Below, piece after piece: positions 1 to 61,094 of a stretch of DNA of 61,094 nt. The notes beneath the pieces were generated by a model. That model was not told the DNA's origin and ran no database searches. It saw nothing but the letters and a program-made list of their open reading frames with translations. Origin of the DNA: an uncultured virus (IMG/VR IMGVR_UViG_2061766007_000583) (lineage: Duplodnaviria; Heunggongvirae; Uroviricota; Caudoviricetes); the IMG/VR virus record IMGVR_UViG_2061766007_000583, one strand, 5' to 3'. Position numbers and translations under genes: made by a program. The stretch's first letter is position 1. Each line of letters opens with the position of its first letter.

Positions 1-466
1 CTAATAAGAATATACAATAAACAAATAGTTGATGATTTAAAAAAATATAATATAATACCTAATAAAACATATGAAAGTATTAATTGTGGATTACCTAATA
101 TACCACAAAAATTTTTAATTTATTTTATAGAAGGATATTTCGATGGAGATGGTGCTATTTTTAAAAATAAAAAAAATAACTGCTTAAATGCAAATATAAC
201 TTCTGTAAANNNNNNNNNNNNNNNNNNNNNNNNNNNNNNNNNNNNNNNNNNNNNNNNNNNNNNNNNNNNNNNNNNNNTTAATGATAAAAGTTTTGATAGG
301 TTAATTGCTTATCAAATAAATATTAAAGGTATGAAAAATTGTTATAAATTTTTAAGTTTAATTTATAATAATTCTAGTTTATATTTAGATAGAAAATATC
401 AAATGTTTAAAGANNNNNNNNNNNNNNNNNNNNNNNNNNNNNNNNGAAAGAATAAAAAATAGATAA
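1..466 (+). CDS. Intron-encoded LAGLIDADG homing endonuclease (partial, gapped)
   Basis: Frame 1 reads ...FLIYFIEGYFDGDGAIF...; after the gap ...LSLIYNNSSLYLDRKYQMF, typical of the C-terminal half of LAGLIDADG enzymes; end position approximate because of N runs. Confidence 0.8.
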
Positions 467-739
467 TTTCATTTAATAAAAAATTGCCACTCTAATTAGT
501 AATAATTAGAATAAATCGGGAAAGAAAACTGGAAGGCTGAAATGCTAATCAGAATCGAAGTATTGTTTTAAAAGACTATACAGATGCAACGCATAGGAAT
601 TGAAACTATTAAAATAATAGAATATAATATTCCCACGAGTTCCCGACCCCTATTTATATAGGGTGAAAAGATATGCTGAACTTATAGGAAATACAACTAT
701 AAGAATTAAAGGATAAAAAGCCTTTAAGTTAACAAATTG
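1..739 (+). ncRNA. Group I intron (5' part outside window) interrupting the large terminase gene
   Basis: P3 TCGGGAA (516-522)/TTCCCGA (640-646); P7 GCATA (591-595)/TATGC (672-676) with AAGA J8/7; P8 CCCTA..TAGGG; P9-type hairpins ~680-730; terminal G739 followed directly by GAC AGA ACA ... (DRTNLLITDE, terminase Walker B). Confidence 0.85.
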
Positions 740-1975
740 GACAGAACAAATTTACTTATTACTGACGAGTGTTGTCTTATTAAGAAAAAAGACTATGATA
801 CTATAGCAGAACCATTAACTGAAAGATATTCTTTTAATGGTCTTGAATTTGAACCTAAACAAGTATTTTTAAGTTCTCCTAGAGATAAAAATAGTTGGTT
901 TTGGACTTATTTAAGAAAGATGGTTCACGACCATTATAAGGGCAAAAAGGAAGTAAATTTCTTTGCTTCTGATATTTATTGTGCAGTTGCAAATAAAATC
1001 CAAACAGTTAAACAATTTAATAATAAAAAGAATAATTCCGACCCTTATGCTTGGGAACAAGAGTATCTTTGTATATGGCACGGAGATAAAGAAGATGCTA
1101 TATTTAAAAGACAAGATTTTCTCGATGCTCAAGTTTTAAATTGTACATATTATCCACCTAATTTAAATTACGATTATATTAATAAAATAGAGTATAATGA
1201 AAATGAAGTAAGATTTTTATGTGCCGATTTAGCATTAAGTGGTGGTCAAGAAAACGACTTAACAGTATTAATGTATTGTATTGCTGAAATTGATACTGGT
1301 AATATTAGAATAGAGTACATAAGTACATTTAGTGGAATGAATGCAAATGAACAAGTTTTAAGATTTAAACAAGCGTTAATAGATTTTAATGCTAGTTATT
1401 TTGTATATGATGCAAAAGGCATTGGAGTTAGTATTACTGATGTTATGATGGCTAAAACAAAAGATACTAAAGCATGGACTGTTAATACAGATAAAAATTT
1501 AATGATGTGTTCACAAACTGTATTGGAAGATAAAATAGCAAGAAGCCTTGAAGAAGATGCACTTGATGTTATGATTCCAATTGTTTCAACTTCTGATTCA
1601 AACTCTAAAAATCATTACAATCTTTGGTCTTATTTAAGAAATAAAAAACTTAAATTATTAAAAGATTGTTATACTAGAGAATATGAATTACAAGATGAAA
1701 TGCCTACTTTTGTAACAAAAGATGGTGCAGAAAAAGCAGAAATATTATTGCCATATAAACAAACTGATTTATTGATTAATGAAAGTTGTAATCTTGAAAT
1801 AATAAGAAATGGTTTAGATAATATTACTGTTAAAGAAAAGAGTGGTGCATTAAAGGATAGATTTATGTGTTTGGGATATGCTTGTGCATTTGCAAATAAA
1901 CTTTATATGAAATATCAAGTCGGATTTGAAGAAGAATTTGATATTAACGATTATACAGAAGCCTTTAAAATTTAA
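740..1975 (+). CDS. Terminase large subunit, 3' exon (phage A)
   Basis: Walker B LLITDE, coupling motif FLSS, nuclease motifs CADLALSGGQENDLT, YDAKGIG and KDRFMC; directly upstream of portal; TTG737 has no RBS and is the intron 3' end. Confidence 0.88.
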   Translation, partial: DRTNLLITDECCLIKKKDYDTIAEPLTERYSFNGLEFEPKQVFLSSPRDKNSWFWTYLRKMVHDHYKGKKEVNFFASDIYCAVANKIQTVKQFNNKKNNSDPYAWEQEYLCIWHGDKEDAIFKRQDFLDAQVLNCTYYPPNLNYDYINKIEYNENEVRFLCADLALSGGQENDLTVLMYCIAEIDTGNIRIEYISTFSGMNANEQVLRFKQALIDFNASYFVYDAKGIGVSITDVMMAKTKDTKAWTVNTDKNLMMCSQTVLEDKIARSLEEDALDVMIPIVSTSDSNSKNHYNLWSYLRNKKLKLLKDCYTREYELQDEMPTFVTKDGAEKAEILLPYKQTDLLINESCNLEIIRNGLDNITVKEKSGALKDRFMCLGYACAFANKLYMKYQVGFEEEFDINDYTEAFKI

Positions 1976-1995
1976 GAAAGGAGGTTAATTGTATT

Positions 1996-3591
1996 TTGGA
2001 AAATAATGAAATTGAAGAAGTTAGTCAAGATAGTTTGACTACACAACAAGTTTGGGATATAGTAGAATATGTAAATGGCTTATATCAGAATATCAGAACA
2101 AATGGTGTAGATATTAATGGACATACATATATTTATAATCCACAAAGCGAAAGTCTTAATTTAAAGAACTTGACTAATAATCCTAAAGTTTCTAGTCTTG
2201 AAGAAATTAGAAAGGCACAAGCAAACTATAAATATAGTGACGAATTATTACAAGAAATCTCCGAATTTATGAAATTTTGGGATGGCTTATATAATAAAGC
2301 ATTAAGATATTATGCTAGTTTGTTACGTTGGAATTGGAGTTATGTTTGTATAAACGCTAGTGGTGAAGATTATGCTAGTGACGAATATAAAGAAGATTTA
2401 AAAAAAGTTTTAGATTTCTTTAATAAGTTCAAGTTAAAAAACGAAGGAGAAAAAATTATTAAAAACTGTTTAGTTTCTGATAGTTATTTTACTTGGTTTA
2501 GAAAATCTGCTATTGGTTATACTTTACAAGTAATGCCACAAGATAGATGTAAAATAACTGGAACTAGTGCAGTATGTGATTTCTTATATGACTTTGATTT
2601 ATCTTATTTTTATAACGCTACTGTTAATATAGAAAATTATGATAAATCACTTATAGAAGCCTTTAGTCAAATGAATCTTGGAGAAGGAAATAATATAAAA
2701 AGTTTTGTTTCTAGAAAAGGTGATTTGAAGAAAGGAACATATATATATAACGATTGGGTTAGAACAAGAGTAGATAAAGGTGCTTGGTGTTGGAAATTTA
2801 ATTCTGAAACATTTAATGTAGTTCCACCTTTAACTGCAATGTTCAAAAGTTTGTTTAATGATGATATTATACAAGACTTACAGAAGAATAAAGATATGAT
2901 TGCTTCTAATGTCTTACTTTGGGGTGAAATGCCTTTAAAGAAAGAAGGATTAACTGGTGCAGAAAAAGCACCTTTTAAAGTTGAAGCAAAACAAATCGGT
3001 CAATTATTACAGTTGGCAAGAAAAGCAGTTAGTAAAGAGATTAAAGTAATTCCTTTACCACTTGAGAATACGAGGTCTGCTCAATTTCAAGATGGTAATT
3101 CTTTAATGTCTCAAAACTATTTAAAAACTACTGCTGGTCAATTAACTAATACACCCGAAATGATTTTCACTACTGAAAAGATGTCTCAAGAAATAGTTAA
3201 GAATGCTTTATATCTTGATTATGCTTGGGTATCAAATATATATCGACAAATGGAAAAATTCTTAAACTATTTTGTCAACAAAGAAACTACAAAATATAAA
3301 TTCAAATTCAGTATAGATGGTTCTAACTTATATTGGGTTACTAAAGACAATCAAGATAGTATTATAAAATTAATGGACAAGGGAATACTATTTAATGAGT
3401 CTAAAATTGCTTCACTTTGGGATATGGAAGCACAAGATTTAATTGCTAATATGGAAGAAGCGAAGTATAGTGGATTTGTAGATAAGTTACAATTAATGCT
3501 TAATACAAATACTACAAGTAATACTAAAATAAATGGAAGACCTTCTACTGATGAAAATGATAATACAGAATTAAGTAGAGAGTATAGTTAG
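1996..3591 (+). CDS. Portal protein (phage A)
   Basis: 531 aa between terminase and protease; RBS AAAGGAGG; C-terminal GRPS acidic tail typical of portals. Confidence 0.75.
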   Translation: MENNEIEEVSQDSLTTQQVWDIVEYVNGLYQNIRTNGVDINGHTYIYNPQSESLNLKNLTNNPKVSSLEEIRKAQANYKYSDELLQEISEFMKFWDGLYNKALRYYASLLRWNWSYVCINASGEDYASDEYKEDLKKVLDFFNKFKLKNEGEKIIKNCLVSDSYFTWFRKSAIGYTLQVMPQDRCKITGTSAVCDFLYDFDLSYFYNATVNIENYDKSLIEAFSQMNLGEGNNIKSFVSRKGDLKKGTYIYNDWVRTRVDKGAWCWKFNSETFNVVPPLTAMFKSLFNDDIIQDLQKNKDMIASNVLLWGEMPLKKEGLTGAEKAPFKVEAKQIGQLLQLARKAVSKEIKVIPLPLENTRSAQFQDGNSLMSQNYLKTTAGQLTNTPEMIFTTEKMSQEIVKNALYLDYAWVSNIYRQMEKFLNYFVNKETTKYKFKFSIDGSNLYWVTKDNQDSIIKLMDKGILFNESKIASLWDMEAQDLIANMEEAKYSGFVDKLQLMLNTNTTSNTKINGRPSTDENDNTELSREYS

Positions 3592-3601
3592 GGGGTGTAA
3601 T

Positions 3602-3790
3602 ATGATTATTCTTGGTGAACCTAAATACCCCGAACAATATCTTTCTATTGATGCCGATAGAGGAAAAATATTACACGAACTCGGATTTATTCCAGTGTAT
3701 AAGAGTACGAAAAATGGTAATTTGTATTTTATAAGAACTGATGAAATCTTAAAGGTGGTAGAAGAAAAATGGAATTTCAAGACAAAGTAA
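3602..3790 (+). CDS. Small hypothetical protein
   Basis: 62 aa ORF with GGGGG RBS, overlaps next gene. Confidence 0.55.
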   Translation: MIILGEPKYPEQYLSIDADRGKILHELGFIPVYKSTKNGNLYFIRTDEILKVVEEKWNFKTK

Positions 3791-5103
3791 CAATGTCTAT
3801 CAGTAATTGGGGTGAATACATCAATGATGATAACATTGAATTTGCCTTTGGTAAAGTTGATTTTTTAAGTAATCGACCCAATTCTCATAAGCATTTATAT
3901 TCTGAAGAAGTTATTAAAGAATATGCTCCCACTGTATTAGGTAAATGGGTTGTTGCAGAATATAGTAAATATACTTCTGATGCTACTACTCATACCGATA
4001 ACGAAGTAATAGTGGGTTATGTTCCTACTTCTCAAGAAGTAAAATACAGATACGATGCTGACGGATATTTAATAGCAAGTGTTGATGTTATAATATCTAA
4101 AATTTATGCAACTGATGTTTATGAAATGTTTAAGAGAAAAAATTATAAGTCAGTTAGTATAGAAGAATTAGTTAATTTTACCGAAGAGACAAGTAATATT
4201 ATTGACGGAGTAGAAGAAAAAATAATAGAATCATTCAATATTTGTGGAATTACAATATTAGGAGATAAATATAATCCTAGTGTTCCTAACGCAAATATTC
4301 AGTTAACAAAAATGTCTGAAAGTGATGCAGATAAAAAACTAGAAGATATTTATGTCACATATTCAGAAAAGCATATGGATAAGATTGATATTGTATTATC
4401 AAAACTTGAATCTATAGAAAGAATTATAAACAAGGAGGAAAATATGGAAAATCAATTAAATCCTTCTGAAGAGCAAGTAATTGTAGAAAATGCTTGTACT
4501 GAAGAAAATGCTTGTGATACAGTCGAAAACGCTGAAACTATAGAGAATGAAGCAGTTGAAAATTCTGAAGCAATTGATAATGGTTGTGGAGAAGAAGTAG
4601 ACAATGCTTGTGGTGGTGGCGAAGAAGACAAAAAGGCTGAAGAAGAAGTTAAGAATGAAGAAGTAGAAAAGCCTAAAGATGAAGAAGAAGACATTGAAGA
4701 CAAAGATGAAGACAAAGAAGATGATGAAAAAGAAACTGTTGAAAATGTAGAAATGGCTGAACTTCAGACTAAACTTTCAGAAGCAGAATCTAAAATCGCA
4801 AGTTACGAAGCAGAAATCGCTGAACTTAAATCATTTAAGGAAAGCGTACAGAATGCAGAAAAGAAGAGTATTGGCAATCAGACACTTGAGAAGATTAGAG
4901 GCTTTATTTCTGAAGAAGAATATTCCGAATATCAGAAACAATTTGAAGAATGTCAGTATTCTGAAGTTGGTGCATTGAAAAATTCAATATTGGCAAAATA
5001 TGTAGACAATATTATTGAAATGTCTCAAAAGAATGAACAAACTGAAATTGTTGATTATGGTATTCCAGTATCAACAAATAAAGTAGATTCAATTTATGAT
5101 TAA
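3769..5103 (+). CDS. Prohead protease / scaffold fusion
   Basis: N-terminal protease-like domain (NSH, DATTH, SVSIEE, GITILG..PSVPNA), then acidic coiled coil; position before decoration/capsid genes. Confidence 0.75.
   Translation: MEFQDKVTMSISNWGEYINDDNIEFAFGKVDFLSNRPNSHKHLYSEEVIKEYAPTVLGKWVVAEYSKYTSDATTHTDNEVIVGYVPTSQEVKYRYDADGYLIASVDVIISKIYATDVYEMFKRKNYKSVSIEELVNFTEETSNIIDGVEEKIIESFNICGITILGDKYNPSVPNANIQLTKMSESDADKKLEDIYVTYSEKHMDKIDIVLSKLESIERIINKEENMENQLNPSEEQVIVENACTEENACDTVENAETIENEAVENSEAIDNGCGEEVDNACGGGEEDKKAEEEVKNEEVEKPKDEEEDIEDKDEDKEDDEKETVENVEMAELQTKLSEAESKIASYEAEIAELKSFKESVQNAEKKSIGNQTLEKIRGFISEEEYSEYQKQFEECQYSEVGALKNSILAKYVDNIIEMSQKNEQTEIVDYGIPVSTNKVDSIYD
4444..5103 (+). CDS. 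Probable nested in-frame scaffolding protein
   Basis: Strong internal RBS AAGGAGG (4432-4438) before in-frame ATG4444, at the protease/acidic coiled-coil boundary. Confidence 0.6.
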   Translation: MENQLNPSEEQVIVENACTEENACDTVENAETIENEAVENSEAIDNGCGEEVDNACGGGEEDKKAEEEVKNEEVEKPKDEEEDIEDKDEDKEDDEKETVENVEMAELQTKLSEAESKIASYEAEIAELKSFKESVQNAEKKSIGNQTLEKIRGFISEEEYSEYQKQFEECQYSEVGALKNSILAKYVDNIIEMSQKNEQTEIVDYGIPVSTNKVDSIYD

Positions 5104-5124
5104 TTTTATAAAGGAGAAAAAACA

Positions 5125-5664
5125 ATGGCAAAACATGGTGTATTATTTGAAGTAGATAATTTTATTCCTCGTTGCATTAATCGTGGAGCAATCGCTGAAA
5201 CAAACCTTGATGGTGGTGCAGTTGTTGTTGTAGGTGCTATGTCTTCTACAGATAATGAACTTTATACAGTATCTGCTCCTGCAAGTTCTACAGTTAAGAA
5301 AGTAGCAATCTGCTACAATCCTTCTGTAAAGTACGATGAAATTGGTGGAAACTTATATCCTGCTCGTTCACTTGACGATAGAAATTATTATAATATCTCT
5401 GGTAGAGCATTAGATGTATTCTTCCCTGATGAAGAAGTAGAATTTGGTGTTACTATGGCTAATATCGAAGGAACAACAAAGCCCGTTAAAGGTAAGTTCC
5501 TTGAGCCTACAGTTAACAAGACTACATTTACTATTAAGGACTCACAGACTGCAAATGTTCCTTCATTTGAAGTTGTAGAGATTAGAGAAGCAGTATATCC
5601 TACTGGTGATTTCTCTTCTGATACAGAAGATGTATTTGTAGTTAAAACTAGATTTAATGGATAA
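5125..5664 (+). CDS. Capsid decoration/stabilising protein
   Basis: 179 aa beta-rich protein between scaffold and capsid; strong RBS; high-expression-type codon usage. Confidence 0.6.
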   Translation: MAKHGVLFEVDNFIPRCINRGAIAETNLDGGAVVVVGAMSSTDNELYTVSAPASSTVKKVAICYNPSVKYDEIGGNLYPARSLDDRNYYNISGRALDVFFPDEEVEFGVTMANIEGTTKPVKGKFLEPTVNKTTFTIKDSQTANVPSFEVVEIREAVYPTGDFSSDTEDVFVVKTRFNG

Positions 5665-5695
5665 TTAAATAAACTATAGAAAGGAATAAGAAACA

Positions 5696-6817
5696 ATGAA
5701 GCAATTTCAAAATGTAATTAAATATTCTGAATCTTGCGAGAATGCTAAAAAGTTAGTTAATATCGCTGAAGATTATGCAAAGACAAGAGCAAATGAAATG
5801 TTCCATACTACTTTTGCTACTTATGCAGTAAATAAAGAAGGAAAGACTATTGGTCTTGACGAGAAAGCAAAACAACTTAACGAAGTTTTCTGTTCAGAAC
5901 TTGAAAGACGTTCAAAGTATTCTGTAGCAGACTTTGATGGCGATGTTTATGCATATAGTGAGTTTGGTGCAGTTGCTGAAATGTCAGCACAGTTGCAGAA
6001 GATTATTGTAGATGCTATGACACCTATTCTTATTTCTGCTACAAATCTCGGTCTTATCGCAGAGTTTCACTATGGTGGATATGGCGATACATTCGAGTTT
6101 GAACTTACTGACCCTCTTCCTTACAAGGTTTCAAAGATGGGTGCTAGACAGAAGCATACAAAGACTCAAGAGAAGAAAAAGACAAACAAGACAATCGCTA
6201 CAGAGATGTATGGTTTAACAACATATACAACTCTTCCACAGATTTTACTTGGTGAGTCTATGTTAGCAGAAGATGCTTATAAGATGGCAATTTCTATTAA
6301 TAAGAAGATTTACACACTTGTTATTAAGAAATTCGTTTCAGCAGTTGAGACACTTGACGATTCTAGATTTGTTCAGACAAACTATAATGAGAAGGGTCTC
6401 CTTGAGAAACTTCGTAATGGTTCTGCATACAATGGTGAGCAGATGCTTGTTGTTGGTGATGCAGTAGCATTGAAGACACTCCTTCCTTCTGAACCAAAAG
6501 TTGAAATTCTTCTTTCTGATGATTTCAATACAAATCTTGGTTATATGTCAGTATGGAACACATACAAGGTTCTTGGTCTTGACGTAGTTGCTGACCCTGA
6601 TGAAACAAGTGGTGTTCTTGGACTTCCTACAAACAGAATTTATGGTATTCCCGTTAACGGAACAAAACTTGTTCAGGTTGCTATCGGTGCTACTATGACA
6701 AATACTGATGGTGAGTTCGAGAACAACAACCTTGCTATTCTCTCTACATTGAGAAAAGAAATCGGTGTTGAACTTGCAACTAACAAGAAGGTTGTTAAGT
6801 GTACTCTTGGTGCTTAA
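5696..6817 (+). CDS. Major capsid protein (phage A)
   Basis: 373 aa, position, strongly biased codon usage, followed by a long hairpin. Confidence 0.8.
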   Translation: MKQFQNVIKYSESCENAKKLVNIAEDYAKTRANEMFHTTFATYAVNKEGKTIGLDEKAKQLNEVFCSELERRSKYSVADFDGDVYAYSEFGAVAEMSAQLQKIIVDAMTPILISATNLGLIAEFHYGGYGDTFEFELTDPLPYKVSKMGARQKHTKTQEKKKTNKTIATEMYGLTTYTTLPQILLGESMLAEDAYKMAISINKKIYTLVIKKFVSAVETLDDSRFVQTNYNEKGLLEKLRNGSAYNGEQMLVVGDAVALKTLLPSEPKVEILLSDDFNTNLGYMSVWNTYKVLGLDVVADPDETSGVLGLPTNRIYGIPVNGTKLVQVAIGATMTNTDGEFENNNLAILSTLRKEIGVELATNKKVVKCTLGA

Positions 6818-6853
6818 TCAAGAATATAACTACCTTTGAGTAGTATAAAATAG

Positions 6854-6904
6854 ATTATCAGTGGTATTGTTAAATGTGACAGTGCCACTGATAATAGTAC
6901 ATAA
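6854..6904 (+). promoter_or_regulatory. 17-bp RNA stem-loop followed by GTACATAA (site 1)
   Basis: Stem 6854-6870/6879-6895 with two G-U pairs, no U-tract; GTACATAA at 6897-6904; RBS follows. Confidence 0.7.
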
Positions 6905-6924
6905 GAAAGGAATTATATTTAAAT

Positions 6925-7596
6925 ATGGCAAGACAGAAAAAGGCTGAAGAAAAGCCTATTGAAACAAAAGAAGCAAAGAATACTGTCGCAAAAAAAGAGA
7001 CAGTTGTAGAAGATAAAAAAGACAATGAATTAGAAAAACAAAATGCAGAACTTTTAGACTTAATTAAGAGTATGAAAGAAGAAATTAATAATTTGAAGGC
7101 TCAACAGTCAATTCAGCCACAAGTTATTGTTCAGCAGTCTGCTAATAATGATTTAACAAGAACTGTAAAGGTTACAAGTTTAATTGGAAATACTTATTTC
7201 TTATCAACACAACCTAATGGCAAAGGAGCAAGTTTTAGATTTGATAATTACGGTGATAGTTTAAATATTAAATTTACAGATATGCAGTCAATTCTTCAAA
7301 TTTATGGAAAACAGTTTGAAGAAGGATATGCAGTTCTTGGTAGTCAGAAAGATTATGAAGATTTAGGTGTAGGATATATGTATGATATGGTATTATCAAA
7401 AGATAAGTTTGATAAGTTATTACAACTTAAATCCGATAGTGATGTAGATATTATTCTTAATTTTAGCGATGATATGTTAGATAATATTTTAAGAATTATT
7501 GCTGAAAGAATTAAGAAGGGTGCAAATTACGATTATAATATTATCAATAGATTACAGAAAGAAACTGACTTGGAAGGATATATCAAGTTAGAGTAA
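6925..7596 (+). CDS. Hypothetical head-region protein (Lys/Glu-rich N-terminus, coiled coil)
   Basis: 223 aa ORF with RBS, immediately after capsid gene. Confidence 0.6.
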   Translation: MARQKKAEEKPIETKEAKNTVAKKETVVEDKKDNELEKQNAELLDLIKSMKEEINNLKAQQSIQPQVIVQQSANNDLTRTVKVTSLIGNTYFLSTQPNGKGASFRFDNYGDSLNIKFTDMQSILQIYGKQFEEGYAVLGSQKDYEDLGVGYMYDMVLSKDKFDKLLQLKSDSDVDIILNFSDDMLDNILRIIAERIKKGANYDYNIINRLQKETDLEGYIKLE

Positions 7597-7605
7597 ATAA
7601 CTCCG

Positions 7606-7657
7606 TAAAGAACTTATTGGGGTGTTCTTTAAATTTCTTTGCCCCATTCGTACATAA
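7606..7657 (+). promoter_or_regulatory. Predicted H-type pseudoknot followed by GTACATAA (site 2)
   Basis: S1 TAAAGAAC (7606-7613)/GTTCTTTA (7624-7631); S2 TGGGGT (7618-7623)/GCCCCA (7641-7646); GTACATAA at 7650-7657. Confidence 0.55.
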
Positions 7658-7684
7658 CAAATTTTTAAGAAAGGAGAATAAATC

Positions 7685-8161
7685 GTGACAAGTTTTGAAG
7701 AAATATATGACATATTTATGGTCACTTCTCTATCGGATTATAGATTAAATAATCTATATGTAAATGATAAAGAAGCATTTTACGATTTTTTACGAGGCTT
7801 TCTTACAAAATCTGCTTTTAAATTTTCAGACGAATTAATACATAAATTAGATTTTATATCACAAAAAGAACCGATTGAAGAAGGTAGTGAAGATACTGTT
7901 ACTAGATATTATTTCGTTAACGACTTATTGCCATTAGAAAAAACTATATTAGTTGATTCTATGGTAATTCATTGGTACGAAAAGAATACTGAAGATATAT
8001 TAGAAATGTCTTCACGTTTAGGTACTAAAGACGCTAAAGAAAATAATAATAGGTCTAATCTCAAAGAGAAAAATATTAGAATAAGAGAATTATATAGTGC
8101 TTTATATGCCGATATTAGAAACTTACAGTTGCAGAATTTAAATGCACTAGAAGGGTGGTAA
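7685..8161 (+). CDS. Putative head-tail connector/adaptor
   Basis: 158 aa helical protein in neck position; RBS AAAGGAG. Confidence 0.5.
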   Translation: MTSFEEIYDIFMVTSLSDYRLNNLYVNDKEAFYDFLRGFLTKSAFKFSDELIHKLDFISQKEPIEEGSEDTVTRYYFVNDLLPLEKTILVDSMVIHWYEKNTEDILEMSSRLGTKDAKENNNRSNLKEKNIRIRELYSALYADIRNLQLQNLNALEGW

Positions 8162-8162
8162 T

Positions 8163-9443
8163 ATGGTGCTATATGATAATTATTTAAAATATTTTAATAA
8201 AACACCTAATGAACAATATCGTGAAGATGTTCAAGCGTTTGTAGATGAAAGTTGGGATAATAATATTTTGATTGATAAAATCATATTAGAAGATTCTCCT
8301 AGAACTTTTAGTTATGAAGATAACAATATAGTAGAAGCATATATAGATAGTGTTAGTGAAGTATCAACAAACACTGCAAAGATAGAAGGAAACTATATAT
8401 CTGTATTGTTTAAAGATTGTTATTTTCAATACAATCGTGGTTCAATGTTTTATAGACCTAGTAATAAGAATTACTATATAGTATATCAGTCTACTAATGA
8501 TATGAGAACTATGTCTAAATGTAAAGCAATTCAATGTAATAATATTATAAAGTGGATTGATGTAGATAGTAAACAAATTATTGCATATCCTTGTTCTATG
8601 GGAAATGAATTAACTTCTACTACTTCGCAAGATTTAAAATTTATTTCAACTGCGAATGGGAGAATGGCAGTTATTGTATTTGGTAATGAATATACAAGAA
8701 AACTTGAATTAAATCAAAGAATTATATTTAACGGCGTTCCTTATAGAATTAATGCAATAAAGAATTATGAAGAGAATAATTTTGTTGACAGAGAAGTAGA
8801 ATTATTATTTTTATATCTTGAGAAAAGTTCAATTGAACCGACAGATGATTATATATATAATATTGCAAACTTTAAAGAATATGAATATTTAGTTGAAGTA
8901 AGTCAGAATGAAATAAAAGATATTATTGGTACAAAAGGAACTTTAACGGCTCAATTAACTTGTAATGGTGAAATAGTTAATGGTGCTAAATTTAAATGGA
9001 TTAGTGATGATATAAATGTTATCCAAATAGATAAGTATGGTAATTATGAAATAGTTGGAGAAATTGGAGATACTGCTAAAATTAAATGTTTATATATTGA
9101 TGATATATATGCAGAAGTTGAAGTAGAAGTAGTAGAAAATGTAGAAGATTTAGTCGAATTAAAGATAACTCCTAGTGATGATTCTATTGAAATATCAAAG
9201 AATACTTATCAAAACTTTATGTTTGAATTATATGTTAATAATGAAAAACAAAATGATGCAGTATTTACTTATATTGTAAATTTTGTTGATAATAATTATT
9301 ATACTATAATAGATAATAACGACCATAATGGCATAAGAGTTATTTGTCATAATGCTACAAAGCAGAAATTGATAATAACTGTAAATAATAATGAATACTC
9401 TATCAGCAAACAAATAAATATAAAATTGAAGGGAGTATGGTAA
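8163..9443 (+). CDS. Putative head closure/neck protein with C-terminal Ig-like domains
   Basis: 426 aa; Big_2-like motif (LTAQLTCNG..FKWISDD..QIDKYG); neck position. Confidence 0.5.
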   Translation: MVLYDNYLKYFNKTPNEQYREDVQAFVDESWDNNILIDKIILEDSPRTFSYEDNNIVEAYIDSVSEVSTNTAKIEGNYISVLFKDCYFQYNRGSMFYRPSNKNYYIVYQSTNDMRTMSKCKAIQCNNIIKWIDVDSKQIIAYPCSMGNELTSTTSQDLKFISTANGRMAVIVFGNEYTRKLELNQRIIFNGVPYRINAIKNYEENNFVDREVELLFLYLEKSSIEPTDDYIYNIANFKEYEYLVEVSQNEIKDIIGTKGTLTAQLTCNGEIVNGAKFKWISDDINVIQIDKYGNYEIVGEIGDTAKIKCLYIDDIYAEVEVEVVENVEDLVELKITPSDDSIEISKNTYQNFMFELYVNNEKQNDAVFTYIVNFVDNNYYTIIDNNDHNGIRVICHNATKQKLIITVNNNEYSISKQINIKLKGVW

Positions 9444-9444
9444 T

Positions 9445-10047
9445 ATGAATAACGGCAATTTTGATACTGCTTATAATACTGGTCAAGACATACCATACAT
9501 ACTTTCTAAAATATTTGAATTTCTAATTGAAGAAGGTAGTGAAAATTTTTGGAAAGCAATTTATTACAAAGATTATGACTGCCTTGACCAACCCAATTTA
9601 ACAATGTCAGAAAAAAGAAAATTAATTTACACCAATGGAAAAAATCTTAATGATTATAATATATATTTAAATGCTCCTTTAATATCCCCTGAAGAAGATA
9701 ATGCTAAAACAATATTAAAGGCATATATTTTAAGAGTTAAACCAATCACTCAAATGGATTTTGTAGTTTCATTTAATTTTGATATTATAACTCATACAAC
9801 CTTATCTAATATTGAAAAAGATACAGATATGGTTAGTAGAATAGACTTTATTGAGTCTGAATTAATTAGAATGTTAAATCAAAGAGATTTCTTTTTTGGT
9901 AGAATTAAGTTTGACCATAGGACTAGTACGGATGCTCATAGTATATTAGCATATAATAACTCTAATAACTTTTTTGGACGTTGCTTAACTATGGCAGTTT
10001 TAAATACTAGACACGATGAAAACATAGAATGTGAAGAAGTATGGTAG
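9445..10047 (+). CDS. Putative tail terminator/completion protein
   Basis: 200 aa, position before tail tube; assignment by synteny only. Confidence 0.4.
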   Translation: MNNGNFDTAYNTGQDIPYILSKIFEFLIEEGSENFWKAIYYKDYDCLDQPNLTMSEKRKLIYTNGKNLNDYNIYLNAPLISPEEDNAKTILKAYILRVKPITQMDFVVSFNFDIITHTTLSNIEKDTDMVSRIDFIESELIRMLNQRDFFFGRIKFDHRTSTDAHSILAYNNSNNFFGRCLTMAVLNTRHDENIECEEVW

Positions 10048-10841
10048 ATATTAAATTCTTAACTAAAAAATATTTTTCCAAAGGAAAACCTTGTCCATAT
10101 AAATTAAAATCTGACATTAAAATATTAATATATCCTATACTAGTTGAAGATTATGAGGATTACGAAGATAGTTTATCTGTTATTCAAATGGATAAAAATA
10201 ACGTCGGTATTCCCGAAGTAATTAGTATGTCACAATTAGAATATTTAAATTATGTATTTAGTGATAATACTGGTTTAGGCGAACAACAATTACAAATGTT
10301 TAAACAAATATTTTCTTTATGTTTAAAAGAAGATTATGTTGCGATAACGCAAGATAAAAATGGTAAATATGTTGTAGTTGTTGCTGAAAATGTCGTTGAT
10401 AACGGCAAAGAAGAATTTGTTTTAAAATATACTATATCTAATAAAGAATACTTGGATATAGTAAAAATTATTTTATATCAAAATGATTTAGATTATAATG
10501 ACGAATATGTTAATCCAGATGTAATGAAAGAGTATAATGAATATATGCAATTGAAATTTAAAGGATTAAGACAACCGACATTAGAAGAAAGAAAAGTATT
10601 TGTATTGGCTAGATATAAATGTTCTATTGAAGAAGTTAATAAAATGACAAAACGACTTTTTGATATGTTATATTCTGAATATATTGGAATAGAACAATAT
10701 TTTGTTGATGTTATGTATAAGACTTCAGAAAAGTTTGATATAAAAGAAAATATACAATATCCATTGTTCAAACCTAAAGAAGATAGATTTAAAGATTTGT
10801 TTATGAGTACAGATACTTTAAATAACAAATTAGGTAATTAA
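10041..10841 (+). CDS. Hypothetical tail-region protein
   Basis: 266 aa ORF overlapping the previous gene. Confidence 0.5.
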   Translation: MVDIKFLTKKYFSKGKPCPYKLKSDIKILIYPILVEDYEDYEDSLSVIQMDKNNVGIPEVISMSQLEYLNYVFSDNTGLGEQQLQMFKQIFSLCLKEDYVAITQDKNGKYVVVVAENVVDNGKEEFVLKYTISNKEYLDIVKIILYQNDLDYNDEYVNPDVMKEYNEYMQLKFKGLRQPTLEERKVFVLARYKCSIEEVNKMTKRLFDMLYSEYIGIEQYFVDVMYKTSEKFDIKENIQYPLFKPKEDRFKDLFMSTDTLNNKLGN

Positions 10842-10864
10842 TTATTATGTAAAGGAGATAAAAA

Positions 10865-11914
10865 ATGAATAGTTATATTCTTGGTTCTGTTGGTTATGCA
10901 GAAGGTTTTCTTAACGGACAGAGAGTTCTTAAATCTAAAACACTTTTAAATAACTCTATTTCATTTTCTGTTAACCCTACTGAAGTTCGTGGTGGTGAAG
11001 GTAATGCTCTTATCGGAACTTTATTCTTCGATTCAACATTTAATATGTCACTCGAAGATTCAACTTTCGCTCTTGAGTATCTTGCTTTAAAGACTGGTTC
11101 TAGCATCACTACTGGCGTAACTGATTGGGCTAGTGAGCAGATTACAGTTGCTACTGCTAATGAAATCACTGTTACTGGAACACCTGTTGATTTTGGTGGA
11201 TTTGGTAAGGTTGGATTTTATCGTGTAGCAGGTTCTGATGAAGAGCATCAGATTACATTTGTTGGAAAGACTGCTTCTGTAACTGGTCTTGCAGAAGGTA
11301 CAAAAGTTTGTGTATCATATAATGCAAACAATGCAAATGGTAGAGAAATCAAGATTGCTTCTAACTTTGTTCCTAGTGAACTTTATTTGTTAGTTCATAC
11401 ACCTTTATTTAAGGCAGGCTCTAATAGTACTTCTGAATCACAGAAGGTTGGTGAAGTAGTTATTGAAATTCCTAGATTTCTTATTGACCCTAGTGGAGAT
11501 TTATCACTTACTTCTAATGGTGTTGCTACAGTTCCTTTGAGTGGTTCTGCACAAGTATCTTATGATACAACACAGTCTTGTGACGATAAGGGATTCTATG
11601 GTAGAATTAAGGAAATCGTTACTAACGCTGATGTTCTTGCTAGTGCAAAGAATATTGTAGTTGCTGATTCAGATGTTGACCTTGAAGTTAACGAAGAGCA
11701 GACACTTGTTGTTTACGCTTTATTTGATGGCTTGACATTGCCTACAAAACTTGATAATGCTGATTTAACATTTACAAGTGGTACTGGAACAGTTGCTTCA
11801 GTAACTAGTGCTGGTGTCGTTAAGGGATTGGCAGAAGGTAGTTCAATTATTGACGTAGTTGTTACTAGCCATCCTACTCTCGTAGCAAAGGCAGTTGTTA
11901 CTGTTACGGCGTAA
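10865..11914 (+). CDS. Major tail (tube) protein with C-terminal Big_2 Ig-like domain (phage A)
   Basis: EVRGGEGN motif; C-terminal LTFTS..TVASVTSAGVVKGLAEGS Ig motif; high-expression codon bias. Confidence 0.8.
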   Translation: MNSYILGSVGYAEGFLNGQRVLKSKTLLNNSISFSVNPTEVRGGEGNALIGTLFFDSTFNMSLEDSTFALEYLALKTGSSITTGVTDWASEQITVATANEITVTGTPVDFGGFGKVGFYRVAGSDEEHQITFVGKTASVTGLAEGTKVCVSYNANNANGREIKIASNFVPSELYLLVHTPLFKAGSNSTSESQKVGEVVIEIPRFLIDPSGDLSLTSNGVATVPLSGSAQVSYDTTQSCDDKGFYGRIKEIVTNADVLASAKNIVVADSDVDLEVNEEQTLVVYALFDGLTLPTKLDNADLTFTSGTGTVASVTSAGVVKGLAEGSSIIDVVVTSHPTLVAKAVVTVTA

Positions 11915-11933
11915 TTAATGTAATATAATATAA

Positions 11934-11972
11934 AAAGGTGTGATTGAAATATATCACACCTTTAGTACATAA
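11934..11972 (+). promoter_or_regulatory. 11-bp stem, TGAAATAT loop, followed by GTACATAA (site 3)
   Basis: AAAGGTGTGAT (11934-11944)/ATCACACCTTT (11953-11963); GTACATAA at 11965-11972 overlapping RBS AAGGAG. Confidence 0.7.
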
Positions 11973-11986
11973 GGAGAAATAAGTAT

Positions 11987-12433
11987 ATGTGTCAATTTAC
12001 TTATTACAAAGAAGAAGAAAAAGGCACTTATTATCCACAATTATATTGTCATATAACAAATGGATTCTGTTTATACAGAAAAAGGTGCGTTAAAGAAGGT
12101 AAATTTATTTTAATAGATGGTGATAGTTGGAAGGATTGTTATATAATGAACGATTATTTATTTAAACAAGACGCTCCTAAAGGAGCATATAAAGTAGTTG
12201 CTCACAATGTTCGTAAAAGTGGTAAGGTTGAACTTTATGTGCGTATAGATTCTGATACTACAGTTAAAGTAGAAATTCCTAAAACAGATGAAATTCCTAC
12301 TTATGTATTTTTGGATAAAATAGGCACAGAATATAAAGTTCTTGATAAACCTAAAACTGAAGAAAAAGAAAAACCTAAAGTAGAAAAGAAAGAGACTACA
12401 AAGAAAGTTACTAACAACAAAAAGAAGAAATAG
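11987..12433 (+). CDS. Cys-rich hypothetical protein with Lys-rich tail
   Basis: Five Cys in the first ~50 aa (MCQF..YCH..FCLYRKRC..KDC); 2 nt upstream of mazF-like gene. Confidence 0.6.
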   Translation: MCQFTYYKEEEKGTYYPQLYCHITNGFCLYRKRCVKEGKFILIDGDSWKDCYIMNDYLFKQDAPKGAYKVVAHNVRKSGKVELYVRIDSDTTVKVEIPKTDEIPTYVFLDKIGTEYKVLDKPKTEEKEKPKVEKKETTKKVTNNKKKK

Positions 12434-12435
12434 TA

Positions 12436-12795
12436 ATGGCTAAAAGGAAAATTAAACAAGGCGATATTTATATGGTTTCTTTTGATGATACAATAGGTTG
12501 TGAACAAAGTGGGGTTCGCCCTGCTTTAATAATTCAAAATGATTGGGGCAATGAATGTAGTCCTACAACGATTATTCTTCCTATAACTAGTAAAAATAAA
12601 AATATTTTACCTACTCATTATGTTTTATTTAAAAACAAATATCCTTCTCTATCTTTTGAGTATAATATAGTTCTCGGCGAACAAATAAGATGCATAGACA
12701 AAAAAAGACTAGAGAGAAAAGTTTGTAGTATTGATAAGGAAGATATTACCAATATTATAAAAATATTAAATCAGAACTTTATATTAACAGATTAG
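12436..12795 (+). CDS. mazF: PemK/MazF-family endoribonuclease (NdoA/EndoA-like)
   Basis: KQGDIYMV..GCEQSGVRPALIIQNDWGN..SPTTIILPITS..H..EQIRCIDKKRL matches the Firmicutes MazF pattern; catalytic Arg (RP) and Thr (PITS) are present. Confidence 0.9.
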   Translation: MAKRKIKQGDIYMVSFDDTIGCEQSGVRPALIIQNDWGNECSPTTIILPITSKNKNILPTHYVLFKNKYPSLSFEYNIVLGEQIRCIDKKRLERKVCSIDKEDITNIIKILNQNFILTD

Positions 12796-12809
12796 AAGGG
12801 AAACGAGTA

Positions 12810-13289
12810 ATGGAACAATTTGATATGCTAGTAGATAGAGTTAATGCTATCGAAAAAAAAGAAAATGAAGACATTAAAGAAATTAATGATAAGATTGGTA
12901 AAATGAATGTCGAATTAGAGAAGAATAATCTTTTAACACAACAGAATATTGAAACATCAAAAGAACTTTCAAGTACAATGTCAACAATAAAAGACACGAT
13001 GATTACAATGACAGAATCAATAAAACATTCAAATCAAGTGTCGGAAAATTTATCAAATAATGTAGATAGATTAACAGTGCAGATTAAAAATGTTGACGAA
13101 AAATTTGAGAAAAAAGTTAATGAAACAAACGAAAAAATCAAATCAATAGATGATAAAAGCAAGATAGATATTGTTGAAGTTCAGAAAGATGGTATTAAAA
13201 CAGAGATAGTTAAATATCTGATAACTGGCGGTCTTGGATTAGGTGTCGGTGCTTTTATTCTTAAACTATTGGAGACTTTTATTAAATAG
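12810..13289 (+). CDS. Coiled-coil protein with C-terminal transmembrane helix
   Basis: Long heptad region then YLITGGLGLGVGAFILKLL; function uncertain (holin/XhlA-like architecture). Confidence 0.5.
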   Translation: MEQFDMLVDRVNAIEKKENEDIKEINDKIGKMNVELEKNNLLTQQNIETSKELSSTMSTIKDTMITMTESIKHSNQVSENLSNNVDRLTVQIKNVDEKFEKKVNETNEKIKSIDDKSKIDIVEVQKDGIKTEIVKYLITGGLGLGVGAFILKLLETFIK

Positions 13290-13298
13290 GAGTTATAT

Positions 13299-13715
13299 AT
13301 GAAAATAGAAAAGAATTATTTAACTACTAGTGAAATCAGATATATCGGTCAAATGTTGATTGATTTGGAAGATTCTGATTTTATGACTAGAGAATATATT
13401 AAGTATTTGACTATTGCAGATTTTTGTACTGACTTTAAGTTAGATACTGATAAAGACGAGAACGGTAATGATACTGTTACTTGGAAAGAAGAAAAATATA
13501 ATGAACTTTGGGCTAATGGAGATATTGAAGTTTTAGACAAGGAGATTAAGAACGCATATCTTATTGATATGTATGTTGATGATAAACAGAGTACATATAA
13601 CTTATTTAAAGAACTTGGAAACCAACTTACTGAATCTGTTAAAAACTTTAATATTGACGAGACCAAAGAAGTTATGAAACAATTTAGTGATTTAGTCGAT
13701 AAAGAAAAGAAGTGA
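13299..13715 (+). CDS. Hypothetical protein (possible tail assembly chaperone)
   Basis: 138 aa acidic ORF between tail tube and TMP. Confidence 0.45.
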   Translation: MKIEKNYLTTSEIRYIGQMLIDLEDSDFMTREYIKYLTIADFCTDFKLDTDKDENGNDTVTWKEEKYNELWANGDIEVLDKEIKNAYLIDMYVDDKQSTYNLFKELGNQLTESVKNFNIDETKEVMKQFSDLVDKEKK

Positions 13716-13721
13716 TAAGAT

Positions 13722-14246
13722 ATGGCAACTTGGGCTGGAAAACATGACGTTGAAGATTTTGAACAGTTAGAATTTTCTATAGGTGCTGAAACTTCTGAAA
13801 TATTGGAATATGTTATGGAATATGTTGTCCTTCCACAATTACAAGATTATATTGAAAGAGATGTTTATAATTATCATGGACAACTTTCTGAAGATTTTTG
13901 GGATGGAAGAAGTGGTGATTTTAAAAGGGCTTGGAAAATTAAAGTTCAAAGACAAGGTTTTTATAATAATATAGAATTGTATATAGATGAAGATGAATTT
14001 TCTTATCAAATGTCACATTCACTTTCTCATATGACAGATAGTGCTAGTGGATTGGCAGAAATTATTAACGAAGGTTGGAACTCAACCTCTTATCCATTTC
14101 CACCTTATAATTTTCCAGCAATGTATGCAAGACCATATTGGGATGATTTTATTGAATGGATGAATAATAATTTTGAAGAAGAATTTATAAAAGAATGTAA
14201 TAGGCGTGGTTTAAATATGGTTATTACTGGAGATTTAAGTTTTTAG
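13722..14246 (+). CDS. Putative neck/tail completion protein (HK97 gp10-like)
   Basis: Motifs DVY..RSGDFKRAW, LAEIINEG and ARPYW. Confidence 0.45.
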   Translation: MATWAGKHDVEDFEQLEFSIGAETSEILEYVMEYVVLPQLQDYIERDVYNYHGQLSEDFWDGRSGDFKRAWKIKVQRQGFYNNIELYIDEDEFSYQMSHSLSHMTDSASGLAEIINEGWNSTSYPFPPYNFPAMYARPYWDDFIEWMNNNFEEEFIKECNRRGLNMVITGDLSF

Positions 14247-14250
14247 ATAA

Positions 14251-14289
14251 AGAAAAAAGAGATTACTTTTTAGGTAATCTCTTTTTTTA
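14251..14289. terminator. Intrinsic, probably bidirectional terminator
   Basis: AAAAAAGAGATTAC-tttta-GGTAATCTCTTTTTTT. Confidence 0.75.
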
Positions 14290-14306
14290 CTTTTAAGGAG
14301 AAGCAT

Positions 14307-14879
14307 ATGAAATGTTTAAGTATAGACGCTTCAAGTACTTGTATAGGTTGGGCTTTGTGGAATGACGATAAGTTATTACAATATGGAAAGATAAAACCTG
14401 AAGATGAAAATGCTCATTGGAGAGAAAGAATTAAATCTCTTTTATTTCAGTTAGATAAAATTATGAAAGATAATAAGCCTAAAAAGGTTTATTGTGAAGA
14501 TGTTCCTTTAATGAATAAGGGTGGTAAAGCCACATTAGTCGTTTTAGGAGCAGTACAAGGCTCTATATTAGGTTTATGTGCTTCAAACGATATAATTATC
14601 GACTTCATTAATGTAGGACACTGGAGAAGCCGTATAGGGCTTTATAACGGCACTGAAAAAGGTAAGGAAAGAGATAATTTAAAAGTTGCTTCAATAAATC
14701 TTGCTAATAAGTTGTTTGATATAGATTTGAATTGTGTATTAACCAAAAGTGGAAGATATAATGAGAAGAAATCTGACGACGATATAGCAGATAGTATTTT
14801 ATTGTATGCAAGTAATTTTGATAAATATTGCAATAAGCAAAGACAAAAAGGAAAATTTGGTGGGAAGGGGGATAAGTAA
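14307..14879 (+). CDS. RuvC-like Holliday junction resolvase
   Basis: LSIDASSTCIGWA, VYCED and DDDIADSI RNase H-fold catalytic motifs. Confidence 0.8.
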   Translation: MKCLSIDASSTCIGWALWNDDKLLQYGKIKPEDENAHWRERIKSLLFQLDKIMKDNKPKKVYCEDVPLMNKGGKATLVVLGAVQGSILGLCASNDIIIDFINVGHWRSRIGLYNGTEKGKERDNLKVASINLANKLFDIDLNCVLTKSGRYNEKKSDDDIADSILLYASNFDKYCNKQRQKGKFGGKGDK

Positions 14880-15901
14880 TGATTGCTCAAAGTGCTAACG
14901 GAAATAGATATAATATTAAAGTTGGTGCTACATTCGTAGGTCAAACTCAATTAGCACAAAATTTAAGAGAAGCAATAAGAAATCTAGAAAAAACTTCTAC
15001 TATTACAACTAAATTAAAGTTAAAAGGTGGAGAAGAAGCAACAAGAGTTTTAATTAAGTATAAAGATGTTCTTGGTCAAGTATCTGAAAGAGAAAAAATA
15101 TTGACTAAAGATGGTAAGACATTAAGCGATACTATTGTTAAAACTTCTAGTGCAGTAAATGATATACGTAGTACATTTGGTAGATTAAATAAAGAAACCG
15201 AAACTAATGTAAGTGCAACTGGTAGACTTATAACTAGAACTAAAGAATATAGAGATGGTGTTCTTGAATGTGTTAATGTTACTCAACAATGGACTAATAC
15301 TAATGGTCAACTAGTAACGCAAGTAGATAAATTAGATGCTAATGGTAAAAAGTTAGCAGACACACAAACAAAAATAACTCAAAGTACTCATAATTCTACT
15401 ACTGAAATAAATAAATACGTTGATGCTCAAGGTAGAGAGATTACTGAAATTACAAAACTTAATGCTCAACGTGACGGAGAAGTAGAAAGAATTATAAAAG
15501 CAAAAACTGCTGAAGGTGGATTAATTACAACTACTGAAAAATTAAGAGTTTATCGTGGACAAGAATTAGAACAAACACGAGAAGCAACTCATGTGATTGA
15601 AAGAAACACTCAAGCAACTCAAGAAAATACTAATGCTCAACAAAATTTAGGTAATGCTTTTAAACAACAATTGGGTGCTATTGATGATTTTGTTTCTACT
15701 ATGGGTAAGGTAATTAAATTCCAAATTATAACAAAGATTATAACTGGATTTACTACGGCTTGTAGAGAAGCAATTCAAGTTGTTACTGAATTTGATTCTG
15801 CATTAACAGAATTTAAAAAAGTGTCTGATTTAAGTGGAGATGCACTTGATTCATATACTCAAAAATTAGGTGAATTAGGCGAAGCAGTTGCAAGAACTCG
15901 T
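14879..15901 (+). CDS. Tape measure protein, exon 1 (phage A)
   Basis: Ends ...EFDSALTEFKKVSDL..LGEAVARTR at U15901, the 5' splice site. Confidence 0.85.
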
Positions 15902-16147
15902 AAACATTTGTTGTGCGAGAACGTATAGTAATATGCGTTAAGAATCTGTCTAAAACCCAAAGTTCCTAAAGCCATAACAACTACAAAGCAACGATGAAAT
16001 AAGCGTAAACTTGAATGTGGGAAACCGTAAAAATGTTATGGATGATATATGGTTGAAAAACCTAACTATTGTAACAATGGATAATGGGTAGCGAAGTTCC
16101 GAAAAGGAATGTGTTGAACGACTATCCTTTGCAATCAATATTTTATA

Positions 16148-16176
16148 TTGACAAATATAACTAATTATGATATAAT
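16148..16176 (+). promoter_or_regulatory. Consensus sigmaA promoter inside the intron
   Basis: TTGACA-17 bp-TATAAT with extended TG, upstream of the endonuclease ORF. Confidence 0.75.
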
Positions 16177-16311
16177 TAGAATAAGGTAACTGAAATGTTA
16201 CACGAAGCATATAGGAGTACACTCTAACGCTTATGAGTGGAAAAGGCAGACCCCAGCAATGGGTGAAGAAATAGTCTAATCATATATGAAAATATATGGA
16301 GGTTGTTATTA

Positions 16312-17357
16312 ATGAATGAAAACGAATTAATAGAAAAATTTAAAAATAAAGAATTAATATTGTTAAATCCAAAAGATTATAAAAATAATAAAACAAAATT
16401 AACATCTTATGATAAAGAAGGTTATTATTATTATTTTAATTTAAATTCNNNNNNNNNNNNNNNNNNNNNNNNNNNNNNNNNNNNNNNNNNNNNNNNNNNN
16501 NNNNNNNNNNNNNNNNNNNNNNNNNNNNNNNNNNNNNNNNNNNNNNNNNNNNNNNNNNNNNNNNNNNNNNNNNNNNNNNNNNNNNNNNNNNNNNNNNNNN
16601 NNNNNNNNNNNNNNNNNNNNNNNNNNNNNNNNNNNNNNNNNNNNNNNNNNNNNNNNNNNNNNNNNNNNNNNNNNNNNNNNNNNNNNNNNNNNNNNNNNNN
16701 NNNNNNNNNNNNNNNNNNNNNNNNNNNNNNNNNNNNNNNNNNNNNNNNNNNNNNNNNNNNNNNNNNNNNNNNNNNNNNNNNNNNNNNNNNNNNNNNNNNN
16801 NNNNNNNNNNNNNNNNNNNNNNNNNNNNNNNNNNNNNNNNNNNNNNNNNNNNNNNNNNNNNNNNNNNNNNNNNTTGTTAAAGATGGAGTATATAAAGAAT
16901 ATCCAACATTATATTGTAAATGTAGTTGTGGAAAAGAATTTAATACAAATATATCTTCAATTAAAAGTGGACAATATAGGTNNNNNNNNNNNNNNNNNNN
17001 NNNNNNNNNNNNNNNNNNNNNNNNNNNNNNNNNNNNNNNNAAAATAATAACATAAATTTTGAATGTCAAAAAAGATTTGATGAATGTAAAGATATTAAAA
17101 CATTACCATTTGATTTTTATATAAAAGATTTAAATATTTGTATAGAGATAGATGGAGAACAACATAATAAAATAGTTAAATATTCTAATAATTCAAATTC
17201 TGAATTAGAGTTTAAAAAGAGAAAATATCACGATGAAATAAAAAATAAATTTTGTAAAGAAAATAATATTAAATTAATAAGAATACCACAAAAATTTATT
17301 GAAAGAAATCATACTGAATATATAGATATATTATATAACAATCTCATTAAGAAGTAG
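16312..17357 (+). CDS. Intron-encoded homing endonuclease, Vsr-like/EDxHD-type (gapped)
   Basis: RBS GGAGG 16298-16302; CKCSCG motif; C-terminus after the gap reads FECQKRFDECKDIKTLPFDFYIKDLNICIEIDGEQH..HDEIKNKFCKENNIKLIRIP, stop at 17355-17357. Confidence 0.8.
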
Positions 17358-17380
17358 CGATTCTTAATAAATATTAATTG

Positions 17381-20300
17381 ACACAAATGGTTGAAGCCTC
17401 AACTCAATTCAAGAAATCAGGTTTTAGCGATGAAGATTCTGCTCAATTAGCACAAGTGTCAAGTTTGTATCAAAATATAGCAGATAGTGAAATGTCGGCT
17501 GGAGATAGTGCTACATTTATTATCTCTCAAATGAAAGCGTTTAAGAATGAATTTGAAGATTTTAATACAGAAGCAGAAAAAGCAACACATATTATTAATG
17601 CAATAAATGAAACTTCGAATCACATGGCTGTATCATCTACAGATATTGCTACTGCTTTAAGTAAAACTTCTAGTGCTATGTCAGCATTAGGAAATAGTTA
17701 CGAAGAAAGTATTGCACTTGTTGTAAGTGGCACGGAAATCATGCAAGGACAAGCCTCGAAGGTTGCTCGTGGTCTTCGTAGTTTCGGAAACCAAATTGCA
17801 AAAATTGCAAGTAGTGCTGGTGAACTTGATTTTGAAGTACAAGGTGCAACAAAGTCTATAGCCCTTATGGGTTCAGATGGAAATCTTAAATCAACATATC
17901 AAGTATTAAAAGAAATATCAGAAGAATGGGATAATATGACGACTGCCGAAAGACAAGCGTTAGGTATCTCATTGGCTGGTAAAACACAGTTTGAAGTATT
18001 TACTTCAGTTTTAAACAACTTTGAAGGTGCAGAGAAAGCATTAACTCTTGCTACTGAATCACAAAATTCAGCATGGAAAGAAAATGCTAGATATATGGAA
18101 AGTATTGAAGCCAAATATCAAGCATTAAAGACTGCAACTGAAAACCTTATATTAGGTGATGGTGGACTTGAAAAATTAGTTAAAATTATTTTAACTGTTA
18201 CAACTGCAATAGTTAATTTTATTGATAAGGCTGGTGGTTTAACTACAGTAATTGGTGCATTAACTAGTGCTTTAATATTGCTTAATTCAAAAGCAATAAT
18301 GAAAATGATAATGTCATTTCCTTTATTGTGGGAACAAATAAAATTAACTACTACTGCATATATAGAATTTGCTACTACTGCAAGTACGGCAAATGAAATA
18401 TTAACTGCAAGTGTTCCTATTGTTGGTATTGTAATAGCAGTATTAACTGCATTATTTGGTGCATTAGTATTATTATATAAACAAATAACTGTAACAGTTG
18501 ATGAAATACAAGAATTAGGACAGAAGTTTTCTAACGAAAAAGGAGAAATTGAAGACTTAACTAAACAAGTAGATAGGTTAAGAGAAAAATTAAAGAAACT
18601 TCAAGAAGTAGAATCTCCTACTATTATTGAACAAAAAGAAATAGATAAAACCGAGTATGAAATTGCTCAACTTGAGAGAGAACTTGCACTTAAAGAAAAG
18701 ATTGCCCAAAAAGATAAAGAAAAACTTACAAAACAAGTTGAAAAACAAGTTTATGGTTATGGTGCTTTTGGTGGCTATGGTTTAGGTGGAGTATTTGATA
18801 ATAGTTTTGATGCTGAATTAACTAAAAGTAGTGGAGAACTCCTTGTTTCAGCAAGTAGACTTACTGGAATAGATTATCAAGGTAAACAAGGATATCAAAG
18901 AGTTGAAGCATATAGACAGATACAAGAAGAATTATCTAAATTAATAGTTCAATATCACGAAGAACAAAAGACACTTGATGAATCTAGTAGTAAATATAAA
19001 GAATTAGAATTTAAAATACAAGAATGTCAGTCGGCTTATGATAAAATTGATGAACATTTACCTAGTGTAGTTCAGAAATTAGATAGTCTTACTGAAGGGC
19101 TTGATGAAAATAGTGTTTTATATCAAATTATAAAAGATACTGTTAATGATTATACTGATTCTTTAATTGAAAATCAAGAAGTACAAACAAAAAGTAACGA
19201 TATTGATGAATATATTCAGCAAACTCTTAATGATGTTGCAGATAAATATCAACTTAATGCTGAACAAATTGAAGAACTCAATGCAATAGTCAAAGAAGCA
19301 ATAGAAAATAAAAGTGACGAAGAAGATGCTTATGAAGTTGCACAAAATGCTATTGATAATTATATTGATAGTATTGAAGGTGGTATTGATGCGTGGGAAA
19401 GATGGAATGAAACATTAGACACTATTCAATCAGCATATGAAACACTTTCTGGTGCAGTAGAAGAATATAATGAGACTCAAGCATTTACTATTGATACAGT
19501 TCAATCATTATTGAATTTAGGAAGCGATTATTTGTCATTACTCGATTTTGAGAATGGTAAATTAAGTCTTAATAAAGAAGCAATAATGGAAAAGGTTAAG
19601 GCTCAAATTGAAGAAGCCAAAGCCACTGTATATCAAGAAGCAGTTGATAGACTTGAAGCATTAGCAAAAGATAAAGTAATTGAAGCAAGTAAATCTTCTG
19701 TAGCACAAATTTCTAATGAAACTACGGCTTTAAAAGAAAATACTAGTGCTACATTAGAGAACTCTGAAGCAAAATTAAAGAATGCAATTAATAGAGCATA
19801 TGCTGAAGGAGTAACTCAAGAAGAAGTTAATAAAGTAGTCTCTGATATGAATAAACAATTGAAGATACTTGACGAATTAACTTTAAGTGTTGGTAATAGT
19901 TTTGAATCTTCAATGTCAAAAGCAAAGACTTCAACTCAAAGAGCGAAGGAAGAAGTTAATAAAACTAAAGAAGCCGTAAATGCTCTTAAACAAGAAGTAG
20001 AAGACCTTAAAGATGAAATATCAGATTATGATAAAGTAATCTCTTATATTAACGGAAAACTTGATGATGAAATAGATAGACTTGAAGATTTAAGAGACAA
20101 AGAAGTTGAAGCAATTGAAAAGCAAATTGATGAACTTGAAGCCCTTCAAAAGAAAGAAGAAGAAGAAGCAAAAGCAAGGATTAAATTCCTTGAACAAGAA
20201 CGTGATGCTTTAATTGATAATAATAAACTTCAGATTAATTATCTTCAAGAGAGACAGAATGCTGAAGAAGAATATTGGAATAACAAAATACAAGCCCTTA

Positions 20301-21625
20301 AAGACCAAAATAATGCTCTTCAAGACCAAGTAAGTTTGGAACAGTTACTTGCCAATCTTGAGAAAGCAAAGAATACTAAAATTAGAGTATATAAACAAGG
20401 TCAAGGATTTGTATGGGACACAGATTCTGAAGCAGTAACAAAGGCTCAACAACAATTAGACGAATATAATCGTAAAAAGGCGTATGAGCAACAATTAAAT
20501 GAGTTAGAGAATTATAAGAAAAATGCCTTAAAGAATTATGAAGACCAAATAAATGATTTAAAGACTCTTAATGATAATATTAAAAATCAATATGATAAAC
20601 AAATAACAATAATCAATAATCATATCGATGCACAAAAGACTAAATATAATGCTCAAATACAAGCACTTAATGATTTAATTGCTAAAATTAAAGCCAATTA
20701 TCAAGTTCAGATTGATTATTTTAATAATTATAAAACTGAATTTAATAAACAAGTTAAGGCTTATGAAACAGAGCAGAATAGATTACTTGCATTGCAAAAG
20801 ACTGGTATTGATTTTGAGAATGAGAATTGGAAGACAAGACTTAATAACTTAAATAGATTCACTACTGAATATAATAATAAACTTGCTGAATTAAGTAATA
20901 AACAGAAACAGTTAGCAGAACTTGAGAGACAATTAAATTCTAGTTCTTCTTCTAGTTATAGTTCAAGTTCAAGTGGTGGTAGTGGTGTTGGAAGTGTTGG
21001 TACTACTGGGGCTAGTGTATCATCTGTAAGAACTAAAACTGTTTATGTAGTTAATGGTAGAGAATATCAAAGTTATAATGAAGCAGTATCGGCTAGAGAT
21101 GCTAGTAATAGTTCTATTCAGTCACAGATTAATAATCTTACGGCTCAAAAGAATAGAGTTAAAACTGGTAATACTACTGCTGATGAAGCACAGAAGCGTG
21201 GAATACAATCACAGATTGATTCACTTGAAAGACAAAAAGTAGGTATTTCAAGTAAAACAGTTGCATATGCAAGTGGTGTTGCTTCTATTGGAAGTAATCA
21301 ATTTGCTATTGTTGGTGATAATCCCAATAAAGAACTTGTTATTGGTTCAAAACTTAATGGATTAGGATTAAATCTTGCAAAAGGAACGGGAGTAGTTAAT
21401 GCTAAATCTACAGGAACTTTAGCAGGGTTATTTAATATGTTAGGTGGAGAATTAAGTAAAGGTATTAATGGAAACTATAGTCTTTCTAATAATAATACTC
21501 AAAGTTCTAACAATATTCATATTGATAATATTTCATTACCACAAGTTAGAGATGCTGATGATTTTATTAATGCAATATCTAACTTTCAAAATATAATGGC
21601 ACAGAAATCTTATGCTATAATATAA
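17381..21625 (+). CDS. Tape measure protein, exon 2 (spliced product 1755 aa)
   Basis: TP901-type TMP motifs, hydrophobic segments, long coiled coils, C-terminal AYASG..IVGD..ELV. Confidence 0.88.
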   Translation, partial: TQMVEASTQFKKSGFSDEDSAQLAQVSSLYQNIADSEMSAGDSATFIISQMKAFKNEFEDFNTEAEKATHIINAINETSNHMAVSSTDIATALSKTSSAMSALGNSYEESIALVVSGTEIMQGQASKVARGLRSFGNQIAKIASSAGELDFEVQGATKSIALMGSDGNLKSTYQVLKEISEEWDNMTTAERQALGISLAGKTQFEVFTSVLNNFEGAEKALTLATESQNSAWKENARYMESIEAKYQALKTATENLILGDGGLEKLVKIILTVTTAIVNFIDKAGGLTTVIGALTSALILLNSKAIMKMIMSFPLLWEQIKLTTTAYIEFATTASTANEILTASVPIVGIVIAVLTALFGALVLLYKQITVTVDEIQELGQKFSNEKGEIEDLTKQVDRLREKLKKLQEVESPTIIEQKEIDKTEYEIAQLERELALKEKIAQKDKEKLTKQVEKQVYGYGAFGGYGLGGVFDNSFDAELTKSSGELLVSASRLTGIDYQGKQGYQRVEAYRQIQEELSKLIVQYHEEQKTLDESSSKYKELEFKIQECQSAYDKIDEHLPSVVQKLDSLTEGLDENSVLYQIIKDTVNDYTDSLIENQEVQTKSNDIDEYIQQTLNDVADKYQLNAEQIEELNAIVKEAIENKSDEEDAYEVAQNAIDNYIDSIEGGIDAWERWNETLDTIQSAYETLSGAVEEYNETQAFTIDTVQSLLNLGSDYLSLLDFENGKLSLNKEAIMEKVKAQIEEAKATVYQEAVDRLEALAKDKVIEASKSSVAQISNETTALKENTSATLENSEAKLKNAINRAYAEGVTQEEVNKVVSDMNKQLKILDELTLSVGNSFESSMSKAKTSTQRAKEEVNKTKEAVNALKQEVEDLKDEISDYDKVISYINGKLDDEIDRLEDLRDKEVEAIEKQIDELEALQKKEEEEAKARIKFLEQERDALIDNNKLQINYLQERQNAEEEYWNNKIQALKDQNNALQDQVSLEQLLANLEKAKNTKIRVYKQGQGFVWDTDSEAVTKAQQQLDEYNRKKAYEQQLNELENYKKNALKNYEDQINDLKTLNDNIKNQYDKQITIINNHIDAQKTKYNAQIQALNDLIAKIKANYQVQIDYFNNYKTEFNKQVKAYETEQNRLLALQKTGIDFENENWKTRLNNLNRFTTEYNNKLAELSNKQKQLAELERQLNSSSSSSYSSSSSGGSGVGSVGTTGASVSSVRTKTVYVVNGREYQSYNEAVSARDASNSSIQSQINNLTAQKNRVKTGNTTADEAQKRGIQSQIDSLERQKVGISSKTVAYASGVASIGSNQFAIVGDNPNKELVIGSKLNGLGLNLAKGTGVVNAKSTGTLAGLFNMLGGELSKGINGNYSLSNNNTQSSNNIHIDNISLPQVRDADDFINAISNFQNIMAQKSYAII

Positions 21626-21629
21626 TATA

Positions 21630-21669
21630 AAAGAAGGAGTTGAAATATACTCCTTCTTTAAGTACATAA
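21630..21669 (+). promoter_or_regulatory. 11-bp stem, TGAAATAT loop, followed by GTACATAA (site 4)
   Basis: AAAGAAGGAGT (21630-21640)/ACTCCTTCTTT (21649-21659); GTACATAA at 21662-21669. Confidence 0.7.
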
Positions 21670-21694
21670 AAATCTATAAAGGAGAAAAGTATAA

Positions 21695-22921
21695 ATGTCT
21701 AACAAAACAGAACAAGCAATAAACTCATTGATGAATGGTATGATACAATACGTTAGAAATGAAATAAATAATATTCCTTATGTTAAGACAGATATTGGAA
21801 TAGTAAAATCTGTTACATTAACAGATGGAAAATATATACATACAGTTACTGTTAGAAATTTTGATTATACTGGTATTAAATCACTAGGTAATAATGAATT
21901 TACTGCTGATTCTGTTGTATATATATTAGTTCCTAATGGACAATATAGTAATATGTTTATATTAGGACATTTAGACGATACTAACGCTAATATTAAAGGT
22001 GGTAGTATCAATTTAGGTAATGGTAATTTTGTTGTTACTAATAGTGGAGAAATGACTGCCAAAAGTGGTTTTATTGGAAATGGCAATAGTGGATTTACTA
22101 TTAGTAATACTGCAATATATAATGGCACAAACTCAATGTCAAGTACAACTAATGGATTGTATCTTGGTACTGATGGAATTAATCTTGCAGGAAAATTTAA
22201 AGTTGCTAACGATGGCTCTGCTAGTATGACTAGTGGTACAATTGGGGCTTGGAGTTTTAATTCTAATGGATTTACTTTTAGTAATTCTCAAGGTGCTAGT
22301 GGATATATGAAACCTTCTACGGCTGGTGGATTAGGTGGAATAGAAATTGGAAGTCAGAGTGTAAGTTTAACTGCAAGTAGAACTGTTAGTTTGGAAGGAA
22401 GTTTAGGAGTTACATTAAAATCTACTGGTGGTGCTATTTCATTAAATGGTGGCTCTAGTGAACCTATAGAAACATTATCAAATAATAATACAAATAAGGT
22501 TTCTGGGGCTTTTAAAATACAAAATATTGCTAGTACAGATTTGTTTTATGTTAATCAAACTTCTGCTTGGAGTAAATATACAATTCAAGTTTCTGATAAG
22601 AAGTTAAAGAAAAATATAAAGAAATTAAATAAAAAAGATTCTGCTGATTTTATTATTTCCTTAAAACCTTGTGAATATAAATTTAAAGATGGTGATGATA
22701 ATAAACATCATGGATTTATAGCACAAGAAGTTGAAGCAATATCTGATAAAGATTGGGGAATAGTTACAGAATCTGAAACAAGTATAAAAGGTAAAGAAGA
22801 AAAAATTAAAGGTATTGCTTATACTGAAATTATTGCAGACCTTGTAGCAACTGTTCAATTACAACAAGAACAGATTGATAATTTAAAGAAAGATATTGAA
22901 ATACTAAAGAAAGGAGAATAA
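21695..22921 (+). CDS. Tail spike/fibre with C-terminal peptidase S74 intramolecular chaperone
   Basis: Gly/Ser/Asn-rich beta repeats; SDKKLKKNI..LKPCEYKFK..HGFIAQEV..coiled coil. Confidence 0.8.
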   Translation: MSNKTEQAINSLMNGMIQYVRNEINNIPYVKTDIGIVKSVTLTDGKYIHTVTVRNFDYTGIKSLGNNEFTADSVVYILVPNGQYSNMFILGHLDDTNANIKGGSINLGNGNFVVTNSGEMTAKSGFIGNGNSGFTISNTAIYNGTNSMSSTTNGLYLGTDGINLAGKFKVANDGSASMTSGTIGAWSFNSNGFTFSNSQGASGYMKPSTAGGLGGIEIGSQSVSLTASRTVSLEGSLGVTLKSTGGAISLNGGSSEPIETLSNNNTNKVSGAFKIQNIASTDLFYVNQTSAWSKYTIQVSDKKLKKNIKKLNKKDSADFIISLKPCEYKFKDGDDNKHHGFIAQEVEAISDKDWGIVTESETSIKGKEEKIKGIAYTEIIADLVATVQLQQEQIDNLKKDIEILKKGE

Positions 22922-22924
22922 TAA

Positions 22925-25708
22925 ATGGCGTATTATAATACTTCAATAACTGAAATTGCATCATTATATCAATCCTCTCTTTCTCGTGTAGATTATTATT
23001 TTTATTATGATGTACCAGATGTTCCAATAAACCAACAATTTAAAGCATTGCTTATGGTAATATCTAATGATAAAACTACTTACGAATATCGTATTTATAA
23101 TTCAACTAGGTATAGTAAGGTTAGTTTAAATTATACAAGTATTCCTAGTTATAATTGTACGACTCCAAATATTCCTTATTATTTTAAATATGTAGCAAAA
23201 CCTAAAGATGAAGATTATACAGAAGAAGAAATACAACATATATTTGAATCGGATGATTTTACAGAATATAAATCTTATTATGGTACACAAAATTTAGATA
23301 TAAATGTAAGAAATAACAAAGAAATAAATTTAGATTACGAGTTTAAAATAAATATTACACCTAATAATCCTATAGTTGATTATTATAAAATAGAATTATG
23401 GGATTATGATGGAAATGTAAAACTTTTAGAATCTGATGAAATAAGACCTGCTAATAGTTCTTCTACATTTGCAACATATGTTTTTGATAATTTAGAAGAA
23501 GATACAGTATATAAAGTAAAATTATGTTGTTATCCTTATGATGGATTAAAATTTAGACTATTATGGACTTATAATATATGTACTGGAATTTTTGTATTTG
23601 ATGATGTATTTGTTAGCAATATAACTTGTTATTATAGTCAATATAATAGTTATAGTTTTACATTAGATTTAGATGGAAATTTAAATAGAGAAATGGTTTG
23701 TGGTGGATATTATTATTCAAATGATGGAGATAGTTATATTGATTGGACTAATAGTACAGTAAATAATAATAAATGTACTTTTAGGTTATATAATACTGCT
23801 ATACATCCTGAATTAATTTATCCAAATACTCCTTATCTTATTAGTACAATATTTGTAAGAAAAGGATATGTATTTTCTTGGGAAACAGTTGAATTAGCAA
23901 AAAAGAAACAATCTAATGTTGTATATTATATAGAAAAACCTACATTAACTTTAAATATACAAAATAATGATACAATTGATACAAGTGGATATACTTTTAT
24001 ATTAGGATATACACAAGATGATGATGAACCTATAGATTATGGTATTTTCTATTTGTATGATGCTAATGGTAATTTATTAAGAGAGTCAGAGAAATTATTT
24101 AATATAGAAGACCCACCTTTAATATTATATAAATATTTTGGTGGTTTCTTAAATAACACAAGTTATAAGATAAAGGCTTATGTTAAAACTTTTCATGGAT
24201 TGGAGGTTGAAACAGATTTGATAAACTTTAATATTGAGTACGAAGACCCAATATTATACGCTCCATTAAAATTAAAAAGCGAATGCGATGAAGGATATAT
24301 TGACGTATCTAGTGATATATTCGTTGGAGAAGGAGAAAGCAACCCTAGTCCAATGGTATATATTAACGAAGGAGAAAAATATTCAGCATATGCTATTAAA
24401 TCCGACCCTATAATTCAATATCAGAGACAGACAAGTTCTTGGATATATTGGGGATATGGAGTAGATATAAATACAAGTTTTGTAATAAAATATTGGTTCT
24501 CCGTTGGTAGTATAAATAATGATATTTTAAGATTATATAATGAAGATGGCAACTATATTAATGTTAAATTTAAAAGGTTAAATAGAACTGTTGCAGAATT
24601 GAATGGTGATTATATTGAAGTATCAAGTTCAGAAAATGTAATTGCTAATTCTAATATTATTCATTCAAGAACAAATGGAACTAATAAATATTTCTTATGG
24701 ATTAAAGTTGTAAATAATCATTGGGAAGTAATTTTAAGAGAAGATTCAAAAGAAGAATCGGTGTTTAATTGGGATGATTCTGATAATAATATTAGTTGGA
24801 ATGCAACAAGTGATATAACTTGGTATCAAGAGAATTATGAAGATAATAGTCTTGAGTCACCCTTATATCAATTTAACCCTAATAATTTTAATAAGATATT
24901 AGTTGGCAATGGAATTTGTAGACAATTAGAAATTACAAATAATACAAGTTTAGTATATTCAGATGAATTAGATGATTGGGATGAATATATGGTATTAAAA
25001 TGTGATTTTGACCAAAACTTAAAAGGTGGTAACTTGGACGAACAGTTGGGTAATATTAGTTCTATCAGAATTAAGAGAATGGATTCTACTAATAATTCTT
25101 GGATTACTTTGTATGAAAAGGATATTAATGAAGAAGAAGATTTAATGATAGATTATCACGATTATATCGTACCCAAAGGTATTGAACAAATGTACGCTTT
25201 AGTTCCAGTTATGGCTAATGGGGATGAAGGTAATTATATTGTTAATACTATAGTTCCTAATTGGAGATATTGTTTTGTATCAGATAATGAACAATGTTTC
25301 AAATTGTATAGTTCTATTAACTATGGTAGTACACCACAGAATGTACCCGTAGGAACTTTAAATCCTATTGGAAGGACTTATCCTATTATAATAAGAAATA
25401 GTAGCGTTGATTATCAAAGTGGAGTTTTGTCTGGTCAGTTAATGGGATATAACTTTGAACAATATCATCATTTAGATAGGGCTGATGTCGTAAAACAAAC
25501 TCAAGACTTTGTTAAGTTCTTGACTAATGGTAAATCAAAAGTAATTACTGATTGGAATGGAAATTGTTGGATTGTTCAAGTAATTGATAGTCCTACAATT
25601 AATTATAATATTGCAACAACAAATGGAATTGTTACAGTCACATTCTCTTGGGCTGAACAAGGAAAATATAATAACGAAAAAGACTTAATAGAAAATGATT
25701 TAATATAA
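22925..25708 (+). CDS. Large tail/baseplate structural protein with FN3/Ig-like repeats
   Basis: 927 aa; repeated motifs such as LEEDTVYKVKL and LNNTSYKIKA; position after TMP. Confidence 0.6.
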   Translation: MAYYNTSITEIASLYQSSLSRVDYYFYYDVPDVPINQQFKALLMVISNDKTTYEYRIYNSTRYSKVSLNYTSIPSYNCTTPNIPYYFKYVAKPKDEDYTEEEIQHIFESDDFTEYKSYYGTQNLDINVRNNKEINLDYEFKINITPNNPIVDYYKIELWDYDGNVKLLESDEIRPANSSSTFATYVFDNLEEDTVYKVKLCCYPYDGLKFRLLWTYNICTGIFVFDDVFVSNITCYYSQYNSYSFTLDLDGNLNREMVCGGYYYSNDGDSYIDWTNSTVNNNKCTFRLYNTAIHPELIYPNTPYLISTIFVRKGYVFSWETVELAKKKQSNVVYYIEKPTLTLNIQNNDTIDTSGYTFILGYTQDDDEPIDYGIFYLYDANGNLLRESEKLFNIEDPPLILYKYFGGFLNNTSYKIKAYVKTFHGLEVETDLINFNIEYEDPILYAPLKLKSECDEGYIDVSSDIFVGEGESNPSPMVYINEGEKYSAYAIKSDPIIQYQRQTSSWIYWGYGVDINTSFVIKYWFSVGSINNDILRLYNEDGNYINVKFKRLNRTVAELNGDYIEVSSSENVIANSNIIHSRTNGTNKYFLWIKVVNNHWEVILREDSKEESVFNWDDSDNNISWNATSDITWYQENYEDNSLESPLYQFNPNNFNKILVGNGICRQLEITNNTSLVYSDELDDWDEYMVLKCDFDQNLKGGNLDEQLGNISSIRIKRMDSTNNSWITLYEKDINEEEDLMIDYHDYIVPKGIEQMYALVPVMANGDEGNYIVNTIVPNWRYCFVSDNEQCFKLYSSINYGSTPQNVPVGTLNPIGRTYPIIIRNSSVDYQSGVLSGQLMGYNFEQYHHLDRADVVKQTQDFVKFLTNGKSKVITDWNGNCWIVQVIDSPTINYNIATTNGIVTVTFSWAEQGKYNNEKDLIENDLI

Positions 25709-25725
25709 ATATTAAGGAGGATATA

Positions 25726-26889
25726 ATGGCTATAAGTGATAGAATGGCTAATACTACACAAAAAGTCAGAACTCTCCATGTATTAATATATTTGCTTAAT
25801 TTTCAATTAAGAAAAATAGCAGAATTAAGTGGGATAATATTAGATGGCTCTACTTTTAGTATTGATGCAAATAGTGATATTAGAAGAACTTGCAATCTAA
25901 CTATTGTTCCCACTTCTTCTGATTTTGATGTATCTAGTGAAGGTATTTGGATTGATAAATATATTCAAGTTCAAGTTGGTATTGAAGATTTTAAAACTAG
26001 AAAAGTTAATTATACTAATATGGGAATATATTTGATTAATAATCCTACTACGACATATAATGCTCAAACTCATACATTGGCTATTAGTGGTATTGATATG
26101 ATGGCTAAATTAACTGGAATGAGAAACGGATATTTAAGTGGAACTCAAGGTGGAGTTAGTTATAAAATTCCTGCTGGAAGCAATATTAAAGATGCAGTTA
26201 AATCTACATTTGCTTTAGGTGGATTTAATAATGTCTTAATAAAAGAATTTACACCTACACCTACAGTTCCTAATGATATTATAATATCTGTTGGTAATAC
26301 TATTTATTCTATGTTAAGAGAATTGATAGATATTAACTCATTTTATCAAATGTACTTTGATGTTAATGGATTGCCACACGTAGATAAAATACCTAGTGGA
26401 GATAATGAAAGTGTAATGGTTAATGATGAAATATGGAGTAAGACATTAATACAATATACTAGAGATATATCATTCGAAGAAGTTAAAAATACTATTGAAG
26501 TATATGGAAAGACTTTAGATGACGGAACAACGCCTTATGCTATTGCTCAAGATACTAATCCTAATAGCCCTTTTTGTATTTATGGTACGGCTGGAGTTTT
26601 AAGAATAGTATTAAGTGGTGGAGACTATGATAATATTTATACTACGTCTTTAGCACAACAAAGAGCAGATTATGAATTATATTTAAGGTGTCGTTTACAA
26701 GACCAAATTACAATTACTACTGTTCCTATTTATTGGTTAGATGTTAATTGGTTAATCGAAATAACACTTCCTAATAAACAAGGTATAGAAGTAACTGATA
26801 AATATATTATTAAGAAAATAGATACTACTGTAGGAGTACAAGGTACTCAAAATATTACAATGATAAAATATTATCCTACAGATGTTTAA
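25726..26889 (+). CDS. Baseplate hub/tail-associated protein
   Basis: SDIRRTCNL..MGIYLI..MYFDVNG..PIYWLDVN pattern; position. Confidence 0.55.
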   Translation: MAISDRMANTTQKVRTLHVLIYLLNFQLRKIAELSGIILDGSTFSIDANSDIRRTCNLTIVPTSSDFDVSSEGIWIDKYIQVQVGIEDFKTRKVNYTNMGIYLINNPTTTYNAQTHTLAISGIDMMAKLTGMRNGYLSGTQGGVSYKIPAGSNIKDAVKSTFALGGFNNVLIKEFTPTPTVPNDIIISVGNTIYSMLRELIDINSFYQMYFDVNGLPHVDKIPSGDNESVMVNDEIWSKTLIQYTRDISFEEVKNTIEVYGKTLDDGTTPYAIAQDTNPNSPFCIYGTAGVLRIVLSGGDYDNIYTTSLAQQRADYELYLRCRLQDQITITTVPIYWLDVNWLIEITLPNKQGIEVTDKYIIKKIDTTVGVQGTQNITMIKYYPTDV

Positions 26890-26897
26890 AATAATTG

Positions 26898-26926
26898 TTG
26901 ACAAATTATAATACTTATGTTATAAT
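26898..26926 (+). promoter_or_regulatory. Consensus sigmaA promoter before the tail fibre gene
   Basis: TTGACA-17 bp-TATAAT with extended TG. Confidence 0.6.
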
Positions 26927-26943
26927 AGAAAGGAAAAATAAAT

Positions 26944-27918
26944 ATGTCTAGTATTCAAATAAATCGTGGTACAAAAGCCGAGATTGATAATACTCCCGTT
27001 ACCGATGGTTTGATTTGTTTTCAAACTGACGATAATTTTATTTATATGGATAACGGAGATACTAGAGAGGCTTTTGGTGGAGTTAAAGTGATTCCTAATC
27101 CACAAGAAGAACCCACAGAAGTATTAAGAAATTTGCAGATTGCAGATGATGTATATAAGATTAGTGGTGGTCACGAAATAGAAGACCAAAGTGGTACTAC
27201 ATTAACTCAAAGAGATGTAATGAGATTTACTGGTGCTTATTCTCACGATGATAGTACTAATGAAGTTACTAAAATTGATATAGTAAGAGAAATGACAGTA
27301 GCACAGAAAGATACTTTAACTGGAGATGAAGTTGAAGGATTTCAGTGGACTACTGACGAAAATAATGATTTACCTTTAACTACCGATTGGGTAGCGTATA
27401 GAGATGGACAGAGTGCGACTGAAGCATTAGATGATGCTATTAAAGAAGTATTAAATGATAATGGCGATACTTTAACATCTAGGGGTAAAATACAATTCGT
27501 AGGGACTTATACAGAAGATGATTCTACTGATGAAGTTACTAAAGTAGATATAGTGCGAGAGTTCAATTCCGTAGCCAACATAGAAGCCTTAACGGGCGAA
27601 GANNNNNNNNNNNNNNNNNNNNNNNNNNNNNNNNNNNNNNNNNNNNNNNNNNNNNNNNNNNNNNNNNNNNNNNNNNNNNNNNNNNNNNNNNNNNNNNNNN
27701 NNNNNNNNNNNNNACAATCAATACCTTCGAAATACAGACCTAACGAAACTTTTAGGTGTTTTACTATGGTATATAATGGAAGTTCTTATGTAGATGCAGA
27801 AATTACTATTGTTAATTCTACGGGCGATATTAGAATTGTTAATATGTTTGGTACGGCAATTAGTGGAATACAAGCGAATTATCTTAAAAACACAGATTTA
27901 ACCTATATGATAGATTAA
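26944..27918 (+). CDS. Tail fibre / receptor-binding protein (gapped)
   Basis: IQINRGT N-terminus, two internal repeats (G.TLT.R....G.Y..DDST.EVTK.DIVRE), C-terminal IPSKYRP domain. Confidence 0.65.
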   Translation: MSSIQINRGTKAEIDNTPVTDGLICFQTDDNFIYMDNGDTREAFGGVKVIPNPQEEPTEVLRNLQIADDVYKISGGHEIEDQSGTTLTQRDVMRFTGAYSHDDSTNEVTKIDIVREMTVAQKDTLTGDEVEGFQWTTDENNDLPLTTDWVAYRDGQSATEALDDAIKEVLNDNGDTLTSRGKIQFVGTYTEDDSTDEVTKVDIVREFNSVANIEALTGEXXXXXXXXXXXXXXXXXXXXXXXXXXXXXXXXXXXXXXQSIPSKYRPNETFRCFTMVYNGSSYVDAEITIVNSTGDIRIVNMFGTAISGIQANYLKNTDLTYMID

Positions 27919-28028
27919 GGGGGAGAGATAAATGAGTTTATATTACAAACAAAAACTAATAAGTGGAGTGCGAGATGTACCTTCAATGACATTAGCACAA
28001 NNNNNNNNNNTGATTAAGGAGAACGCAA

Positions 28029-28535
28029 ATGAGTTTATATTATAACAAAAAACTAATAAGTGGAGTGCGAGATGTACCTTCAATGACATTAGCACAATAC
28101 AACGCATTAACAAACAAGCCGAAGTTGTGGATAAGAACAGACGCACCGAGTGGCGATAGGGGCATTAACGCAGACGATATTCAGTATGATAGCAATACAA
28201 GTGTGAAAGAGAAGATTGATGAAAACAAATTTAGATTTAGTTCTTTACTTTATCAAACATCAACTTATTCGGCAGAAGATACAAACATTGATATTAGTGG
28301 CTATGACGCAATTTGTTTAGAATTAGCATATTACGGAAACCCTTTTGCCTCTGTTATTTATCATAATTTAAGTGATACAAATAGAGTTTACGGATTTGTT
28401 GATTCTGTTTCTAACTTTGCTTCGGGATATGCTCATTGTAATTCTTCATTTACAATTATAGACAAAGTAGGAGTGACAAATGGAGTTGGTAATGCACCTG
28501 CAACAAGAGTAAGAATATATGGAGTGAATTTTTAA
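28029..28535 (+). CDS. Small tail fibre accessory/receptor-binding module
   Basis: MTLAQYNAL motif, YDSNTSVKEKID linker, beta-rich C-domain ending RIYGV. Confidence 0.55.
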   Translation: MSLYYNKKLISGVRDVPSMTLAQYNALTNKPKLWIRTDAPSGDRGINADDIQYDSNTSVKEKIDENKFRFSSLLYQTSTYSAEDTNIDISGYDAICLELAYYGNPFASVIYHNLSDTNRVYGFVDSVSNFASGYAHCNSSFTIIDKVGVTNGVGNAPATRVRIYGVNF

Positions 28536-29398
28536 ACTCAAAGAACGAGAGGAGAAAATCAAATGGCAAATTGTTTATATAGTGGCGACAAGCCGTTAGG
28601 AATAGTACAGAGTAATGCCGAAGATGTTGCTTATGATAGCAATACAAGTGTGAAAGAGAAGATTGATGAAGTTAATACAAAGATTAGAGTTCGTGGAGTT
28701 TTGTCTGTACTTGCATTAAACAATGGTAAGTTTGCAACAAATTTGCCAACAGACGGAAACAAGACATTTACAAGTGTTTCGGCTAATGTTCAAACTATAA
28801 GTGCAGACATTTACGGAACAATAGGTGCGATTGGAGATAATAATGTTTCACTTGCAGTAAGCCTTGCAAATGGAGTGATTTCTTTGGTATTTACACCGTC
28901 AGTCACATTAAGTCAATATACAGCACCTGCCAAAGGTTTTGTTACTCAAATTAACACGGAAATTGTATTGACATTAAGTTAGAACAAAGGGAGAAAATCA
29001 AAAACTAACAGACTTTCTGCAATAAGGAAAGAAAAATAAGACTTATATTTCAATAAGGGAGAAAATATGATTAAAATAANNNNNNNNNNGCTTTGAGTAT
29101 TGACACTATCTGACGCAATCTCATAGGAATTATCACTCTGTCTTCGTATTCTGTAACGAACAAACTGTGTTGAATCGCCCCAAAAAGTAATCTGTAAATC
29201 ACTTTGGCTTCCCAAAAATACAAAAGAATTAACATAGTTTCCACTTGTGAAAGACCTAAAAACGGCTAAATACTTCTTCGTTGTGGAAAAATCAGTAATT
29301 GAAAAACTATCTCCTATTGCGTAAATACTACCGTTCCAAACTCGTCGATAACTTGCGACAGAATCAATCTTCTCTTTCACACTTGTATTGCTATCATA
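28185..29398. repeat. Three identical 36-nt copies (TATGATAGCAATACAAGTGTGAAAGAGAAGATTGAT)
   Basis: 28185-28220 (+), 28632-28667 (+), 29363-29398 (-); each encodes YDSNTSVKEKID in a different gene. Confidence 0.95.
28563..28982 (+). CDS. Small tail fibre accessory/receptor-binding module
   Basis: RBS GAGGAG; YDSNTSVKEKID linker then a different beta-rich C-domain. Confidence 0.55.
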   Translation: MANCLYSGDKPLGIVQSNAEDVAYDSNTSVKEKIDEVNTKIRVRGVLSVLALNNGKFATNLPTDGNKTFTSVSANVQTISADIYGTIGAIGDNNVSLAVSLANGVISLVFTPSVTLSQYTAPAKGFVTQINTEIVLTLS

Positions 29399-29524
29399 AG
29401 GAATATTTGTGGCATCAAGGTTGTCGATTTCGTTAGATACTCCCTCAATTCCATCTTCTATATGATTCATTCTTGTTGGATTTACATAGCTTGTTGTATT
29501 CCAGGTTTGTTTTACATAAGACAT
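29090..29524 (-). CDS. Tail fibre/receptor-binding protein (phage B; truncated by gap)
   Basis: MSYVKQTW..NPTRMNHIEDGI N-terminus typical of siphophage fibre proteins; YDSNTSVKEKID linker. Confidence 0.6.
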
Positions 29525-29706
29525 TATTCTTTCTCCTTTGCTTTATATTCTTTAAGTTCCTCTTGAACTCGCTTATCAGCAACCTTTGTAGCTTCTTGAA
29601 GAATCATTTCCAAAGTCATCCTTTTCACTTCAATCGGTAAATCGGACATATCTATCACTTTAAGCAAGTTCTCTCGGAACATCCTAATTTTTAAATTGTC
29701 TCCCAT
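29524..29706 (-). CDS. Small hypothetical protein
   Basis: 60 aa ORF with GGAG RBS in the tail operon. Confidence 0.55.
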   Translation of the reverse strand: MGDNLKIRMFRENLLKVIDMSDLPIEVKRMTLEMILQEATKVADKRVQEELKEYKAKEKE

Positions 29707-29717
29707 TTATTTATCTC

Positions 29718-31700
29718 CTATTGTGCGTAAAGAACACCGCCTGTGCCTGTACTTCTTAAAAGCGGATAATCTTCAAAGACATATCCACCGGCGGCAGTTG
29801 AATATTTGATTCTTGGTGTATTTGAAATCATACACCCGCCATAATCCATAAGAATTTGATGACCGCCAAGATTTAATCCACCAAGGCTCATGGTTATTGC
29901 ACTCGCATTAAGAGTTGAAATACCGTTCTTATCAGCCTTAAACACAACACTATTGCCTGATTTAAGTTCAAACTTGGAACTCGTTAAGGTATACGAGAAC
30001 TCTTGATTACCGGCGCTCTGTGAAGCTTTGGCAGTAATCTGTCCAGCCTGTTGTGTAATCTGTGTCTGTAAACTGTTCGTTGTGCTTTGTGTTGCATAAG
30101 TCGCCGCAACTGTCGTCTGTATCTGTGAAGCACTCTGACTAATAGCCGAGTTCATTTCAACTGTTGTCGGATAGTTCTCGGACAAATCAAGTGATAACTG
30201 CGAATACTCACTCTGTAATTCCTGGGCGGTAACTTTTAACTCTGCAATCTGTTGCAAAATGTAAGTTGTCTCGGAATCTGCGATTTCTTTCCAATACCAA
30301 ACATCATTCTCTCTAACGAAACGATAAGAGATAGCCGTATCTTCAACGAAACACAAGTCTCTCATGTGTTCTATGCGGTCTTGCTCGGTATAAACAAAAG
30401 TCAAATCGTCTGCGGTTTGTACTGTATTATTACAAGGGATATTTGTACAGAAATCCCAATAAGGATAATTGAGTAATGTCGGTTCACCTGTCGGTCTGAA
30501 ATAATACTCAATAACTCCGTCTATCTGGTCTTGTAAGTCCTGAATTTGAACTTCAAGAGCTTCTGCGGTTTGTCTGATTTCCGTCTGTAAACCTTGCTCA
30601 ACATCCGTTATCGTGCTTCGTGTTTCTTCTACTGATCTAAAGAGCCTGTTTGTCTTTCCTCTTAACTTAATAAGAGATTCATTTGAGTATGAAGCACTTC
30701 TTGAATACTCTTCAACTCCCTTTGCAGTAATACTCTCTCTGATAAAGTCTGTTGTTCTCTGTAAGATATACGAAGTAAATGAACCGTTAAACCCATCAGG
30801 AACCACGATCTTGTCTCCGAGTTCGTACTGTGGATTATACATATCATCACAAGTAATCGGTCTATATGAATAACTGTTTAAAGCATTTAATATAGTTGTT
30901 GCGATAGTTGTAAGCTCCTGGGAAGATAGTCCAAGGAAGAACATATTATCTTCGATTATGTAAGCATTACTTCCAAATCCCGCTACTTGTCCGATGTCCT
31001 CTTCATCTTCTCGGATGATGACCTTATCAATAGGAAGTGTTGTATATATCTCATGTGTCATGGCTGATACTTCGCCAAGAACAACACTCTTTACACTATT
31101 AGTAAATGATAAATACTCCATCTGTCCGTCATAATTGATATGACCGAAAACACAGTTTGCTTCACATAAAGGCTTGATTATATCTCTGCCGAGTATTTCT
31201 TCGCCGCCTACTGTCCTTTGAATAAGGAATGAGTCGTTAATAAGGCTCTGCGATTTCTGCGTGATGTTGAAATGTGAAAAGAACGCATTTCTAAAGTTAA
31301 GTAAGGTCATTGGCAAGTTAAGATTGTCATACCAGGTCGCAACATCGGTATTGAATATCTTGTACAAAGCATCATAAGCAACCGCCTTGACAGTCTTATC
31401 TGCTCCGTTTATATCGGCACTATAAATCTTGCCAGTAAAGACTTTTATCTCACTTGTGTTTTCCTTTTGGATGTAAACTTCAACTTCTTCGCCGTTTATG
31501 TTCGTTGTGTAATCATTTAAGGTAAATTCAACCTTTGTTGAAATACATCCAACATAAAAAAGGGTGTCTGTATCGGAGATCGCTTCTGTCATTTTGATAC
31601 TGCCAACATTGGCATCCGAAATACTCTCTTCTAATCCAGGTAAATATATTCTTTTTGAAGTATAGGAGATTCCGCTCCAATCGTCCGAAAGTGTTCTCAT
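29718..31700 (-). CDS. Tail-associated hub/central fibre protein (phage B)
   Basis: 660 aa after Dit-position gene; CVFGHINYDG, PQYELGD, coiled-coil C-region. Confidence 0.65.
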   Translation of the reverse strand: MRTLSDDWSGISYTSKRIYLPGLEESISDANVGSIKMTEAISDTDTLFYVGCISTKVEFTLNDYTTNINGEEVEVYIQKENTSEIKVFTGKIYSADINGADKTVKAVAYDALYKIFNTDVATWYDNLNLPMTLLNFRNAFFSHFNITQKSQSLINDSFLIQRTVGGEEILGRDIIKPLCEANCVFGHINYDGQMEYLSFTNSVKSVVLGEVSAMTHEIYTTLPIDKVIIREDEEDIGQVAGFGSNAYIIEDNMFFLGLSSQELTTIATTILNALNSYSYRPITCDDMYNPQYELGDKIVVPDGFNGSFTSYILQRTTDFIRESITAKGVEEYSRSASYSNESLIKLRGKTNRLFRSVEETRSTITDVEQGLQTEIRQTAEALEVQIQDLQDQIDGVIEYYFRPTGEPTLLNYPYWDFCTNIPCNNTVQTADDLTFVYTEQDRIEHMRDLCFVEDTAISYRFVRENDVWYWKEIADSETTYILQQIAELKVTAQELQSEYSQLSLDLSENYPTTVEMNSAISQSASQIQTTVAATYATQSTTNSLQTQITQQAGQITAKASQSAGNQEFSYTLTSSKFELKSGNSVVFKADKNGISTLNASAITMSLGGLNLGGHQILMDYGGCMISNTPRIKYSTAAGGYVFEDYPLLRSTGTGGVLYAQ

Positions 31701-32071
31701 TATCTTTCCTCTAATTTGATTTGCGTTGTTGCATATTGAATGTTATTTCCCTCGATGGTTAAATGACTCCAACTTATAGGATGTATTTTGAAAGTCCCGG
31801 TCTTATAGGTACTTGAATCATCATCCCAATATTCGACACTTGCATCTGATGACGAATTGAAAAAAGCCGCCAAAGTTGCATGATCTGCTGAATCGTGTTC
31901 CCTAATTGAGAAAGTGATGATTGTTTTTAAAGTTGGATAATAGATTTCGTGTGAGATACCGTTTATATCGTTATAAGATTTAGCAACACGAGGCTCTCTC
32001 GTGACATTGAAAGAGCCTTTTGCTACATTGTTGTTTTGAAATATGTTGTTATTGATTTTTATTCTGTACAT
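31700..32071 (-). CDS. Distal tail protein (putative)
   Basis: 123 aa directly after TMP, ends IKLEER. Confidence 0.55.
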   Translation of the reverse strand: MYRIKINNNIFQNNNVAKGSFNVTREPRVAKSYNDINGISHEIYYPTLKTIITFSIREHDSADHATLAAFFNSSSDASVEYWDDDSSTYKTGTFKIHPISWSHLTIEGNNIQYATTQIKLEER

Positions 32072-32080
32072 GGCTTCTCC

Positions 32081-33815
32081 TTATATGGCTGATAATCCGC
32101 CATGAGTCTGTTTATAGGTTGTGTTCTGCTTAACAACCATGTTAAATAATCCGTCTGTGTCGGCTTCGAGCTTAATTGTGAGTCCAACTGTGTTAAGTGC
32201 TTCAATGAAAGCTTCTTTCATATCGTCAACACTATTTGTTTTCGGTAAAGGTGTAACGGATGCGCCTTTAGGAAGATTAAGAAGCTCGGCTCCGTTCTCT
32301 CCAACTATTGCGCTACCCTCTTCCGTTACAATTCCACCTTTAGCAAGTAAAGGAATATTTACCTTTGGAATTTCAACCTTATCAACATCAATGTTGACAC
32401 CGGGAATAGCATCCACCAATTTTGCGGCGGTTNNNNNNNNNNGACAATTTCATATTATTACCCCCTTAATTAGATTGCGGCGGGTTTTGTTACNNNNNNN
32501 NNNAGCCATCTGTCAAACCATGGATAATAAGGTTGATAATGTTCTTGAAGATCTTCCAAATACCATTAAAAGCAAGTTCCCAATTACCTGTGAACACACC
32601 TGTCAAGAAATCGCCTAAACCTTGGAAAATTCCAATGACGGAATCTATTGTCGGTTTCAAAAGTCCGATTCCTCGATTAAGCACATCGGCGATAAAATCT
32701 GCCGTAAACTCAACTACTGCTATGAGTGCCGGCATGACACCCTCGATAATATAAACCAATGCTTCAATTAAAGGCGGTAATATTGACGAGAGTAATTCTG
32801 CTAACGGTACCAGGATAGCCGAAACAAGTGTTGCCATTGGCTCAACTAAAGGAAGTAAAGCCGTTATCAAAGGCAATAATGCGTTTATTGTATCAAGCAA
32901 TACAGGAAGTAATGTTTGGATTATTGTAATCATTACCGGCAATAATGCTGATGACAATTCGAGTGCTACCGGCATTAAGGTTGTTATCAAGTCAAACAAT
33001 ACCGAGAATATCTTCTTTGAGAAATCCAAAGCTACCGGCATTAACTGTTGTGACATTTCCATCATTTGAGGAATGAATGACACCATAAAATCACTTATAG
33101 GCGGTAAGAACTCCTGGAGCATAGCCTGTAATGTTGGAACATTTTCAAGTATTGCCTTTAAAAATTCATTAAGTGTTGGCAAAACGGCGGCTCCGAGTTG
33201 ATTTTTAAGTGAATCAAATGTCTGTTGTAAATCACTCATCAAATCGCCAAATTCGACACCGGCTTTTACTGCATCGCCACTCATAACCAAGCCAAGCTCA
33301 TTAGCTCTGTCAATAAGTCCGTTGAAGTCCTCGCCTGATTGCTCAATTAAGGGAGAGAGATTATAAGCGATCTTATCTCCAAAGAGTTCAGCCGCTTTTG
33401 CGCTTCGCTCTTCTGCGGTTCCTAACTCCATGATAGAGTTGATCGCATCATCGAAGTTAATATTCGTTCCCTCTAACTTCTTCGCCGCTTGTTCCATCGT
33501 TGACATTTCAACACCGCATTGACCGGCGGCATAAGACAATTCCTGATACTTCTCGGCAGTAATGCCCATTCGTATAGAAGCTTTGTCTATTTCGTCAGCC
33601 TGGGCGGAAAAGTCGTTAGCCAAATCCATAACTGCTCCGCCTACTGCGGTTGCCGTTCCGATTACTGCAGTTGCAACTCCTGTCACAACACCGGCTACTT
33701 TTCCAAGTCCCTCAGCTACACTTAATGCTTTTTTATCTGTTTTGGCAAGTGACTCATTGGCTTTGTCAGTATCAACAAAAACCGAGCCTACAAGTTTGAA
33801 GATTTCTAATGCCAT
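32081..33815 (-). CDS. Tape measure protein (phage B; interrupted by an assembly gap at 32433-32503)
   Basis: MALEIFKLVGSV N-terminus, amphipathic repeats, FTGNWELA; C-terminal IPLLAKGG..VGENGAELL. Confidence 0.8.
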
Positions 33816-34132
33816 TATTTCATCCCCGCTTGTTTATGTATCTCTGTAATCTCATTTATGATCTCGTCAGCCGGTCGCCAATCTATGTTGGCTCCTGTCA
33901 TCTGCTCATAAAACTTATCGAAAGTCATATATTTGCCACTTTGCACCAAAACAGGCAACAATGCCAAATACTGTCTTTCTACGATTGCTTTCTTTTCGTT
34001 TTCTATTGCCAATTTAAGAAATTCGATAAACTCATCAAGCTCCATGTCTTTAATAAAGCTTAGCGAATGATATTTTCGTAAGAGTAATTCCTTAATCTCT
34101 ATTTCGTTAATTTGGCACCCAATGAGAAAAAA
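33815..34132 (-). CDS. Tail assembly chaperone, -1 frameshift extension
   Basis: No good start; -1 frame relative to the upstream chaperone; slippery T TTT TTC at 34126-34132 (minus strand). Confidence 0.65.
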   Translation of the reverse strand, partial: FFLIGCQINEIEIKELLLRKYHSLSFIKDMELDEFIEFLKLAIENEKKAIVERQYLALLPVLVQSGKYMTFDKFYEQMTGANIDWRPADEIINEITEIHKQAGMK

Positions 34133-34425
34133 GTTTTCCACTTCTCCCAATCTGCAACTTCTTTGAGCTTCTCCAATGTGTCAATCGGATCCATTTTCTC
34201 GACTACCTCAATAGGCTCCTCAAATAAGTCTGAAAGAAATACGAAGATTTCATCCTCAACTTCTTTCTCTGAACAATGTGTGAATATCGCAAAGAGAATG
34301 TCAAAGCCTAAAGTCTCGACATCCGTATCTTTGGATATAGAAATATTCTTAAATTCTTCTCTTAAATTCGCCTTTGAAATGATTCTTCCAAAGGTAAAAA
34401 CATCCGTATTCTGTAATTTTCTCAT
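34099..34425 (-). CDS. Tail assembly chaperone
   Basis: 108 aa between tail tube and TMP; ends KTFFSLG across the slippery site. Confidence 0.75.
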   Translation of the reverse strand: MRKLQNTDVFTFGRIISKANLREEFKNISISKDTDVETLGFDILFAIFTHCSEKEVEDEIFVFLSDLFEEPIEVVEKMDPIDTLEKLKEVADWEKWKTFFSLGAKLTK

Positions 34426-34447
34426 GGTTTGTCTCCTTATAAATTAA

Positions 34448-34470
34448 GGGGAGTGCCTTAAACACTCCCC
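34448..34470 (-). terminator. GC-rich hairpin after tail tube gene
   Basis: GGGGAGTG..CACTCCCC followed by TTAATTT on the minus strand. Confidence 0.55.
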
Positions 34471-34476
34471 AAATCC

Positions 34477-34989
34477 TTATACTGATAATTCGATTCCCGC
34501 ATAAATGTCGGTAAGTCTTGTCAGCATTGTCAATATATTCATCGTAAGCTTTGCTCTTGATGATTCCATAACAACACGATTCTTTACTGCTCCTCTGTCG
34601 CCATCTGCGTTGATCTCTCTGAACTCTCTCTCAACATTGAAAGAGCCGCCACCTCTTGTCAAGGCAACTGCGGTCTGTCCGATGTAGAACACACCGGCAC
34701 CGAGAACGATCTCGCTTGCCCCGGCAGTAACTGTTCCATCGATCTCAATAGTCCAAGGCTCCATTGTTGATGTACTCGCATTGTCGGAGTTATCATAACA
34801 AGCCTGGAACTCGATAGCCTGAACAACATCGCTCTTTTCAGCAACTGTCCATTCGAGATTACCCATGTTGATTGCATTGGAGAGTTTGATTGTTATGGCA
34901 TTTCCGCCTTTGGTTGTTCCAACCCAAGACACTTCTTTAAAATCTGCACTAACAACTTTGCCTGTGCCGAGATACTTTGCTATTGCCAT
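34477..34989 (-). CDS. Major tail tube protein (apparently circularly permuted)
   Basis: Contains LGAG..ALTRGGGSF..REINADG and VSWVG..LSNA..EK.D...EF.A.YD..PW motifs; position before chaperones. Confidence 0.75.
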   Translation of the reverse strand: MAIAKYLGTGKVVSADFKEVSWVGTTKGGNAITIKLSNAINMGNLEWTVAEKSDVVQAIEFQACYDNSDNASTSTMEPWTIEIDGTVTAGASEIVLGAGVFYIGQTAVALTRGGGSFNVEREFREINADGDRGAVKNRVVMESSRAKLTMNILTMLTRLTDIYAGIELSV

Positions 34990-34993
34990 TTTT

Positions 34994-35377
34994 CTACCTC
35001 ACATAATTCTGAATTTGAAATTTGATTAAACGATGCTTGATGGATTTATCCGTATCTAAAATTGATTTACGGTCAATTTTGTAAAAGGTCGGTAAGATAT
35101 TCGTCTGTGGAAGATTCTTGGCTTGAAGTAAGTCCTCGATTTTATCCGACAACTCGTCTATCCCTGTTGTACTTGTTCCTTTATCCCAAACATCAACTTC
35201 CAAGATATAATCTTGTCTTGCTAAATCTCCCAGGTCTATATCTCTAAATGAAAATACGACATGAGGATATAAAGCATTGTCTGTCGCCTGTTCAAAGAAA
35301 ACATTCGTTGTCAGGGTTTTAAGCTTTGTCTGTATTAACTTTTTCAAATCATTAGTTCTTGTGACTTCATTCGCCAT
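34994..35377 (-). CDS. Tail terminator/completion protein
   Basis: ALYPHVVF..LEVDVWD motif; position. Confidence 0.65.
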   Translation of the reverse strand: MANEVTRTNDLKKLIQTKLKTLTTNVFFEQATDNALYPHVVFSFRDIDLGDLARQDYILEVDVWDKGTSTTGIDELSDKIEDLLQAKNLPQTNILPTFYKIDRKSILDTDKSIKHRLIKFQIQNYVR

Positions 35378-35828
35378 CGTCTTTGTATTCTCCCTCGTCA
35401 ATAAGCGCAAGAGCTTCAGCTTCTTCATTAAGTGCGCTCAAATATTTGGATTCAATTTCGATTATTTTCGGGATATTATCTTCAACGGAATTTGTTAAGA
35501 GTTTCAGTTTCGGTTGCTTTGATGTGCCAAATTCCTGAAAGTACGCATAGAATCCGTCTACTTTTCCGTTCTTCAAGCCGATTTCAACTCTCGGATATTT
35601 TGTATTCTTACTCGATAAAACAACATAGTTGACCGCTTTTCCGCCATCTCCTGTGTGCTTTTCAAAAACCGAGTAATAAGCATCTCGGAAAGTTCTTTTA
35701 ACGAATTTGCCAACATCACGCAAAGCCGCCCTATTTAATTCGAATATGTAATATTGAGCTGCATCTACATTAGAAGTATAAGTCACTCCGTTCTTATTGA
35801 TTTTTGTAACCGATTTCGGAGCGCCCAT
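35367..35828 (-). CDS. HK97 gp10-like neck protein
   Basis: FYAYFQEFGTSKQP motif. Confidence 0.75.
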   Translation of the reverse strand: MGAPKSVTKINKNGVTYTSNVDAAQYYIFELNRAALRDVGKFVKRTFRDAYYSVFEKHTGDGGKAVNYVVLSSKNTKYPRVEIGLKNGKVDGFYAYFQEFGTSKQPKLKLLTNSVEDNIPKIIEIESKYLSALNEEAEALALIDEGEYKDDGE

Positions 35829-36139
35829 TAGTCAATACCTCGCTTACATACAATTTCAAGGTTAATTTTGTTCCGATATGTTCTCAATACTGTATAATCC
35901 TCGGTAACTCCACCATAAGGACAATAGGATATAATCTTCTCATCCTGGTAGTCTGCGAAATCAGCAATCACAAACTTGATTTCAGGTTTTAACCCTGTCG
36001 CTTGTGCCTGATAGAACTCGGTTTGTCCGATGGATTTTACTTCTGCGAACACATTTCTCGATGTGAATGTCTGAACTGTATCTCCGTATTCATTTACTGT
36101 GTTGGTTTCCTTTTTCAAGGTAATAAGATCATTAAACAT
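35828..36139 (-). CDS. Head closure (head-tail joining) protein
   Basis: NEYGD..VFAEVKSIGQTEFYQAQATGLKPE motif. Confidence 0.75.
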   Translation of the reverse strand: MFNDLITLKKETNTVNEYGDTVQTFTSRNVFAEVKSIGQTEFYQAQATGLKPEIKFVIADFADYQDEKIISYCPYGGVTEDYTVLRTYRNKINLEIVCKRGID

Positions 36140-36461
36140 TCTCAACTCCGTAAGATTTTCTCAAACAATCACATTGATATAAAAAGCTCTCGTCATATCT
36201 TTTCGCATCGTTTGAATCTGCGGTAAAGTACGCAAGAGCATAAGTCTTAATCGCCGTTTCGACATTCTCTGCACTACCGTTAGCAACATCCTCATTTACT
36301 CCGGCTCGAATGAGTTCCAAACGAGCCGAAGCAATTACTTCATTGATTTCGCCATCAAGTAAGTTGTGAGAAATACGAAGAGCAAGTTTGACTTTATCGA
36401 AGATGGTAGGCGGAGTCGGTTCGTCTTGAACTTCCTCTTCCAAGATAATTTCGTCTGTCAT
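36132..36461 (-). CDS. Head-tail connector (gp6-like)
   Basis: KVKLALRISH..DGEI..ARLEL motif. Confidence 0.75.
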   Translation of the reverse strand: MTDEIILEEEVQDEPTPPTIFDKVKLALRISHNLLDGEINEVIASARLELIRAGVNEDVANGSAENVETAIKTYALAYFTADSNDAKRYDESFLYQCDCLRKSYGVENV

Positions 36462-36479
36462 TTCCTTGCTCCTTTCGGT

Positions 36480-36683
36480 TTATTTTTTCTTAGTTGTTTT
36501 TGTCTTGGGTTTTTCTTCCTTGACTTCTTCAACCTTGTCGGCTTTGGCTCCGTTTAATACTTTGCCAAATCCTCTTGATTCGATTTCTTTGGCTCTTTTT
36601 TCAGGATACTCAACAACTTCTCCAACATTGCGGAAAATGTTTGTATCCTTATCAATAAAGCCTATTGTGACCAACAATTTCAT
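36480..36683 (-). CDS. Small capsid-adjacent protein (F.D..VGEVVE..RA..I..G domain plus Lys-rich tail)
   Basis: 67 aa immediately after capsid gene, with GGGGG RBS. Confidence 0.7.
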   Translation of the reverse strand: MKLLVTIGFIDKDTNIFRNVGEVVEYPEKRAKEIESRGFGKVLNGAKADKVEEVKEEKPKTKTTKKK

Positions 36684-36699
36684 ATTATTACCCCCTTAA

Positions 36700-37869
36700 T
36701 TAGATTGCGGCGGGTTTTGTTACAAGTGTGAAAGCTTTGCAAGCGCAAGGCATAGCACCACCTACTAAAGTTCCGCAAGCTTCAACCATGCCGGACTTTT
36801 TCTGTGTGAGTTCATCAAGTACAACGTCAACTCCGTCTCCATTAGGGAAGTTAGCAACACAACCGTAATCGAAGTCGCCTACGATCATCCATACCTGGTT
36901 CTCTGTTGCGCTTGAATAAGCGGGAAGAGTATCGTTGTAATAAACATCCAATCCCTCGAAAGGATCAACACCATATCCGTTTGCGTAAGCCGATGCTTTC
37001 AATGTTGCATGAGTAAGCTTGTTAATTACAACAACAGGGTTTTCTGCTTCGTCAGAAAGGTTAGCAAATGCTTCTGATACTGTGCCGACAGTTGCGCCAA
37101 CCTTGATTTTAGCGGCTGACGGAGTTGTTGTAGTAGCGCTTGTGGGAAGTGCAACAATCTGCTGAATAAGGTCTTTAAGAACTGCTCTCATAATCTTATG
37201 AGAAAGTTCTCTGTAAATGTACTGTAAGAAAGCTTCTCCTCTCATAGCCATAACAGTTTTAGAGAAGCTAACCCACTTGATGATCTCCTTGGGAGTAAGT
37301 GTAGCAATACCAAGAGAAAGTGTTTCCTCTGAAACTGCTCCTGAACCCTCATCATGGATAACTGCATCTGAACCGCTGATTTCGAACTGCTGTGCAATGT
37401 AAGCGGCTTCAAACTTTCTTGAAATACGAGAAAGAAGTGCATTGCTTTCCCATGCGGTCTTAATCTCATCCATTACGATCTGGGGAACTGCGATTGTTCC
37501 TGCATCGCCTACATTAGTTGTAAGGAGTGAACGAACTTCATCGTCCTTACCTGTCTTGATGTACTCTGCAAAAGCTTCAACATATTCTTTTGAATTTCTG
37601 TACTCTTCAATCTTTACCATTGATCTTTCCTCTTTTCTTTCTTCAATAATAGAATCAGGCTTCTTGCCCTCTTCGAGTTCCTTTGCCAAAGACTTTCTTT
37701 CTTCCAGGTCTTTGAGTTCTGCTTTTCTTTCTGCAAGAAGAGTTCTCTCTTCCTTGAAAGATTCTTCAAGCTCTGACAATTTTTCTGCTGATTCTGCTGA
37801 ATCAATTTCTGCTTTCATCTCTGCGATTCTCGCTTCAATGTCAGCAATAGTCATGTCTTTGAGTTCCAT
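36700..37869 (-). CDS. HK97-type major capsid protein (phage B)
   Basis: N-terminal coiled-coil delta domain; AGTIAVP, HDEG and IVGDF motifs. Confidence 0.9.
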   Translation of the reverse strand: MELKDMTIADIEARIAEMKAEIDSAESAEKLSELEESFKEERTLLAERKAELKDLEERKSLAKELEEGKKPDSIIEERKEERSMVKIEEYRNSKEYVEAFAEYIKTGKDDEVRSLLTTNVGDAGTIAVPQIVMDEIKTAWESNALLSRISRKFEAAYIAQQFEISGSDAVIHDEGSGAVSEETLSLGIATLTPKEIIKWVSFSKTVMAMRGEAFLQYIYRELSHKIMRAVLKDLIQQIVALPTSATTTTPSAAKIKVGATVGTVSEAFANLSDEAENPVVVINKLTHATLKASAYANGYGVDPFEGLDVYYNDTLPAYSSATENQVWMIVGDFDYGCVANFPNGDGVDVVLDELTQKKSGMVEACGTLVGGAMPCACKAFTLVTKPAAI

Positions 37870-37871
37870 GA

Positions 37872-38495
37872 TTAAACCTCCAAATCTAAAATCGCTTTCA
37901 GTTTTAACTTTGCTAACTCCAACTTTCTTGTTTCTTCCTCTCGTGCAAGTCTCTCCGCTTTCTCCTGTTCGATAAATCCATCAAACCGAGATCGAGTGGC
38001 AACTGAAATGTCTGTTGTTGGATTAGCCGGGAAGCTTACGGCTGAAACATCATATAACTTTGCTATATGACGAATCGTGCGTAAGTGTTCCTTTGTGTTA
38101 TATTCATCATCATCAACAACAAATGCGAAAGACATCTGCGTATACATTCCCGCTTCAATCTCTTCAAACATTTGTCTTGATGTGGATGTCTTGCTTAAAT
38201 CTGTTTCTGTAAGAAGTCCGTTCTCATCAATAGTGAGTTTCAAAGTTTCATTCTTGGTTCTTGCAAAAACAGTTCCCTGATGATCTTTAAGGAATACAAC
38301 ATCGGATAAGTCCGTTCCCTCAAATGCTTCAGGAAGAATCTTCTCTTTGTACTCTGTTCCGTTCTCATCAGTAAAAAGAACATATTCATTCCAATTAGTC
38401 GCATATCCACGAACTAAAAAAGAGGACTCTTCCGAACCCTCTTTTCGAACTTCTACCATTGGCATAGTTCTGTATTCTCTGTTATCTCTTATCAT
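37872..38495 (-). CDS. HK97-family prohead protease
   Basis: VRGYA, FLKDH..FART, MSFAF, LYDVSAVSFPANP. Confidence 0.92.
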   Translation of the reverse strand: MIRDNREYRTMPMVEVRKEGSEESSFLVRGYATNWNEYVLFTDENGTEYKEKILPEAFEGTDLSDVVFLKDHQGTVFARTKNETLKLTIDENGLLTETDLSKTSTSRQMFEEIEAGMYTQMSFAFVVDDDEYNTKEHLRTIRHIAKLYDVSAVSFPANPTTDISVATRSRFDGFIEQEKAERLAREEETRKLELAKLKLKAILDLEV

Positions 38496-39694
38496 TCTTC
38501 ATCCTCACTTTCATCACTTTTCGGTCTGCCAACCGGGTTTCCTGTGCTATCGTCTGTTGTGTCTCCTGTTTTTGATGTATCGAGTCTTAAAACAAACTCG
38601 TCTCCGCCCTCATAAGGCGGCATATTAAAGAGTTCTCTGTATTCGTTTGGAGTCATAAGTCCACGATCTACAAGAGCAACCATAGAGATTTTGGTTTTAG
38701 CGCTTGCGTACTGCAAGCGATTTGACTCGTACCAAACTTCATTGTCATAAGATATTTCCCTGGATGTGAATATCTTTCTTGTAAGCTCCAAAGATAACGC
38801 AACCAAAAACGGCTCGATTCTTGATTCGTAAAAAGCATCATATTCCGATTCGCTATAATTAGATTGGATTATCTTTTTATTAACACCGAAATATTTGTAA
38901 ATTCTTTCAATGTAAGCATCGGATTCTTCTGCTGAAGCGGTTGTGGGTTTTAAGTTGATCTCTTTGAATTCCTGTGTTGCATCCAAAGAAGCAATTCCGC
39001 CCTCGTTTTCAAGATTCATGTAATCTTTAACGAATGTCTCTTTCTGCTTCTTCAAATCTTCAGGAGATAACATAGCCTTGGTTGATTTGAGGATTCCTCG
39101 TAAGTTTGCAGTTGACTTAACTGCGTTTTGGATTCCGTCGTCCATCGTATTAACAACATCCAATGTCTTAAACAAAGGTTTGTTATTCTCTCCGCCGATG
39201 TCGCTCCAAAGATAGTCTTTTCGAATAACTGCTAAATCTTCCCAAGGAAGAACCAAATGCCTTACTGAATCGCCATGAAAGATAAACTTAACAAAAAGTC
39301 TGTTGCCGGATTCAACTCCCTGGAAAGAATAAAAAGGCACAGGATAAAATCCAATAACCTGATTCTTGTTATCTCTTTCGATATAAAGAAAAGCGGTATT
39401 TTTTACTTCCAGGATGTTTCTTAACTTCGCTAACATATCCTTTCCGTTCATATACTTATTAGGATTCAAAGCAAGTAATCTTTGAATATCCTTATTCGTA
39501 CACCTCGGATTAGCTTTTGATGTATGCTCCGATAAGGCTCTTATACAAGTTCTTACTGCATCGCTTTGATACATATCGGAACCAAATGCCCCAAAATGTG
39601 AACGATAACTTCCCAATTCCTTGAAAGTCGTCATTGTCTTTGTCTGAATTGGCTTTTCCTTTTTAAATAAGTCTAAAATGCTTCTTCTTTCCAT
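38492..39694 (-). CDS. HK97-family portal protein
   Basis: LNPNKYMN, LRGILK, GLMTPNEYRE.FNMPPYEGGD. Confidence 0.92.
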   Translation of the reverse strand: MERRSILDLFKKEKPIQTKTMTTFKELGSYRSHFGAFGSDMYQSDAVRTCIRALSEHTSKANPRCTNKDIQRLLALNPNKYMNGKDMLAKLRNILEVKNTAFLYIERDNKNQVIGFYPVPFYSFQGVESGNRLFVKFIFHGDSVRHLVLPWEDLAVIRKDYLWSDIGGENNKPLFKTLDVVNTMDDGIQNAVKSTANLRGILKSTKAMLSPEDLKKQKETFVKDYMNLENEGGIASLDATQEFKEINLKPTTASAEESDAYIERIYKYFGVNKKIIQSNYSESEYDAFYESRIEPFLVALSLELTRKIFTSREISYDNEVWYESNRLQYASAKTKISMVALVDRGLMTPNEYRELFNMPPYEGGDEFVLRLDTSKTGDTTDDSTGNPVGRPKSDESEDEE

Positions 39695-39702
39695 TTCCTC
39701 TC

Positions 39703-41352
39703 CTATCGCAAGTATGGAATATACTCGTCATAGTGTTTCACATATCCAACCCAAGCATTGAGGAGTGATACCATTCCATCAATCCTACGGTCTTTTTGTA
39801 TCTTTACCGGCTGAATACTTTCAATGCCGTCTTTATTCAAACTCTTAACTCCTGTATTGGCTAAACACCATCGGAGCAAGGGATTGTTATTGTAATTGAC
39901 TTTATGTTCTTGCAAGGCACAACCAAGCTCTTTCATTGGTTGAGTCCAGGTATAAGCACCTTGGGCAGTTTTCTCCATTTCGAATCCGTAGTCTTGCATT
40001 TCAACTTGCCAATAACCGGCTAATGCTCGGTCATAACAAATCCAAAGCGGTCGGATGTCGTATTTCTCAACCATTTCGACAAACCATTTGGTTACATTTC
40101 CATAATCAACTTGCGCTCCCTCGTTGATTTCTATCCAACCTTGTTCCGCCCAAAGCTTATAAGGAATGTGTTTCGCATCGGCTCCGAGTTCTTCATCAAG
40201 CTTCTTTTGAGGAATGAAATACTTCTGAAGAACAAACACTTCTTCTCGGTTGGGTTTCTTGATAATCAATGTCGCACAAGTAAGATCGTAAACGGATGAC
40301 AAATCACATCCGCCTATTGCGTAACTATGGGAAATTTCTTCCATAGTATAGGTTGATTCGTTAACCACCCATTCAAACGGCAACCATGTTGAAGAACCTG
40401 ATTGAGGAATATTGAAGTCCTTAACCAAAACTGTCGGCTTGAAAGAAGCATCATCCTTGGCTTTCTGTACCATTTCTCTTAAATAAGTTCTTGACTTGAT
40501 GGTATCTAAACCGGGATTGGCTTTTATCCAGGCATTTTCATCCGTCCATTCGTCAACTGAATCAAGCTCATATATAAAAGGAAGAAATCTCGGATTCTTG
40601 ACAGTTCCGTTTAAGACATTCGAAGCATATTCGTATTGAGCATCGAATATCGACTCCCTGACATATCCGTTTGTAGTAATACAAAAAAGGAGCGGTTGTT
40701 TTCTCGCTCCCATACTTTGCTTAATTAAATCGTATATATCTCGGTCTTTAATAGCCGCCAACTCGTCAATAATCGCCGCATGAGTATCTAAACCGTCAAG
40801 CGAATTGGAATTACTCGCCAAGGCTTTTATATATCCCATGTTGTAATAAAAGTACAAATCATTGACTCGCTTTTTGACGAGTGATGATAGTTGGGGACTT
40901 TGCTTAACCATCTTTAAAGCGGCATTGAAACCAAGCTTTGCCTGGTCTAACATAGTCGCCAAATTATAGATCTGTGGCGCACCCTCTTTGTCGTTAATCA
41001 AAAGGTCTAAAGCTACGGCTGAAGTCTCTGTTGTCTTGCCGTTCTTTCGTCCCTCGATTATAAGACACTCATTGTACTGCCTTAAATCGTTGTCATCAAC
41101 GAATCCGAACAATGCCTGAAGTCTTGCTCGTTGAAATAACTCCAGCTTCAAAGGCTTTCCAAGTTCTCCGCTTGGTTGTTTGCAAAACTTCTCGATAAAG
41201 TCTGTATGATGTTTGGCTATATCCTTGTCAAAGTGAAATTCATCCGGCGCAAGGTATCTCTCTATGAGAATCTCCGAAATTCTTTTCATTTTGTCACAGG
41301 CAATTATCTTGCCATCCAGGACCCCGCCAAAATATTTTTCAAAATCGTTCAT
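39703..41352 (-). CDS. Terminase large subunit (phage B)
   Basis: Walker A GRKNGKT, IIDELAA, ITTNG, WIKANP, GCDLS, RIDG. Confidence 0.95.
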   Translation of the reverse strand: MNDFEKYFGGVLDGKIIACDKMKRISEILIERYLAPDEFHFDKDIAKHHTDFIEKFCKQPSGELGKPLKLELFQRARLQALFGFVDDNDLRQYNECLIIEGRKNGKTTETSAVALDLLINDKEGAPQIYNLATMLDQAKLGFNAALKMVKQSPQLSSLVKKRVNDLYFYYNMGYIKALASNSNSLDGLDTHAAIIDELAAIKDRDIYDLIKQSMGARKQPLLFCITTNGYVRESIFDAQYEYASNVLNGTVKNPRFLPFIYELDSVDEWTDENAWIKANPGLDTIKSRTYLREMVQKAKDDASFKPTVLVKDFNIPQSGSSTWLPFEWVVNESTYTMEEISHSYAIGGCDLSSVYDLTCATLIIKKPNREEVFVLQKYFIPQKKLDEELGADAKHIPYKLWAEQGWIEINEGAQVDYGNVTKWFVEMVEKYDIRPLWICYDRALAGYWQVEMQDYGFEMEKTAQGAYTWTQPMKELGCALQEHKVNYNNNPLLRWCLANTGVKSLNKDGIESIQPVKIQKDRRIDGMVSLLNAWVGYVKHYDEYIPYLR

Positions 41353-41660
41353 TTAATGAACTCTAACACTTCATTAGAACCCGAAGTCCTTGCTTCTTTC
41401 GGTAAAAGGTCGGTTAAGTAACGAATTATCGTTCCATACTGCTTTTGAATCTGTAAGTAACTCGTCATGGCGGCAGTTTGCTTACTTCCGTACTGATAAT
41501 TCTCTGAAACTCCCTCTTTTTTGATGGTTTCTCTCAAAATTTTGAGCTGATCTTGCATGAAAAGCGCATCTTCTATCATGCCGGATGCGACTTTGAGAGA
41601 ATCTTCCGATAAAAGTGGAATAATTTCGTTAAGTTCGTGTGTTTTCGTGAATTTTTTCAT
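41349..41660 (-). CDS. Terminase small subunit (P27-like)
   Basis: 103 aa overlapping TerL start; LRETIKKEGV..Y...I..L..LLP pattern. Confidence 0.75.
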   Translation of the reverse strand: MKKFTKTHELNEIIPLLSEDSLKVASGMIEDALFMQDQLKILRETIKKEGVSENYQYGSKQTAAMTSYLQIQKQYGTIIRYLTDLLPKEARTSGSNEVLEFIK

Positions 41661-42387
41661 ATCTTTGTTTGTCTCCTTGAAAATATCCCCAAAAGGGGAC
41701 TAAAAAACTATTGTTCACAAAAAGGAAAGTCNNNNNNNNNNAAAGACAGAGTGATTATTCCTATAAGATTTCAACAGATAGTGTCAATACTCAAAGTGGT
41801 AATGCTTTGTTGGAAGTGTATGAGATTTAAGGAAGAAAATCAAATGAACAAAGCCGATATTGTTGCAATTCTCAAATGGGAAGAAATATGCGATAAGGAT
41901 AAAAAGAAACAAGCAGAAGAACAAAGGGAGAAAATATGATTAAAATAAACGGACAAACGGCTGGGATTAGGGTTTTTAACAATGTTGAAAGACACTATTT
42001 AGGTCAGTTAATTGACAGAGTAAATTCTTCAACAAATACAATTACTTCTTCGGGTTGCGATGGCTCGTTTTATGACTACCTTGCTTTTAATGGCATTAGT
42101 CCGAGTGANNNNNNNNNNNNNNNNNNNNGAGTGCGCCACAGGATGAACAACACGCATGGATTCAATATAACTTCCCTGCCACTAAAACTTATTGGTTTAA
42201 CAAAATAGCGATTAAGTGCTTTTCAAACTATGATTCGGCATGGGTAGGAGATATTAAAGTTCAAGGCTCATTAGATGGTCTAACATGGGAAAATCTTTTA
42301 ATTGGTGGCGATACCGTTGAAATAACAGCACCACTTCAAACTTTTGCAACGATAGAAATTCCTTTAAATGATACCGTTGAATATTCC

Positions 42388-42822
42388 ATGATTAGAATTT
42401 ACGGCATGGACGCTTTCACAGTTTACTATGCACCTTCTTTGTTTATTGATGAAATATATGTTTACGGTGGCGAGAGTTATGTTGGCGGTAATTGCACAAA
42501 GGCAGAAGGCACTTTCGTTTCTGCAAGTACACAGCATGGAATAGTTGATGTTGATTGTGGATTCAAACCTGATTTGCTCATGGTATTTTTACCTTTTGGC
42601 GATAATGATACGGTGGCTTTTTGGGAAAAAGACGCAAGTTGGGCGGAAACACACTCAATTTGGGAATTAGTGCCGGCTGAGGGCGTTGTTCTTTATAATG
42701 AGTTAGGAAGAACAACGGGCGAGACAGGTATTCAGCAGATCAACAATGACGGTTTTTCGTTTATGTCGCAAGCACAGAATACACAGGGAAAGACTTGTCG
42801 TTATGTTGCTATTAAATATTAA
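42388..42822 (+). CDS. Tail fibre-type protein fragment
   Basis: VDCGFKPD..YVAIKY C-domain; the gene probably starts upstream in gapped/frameshifted sequence. Confidence 0.45.
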   Translation: MIRIYGMDAFTVYYAPSLFIDEIYVYGGESYVGGNCTKAEGTFVSASTQHGIVDVDCGFKPDLLMVFLPFGDNDTVAFWEKDASWAETHSIWELVPAEGVVLYNELGRTTGETGIQQINNDGFSFMSQAQNTQGKTCRYVAIKY

Positions 42823-42833
42823 GGAGGTATGCA

Positions 42834-44110
42834 ATGTTACATGGTAGAACAAAAATAGAATTGTATAATCCGACAACGAAAGTTAAAGAAGTAATCCGTT
42901 CCGAGAATACTTTTCAAGGTTCCGTTATCGCAAAGGCATTAAGGGGGATGGGCGAGTCAAAGCAATCCCCTTATTTTAATAGTGATTTTGCTGATAGTCC
43001 TATATGGCAGAAAACGGTAGGCGGTATCTTACTGTTTAGAGATCAAGAGACCGCAGGCAATCAGTATATGACCGTCGGTAACAAAATGATAGGAAACGGA
43101 TCTTACGGAGTTGTTAACAATGGCGAACCAAATGAATTGGGTTCCTATAACTCACAAGAGAGTTCAGCTTCAGCAAGTGCTATTACGCAGGTCTATGACT
43201 TTTCAACGCAGCAGGCAAACGGAACAACGGGATGTGTTTGTTTAACTTCACAGACAGGCGGTTTTATCGGTTACGGTAACGNNNNNNNNNNAGAGACAAC
43301 GGAAACAATGTACTATTACAAGTACAATATCGCTAACGACACNNNNNNNNNNGGCTGGGGACTTAACAGAGATCAGAATACAAGCGTTCCCCCTATTGGC
43401 GGTTCTGGATTGACAGAAGCGCATATAATTGTTGGAAATATGAGTTATCGTTTTTCGGCATTAAACGGGGTTATATCGCTTACAAAAAGACGCGTTACAT
43501 TAACACAAGGAAGTATTTTCGATAGATTTGATAAAACACCTATTACTTTTGATTTAACAGAAATAGGAAATCATTTAAACGTAGATTCTCAAACACTCCA
43601 TGCGGTTTATGATGGCGGGTATATTTATATTCTTCCGGCAATTCAGCAGATATTGGAGACAACGGAAACAATGTACTATTACAAGTACAATATCGCTAAC
43701 GACACCATGACAGAGGAAAGTTTTACTAATACTTCCGAGAACAATATTTATCCTGCATGGTTGAAATTTTCGACAGTTGTTTTCTCTTTTTGTGTTTCAA
43801 ATGGAACGATGGCTTGTAGAACTATTGATGGTAATGTTGAAAAGATAGGCTTATTCAATTTGGCAAACGGAACACATATTGAAGATTTAGACCTCAATGG
43901 AAGCAATCAGAGATTTTTTGCTAAATTGGGAACAAATTTGTCTCTTGTTTCTTCTGCTAATATAAATCAAACAAACAATATATATGTTTACGATCACGAA
44001 TATAAGACTTTTCGACCTACAAATGGCGTAAACCTTTCAGGAGATCTTAACAATAGAGGTTATTATTACGAACCTACATTAGACGCCTTTGTTTGTTGTG
44101 GTACATTCGG
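42834..44110 (+). CDS. Minor tail protein (gapped, partial; orphan contig)
   Basis: RBS AAGGAGG; GGILLF..GSYN..YDFSTQQANG..VCLT. Confidence 0.5.
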
Positions 44111-44210
44111 NNNNNNNNNNATGAGGAATGGGAACTAAAATTATTATTATCTCGATAATCTTGGTTGTCATTATCTTGATTATTGATGATTTCAAAAACG
44201 GAGAACAAAA

Positions 44211-44525
44211 ATGAATATTTTAGAATGGTTAAGTTATTTTGGAGTTCCGACAGCTTTGTTCGGAGCCATGTTTGGTGTGTTCATTGCCAAGATGAAAAAA
44301 TACAAGGCAGAACAGGATGCCATTAAGAGTGGAATACAGGCTCTACTTCGAGCCGAAATGATTAAAAGTTATAACAAGTATAACGAGTTAGGATATGCTC
44401 CTATATATGCAAAAGAGAATTTTGAGAACATATACAAGAACTATCACTCGTTAGGATTAAACGGTGTCATGGATGGTATGCGTAAGACCTTTATGGAATT
44501 ACCGACAGAAAGGAGAGAGGAATAA
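44211..44525 (+). CDS. Membrane protein of the lysis cassette
   Basis: N-terminal TM helix, QALLR..YH.LG.NG; directly before holin. Confidence 0.55.
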   Translation: MNILEWLSYFGVPTALFGAMFGVFIAKMKKYKAEQDAIKSGIQALLRAEMIKSYNKYNELGYAPIYAKENFENIYKNYHSLGLNGVMDGMRKTFMELPTERREE

Positions 44526-44737
44526 TGATTTTTTCTGACAAAGTTTATAACATTTTGAAATGGATATGTATTATTTTCTTGCCTGCACTCGCAACATTAT
44601 GGTTTGCTCTTGGGAAGATTTGGGGATTTCCTTATCTTGCAGAAATTGAGGGAACTATTGTTGCAATAGACACTTTTCTTGGTGCCTTAATTGGTGTATC
44701 AACTCTTTCTTATAACAAGAAGATTGGGGGAAAATGA
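44525..44737 (+). CDS. Holin (Dp-1 family-like)
   Basis: SDKVYNILKW..LPALATL..WGFPY..TFLGALIGVS; two TM helices. Confidence 0.85.
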   Translation: MIFSDKVYNILKWICIIFLPALATLWFALGKIWGFPYLAEIEGTIVAIDTFLGALIGVSTLSYNKKIGGK

Positions 44738-44738
44738 A

Positions 44739-45599
44739 ATGGCAATCTCTAAAAATCCCAAAGTTATAATGACAGAAAGACAGTTTGTCGAGAGACTTAC
44801 TAAAATCAAGAATCGAAAGACCTTTTATAAGAATAAATATCCGTATAACCTTTGTTACATCAACAATGACGGAAGAACATCGGCTGATTGTGTTAATTTG
44901 GTTAAGGCTATTCTTAACGGATATGATGTTAATAATACCAAGGTTGGATATTATCAAAGAGATTTATCTAACACAGGAGATTGCACAGAAGCTGAACTTC
45001 TTGCTCAATGTACGGATGTTTCCACAGACTTTAACATTTTATCGTCTCATCCTGAAATTCTTTACATGAAAGGGCATATAGGGACTTATTTAGGATATAC
45101 AGTTGACGGAAAGTATAATGTTATTGAATGTACGAAGTCTTTTGGCGGTGGAGTAGTTTATTCATGGGTTGATTCCGATGGAACACGCAGACAACGAAAA
45201 GATGGATTAAAGAACGGAAAATGGAGCCATCATGGAAAAGCTTCTAAATGGGTTGAATACTCGAAAGAAGAAGCAAAGGAAGAAAAGAAAGCAGAACAGA
45301 AAGTGTATTTTGTTCATAAAGGCGATACACTTTCGTCAATAGCCAAAGCAAATGGAATGTCATTAGCTAAACTTCTTTCGTTTAATCCTCAAATAAGGAA
45401 CATCAACCTTATTAGTGTCGGTCAGGTTATTTATTTGTCCGATAAGACGATAGAAGAGTATTACACAGTTCAAAAGGGCGATACATTAAACTCTATCGCT
45501 AAAAAGTTCAACATAAGCTTGATTAAATTGTTAGGGTTGAATCCTGACATAAAAAATCCGAATCTCATCCATGTCGGAGATAAGATCAGAGTAAAATGA
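44739..45599 (+). CDS. Endolysin: NlpC/P60/CHAP-like peptidase plus two LysM domains
   Basis: ADCVNLVK..GHIG catalytic motifs; YFVHKGDTLSSIA and YTVQKGDTLNSIA. Confidence 0.85.
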   Translation: MAISKNPKVIMTERQFVERLTKIKNRKTFYKNKYPYNLCYINNDGRTSADCVNLVKAILNGYDVNNTKVGYYQRDLSNTGDCTEAELLAQCTDVSTDFNILSSHPEILYMKGHIGTYLGYTVDGKYNVIECTKSFGGGVVYSWVDSDGTRRQRKDGLKNGKWSHHGKASKWVEYSKEEAKEEKKAEQKVYFVHKGDTLSSIAKANGMSLAKLLSFNPQIRNINLISVGQVIYLSDKTIEEYYTVQKGDTLNSIAKKFNISLIKLLGLNPDIKNPNLIHVGDKIRVK

Positions 45600-45633
45600 C
45601 GGTGTGCGGGTTGATGCCCGCCGCCGTTTTTTT
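45599..45633 (+). terminator. Intrinsic terminator after endolysin
   Basis: ACGGTG-T-GCGGG..CCCGC-CGCCGT followed by T tract. Confidence 0.7.
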
Positions 45634-45870
45634 ATTGCCCTCGTGGGCAATTCATGGGCAATTTTTACACAATTTGTCATTGTTTTTACAATTTTAGGTT
45701 GTATTTTAGTGAAAATAAAAACCCTTGAAAGTGTTTATTTTCAAGGGCTTTGGCTTATTTTCAATATTCTTCAAAAACTGCCGGCGGCGGGACTTGAACT
45801 GTAAGAGTAAGTCATACAAACCTTGCAAATTCGATATTCTTTAAAATCTCATGGGCAAATATGGGCAATT
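45634..45870. other. attP: core identical in form to a tRNA 3' end, with arm-type repeats
   Basis: Minus strand 45779-45799 GTTCAAGTCCCGCCGCCGGCA = T-loop, T-stem, acceptor strand and discriminator A; TGGGCAA pairs at 45644-45661 and 45852-45868, inverted copy at 45634-45640. Confidence 0.8.
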
Positions 45871-46840
45871 ATAGCAAATTTCTGATTAAGTTTGATGCTT
45901 CACTCTTGGCAGAATCCATTGACATTGCGTGTTGATAAACTGATTTCATAATATTGCCGGTTGCCCATCCGCCCATCTCCTGAATCTGTTTATCTGTGAA
46001 TCCGTTCTCGTGAAGATAAGACGCAAAGAAATGTCTTAACTTGTGAAAAGGGAATCTCGGAATATCAAGAGACACCTGAACTCGTTGAAGTTTCCAATAC
46101 AAAGAATGAGGAGTACAAGGGCAAGCTCCGTCTTTCCTTATGAGTTCGGCTATATAGTCAGGCACTACAACAGTTCTTGTTGACTTATCTGTTTTCGTTG
46201 TGTGCTTCAATGTCCATACATTGTGCTTATCAAGGACTAATGCCTTATTGATGGTTAAGACATTACCGTTTAAATCTTCTTTGGTTAATGCACAGATTTC
46301 ACTTCTTCGAAGTCCGAGTGTTCCCAGGACAAAAGGAACTTCATATTTCGTTCCCTTTACTTCAGCGAGGATCCTCTTAATATCTTTTTCAGTTGGTATG
46401 TAATCTATCTTGATTTCCTTTGCCGGTAATGAGGGAGATTTAATCTCAAAGTCGAAAAACTTTAGCACAGACATTATAAATGCGCTTGTATTTCTTACGG
46501 TTTTAGGCTTGTATTGGCTCGAAAGTGAGTTAATGAGTATTTGTAGGGTTGAGTGATTTATTGAGCATATAGGCGCATTTAAGAAGCTATCAGGCAAGTG
46601 TCCGACAATAGAAGTATAACCTCTAATGGAAGAGGGAGAGAGGATGTTAGACTTTGATTCGATATAAGTCTCGGCGGCTCTTTTAAATGGTGTTGTATCG
46701 TTCACAATGCCAAGACGAGCTTCTATCAAATCCCTTGCTTCAGCTTTAGTCGGTTTATGATCTAAAGTAATCCTTGTCCTGATACCGTTTCTCATTTCCG
46801 ATATTCGATAATTTCCACTTGGGAGCTTTTCAACGGTCAT
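45869..46840 (-). CDS. int: Tyrosine integrase
   Basis: GLRRSEICAL, TKT, FHKLRHFFAS, MGGW, VYQH. Confidence 0.93.
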   Translation of the reverse strand: MTVEKLPSGNYRISEMRNGIRTRITLDHKPTKAEARDLIEARLGIVNDTTPFKRAAETYIESKSNILSPSSIRGYTSIVGHLPDSFLNAPICSINHSTLQILINSLSSQYKPKTVRNTSAFIMSVLKFFDFEIKSPSLPAKEIKIDYIPTEKDIKRILAEVKGTKYEVPFVLGTLGLRRSEICALTKEDLNGNVLTINKALVLDKHNVWTLKHTTKTDKSTRTVVVPDYIAELIRKDGACPCTPHSLYWKLQRVQVSLDIPRFPFHKLRHFFASYLHENGFTDKQIQEMGGWATGNIMKSVYQHAMSMDSAKSEASNLIRNLL

Positions 46841-46841
46841 G

Positions 46842-47291
46842 TTATTTCTCCTTTTGTTGTGATTCCAGGAAACTCTTTACCATTGTTTGTGCTTCAGGTG
46901 TTGCATTTTGGAACAGTTCAACAAACTTCTTTAGTTCTTCATACTTTCTTTTTGTATCGTTAAAGTCTTTCTGATTAAGTGCGAGTTCTCGAATATTATC
47001 TTCGCTTATTAAAAGAAAATCGAGTCTGTCTTTAGTCATTTTAGCTTCAAGTGTTCCGAGCGATTCCTTTGGAACATCCCATCCCATTAAATAACCGGGA
47101 CTAACATCGAGAGCATTTGCAAATTCGACTATTTTAGAACGAGACAAGTCTATACATCCGTTTTCTATGTGAGAAATCATTGTCTTGTCAGCATATCCGA
47201 CAAGCTTTGCCAATTCCGTTTGTGAAAGTCCTTTTTCTTTACGGATTTTTTTAATGTTTTTATATAGTGGCATATCAGAATACTTTCCCAT
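46842..47291 (-). CDS. CI-like XRE repressor
   Basis: NIKKIRKEKGLSQTELAKLVG..ISHIENG..LDVSPGYLMGW; RBS GGAG. Confidence 0.85.
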   Translation of the reverse strand: MGKYSDMPLYKNIKKIRKEKGLSQTELAKLVGYADKTMISHIENGCIDLSRSKIVEFANALDVSPGYLMGWDVPKESLGTLEAKMTKDRLDFLLISEDNIRELALNQKDFNDTKRKYEELKKFVELFQNATPEAQTMVKSFLESQQKEK

Positions 47292-47358
47292 AATACTGTC
47301 TCCTTTTTTCTTCATAATAACAAAAATTGTAATCCTATGCAACTTTTTTGTATTTATA

Positions 47359-47415
47359 GGTTGACACAAATTCGACCAAATGATATATTGATAAAGGGTT
47401 GAATATAAATCTACC
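47359..47415 (+). promoter_or_regulatory. Rightward early promoter overlapped by two operators
   Basis: TTGACA (47361)-17-TATATT (47384); GGTTGA-N7-TCGACC (47359-47377) and GGTTGA-N7-TCTACC (47397-47415); third site GTAGA-N7-TCTAC at 47641-47657. Confidence 0.65.
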
Positions 47416-47436
47416 AAATCAAAGAAAGGAGAAGAA

Positions 47437-47649
47437 ATGACAGACACTAAACTACTAAAGGAAATCATTGATGATAGCGGAATAACTATCACTTGGTTAG
47501 CCAAGAAAATCGGATGTTCTCGTCCCAGAGTGTACAACATCCTCAACGGTTACGATGTTACCGCCACAGAGATTATGGAAATCTCAAAGGCATTAAAGCT
47601 GACCGATGCAACGAGAAACAAGATTTTTTTTGCTCAAAAAGTAGAATGA
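47437..47649 (+). CDS. Cro-like HTH protein
   Basis: SGITITWLAKKIGCSRPRVYNILNG; divergent from repressor. Confidence 0.8.
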   Translation: MTDTKLLKEIIDDSGITITWLAKKIGCSRPRVYNILNGYDVTATEIMEISKALKLTDATRNKIFFAQKVE

Positions 47650-47671
47650 AAATCTACAAAGAGGATGAAAT

Positions 47672-47887
47672 ATGAAATTCAATTCATCGGACAGGACTTA
47701 CAAACAATTTAATAATTGGCTCCGAGGAGAACTCAAAGAGAAGAAGATCAAGCAAGAGGATGTTGCTTACAGATTAAATCTTACTCAACAGAGTATCTCC
47801 CAAAGGTTAAACGGAAAAGTCGATTGGACTTTGAGGGAAATCATCGTTGTATATGAAATGTTGGAGATTGAACATGAATGGATGTAA
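47672..47887 (+). CDS. XRE HTH protein
   Basis: KQEDVAYRLNLTQQSISQRLNG. Confidence 0.75.
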   Translation: MKFNSSDRTYKQFNNWLRGELKEKKIKQEDVAYRLNLTQQSISQRLNGKVDWTLREIIVVYEMLEIEHEWM

Positions 47888-47994
47888 AAAAGAAGTCCTG
47901 TACGGCAATACAGAACTTCAAGGAAGTGCTAAAAAGCAATCCAAAACTACGGATTCATTATAGCACTTCTTTCAACAAAAAGAAAGGAGAAACA

Positions 47995-48303
47995 ATGAGA
48001 AACGAAAATATCACAGACACAATCAAGATCGCTCTTACCAAATCGGAATCAGCTCGAAACAATGACAAAGAATTATATCTTATCGTCATGGAAACATTAT
48101 CTCCCGGCATTACAAAAGAAGAGTTCGGAGAAGTCATGCTCAAACTTAATGAACTTGGACTTCCTTGTTATGACACAGTTACCAGGTTAAGAAGAATGGT
48201 TCAAAGTGTACATCCTGAACTTCGAGCTTGTGATAAGGTTCAAGACTATCGTTCAGCCTTGGAAGAGAAATGCAGAAGAGAGTTTACAGGAGTTTCGACA
48301 TGA
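47995..48303 (+). CDS. Hypothetical protein
   Basis: RBS AAAGGAG; ARNNDKEL..VTRLRR. Confidence 0.55.
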   Translation: MRNENITDTIKIALTKSESARNNDKELYLIVMETLSPGITKEEFGEVMLKLNELGLPCYDTVTRLRRMVQSVHPELRACDKVQDYRSALEEKCRREFTGVST

Positions 48304-48806
48304 ATGACGGATTTATCAAACTGTTTCGTTCTTTGACTTCCTGGGAGTGGTACAAGGACGAAAACACAATGAGGGTTTTTATCCATTTGCTATTAAATGC
48401 AAATTGGGAAGATACCCGGTATCGAGGACATGAAGTTCCAAAAGGAAGTCTTGTATGTGGAAGAAAGGCAATCGCTGAAAGCCTTGGAATTTCGGAAAGG
48501 TCTGTAAGAACATCATTAAATCACTTAAAAACGACCAACGAAATAACCATCAAAACGACCAACAGATTTTCCATTATAAGCATTGTAAATTGGGAAAAGT
48601 TTCAGGGCATGGAAGAAAAAATGACCAACAAAATGACCAACAAGCCGTCACTCAACCGACCAACAAGTGACCAACAAGTGACCACATATAAAGAAATAAA
48701 GAATATAAGAAATAAAGAAGAGAAGAATAAGTTCAACCAATTCCAACAGACCGAATACGATTGGGATGAGATTAACAGACAGATTGGATATAAGAAAGGA
48801 GTATAA
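48300..48806 (+). CDS. Replication initiator (lambda O-like architecture)
   Basis: GFIKLFR..WEWY..FIHLLLNA, winged HTH, internal iterons. Confidence 0.8.
   Translation: MNDGFIKLFRSLTSWEWYKDENTMRVFIHLLLNANWEDTRYRGHEVPKGSLVCGRKAIAESLGISERSVRTSLNHLKTTNEITIKTTNRFSIISIVNWEKFQGMEEKMTNKMTNKPSLNRPTSDQQVTTYKEIKNIRNKEEKNKFNQFQQTEYDWDEINRQIGYKKGV
48533..48684 (+). repeat. Replication origin iterons
   Basis: Six GACCAAC copies (48533, 48557, 48623, 48635, 48658, 48669) plus GACCA at 48680, followed by an A-rich tract. Confidence 0.75.
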
Positions 48807-48959
48807 GCATGGACGAGAAAGAGATCTTACGAAGAATCAATGTGATTCTTGATTGCTATGAAGAGTCAGTTAAGGATGCCGGTTGCCAATGGGAGAGAGA
48901 TTGTGCAAAGGATGTGGCATTTAGACATATTTACGAACTTGTGAGAGGAGATAAGAAAA

Positions 48960-49334
48960 ATGAATAAAGTTATCCTTATGGGACGATTAACCAAAGATCC
49001 TGACATGAGAGGAGACGGAGACAGTAAAGCGGCTAAATACACTTTAGCAGTAGACAGAGCTTATAAGAAAGAGGAGACGGATTTTATCTCATGTGTGTCT
49101 TTCTCAAAACAAGCTGAATTTTGTGAGAAGTATCTCAAAAAGGGAACCAAGGTTTTAGTGTCAGGCAGAATACAGACCGGCTCTTATACAAACAAAGACG
49201 GACAGAAAGTATATACAACGGATGTAGTGACAGAGACTATTGAGTTCGCAGAGAGTAAGACGGAGAAGTCCGAGGGCAAGGATGAGGACTTTATGACAGT
49301 TACCAAGGAAATGGCAAAGGATATGCCGTTTTAG
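48960..49334 (+). CDS. ssb: Single-stranded DNA-binding protein
   Basis: MNKVILMGRLTKDP..GRIQTGSY..C-terminal DMPF. Confidence 0.95.
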   Translation: MNKVILMGRLTKDPDMRGDGDSKAAKYTLAVDRAYKKEETDFISCVSFSKQAEFCEKYLKKGTKVLVSGRIQTGSYTNKDGQKVYTTDVVTETIEFAESKTEKSEGKDEDFMTVTKEMAKDMPF

Positions 49335-49346
49335 AAAGGAGCTAAA

Positions 49347-50051
49347 ATGGAATTTAGATTATTAAAGGCTAATGAGATAGATTGCAGAATTGCCACTATT
49401 AAGAATAACGGACTTTCGTTATTGCTTTATAAGGATGCCAGGGTAGATCAGAATATCCTCGATGAAACAGTTGGGATTATGAATTGGGAAAGAAAGCATG
49501 AACTTATTGGAGAGAATCTTTATTGTACCGTTTCAATTTGGGATGAAGAAAAGCAGACCTGGATTAAGAAACAGGATGTAGGAACAGAATCCTATACAGA
49601 AAAAGAAAAAGGTCAGGCATCCGACTCATTCAAGAGAGCTTGTTTTAATTTCGGAATCGGAAGAGAGTTATATACCGCTCCGTTTATATGGATTCCGTCA
49701 ACACTTTGCACTATTACCGATGGAAAGTGTTATGACCGCTTTGAAGTAACGAAGATTGGCTATGACGAAGATAAGAACATTAACGAGCTTGTCATTGTCA
49801 ATTCCAAGACAAGAGTTAAGGTGTTTGACCTGAAAGCCAAGGAAGAGGAAATCTTCGAAGATTCCAAAATCAACGGAACCAAAGTCAAAGGTTTAAAAAA
49901 GACCTGTGCAGACGAGAAGATTCCAACAGAGTATGTTTGTGAGCTTTACGGAGTTAGTGAGTTAGGCGACTTAACAGAAGCCATGTTTCAGAACATAGTC
50001 GCTAATTGGGACAAATTAAAGGCAAAATACAATGAACGGAACAATAGTTGA
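49347..50051 (+). CDS. Rad52/Sak-like single-strand annealing protein
   Basis: YKDAR..LDETVG..NW..EKGQASDSFKRA..GIGRELY. Confidence 0.8.
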   Translation: MEFRLLKANEIDCRIATIKNNGLSLLLYKDARVDQNILDETVGIMNWERKHELIGENLYCTVSIWDEEKQTWIKKQDVGTESYTEKEKGQASDSFKRACFNFGIGRELYTAPFIWIPSTLCTITDGKCYDRFEVTKIGYDEDKNINELVIVNSKTRVKVFDLKAKEEEIFEDSKINGTKVKGLKKTCADEKIPTEYVCELYGVSELGDLTEAMFQNIVANWDKLKAKYNERNNS

Positions 50052-50553
50052 TATTATCAGGACTTTCGATGGGAAGTATAGAGTGACATTCGAAGTGGAT
50101 TCGATTGACGAGATTAACGGACTAACTGAAGCAAGCTTGACAATCAAGAAAGCGAATCAGCATAGGAGCCTTAACGCAAATGCTTATTTTCATGTTTTAG
50201 TCGGAAAGATAGCAGACAAACTCAAAATCTCTAAAGCAAGAGCCAAGAATCAATTACTTGGCGAATACGGACAAAGAGAACTAACAGACAAAGGTCAGCT
50301 TATCATATCAGTTCGAAGCGATATAGACATGATGGAGCGAGAGGATCTTCATTGCGTGCCGGTTGGATATGCAACACTAAACGGAACAGAGTTCACTCAT
50401 TGGGCAATAGTCAGAGGAAGTCATACTTACGATAACTTTGAAATGGGTGTTCTTATTACAGGAACAGTTGAGGATGCAAAGCTTCTTGGAATAGAAGTGT
50501 TGACTCCTGACGATATAGCGAGGATGAAAGCAGTATGGAACGCAAATCAATAA
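50032..50553 (+). CDS. NinB-like recombination protein
   Basis: RSLNANAYFH..GSHTYD..EM..LI. Confidence 0.6.
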   Translation: MNGTIVDIIRTFDGKYRVTFEVDSIDEINGLTEASLTIKKANQHRSLNANAYFHVLVGKIADKLKISKARAKNQLLGEYGQRELTDKGQLIISVRSDIDMMEREDLHCVPVGYATLNGTEFTHWAIVRGSHTYDNFEMGVLITGTVEDAKLLGIEVLTPDDIARMKAVWNANQ

Positions 50554-50810
50554 TGACAGACGATTGGGAACATTGTTTCCTGTGCGGGCGAGAAGCTCAA
50601 CAAATCCATCATGTATTTAATAAGCATGACAAGAAAAGAAGTGAGAAGTTTGGCTTATTGGTTCCCTTGTGTATGGAATGTCACATGAAAGTCCACGATG
50701 AACCGTCCCAGGAGACAAACAGAGAACTCAAACAATTAGGTCAGACATACTTCGAGAGAGAGTATGGAGAGCAATATTGGTGGGATGAGTTCGGAAAGAG
50801 TTATTTATGA
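50535..50810 (+). CDS. Small HNH-like zinc-binding protein
   Basis: CFLCG..IHHVF..LVPLCMECH. Confidence 0.65.
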   Translation: MERKSIMTDDWEHCFLCGREAQQIHHVFNKHDKKRSEKFGLLVPLCMECHMKVHDEPSQETNRELKQLGQTYFEREYGEQYWWDEFGKSYL

Positions 50811-51166
50811 ATTTTACTATACCGATAGAACCGAGAACTAAAAAGAATAGTCAGCAGATAATCATTGTCAAAGGCAGACCGATGATATTTCCCTCAAAGC
50901 AATATAAAGAATTTGAAAGAAATGCCCTTTGGTTTGTTCCGAAAGACGGAATTGATTATCAGGTAAATGTCAAAGCATTGTTCTACATGAAAACAAAAAG
51001 GAAAGTTGACCTGACAAACCTTTTAGAAGCTTTGGATGATGTTTTGGTAAAGGGCGGATTACTTGTTGATGATAACTTCACGATTATAGCCGGGCATGAT
51101 GGCAGTAGGGTTTTATACGACAAGGATAATCCGAGAATCGAGGTAGAAATTGAAAGAATGGATTGA
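50807..51166 (+). CDS. RusA-like resolvase
   Basis: P.TKKNS..DLTNLLEALDDVLV..DD..DKDNPRIEV. Confidence 0.8.
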   Translation: MNFTIPIEPRTKKNSQQIIIVKGRPMIFPSKQYKEFERNALWFVPKDGIDYQVNVKALFYMKTKRKVDLTNLLEALDDVLVKGGLLVDDNFTIIAGHDGSRVLYDKDNPRIEVEIERMD

Positions 51167-51301
51167 GTCGAAAGACGGAACAATTATAGAAGCAGACGGA
51201 GAAGAAGATACTTACTTCTTTGGGAGAGAGATTCTTTATAAGAGCGAGGATCCGAAACTCAAATACGGCGAAGTGAAGATTATCGACAAGGGGGATGTTG
51301 T

Positions 51302-51712
51302 ATGGAAGTAAACGAGGGTTACAGATGGCTTTCAAGACCAAGGGCGATAGATTCCAAGATAAGACGATTAGAGAGCAAAATCGAGGAGTTAAAGACTTGC
51401 CTGGAGCCAAATGCGATTCAGTACGACAAAGAACGAGTCAATTCTTCTCCTGACGACATGACAAGCAAGATATTCGCAGAGATAGACGAAGCCGAGCGAA
51501 TGATTCACGAGCTGAAACTCGAAAAGGCATCCAATCTCTTTGAAATCAACCAAGCTATTGAGAATATCAACGATGAATCGGCAAAGGATGTGCTTAACGG
51601 TTTTTACATAGCAAAGAAGAAGATGCCGGTTATCGCTAATGAACTAAATTTCGAGTTGTCATGGTGTTACAGACTTCGAAGAATTGGAATTGAACAGTTA
51701 GAAAAGGAGTAA
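51302..51712 (+). CDS. ArpU/RinA-like late transcriptional activator
   Basis: Coiled coil then IANELNFELSWCYRLRR HTH. Confidence 0.55.
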   Translation: MEVNEGYRWLSRPRAIDSKIRRLESKIEELKTCLEPNAIQYDKERVNSSPDDMTSKIFAEIDEAERMIHELKLEKASNLFEINQAIENINDESAKDVLNGFYIAKKKMPVIANELNFELSWCYRLRRIGIEQLEKE

Positions 51713-51714
51713 TT

Positions 51715-51933
51715 ATGAAAGAGATTTATGATGATTGTGTTTCATGCGGGTTGCCTTGCCTTGGCGAATCGTGTCCCAACAGAAACATTACAAGATACAC
51801 TTGCGATAAGTGTGATGAAGAGTTCGACAATGACGAGCTTTATGTATATGACGATGAAATGCTTTGTGAGAAGTGTCTCCTGTTACAGTTTGAAACCGTA
51901 AAACAGGCAGAAGAAAGGGGCGAATATGACTAA
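51715..51933 (+). CDS. Small Cys-rich zinc-finger protein
   Basis: CVSC..C..C..CDKC..CEKC. Confidence 0.6.
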   Translation: MKEIYDDCVSCGLPCLGESCPNRNITRYTCDKCDEEFDNDELYVYDDEMLCEKCLLLQFETVKQAEERGEYD

Positions 51934-52354
51934 ATTATTAGAAATCTATAATATCCGTTTTGGGTGGTTTTTGATTTTAACTTTCTTGCCGGTGTGGGCG
52001 GGGATAATCGGATGTATCATCCAGGGCATTAAGGAAAGGAGACAAAATGGATAAAGCCGATAGAGAGAAGATCGTTAAACTCGTAGAAAGAATATGTGAC
52101 AACTATTGCGTTTACAGATGCACTTCAGACGAAGAGGGTTCTTGCCAATATATGAAAGAACATAGCGGAGAGTGTTTCCTGGATGAATTAGTGGAGATAG
52201 CAGAGAATGAATGAGTATTTCGAATCTTTGATGAATTGGAAAGTTGATTTCTTACTTACAACAATATCAGGGCGAGACATAGCACTTATCGTAATTGGAT
52301 TTTTGGTATGTCTCATCCTGTGGGCATGGAGTGACATTATGAGGGAGAACAGAA

Positions 52355-52666
52355 ATGATAGAAAGCGGAATGAAAATTAAAATCTTCCCTGATACGAATA
52401 TCGAAGCTTATTGCCGAATGATAAGAGATATGGGTTTTAACTGCCATGCGACTAACCATTATATATTCGTAGATGAGCGAAGAAGTACAGAAAAGCAAAG
52501 GACTTACGGAGAGCGAATAAGAAAAGCTCGTTTGAAGTACGGCTTTACAAGAGAAGAGGTAGCCGAGGAAATTGGAACATCATTAAGAAATGTCATTGAA
52601 TGGGAGAGCGGTTACAGAACTCCGCCCAAAGTGTACATGGATAGGATAAAGGAGTTGTTATTATGA
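52355..52666 (+). CDS. XRE HTH protein
   Basis: YGERIRKARLKYGFTREEVAEEIG..WESGYRTP. Confidence 0.75.
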   Translation: MIESGMKIKIFPDTNIEAYCRMIRDMGFNCHATNHYIFVDERRSTEKQRTYGERIRKARLKYGFTREEVAEEIGTSLRNVIEWESGYRTPPKVYMDRIKELLL

Positions 52667-53052
52667 GAACGAATTTAAAGACAAAGGATGCTACCAAGCA
52701 GATCATAATTGATTACCTGGAAGAGAACGCAAGTGATGTTCTCGTGAAGAAAATACAAAGGTGTGGCAAGACTATTGATGATTGTTGGAACTTCATAACA
52801 GATTCAGCAAGGAAGAGAGCAAAGAATAATTGCGCCTGTATAGACGATGCCGAGGTGTTTGGATGGGCGATTCACTATTTTGAAGAAGAGGGAAATGTCA
52901 AAGTAACAAAGACAGAGCCGGTTAAGGTTGTGAAAACTAAAGAAAATCTTCAGAAAACTAAAGTTGAGAAACCCAAGGCAGAAAAACCGAAAAAAGAATC
53001 TAACGATATGTTACCAGGACAAGTTACAATATTTGATTTTTGGGAGAAATAG
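52663..53052 (+). CDS. PcfK-like / AcrIIA9-family-like protein
   Basis: KTIDDCWNFI..ARK..D.EVFGWAIHYFEE, Lys-rich linker, C-terminal QVTIFDF. Confidence 0.7.
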   Translation: MRTNLKTKDATKQIIIDYLEENASDVLVKKIQRCGKTIDDCWNFITDSARKRAKNNCACIDDAEVFGWAIHYFEEEGNVKVTKTEPVKVVKTKENLQKTKVEKPKAEKPKKESNDMLPGQVTIFDFWEK

Positions 53053-53053
53053 G

Positions 53054-54328
53054 ATGTTAAAAGAAATAGGATGGGAGCCTGAAGAGGTTCACGACTTTGC
53101 GAGAAAATGGGCGACAAGTCAGACACAATACATTGGATGGATTCATGTGTGGGATGAGGATGTTACATTAAGGATTTGGGCATTTAGAGAAACAAAGAAG
53201 TATCACTTCGAGATTAGAGAAGTCGTCAGAGCTTCAACAGATGAGACAGAGGACATTATCATAAGAGATATGTACATGAATCCGATGTGTGGGTGGAAAG
53301 TGGTTTACAGACCGAGTGAAGCCAAGTGTTCAAATTGGTATGGATATACATATTATTCCTACGCAGAAGAGGATTTCAATGTATGGGAAGTCAATAACAA
53401 GGTTCCCGGTGTTCAGTATAAGATCTTAAACCTTGAAGCCTTGCAGACTGATTTCTTTAAGTATTGCGGATATAAAGACGGAGACATTATTGAATATCTT
53501 AAACTGTGGAAGAAACATCCATGTACTGAATACTTTGGCAAGGTTGGCATGAAACCAAGCAAAGCTATTATTAAGCAAATTGAGAAAGACAAAGCTTTCG
53601 GAAGATGGATAGCCAAGCAGAATATTAAAGATATGAAGTATGCCGGAAGTCAGGCGATATTGTTCGCATATCGGAACAATATGACGATTTTAGAAGCCAA
53701 GGATGTATGCCTTATCAGAAACAATACAAACTCTCGTTTCAGAGGTTGTGAAAATATTCGAAATTCGGGACTTAATTATATAAGAGTTGCAGAATACTTG
53801 GATGAGAACGGAATCGGAAGATACAACTATGATGATTACATTGAAGCGGTTATGGGACTTGGACTTGACTTAAATGATACAAAGAACACATTTCCGAAAG
53901 ACTTTAAAAGGATGCACGATTTAAGGATTTCCGAATATACAAGCCATAAGAACAAGAGAAAGAATACCGAGTTCAAAAAGGCGGCGAAACAATACATCCA
54001 ATATGAATATTCAGATAAGTCTTACTGTATTGTTATTCCGAGAAAGATTACAGACCTTGTGAACGAGGGAGATAAGTTACATCATTGCGTTGGACGAATG
54101 GGATATGATTCTAAAATGATTCAGGGAAGATCGTTTATAGCCTTTTTAAGAAAGTCCGATGATGTAAAAACTCCGTATGTGACTATCGAATATGGCTTAA
54201 AGGATAATAAGATTTTACAGATTTACGGAGATCAGGACAGTAAACCGTCAAAAGAGGTTATAAAGTTCGCTAATAAGTGGGGGAAGAGGATTAAGAATGA
54301 AATTAAGCATAATAATACCGTACTTTAA
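53054..54328 (+). CDS. PcfJ-domain protein
   Basis: YDDYI..FPKDFKRMHD..LVNEGDKLHHCVG..FLRK..PYVTIE. Confidence 0.8.
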   Translation: MLKEIGWEPEEVHDFARKWATSQTQYIGWIHVWDEDVTLRIWAFRETKKYHFEIREVVRASTDETEDIIIRDMYMNPMCGWKVVYRPSEAKCSNWYGYTYYSYAEEDFNVWEVNNKVPGVQYKILNLEALQTDFFKYCGYKDGDIIEYLKLWKKHPCTEYFGKVGMKPSKAIIKQIEKDKAFGRWIAKQNIKDMKYAGSQAILFAYRNNMTILEAKDVCLIRNNTNSRFRGCENIRNSGLNYIRVAEYLDENGIGRYNYDDYIEAVMGLGLDLNDTKNTFPKDFKRMHDLRISEYTSHKNKRKNTEFKKAAKQYIQYEYSDKSYCIVIPRKITDLVNEGDKLHHCVGRMGYDSKMIQGRSFIAFLRKSDDVKTPYVTIEYGLKDNKILQIYGDQDSKPSKEVIKFANKWGKRIKNEIKHNNTVL

Positions 54329-55973
54329 TACAGAGAAGATGACAGACGAGCTTCTTGGAGTATTGGAAAGACAAGTGACAAGGGAGTGCGAGATTGTTCT
54401 TGTGGATGACGGTTCAAGAACTCCTTATGTGCCTTACCAGGATTTCATTAAGATTATAAGAAAAGAAAATGGCGGAGTCTCCTCGGCAAGAAACCGAGGA
54501 CTCCAAAAAGCCAAAGGAGATTACATAGTATTCATTGATTCCGATGACTTGATAACAGAGGATTATATCAAAGAGATCTTCAAGGCTATCGAATCAGAGC
54601 CGGACACAGTATATCTTTCCTGGAGAAGCATAGACGGAAAATTAGGAAAAGTCATTAAAAGCGTATCCGATGAATTTAACCCTTGGAACCGATGTGTTTG
54701 GAACCGAGTATTCAAGAGAGATTATATCAAAGGACTTTCATTTAATGAGAATAAATGCGTAGCCGAGGACGACGATTTCCTTAATCAACTTCCTGACACT
54801 AACAAAAAGAGCTATGTTGAGAAACAAATTTATTTATACAGAGCCGGAAGAGAGGGGAGTCTTACTTATAGAGCAAGACAAGGAGAGTTTATGGCAGACG
54901 GAACCGAAAAGCCGAGAATCAAAGCACAAGTAGTTGTTTATTGCGCCAATATGCAAAAAATCGGCGGTATAGAAACTTGGCTATATTATTGGTGTATGAA
55001 TATGCACAAGCTTTATGACATTATAGTAGTGTTCTCCGAGAATATGGATGGGAGACAGATAGCAAGAATCTCCGAGGTGTGTCAGGTTTTAAAACTTAAC
55101 AATCATTTCATTGATTGCGATACCTTGATTAACACCAGGATAACCGACAAGATACCAATGCAGATCAGAGCAAAGAAAATAATCCAAATGGTACATGGTT
55201 GTTATTCAACATTGTTTTGTTGTGACATTCAGCCGGAAAGAGACAAGGTTGTATGTGTATCGAAAATAGTTAAAGATTCATACCAAGGGATTAAGGATGC
55301 AGAAGTTATCCACAATTTCACATATCCCAAAGAGCCAAAGAAGTGTCTTTTCCTCATTACCGCTTCACGATTCACAAGAGAAAAGGGCGGAGACAGGATG
55401 ATAAAACTTGCTGAAGCTTTAAAGAGAGCCGATATTCCGTTTATTTGGTTTGTATTTAGCCATCAGGACACAAAATTAGTTGATGGAATGGTAAAGTTGC
55501 CTGAAACGATGGATATAAGAAGCTATATAAAGAAATGTGACTATCTTGTTCAGCTTTCCGATTCCGAGGGATTTGGCTATTCAATAGTAGAAGCATTGGA
55601 AATGGGTGTTCCTGTAATAACAACTCCGATTGATGTTTTAGACGAATTGGGATTCAAGGACGGAAAAGACGGTTATGTGGTTCCGTTTGATATGGAAAAC
55701 TTAAATGTTGAACGGTTCCTGGAGATACCAAGAGAAGCTTTATACACAGGAGACACAAACGGGCATATCAAGAGCCAATGGAAGAAGCTTCTCGGCAAGA
55801 GCAATCCAACCGGCGATTATTTAAAAACAGGAAACATGGTTCAGGTAGAAATTATTGAGAATTATTCCGACATGGAACTTGGCAGAGACTTAAAAGTGGG
55901 CGAAGTTGTGAACATGAGAAGAGCCAGGGCAAACTTAATTGTCGGATGTGGTAAAGGAGTGATTATTCGATGA
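54297..55973 (+). CDS. Fused GT2 (GT-A) + GT4-like (GT-B) glycosyltransferase with small C-terminal capsid-neighbour-like domain
   Basis: SIIIPYFN, VDDGS, NGGVSSARN.G, FIDSDD (GT2); IGGIET, SRFTREKG, SDSEGFGYSIVEAL..GVPVITT (GT4). Confidence 0.88.
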   Translation: MKLSIIIPYFNTEKMTDELLGVLERQVTRECEIVLVDDGSRTPYVPYQDFIKIIRKENGGVSSARNRGLQKAKGDYIVFIDSDDLITEDYIKEIFKAIESEPDTVYLSWRSIDGKLGKVIKSVSDEFNPWNRCVWNRVFKRDYIKGLSFNENKCVAEDDDFLNQLPDTNKKSYVEKQIYLYRAGREGSLTYRARQGEFMADGTEKPRIKAQVVVYCANMQKIGGIETWLYYWCMNMHKLYDIIVVFSENMDGRQIARISEVCQVLKLNNHFIDCDTLINTRITDKIPMQIRAKKIIQMVHGCYSTLFCCDIQPERDKVVCVSKIVKDSYQGIKDAEVIHNFTYPKEPKKCLFLITASRFTREKGGDRMIKLAEALKRADIPFIWFVFSHQDTKLVDGMVKLPETMDIRSYIKKCDYLVQLSDSEGFGYSIVEALEMGVPVITTPIDVLDELGFKDGKDGYVVPFDMENLNVERFLEIPREALYTGDTNGHIKSQWKKLLGKSNPTGDYLKTGNMVQVEIIENYSDMELGRDLKVGEVVNMRRARANLIVGCGKGVIIR

Positions 55974-56132
55974 AATATAGACTAATGATAATTATGTCAA
56001 GCGGAGAATTGTTGTTTGATGGGAATGGATTAACTGCATACATGGTTATTGAGATTTTGAAGATTTTCGAAAAATATCCAATTCCTTTTGATAAGAATTT
56101 GATAATTAAGTGTTTTAATGCGGAGGATTCAA

Positions 56133-56372
56133 ATGAGTGAGATACAAGAAACATTACAGAGTATAGCGAGAAAAGGCATGGAAGAGTGTTACGAACTCGG
56201 AAAGTTTCATGGAGCCGTAAACGAACTCGAAAAACTCAAAGCTGATATGGTGGTTAAATTATGTCTTGGCAAGGAATGTGATAATTGCTTGTTCTTGCGT
56301 GGATATGGTATTTGCGAAGTGAAAGAGTTCATTGAGGATAGAATATCCGAACTGAAAGGAGAAACAGAATGA
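56133..56372 (+). CDS. Small hypothetical protein
   Basis: RBS GGAGG; Cys cluster. Confidence 0.5.
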   Translation: MSEIQETLQSIARKGMEECYELGKFHGAVNELEKLKADMVVKLCLGKECDNCLFLRGYGICEVKEFIEDRISELKGETE

Positions 56373-56519
56373 CAAATGCAGAAAAATTCAAAGAAGTATT
56401 CGGAAAAGAATTAGATGAGAGTTTAAAGTTTGATACCTCTTGTTCTTATATATCACAAATCGTTGCTTTAAGGTCTATGTATATTAAAGGTGTTGATAAT
56501 ATTGTCGAGAGGAAAAAGA

Positions 56520-57194
56520 ATGAAAATAATTGTAATGAGTTGTGATAAGAACGAAGATACATTCGAGCCGTTTCATTACTTCCTGGAAGAGTATTATCCG
56601 AATCATTCTGAAGTGATCTATTTTACAGAATCGGTTAAGAATCCATTTTATAAGACGATTTCCGTTAAGCATGAATTGAGTGAATGGACAAGAGGAGCAA
56701 GAGAATTTCTTTCCCAGGTTGATAATAACAAGGTTTTATTGATGATAGACGATCTTTTTATCAGAGAGCCGGTTGACACAAAGAGAATTGATTTGGCAGA
56801 AGAGATACTTGATTGGAGCCAAGCCGCTTGCCTAAATTTTGAAAAGTCCTGGGATAAGAACGATAAGTTTACAGAATATGTCGGATGGAAAAGAAGAGAG
56901 CATGGGAGCAAATACGAAGTAAGCCTTATGTGTGGACTTTGGAACAAAGAAAAGCTCATTCATGTATTGGATCGGAATTGTACACCTTGGGAGATAGAAC
57001 TCAAACAGGAGCCAAAGGGATATGATTATCTTATCAATTCAGGGGACTTCATAATAAATTGGGGTTATGAATATTCCAAGCCATGTAACATCATTAAAGG
57101 CAAATGGACGAGAGAATGTGTTGATTATTTAAGGAACAATGGATTTGATTTAGATTTTGATAAGAGAGGTTATTATGTGGGAAATAAGGGATGA
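56520..57194 (+). CDS. Putative GT-A-fold glycosyltransferase
   Basis: IIVMSCD..W..VLLMIDDLFI (acidic motif after a hydrophobic strand)..GLWNK..TPWEIE. Confidence 0.55.
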   Translation: MKIIVMSCDKNEDTFEPFHYFLEEYYPNHSEVIYFTESVKNPFYKTISVKHELSEWTRGAREFLSQVDNNKVLLMIDDLFIREPVDTKRIDLAEEILDWSQAACLNFEKSWDKNDKFTEYVGWKRREHGSKYEVSLMCGLWNKEKLIHVLDRNCTPWEIELKQEPKGYDYLINSGDFIINWGYEYSKPCNIIKGKWTRECVDYLRNNGFDLDFDKRGYYVGNKG

Positions 57195-57420
57195 GTACAC
57201 AGAAAAGGTTTTGTTTACCGGGACTTATGAAGAATGTTTGAGATATTCGAAAGAACATCCTGACATCAATTTCATAATGACAGAAGTAAACAAGCAAACA
57301 AAACAAAAATAAAATGTGATTTAATATAAGTGTAGAAATAGGGATTGCGAAAGTAATCTCTATTTTTGTTTGTCTCCAATGGGACGAGTTTTCCTATTGG
57401 CTCGTCCCAAGTGAGGAAAT

Positions 57421-57753
57421 ATGAATAGAGATTATATTAAACGCAGATCTGAATTATCTAAATTTTATAAATCGGCAATTTGGGAAAAAACACGAATTAA
57501 CATATTAAAGCGAGATAACTATTTATGTGTTAAGTGTGGACGACCGGCAGAGATGGTACATCACATCAAACACCTGACTCTTCAGAACATAGATGATGTG
57601 AGCGTGACTCTTAACCCTGACAACCTGATGAGCTTATGCAATGCTTGTCACTTCGAGGAACACAGGGGAGAACATAGCCAAGGGAGATTAGCCGAGGAGA
57701 GCAATCCTTATACATTTGACGAGAAAGGAATGTTGGTTCCAAAAGTAAAATGA
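57421..57753 (+). CDS. HNH endonuclease (terminase-associated, gp74-like)
   Basis: FYKS..W..RDNYLCVKC..VHHI..NLMSLCNACH. Confidence 0.88.
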   Translation: MNRDYIKRRSELSKFYKSAIWEKTRINILKRDNYLCVKCGRPAEMVHHIKHLTLQNIDDVSVTLNPDNLMSLCNACHFEEHRGEHSQGRLAEESNPYTFDEKGMLVPKVK

Positions 57754-57816
57754 ATTTTGGTTAGTGTCCCCTCACTTTTCTCTAAAATTTATAACCCTTG
57801 GAGACANNNNNNNNNN

Positions 57817-58638
57817 GCTCGCAAGTCCAGAAGCAAATATCATAGCTCTTATCTTGCCACGCTCTATTGTCGCTGTCGGCGGTGTCGTATCTATCGGATG
57901 TTCAACATAATCATAAGTAAATGAAGCTGTCGTTACTCCACCTGCTGTATGTACGGCTATTGATTGATTATCTATCCAATCTTTTAATGAGATAATCTTT
58001 GCTGTCTGTTCTCTTTCAACACTTTGTCTGTATTTAACCTGTGCCGTTACTGTAACTGTCTTATGCTGATTAGCTAATACTTCAAAGTAATTGCATAATG
58101 TTACAAACTGTTTACCTTTTGTCAGGTAAATCGTATCTTCATCGCTTTCAAGCGGTAATCCTTCAATATAATAACGGAAAATAACTTCTCCATCCGCACT
58201 CATAATCAAGGGTATTGTCGCAAGAAATACGGGAATAGTGTCATCAACTGTCGCTATTGTTATTGAAATAATCTGTGTCTCATTAAGACTTGTTATCGTA
58301 TACTCGACGGTATTTCTATGCGCATATACATAAGTCCTTGCACCGTATATCTCATTCTGTAATACAAGTGTGTTATTCCATAACCTACGGATCTGTGAAT
58401 TTGTTGAATTTAAGTCATAAGTGTAATACTGTCGGCCTTTTGTTTTAAAGCTATCCGACAATGCCTGAACGCCTTTTATCGTTCTTTCCATGAGAATTGT
58501 TGATATCGTGTTTCCGTCACTTTTGGTAAACGAAAGCATATCGCCAACTTCCACACAAGGATCGCCGTATGTATTAGCCTTAATCGGTCTGTATAAAGGC
58601 GTATCTTTAATGATGTTATATATGTTAACTACATAGGG
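57817..58638 (-). CDS. Minor tail protein fragment (third phage)
   Basis: Open frame between gaps (EVGD..ILMERTIKG); related to tail hub proteins. Confidence 0.5.
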
Positions 58639-59079
58639 AGATAANNNNNNNNNNTGAGGAACCGTGGGACGGCAACTTGCTTATCGTGGAAGAAGCACCC
58701 GTGTTCAACATGGAAGATACAGGCTTCATAAATGCGGTAGATACATTGTCAATAAGCAAGGTAACACCGACAGGCGATACGGCAAGCGATGTAGCAACAG
58801 CATGGGATTTAATCGAGTTAACTTTTGCAGGAGCTTCAGATACATTAACACTCAATACTTATGTAGAGAGTTACCGCAGAGTGCTTGAAAATGGCGATGT
58901 GAGAATTACCGAAGAAGAAGATGTTAGATACACAGAAGGAGAGTAAAACATGGCAGATATAAAGATATCCGAAATGACGAGTGCTGCGCAGGTTAACGAA
59001 ACAGATAATGTTGAGTTATCGCAGGGAAGCAGCGGGAATTTTTCGAGTGTAAAAGCAACTATCCTTGCTNNNNNNNNNN

Positions 59080-59841
59080 ATTGTCCTCAATTCCAACTTG
59101 AATTGTGACCTTGTTTGAGAAGAACTTTAAGCCTGTTATCTGCTCAACCTGATAATCTTCATACTGTAATGAACCCTGCTTATAATTCTTTCCGTATGAC
59201 TTCGTGTCTGGATTATTAAGGAAAACGTACTTGAAATGTCCTTCGTTGTTTATCTGTCCCATACAGCCGTTGCCGGAACAAATACATGTAACAACATCTT
59301 TTCCTAAAATCGTTTCCGATAATACGGTCTCGGTAATAACCATGTTGTCATTTACCAATGTGACCGTCTCTTGTGTAACTCCGAAATGTTCAAAGAACGC
59401 GTCTCTAAACTCTTTCATTGTTAACGGCAAACCGACTTCGGAATACCACTCGGAAACATCCGCGTTTATAATCTCATACAACTTGTCATACGCCGTTATA
59501 TCTCTCGATAATCTGTCGCCTGACAATGTATCTTCTCTAACATAGAACTCGCCTATTTGAAGATATGTTGAAGCTCCATAAGGTTTTATCTGCAAGAGAA
59601 GTTTTTTGTCTTTCAGCGTTCCAACTGTATTTACAACCTTGAATTTAAGCTGTGCTGCTTCGCATGAACCAAAAGTTAGCTGATCTTCGGTACATAAACT
59701 CTGCTGTAATTCAATCTGTTCCAAATACAAGTCCTGATTAGTTATTACAGCCGATAAAGTGTCGCCCGTATAAACTTCAATTCGATATTCCTTATATATG
59801 CTGTTTTGACTAAATAAACTCTGACTTGCGTAATCTATCAT
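59080..59841 (-). CDS. Tail hub protein N-terminal fragment, homologous to 29718-31700
   Basis: Shared motifs AYD.LY.I.N.DV..WY, LPLT...FR.AFF.HF..TQ, ILG.D. Confidence 0.7.
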
Positions 59842-59842
59842 T

Positions 59843-60100
59843 TTAATATCCTATAAACGCTAATCTAATCTGGTTATACTGAATTTTGTTTTGGTCTGCA
59901 TAATACAATGGGGGCTTGATATCAGGCATATACATATCCTGCGTGACATAATCATCAATTTCAGGGATATACAATGTGACCGATAATTTTCTTTCAAGCG
60001 TATTACTCATTCTGTTATACAAATTTGACATTAAACTTGCGAACTCTGTATTTGTCATAAGCGGTATCGTTTCAAACTCAACCTTGTTTGCTATATGACT
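59843..60100 (-). CDS. Distal tail protein fragment
   Basis: KVEFET..YIPE.DDY.TQDMYMPD..RLAFIGY; directly before hub gene. Confidence 0.55.
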   Translation of the reverse strand, partial: SHIANKVEFETIPLMTNTEFASLMSNLYNRMSNTLERKLSVTLYIPEIDDYVTQDMYMPDIKPPLYYADQNKIQYNQIRLAFIGY

Positions 60101-60110
60101 NNNNNNNNNN

Positions 60111-61094
60111 GGAATTAACTTCACAAGTGCATTACAGACGACAAATAAAACCATTACCGGCGCAATCAATGAGGTTGCGCAAGGTGGTGGAGGTGGTTCT
60201 TCTACACTTGAAGGCTTGTCGGATGTTGATATTGATACATTAACACTTGATGATGGACAGGGTTTGGTTTATGACGAAACCGAAGGCAAGTGGGTAAATG
60301 GTTCAGCGAGTGGCGGTGGACATACCATAGTTGATAATAGTGGAACTTCTCTTGCACAAGAGCCGAAGTTAAAACTTAATGGTATGTATGTTCACGATGA
60401 TTCAGCCAATCAAACAACGGTAGGCGAGTATTATCGAGAAATGACAACGGCACAATACAATCAGTTGTCGGCAGCCGAAAAGCAGGGAATGATTCGACTA
60501 ACAGACAATAACTATATAGGCGAAGCAGACGATATTCTTTATGAGAGTGACGGACAGGGAAACGATGTAACAGTAGGGGATAAATTAGATTCTATTGTTG
60601 AAGGTCATACTATAAAGAACGATAGTGGAACATCACTCACACAAAGGGACACACTTCAAACAACAGGTGTTTATGCACATGATGATAGCACAAATTCAAA
60701 GACAGTAATTGAGGTTGTGCGAGAGTTCAATTCCGTAGCCAACATAGAAGCCTTAACGGGCGAAGAAGCAAAAGGCTTTCAGCACCTTGATGATGATGTG
60801 TATGACGAGTTTACGGCAGGGGATATAGGTTTTGATAATTCCGATACTTCTTTCGTTGGAACTAATGTTCAAGATGTGTTGGAAGAAGTTGATACGAAGA
60901 TTGATGAATTGCAAGTTGAAAAGGATAGTTCGCAGACAATGTTTACTATTCGTAAGCAAGGAAATGTTGTATCAATTCATCTAAACCTTGCAAGTCTGTC
61001 ATTAAAGTCTGACGGATTTACTCTGTCGCAATCAATACCTTCTGAATACAGACCTAACGAAACTTTTAGGTGTTTTACTATGGTATATAATGGA
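60111..61094 (+). CDS. Tail fibre fragment (open at both ends)
   Basis: Uninterrupted 328-codon frame: LQTTNKTITGAINEV, LSDVDI, GHTI..SGTSL repeats, VREFNSVANIEALTGE, IPSEYRP. Confidence 0.7.

Follow-up and report, generated by a model that had tools for sequence, protein, structure and literature searches.

Late structural genes of the phage described here are separated by a conserved intercistronic RNA element, in which a hairpin is followed by the hexamer UACAUA and then by the Shine–Dalgarno (SD) sequence of the next gene. The element is real and conserved, and is probably a processing site of the MazF type. With a mazF gene in the same operon, it offers a concrete and testable set of substrates: a single-stranded UACAUA placed between a putative protective hairpin and the next ribosome-binding site.

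Organization of the element in the late operon

The window is the whole stretch of 61,094 nucleotides that was analysed. It contains the 8-mer GTACATAA six times against 2.79 expected, and at least six copies occurred in 4 of 100 shuffles; the number by itself is not remarkable, and the placement is the striking part. Two copies lie at 1315, within the terminase gene, and at 59690. The other four are intergenic and on the + strand (Table 1), each 0–2 nt 3' of a hairpin and 15–28 nt 5' of the next start codon, in keeping with the first-pass annotation of this DNA, which had listed four intergenic sites composed of a structure, the 8-mer and a ribosome-binding site. The late module (737–26889) contains six non-intron gaps of at least 40 nt. 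Hairpin, GTACATAA and SD, in this order, fill four of them, while the fifth (14247–14306) is occupied by a canonical T-run terminator and the sixth (26890–26943) by a promoter (TTGACA-17-TATAAT). The 45-nt windows upstream of late genes comprise 644 non-coding nt, in which TACATA is present four times, ranking first among 60 letter permutations.

Table 1. Positions of the hairpins, motif copies and associated genes in the window.
Feature	Position	Strand	Description
Hairpin 1	6854..6895	+	3' of capsid gene (5696-6817); constrained fold -25.8 kcal/mol; ends 1 nt before motif
GTACATAA site 1	6897..6904	+	Core UACAUA 6898-6903; SD AAAGGA next; start codon 6925
Hairpin 2	7618..7646	+	3' of 223-aa gene; 7 pairs including two G-U; 15-nt loop
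GTACATAA site 2	7650..7657	+	SD AAAGGAG; GTG start codon 7685
Hairpin 3	11934..11963	+	3' of tail tube gene (10865-11914); 11 pairs; loop UGAAAUAU
GTACATAA site 3	11965..11972	+	Abuts SD (AAGGAG) of Cys-rich gene and mazF unit
Cys-rich 148-aa gene	11987..12433	+	Conserved; Lys-rich tail; translationally coupled to mazF
mazF, 119 aa	12436..12795	+	PF02452 match
Terminator, bidirectional, T-run	14252..14288		Without motif; internal contrast
Hairpin 4	21630..21659	+	3' of tape measure gene; 11 pairs; loop UGAAAUAU
GTACATAA site 4	21662..21669	+	SD AAAGGAG; start codon 21695 (tail fibre gene)

The stem sequences of the four hairpins are mutually unrelated, the loop TGAAATAT is common to sites 3 and 4, and two G-U pairs are present at site 2, all features that had been noticed on first inspection. 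The motif of site 1 is unpaired in the minimum-free-energy fold. The loop of hairpin 2, TTCTTT(T)AA(A)TTTCTT, is retained in two relatives (L031 and L032), where the stem changes from GGGGTG/TGCCCC to GGGCAGTTA/TAACTGCCC. The structures had also been said to lack a proper U-tract, and intrinsic terminator scoring agrees, calling none of the four sites on the + strand, though sites 3 and 4 end in TTT; these two were called on the - strand only. The segment 14253–14287 was called as a terminator on the - strand and has a T-run on both strands. Covariance models of Rfam 15 gave no match at E ≤1 in positions 1–28000 of the window.

Conservation and covariation in related phages

Relatives were found through capsid alignment; single-protein scans of IMG/VR with the capsid or tube protein found none. 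The phage is from the rumen, and a DNA search with positions 5001–13000 of the window against 50,697 phage records gave no match. The element is kept in a clade of ~60–105-kb siphophages that includes the cultured Enterocloster phage PMBT24. In a pooled set consisting of the first 28 kb of the window and 14 of 15 related sequences (L048 omitted; G003 nearly duplicates L010), 35 of the 45 intergenic + strand copies of GTACATA have a hairpin at least as stable as -8 kcal/mol 0–2 nt to their 5' side, compared with 6 of the 44 other copies (Fisher P 7e-10). Of the 12 lineages whose sequence covers the region 3' of the capsid gene, 11 have hairpin and TACATA at this place, the exception being PMBT24 with a plain terminator. 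The site ahead of the Cys-rich gene and mazF unit, whose position the first-pass annotation had pointed out, carries hairpin and UACAUA in 7 of 7 lineages.

The invariant core of the motif is TACATA, with flanking bases of less than 0.8 bit each. The preceding G is absent in L034 and at two sites in G003 (18359 and 31945), all of which retain TACATA, and the eighth base may be A, T or G; the 8-mer originally taken as the unit is thus not conserved. For hairpin 3, compensatory changes are observed in all 7 inner pairs across 7 sites, with 98% of cells paired, a level of covariation reached in none of 500 shuffles. The loop UGAAAUAU is invariant on stems of unrelated sequence. Since the stems covary and G-U pairs occur, these strand-specific elements appear to act at the RNA level. 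It is extremely improbable that the four copies represent a functionless repeat dispersed by recombination or a mobile hairpin: ~20 nt of flank are shared by sites 3 and 4 together with the loop, but the stems differ between copies and orthologous sites retain only TACATA and base pairing at capsid divergence to ~24–27% identity.

The motif sits 0–25 nt upstream of the SD; where an SD was called (34 sites), it begins 0–3 nt past the motif in 10 cases. Likewise, of the 35 sites in total, 34 have a called start codon, located 10–16 nt past the motif in nine. PMBT24 additionally has copies of the motif just upstream of an SD that lack a hairpin. The principal alternative offered in the first-pass annotation, that the 8-mer is the -10 element of a late promoter, is contradicted by this spacing to SD and start codon; furthermore, no second element is conserved, the upstream sequence being a variable stem. 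The arrangement extends beyond the clade. Lactobacillus phage ATCCB, which is unrelated and carries mazF, has hairpin, TACATA and SD at three positions (2538, 4686 and 11530 of L054), and phage Lenus has 11 sites in 5'UTRs, with TACATA ranking 1 of 60.

The MazF protein and its Cys-rich neighbour

MazF/PemK enzymes cleave single-stranded RNA at particular sequences, leaving a 2',3'-cyclic phosphate and a 5'-OH. The product of the phage gene matches PF02452 with 90.1 bits (cut-off 23.1; E 1.3e-25) and phrog_1936 with E 7.3e-27, so that its initial designation as mazF is borne out. Its closest solved relatives are S. aureus MazF, B. subtilis EndoA and B. anthracis-type chains (E ~1e-20), compared with E 1e-6 to 1e-4 for MazF9, Kid and E. 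coli MazF. By sequence similarity, therefore, the phage protein is nearer to EndoA and S. aureus MazF than to MazFs of other specificity, which makes it a candidate member of the UACAUA-cutting Bacillota subgroup. It is ~42% identical to EndoA (counted by hand on the alignment). Residues R28 and T51, invariant in seven clade sequences, align with R25 and T48 of the B. subtilis enzyme, reportedly its catalytic Arg and Thr. The MazF proteins of G001–G003 diverge in the EQIR segment. In all 7 lineages examined mazF is syntenic and in the same late operon, and its dN/dS of 0.03–0.11 indicates purifying selection.

The site of EndoA in vivo is given as U/ACAUA (PMC11780869), and U^ACAUA is described as the preferred site of B. 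subtilis, L. monocytogenes and S. aureus MazF (bioRxiv 10.64898/2026.08.06.743204). The phage core is exactly the hexamer of those enzymes; the odds of a conserved 6-mer equalling one given hexamer are ~1 in 4096. This fits the initial guess that the recognition word is longer than UACAU. The by-eye readings on which that guess drew, TACATT at 5523, 6745 and 11254 and GTACATA at 1143, 1315 and 13591, are correct, and a further TACATT copy at 6088 had been overlooked.

The stop codon of the Cys-rich gene lies 2 nt ahead of mazF, which it accompanies in every relative. Five cysteines (C2, C21, C28, C34 and C51) are invariant in the protein alignment. No family match was obtained in Pfam or PHROG and no usable match in the Atlas feature search, and the structural neighbours of the Atlas model were weak. 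In the AlphaFold model (mean pLDDT 61) only residues 61–125 are confident; the C-terminal half is modelled as a small β-barrel, with weak OB-like matches (Z ≤4.9). Known antitoxin families were recognised neither among the late proteins of the window, nor among the neighbours of mazF, nor in the 98 small ORFs of the complete relative G003. The earlier label of an antitoxin-less MazF is nevertheless unproven in view of the conserved Cys-rich gene coupled to mazF.

UACAUA in coding and leader sequences

Coding depletion was judged against codon shuffles, which replaced a maximal-order Markov test that had given no depletion of TACAT or TACATA. The comparison, proposed in the first-pass annotation, shows no avoidance of UACAUA in the genes of the window lineage (7 vs 8.1 expected), and the same applies to L031, L032 and G003. 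If the enzyme cuts at the hexamer, either the seven in-gene sites would also be cut or context beyond the hexamer would be needed. Sense-strand UACAUA is depleted in the coding sequences of PMBT24 (2 vs 14.1 expected in late genes, 6 vs 16.6 in early genes), ATCCB (1 vs 8.7) and Lenus (6 vs 16.3). The reverse complement is not depleted in these three phages and the purging is strand-specific; explanations at the DNA level, for example the avoidance of restriction, were discarded for this reason.

In late-region 5'UTRs (the window, L032, G002, G003 and PMBT24) TACATA, GTACAT and ACATAA are among the top hexamers after SD-like and A/T-rich words, and TACATA ranks 1–2 of 60 permutations in the 5'UTR windows. 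Neither the early regions of G002, G003 and PMBT24 nor the second phage of the window show such an enrichment of these hexamers. The mazF carriers Ldl1 and TR-TP2 show no 5'UTR enrichment, both ranking 15 of 60.

Three related phages that lack mazF behave similarly to its carriers: UACAUA is found 3 times vs 15.4 expected in VPE25, 11 vs 34.7 in SEP9 and 10 vs 24.9 in phiLM33, with 5'UTR ranks of 5, 3 and 2 of 60, respectively, and each retains some hairpin-UACAUA-SD sites. The co-occurrence of structure and motif with mazF, a test suggested in the first-pass annotation, is seen in all 7 clade lineages examined but is not exclusive to mazF carriers. As the mazF-less phages show the same depletion (2.5–5-fold on the coding strand) and sites, a host MazF may be the nuclease, or a general selective pressure may be at work. 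On the host reading, the chromosomal enzyme would be a permanent threat or a defence and would cut the sites; phages would purge UACAUA from their genes and keep it only where cleavage does no damage or is of benefit, between the protective hairpin and the next SD, while the phage mazF would have a different function, for instance shutting off the host, excluding rival phages or providing the activity in hosts lacking MazF. This host reading is considered unlikely, although mazEF of UACAUA specificity is described as widely conserved in Bacillota (bioRxiv 10.64898/2026.08.06.743204) and host MazEF is reported to restrict SPβ and phi3T mutants without cell killing (bioRxiv 10.1101/2023.04.27.537455). 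The lack of coding depletion in the window lineage would be odd under a constant hazard, the sites within one phage are confined to late operons, where the phage mazF sits, and mazF is retained in 7 of 7 lineages with a site ahead of its unit. The phage MazF and its own sites are not established as a closed system, and the nuclease could be that of the host.

A further reading is that a protein or the ribosome binds the element in the RNA, without cleavage at UACAUA, and that the element acts as an operator or enhancer of translation, a standby site or a determinant of mRNA stability. The Cys-rich protein, with its predicted C-terminal β-barrel and Lys-rich tail, could be the reader, as could a factor binding the loop, whose invariance on unrelated stems is in line with such recognition, as is the fixed position of the motif upstream of the SD. 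The β-barrel fold matches are weak (Z <5), however, and we know of no UACAUA-binding factor of such kind; the strand-specific coding purge in several related phages fits a destructive activity better. Binding of this type is regarded as quite unlikely.

A possible role in late mRNA processing

The preferred reading, plausible though tentative, is that the four sites are a conserved hairpin-UACAUA-SD element in which UACAUA is a candidate MazF-type cleavage site. Late genes would be transcribed as a long polycistronic RNA. MazF from the same operon would cleave it at U^ACAUA, in the single-stranded segment immediately 3' of each hairpin, and the message would be divided into stable pieces by processing instead of termination. 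The cistron ahead of each cut (capsid, 223-aa gene, tail tube or tape measure) would be left with a 3' hairpin that should block 3' exonucleases, whereas the downstream cistron would begin with a 5'-OH and a leader that may be as short as ~20 nt, with its SD retained. Cutting in this way may uncouple the message levels of neighbouring genes, and the site ahead of the Cys-rich gene and mazF unit would allow feedback. Assembled short contigs from two metatranscriptome runs cover the decoration and capsid genes, 6989–7200, the tube gene and 12721–12871, one contig spanning site 3, and DNA runs cover the region evenly; as the RNA contigs give no ends or levels, they neither support nor refute cleavage.

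A long late transcript has a parallel in SPβ, where YonO, which is without a flap domain, is reported to transcribe the late genes as a single operon from one start site (PMC5467207). An 831-aa protein of PMBT24 matches SPβ yonO (E 7e-19), and homologues are found in G001–G003. The presence of this homologue in the clade, together with a SigK-like sigma factor annotated in PMBT24, raises the alternative that hairpin and GUACAUA form a transcription signal, either a pause, terminator or start for the YonO-like polymerase or a late promoter for a phage sigma factor, and that the MazF match is coincidental. The elements are indeed specific to late operons, co-oriented with transcription and placed after genes of abundant products, where attenuators would be expected. 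Such a signal is nevertheless very unlikely. The -10 role is excluded by start codons as close as 10–16 nt with an SD between, and the stretch in which a -35 element would lie is taken up by the variable stem; the 41 YonO-matching records do not include ATCCB, Lenus, VPE25 or SEP9, which share the arrangement all the same; PMBT24 early genes are depleted too and its hairpin-less motif copies lie just upstream of the SD; and the hexamer identity would have to be due to chance.

What MazF nucleases do in cell physiology has been a matter of debate for two decades, and 'solitary toxins' borne by phages are usually classed as morons of unknown use. If cleavage occurs as proposed, a nuclease of the toxin family would act in mRNA processing and set the ratios of virion proteins, the purging of UACAUA from the genes of many Gram-positive phages would be accounted for, and Enterocloster phage PMBT24 and Lactobacillus phages ATCCB and Lenus would serve as cultured models. 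A wider version, possible but doubtful as a whole, is that a domesticated MazF is the punctuation enzyme of the late operon in a widespread clade of large Bacillota siphophages, in which a YonO-type giant transcript ignores hairpin terminators, dosage is set by cuts, mazF is subject to feedback and the Cys-rich protein possibly acts as guide or restraint; UACAUA would then be a general 5'UTR cut signal in many Gram-positive phages, used by host or phage MazF. Literature searches found no published description of the hairpin-UACAUA-SD/mazF arrangement, and the PMBT24 genome paper contains no occurrence of MazF, interferase or toxin.

Comparison with known systems

EndoA (NdoA) and the MazFs of S. 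aureus and L. monocytogenes belong to PF02452, as does the phage protein, and include its closest solved relatives; their hexamer is contained in the conserved phage motif. They are type II toxins encoded on the chromosome together with MazE, whereas the phage mazF is situated inside a late structural operon with no recognisable MazE and is coupled to the Cys-rich gene. T4 RegB is a phage endoribonuclease that cuts GGAG in the intercistronic and SD regions of early mRNAs. It resembles the proposed system as a phage nuclease with a short word that acts on its own polycistronic mRNA near ribosome-binding sites, but cuts by RegB abolish the SD and switch off early messages, while the word described here is upstream of an intact SD, beside a putative protective hairpin, in late messages.

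Intercistronic hairpins are also found in T7, where RNase III sites split a long phage transcript and 3' hairpins stabilise the products. RNase III, in contrast, is a host enzyme that cuts within the double-stranded stem at no fixed word, and the invariant part here is a single-stranded hexamer outside the stem. In the type III system ToxIN a nuclease with a MazF/Kid-like fold processes a structured RNA, ToxI, encoded just upstream of its own gene, much as hairpin and UACAUA always precede the phage mazF unit. ToxI consists of 36-nt repeats arranged in tandem, which bind the toxin; the phage sites occur singly and are scattered among structural genes.

The clade is distantly related to the SPβ group via the YonO homologue, an HU-like gene and a YopX domain. 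The annotated stem-loops of the SPβ late operon have U-tracts and lack an adjacent UACAUA. For the arbitrium phages SPβ and phi3T, the action of MazF on phage RNA is reported to matter; their transcripts are described as site-enriched and they encode MazF inhibitors (bioRxiv 10.1101/2023.04.27.537455), whereas the present clade carries the nuclease gene itself.

Hairpin–UACAUA sites in the late module

The first 28,000 bases of the window (24–32% GC) belong to a large siphophage and make up its late (virion) module, with all genes on the + strand. The module contains six non-intron gaps of at least 40 nt, four of which hold a hairpin, the word GTACATAA and a Shine–Dalgarno (SD) sequence. At these sites (1–4, with the word at 6897, 7650, 11965 and 21662) the word begins 0–2 nt past the hairpin, the SD comes next and the start codon lies 15–28 nt downstream. 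The two remaining gaps contain a canonical T-run terminator (14247–14306) and a consensus sigma-A promoter (26890–26943). Further copies of GTACATAA occur at 1315 and 59690, and the count alone is unremarkable (6 against 2.79 expected; six or more in 4 of 100 shuffles); the word is notable for its position, not its number. It is unpaired in minimum-free-energy folds, and none of the four site hairpins qualifies in terminator scoring of the + strand. Pairing in the site 2 stem runs through two G-U wobbles, and sites 3 and 4 have the loop TGAAATAT in common on different stems.

Coordinates of late-module features, sites and polymerase genes in the window and related sequences, and of second-phage genes
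Feature	Sequence	Position	Strand	Remark
Terminase, C-terminal part	window	737–1975	+	late module
Portal	window		+	late module
Capsid	window	5696–6817	+	late module
Tail tube	window	10865–11914	+	late module
Tape measure, split gene	window	14879–15928 + 17378–21625	+	late module
Fibre genes	window		+	late module
Site before mazF unit	window	11965
Site before mazF unit	L031 (related locus)	11627
Site before mazF unit	L032 (related locus)	16300
Site before mazF unit	G001 (related contig)	29407
Site before mazF unit	G002 (related contig)	25655
Site before mazF unit	G003 (related contig)	34830
Site before mazF unit	PMBT24	28359 (record position)
Loop UGAAAUAU/UUAAAUAU	window	11945–11952, 21641–21648
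Loop UGAAAUAU/UUAAAUAU	G002	15799 site
Loop UGAAAUAU/UUAAAUAU	G003	26881, 42237 sites
YonO-type single-chain RNA polymerase homologue	L051 (PMBT24)	324–2819
YonO homologue	G001	~3.5 kb
YonO homologue	G002	~1–2.7 kb
YonO homologue	G003	~12–13.7 kb
Integrase	window	45869–46840		second phage
CI-like repressor	window	46842–47546		second phage
TerL	window	39703–41352		second phage

Conservation of the element in related phages

Metagenomes contain 84 homologues of the capsid protein, and their alignment led to 10 loci in IMG/VR, 18 in metagenomes and 2 MAG contigs, with capsid identities of 44–90% (52–90% over full-length matches), the larger contigs reaching 57–106 kb. A further relative, from a MazF search, is PMBT24 (99,962 bp), a virulent Enterocloster phage in culture, whose late module is syntenic with the window gene for gene at a capsid identity of only ~24–27%. 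A hairpin and then TACATA lie 3' of the capsid gene in 11 of the 12 lineages with sequence there, PMBT24 being the exception; a thirteenth contig stops within GTACAT at this place. GTACATA was counted in a pooled set of the first 28 kb of the window and 14 of 15 related sequences (L048 left out; G003 and L010 being near-duplicates). On the intergenic + strand 35 of 45 copies come directly after a hairpin with a folding energy of -8 kcal/mol or lower, against only 6 of 44 in genes or on the opposite strand (P = 7e-10). The arrangement of hairpin and 8-mer that the first-pass annotation described at four intergenic regions is borne out and greatly extended.

Stem sequences are unrelated between sites. 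In seven sites with a common UGAAAUAU loop, compensatory changes occur in all seven inner pairs and 98% of cells are paired, a covariation reached by none of 500 shuffles, although these sites were picked for forming hairpins and this is not an unbiased discovery. The stems diverge while pairing and loop persist. The loop, once UUAAAUAU, is invariant at non-orthologous sites whose stems have no common sequence. Bases flanking GTACATA each carry less than 0.8 bit, and the following base is A (16), T (12) or G (7), never C. The leading G is absent from L034 (GTTACATAA) and from two G003 sites (TTACATA at 18359 and 31945), and in PMBT24 A, T or C precedes TACATA; the conserved core is TACATA, and the G is dispensable. 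PMBT24 also has TACATAA straight before the SD without a tight abutting hairpin, for example just upstream of mazF.

It had been suggested as the main alternative that the word is the -10 element of a late promoter, a reading contradicted by the spacing. Of the 34 sites with an SD call, 10 have the SD starting 0–3 nt past the word, and of the 34 with a called start, 9 have the start codon just 10–16 nt away. The region upstream of the word, moreover, is a variable stem.

The mazF gene and its neighbours

The gene at 12436–12795 encodes a clear member of PF02452 (E = 1.3e-25), and its best solved relatives are the MazF enzymes of B. subtilis and S. aureus (E ~1e-20). The MazF proteins of the clade have an invariant Arg and Thr, which we take to be catalytic. 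With a dN/dS of 0.03–0.11, mazF is under strong purifying selection. Sequence of that region is available for seven lineages; mazF is syntenic in every one of them, each with a hairpin and UACAUA ahead of the mazF unit. A gene for a Cys-rich protein always comes immediately before mazF, either overlapping its start or ending 2 nt short of it, except in PMBT24, where an extra gene intervenes. Its product has five invariant Cys and a Lys-rich tail, and the C-terminal half models as a small β-barrel with weak OB-like matches. No recognizable antitoxin family was found in the late proteins of the window, among mazF neighbours or among 98 small ORFs from G003, a relative whose sequence is complete. 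The product of the gene after mazF (12810–13289) is a coiled-coil protein whose C-terminus has a membrane segment; a holin follows the equivalent gene of PMBT24, so mazF may adjoin lysis-related genes.

The pentamer UACAU, earlier put forward as the MazF site, does lie within the true site, but this is longer: two papers identify the target of B. subtilis EndoA as the hexamer U/ACAUA, which is cut only if A follows, leaving a 5'-OH, and cleavage is abolished by ndoA deletion (PMC11780869). The same hexamer is preferred by L. monocytogenes and S. aureus MazF (bioRxiv 10.64898/2026.08.06.743204). In sequence, the invariant intergenic word is exactly this hexamer. UACAUA is best read as a mark of MazF-type cleavage, whereby late polycistronic RNA would be split next to protective hairpins. 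That a MazF-family enzyme cuts at these sites seems fairly likely; that the phage's own MazF is the main actor is a more tentative proposal, with somewhat less than even chances. Literature searches found no prior description of the hairpin–UACAUA–SD/mazF arrangement, and the words MazF, interferase and toxin are absent from the PMBT24 genome paper.

The possibility that the element is a signal for the phage's own polymerase deserves more weight than the -10 reading. The 831-aa gene heading the late module of PMBT24 matches SPbeta yonO (E = 7e-19) and has the DFDGD motif, and in G001–G003 a YonO homologue heads the module too, which ties the clade distantly to the SPbeta group. Three points speak against such a signal: ATCCB (a Lactobacillus phage), Lenus, VPE25 and SEP9 show the arrangement and are outside the 41 YonO-matching records, UACAUA is purged from the early genes of PMBT24 too, and identity with the MazF hexamer would be a coincidence. 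In SPbeta, YonO makes a single operon of the late genes, and it is without the flap domain used in hairpin-dependent termination (PMC5467207), which together provide a rationale for RNA processing. SPbeta itself differs in having ordinary U-tract stem-loops with no adjacent UACAUA. In PMBT24 an HU-like gene comes after the YonO homologue. The mazF carriers TR-TP1/2 and Perkons have YonO-like genes as well.

Late specificity and depletion within genes

Hexamers were counted in the 45 nt preceding each gene. In the late modules of the window, L032, G002, G003 and PMBT24, only SD-like and A/T-rich words come before a top-enriched group that includes TACATA, GTACAT and ACATAA; early regions (G002, G003, PMBT24) and the window's second phage show no such enrichment. 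Against the 60 permutations of its letters TACATA ranks 1 or 2 in the window, L031, L032, G001–G003 and PMBT24.

UACAUA on the coding sense strand against synonymous-codon shuffles
Genes	mazF	Observed	Expected
PMBT24 late	yes	2	14.1
PMBT24 early	yes	6	16.6
ATCCB	yes	1	8.7
Lenus	yes	6	16.3
VPE25	no	3	15.4
SEP9	no	11	34.7
phiLM33	no	10	24.9
Window late	yes	7	8.1

The codon-shuffled count proposed earlier gave depletion in PMBT24, ATCCB and Lenus, and also in VPE25, SEP9 and phiLM33, which have no mazF, but none in the window, nor in L031, L032 or G003. The reverse complement is depleted in no phage of this comparison, which indicates that the pressure acts on RNA. ATCCB has 9 UACAU against 36.4 expected, along with hairpin–TACATA–SD sites; Lenus has 11 sites in 5'UTRs (rank 1 of 60). 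The seven in-gene copies of the window lie in the terminase, portal, 158-aa, 200-aa, 138-aa and fibre genes, and A follows TACAT in 0 of 14 cases in the decoration, capsid, tube, tape measure, 927-aa and 387-aa genes, a division made post hoc.

VPE25, SEP9 and phiLM33, which have a DnaE-type polymerase in common with ATCCB and no mazF, keep a few hairpin–TACATA–SD sites (ranks 5, 3 and 2 of 60), and TACATA enrichment is absent from the mazF-carrying Ldl1 and TR-TP2. The arrangement is therefore a broader feature of large Bacillota siphophages, on average stronger where mazF is present yet not limited to mazF carriers. On the strand opposite the genes, many intergenic regions of ATCCB contain TATAAT, ~12 nt and then (G)TACATA. 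UACAUA also comes shortly after sigma-A-like -10 boxes in Lenus, SEP9 and Perkons, which puts it near the 5' ends of primary transcripts.

Make-up of the window

The rest of the window (35–41% GC), starting at the N-run 28001–28010, has no part in the finding: it comes from another phage, a temperate one that carries an integrase, a repressor and head genes of its own. This second phage (28011–61094), unrelated to the first, also has portal, protease, capsid and a tape measure fragment. The record may be a composite, because the junction of the two phages coincides with the N-run. A search with window 5001–13000 gave no close DNA match among 50,697 deposited phages; the DNA recurs in ruminant gut metagenomes, with parts of it in 20 runs that belong to 14 studies. 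At its left end the window opens within an ORF of LAGLIDADG type (EGYFDGDG at ~130–165), followed by non-coding DNA, and only the C-terminal part of large-terminase profiles is matched by the terminase ORF. Bases 1–1975 are N-masked in parts, and terL looks to be split here by an intron or homing-endonuclease insertion. A 1.4-kb insert interrupts the tape measure gene and carries a 250-aa ORF, which is preceded by a perfect TTGACA-17-TATAAT promoter (16148–16176); a DNA contig from another metagenome represents an allele without most of the insert, joining 16304 to 17341.
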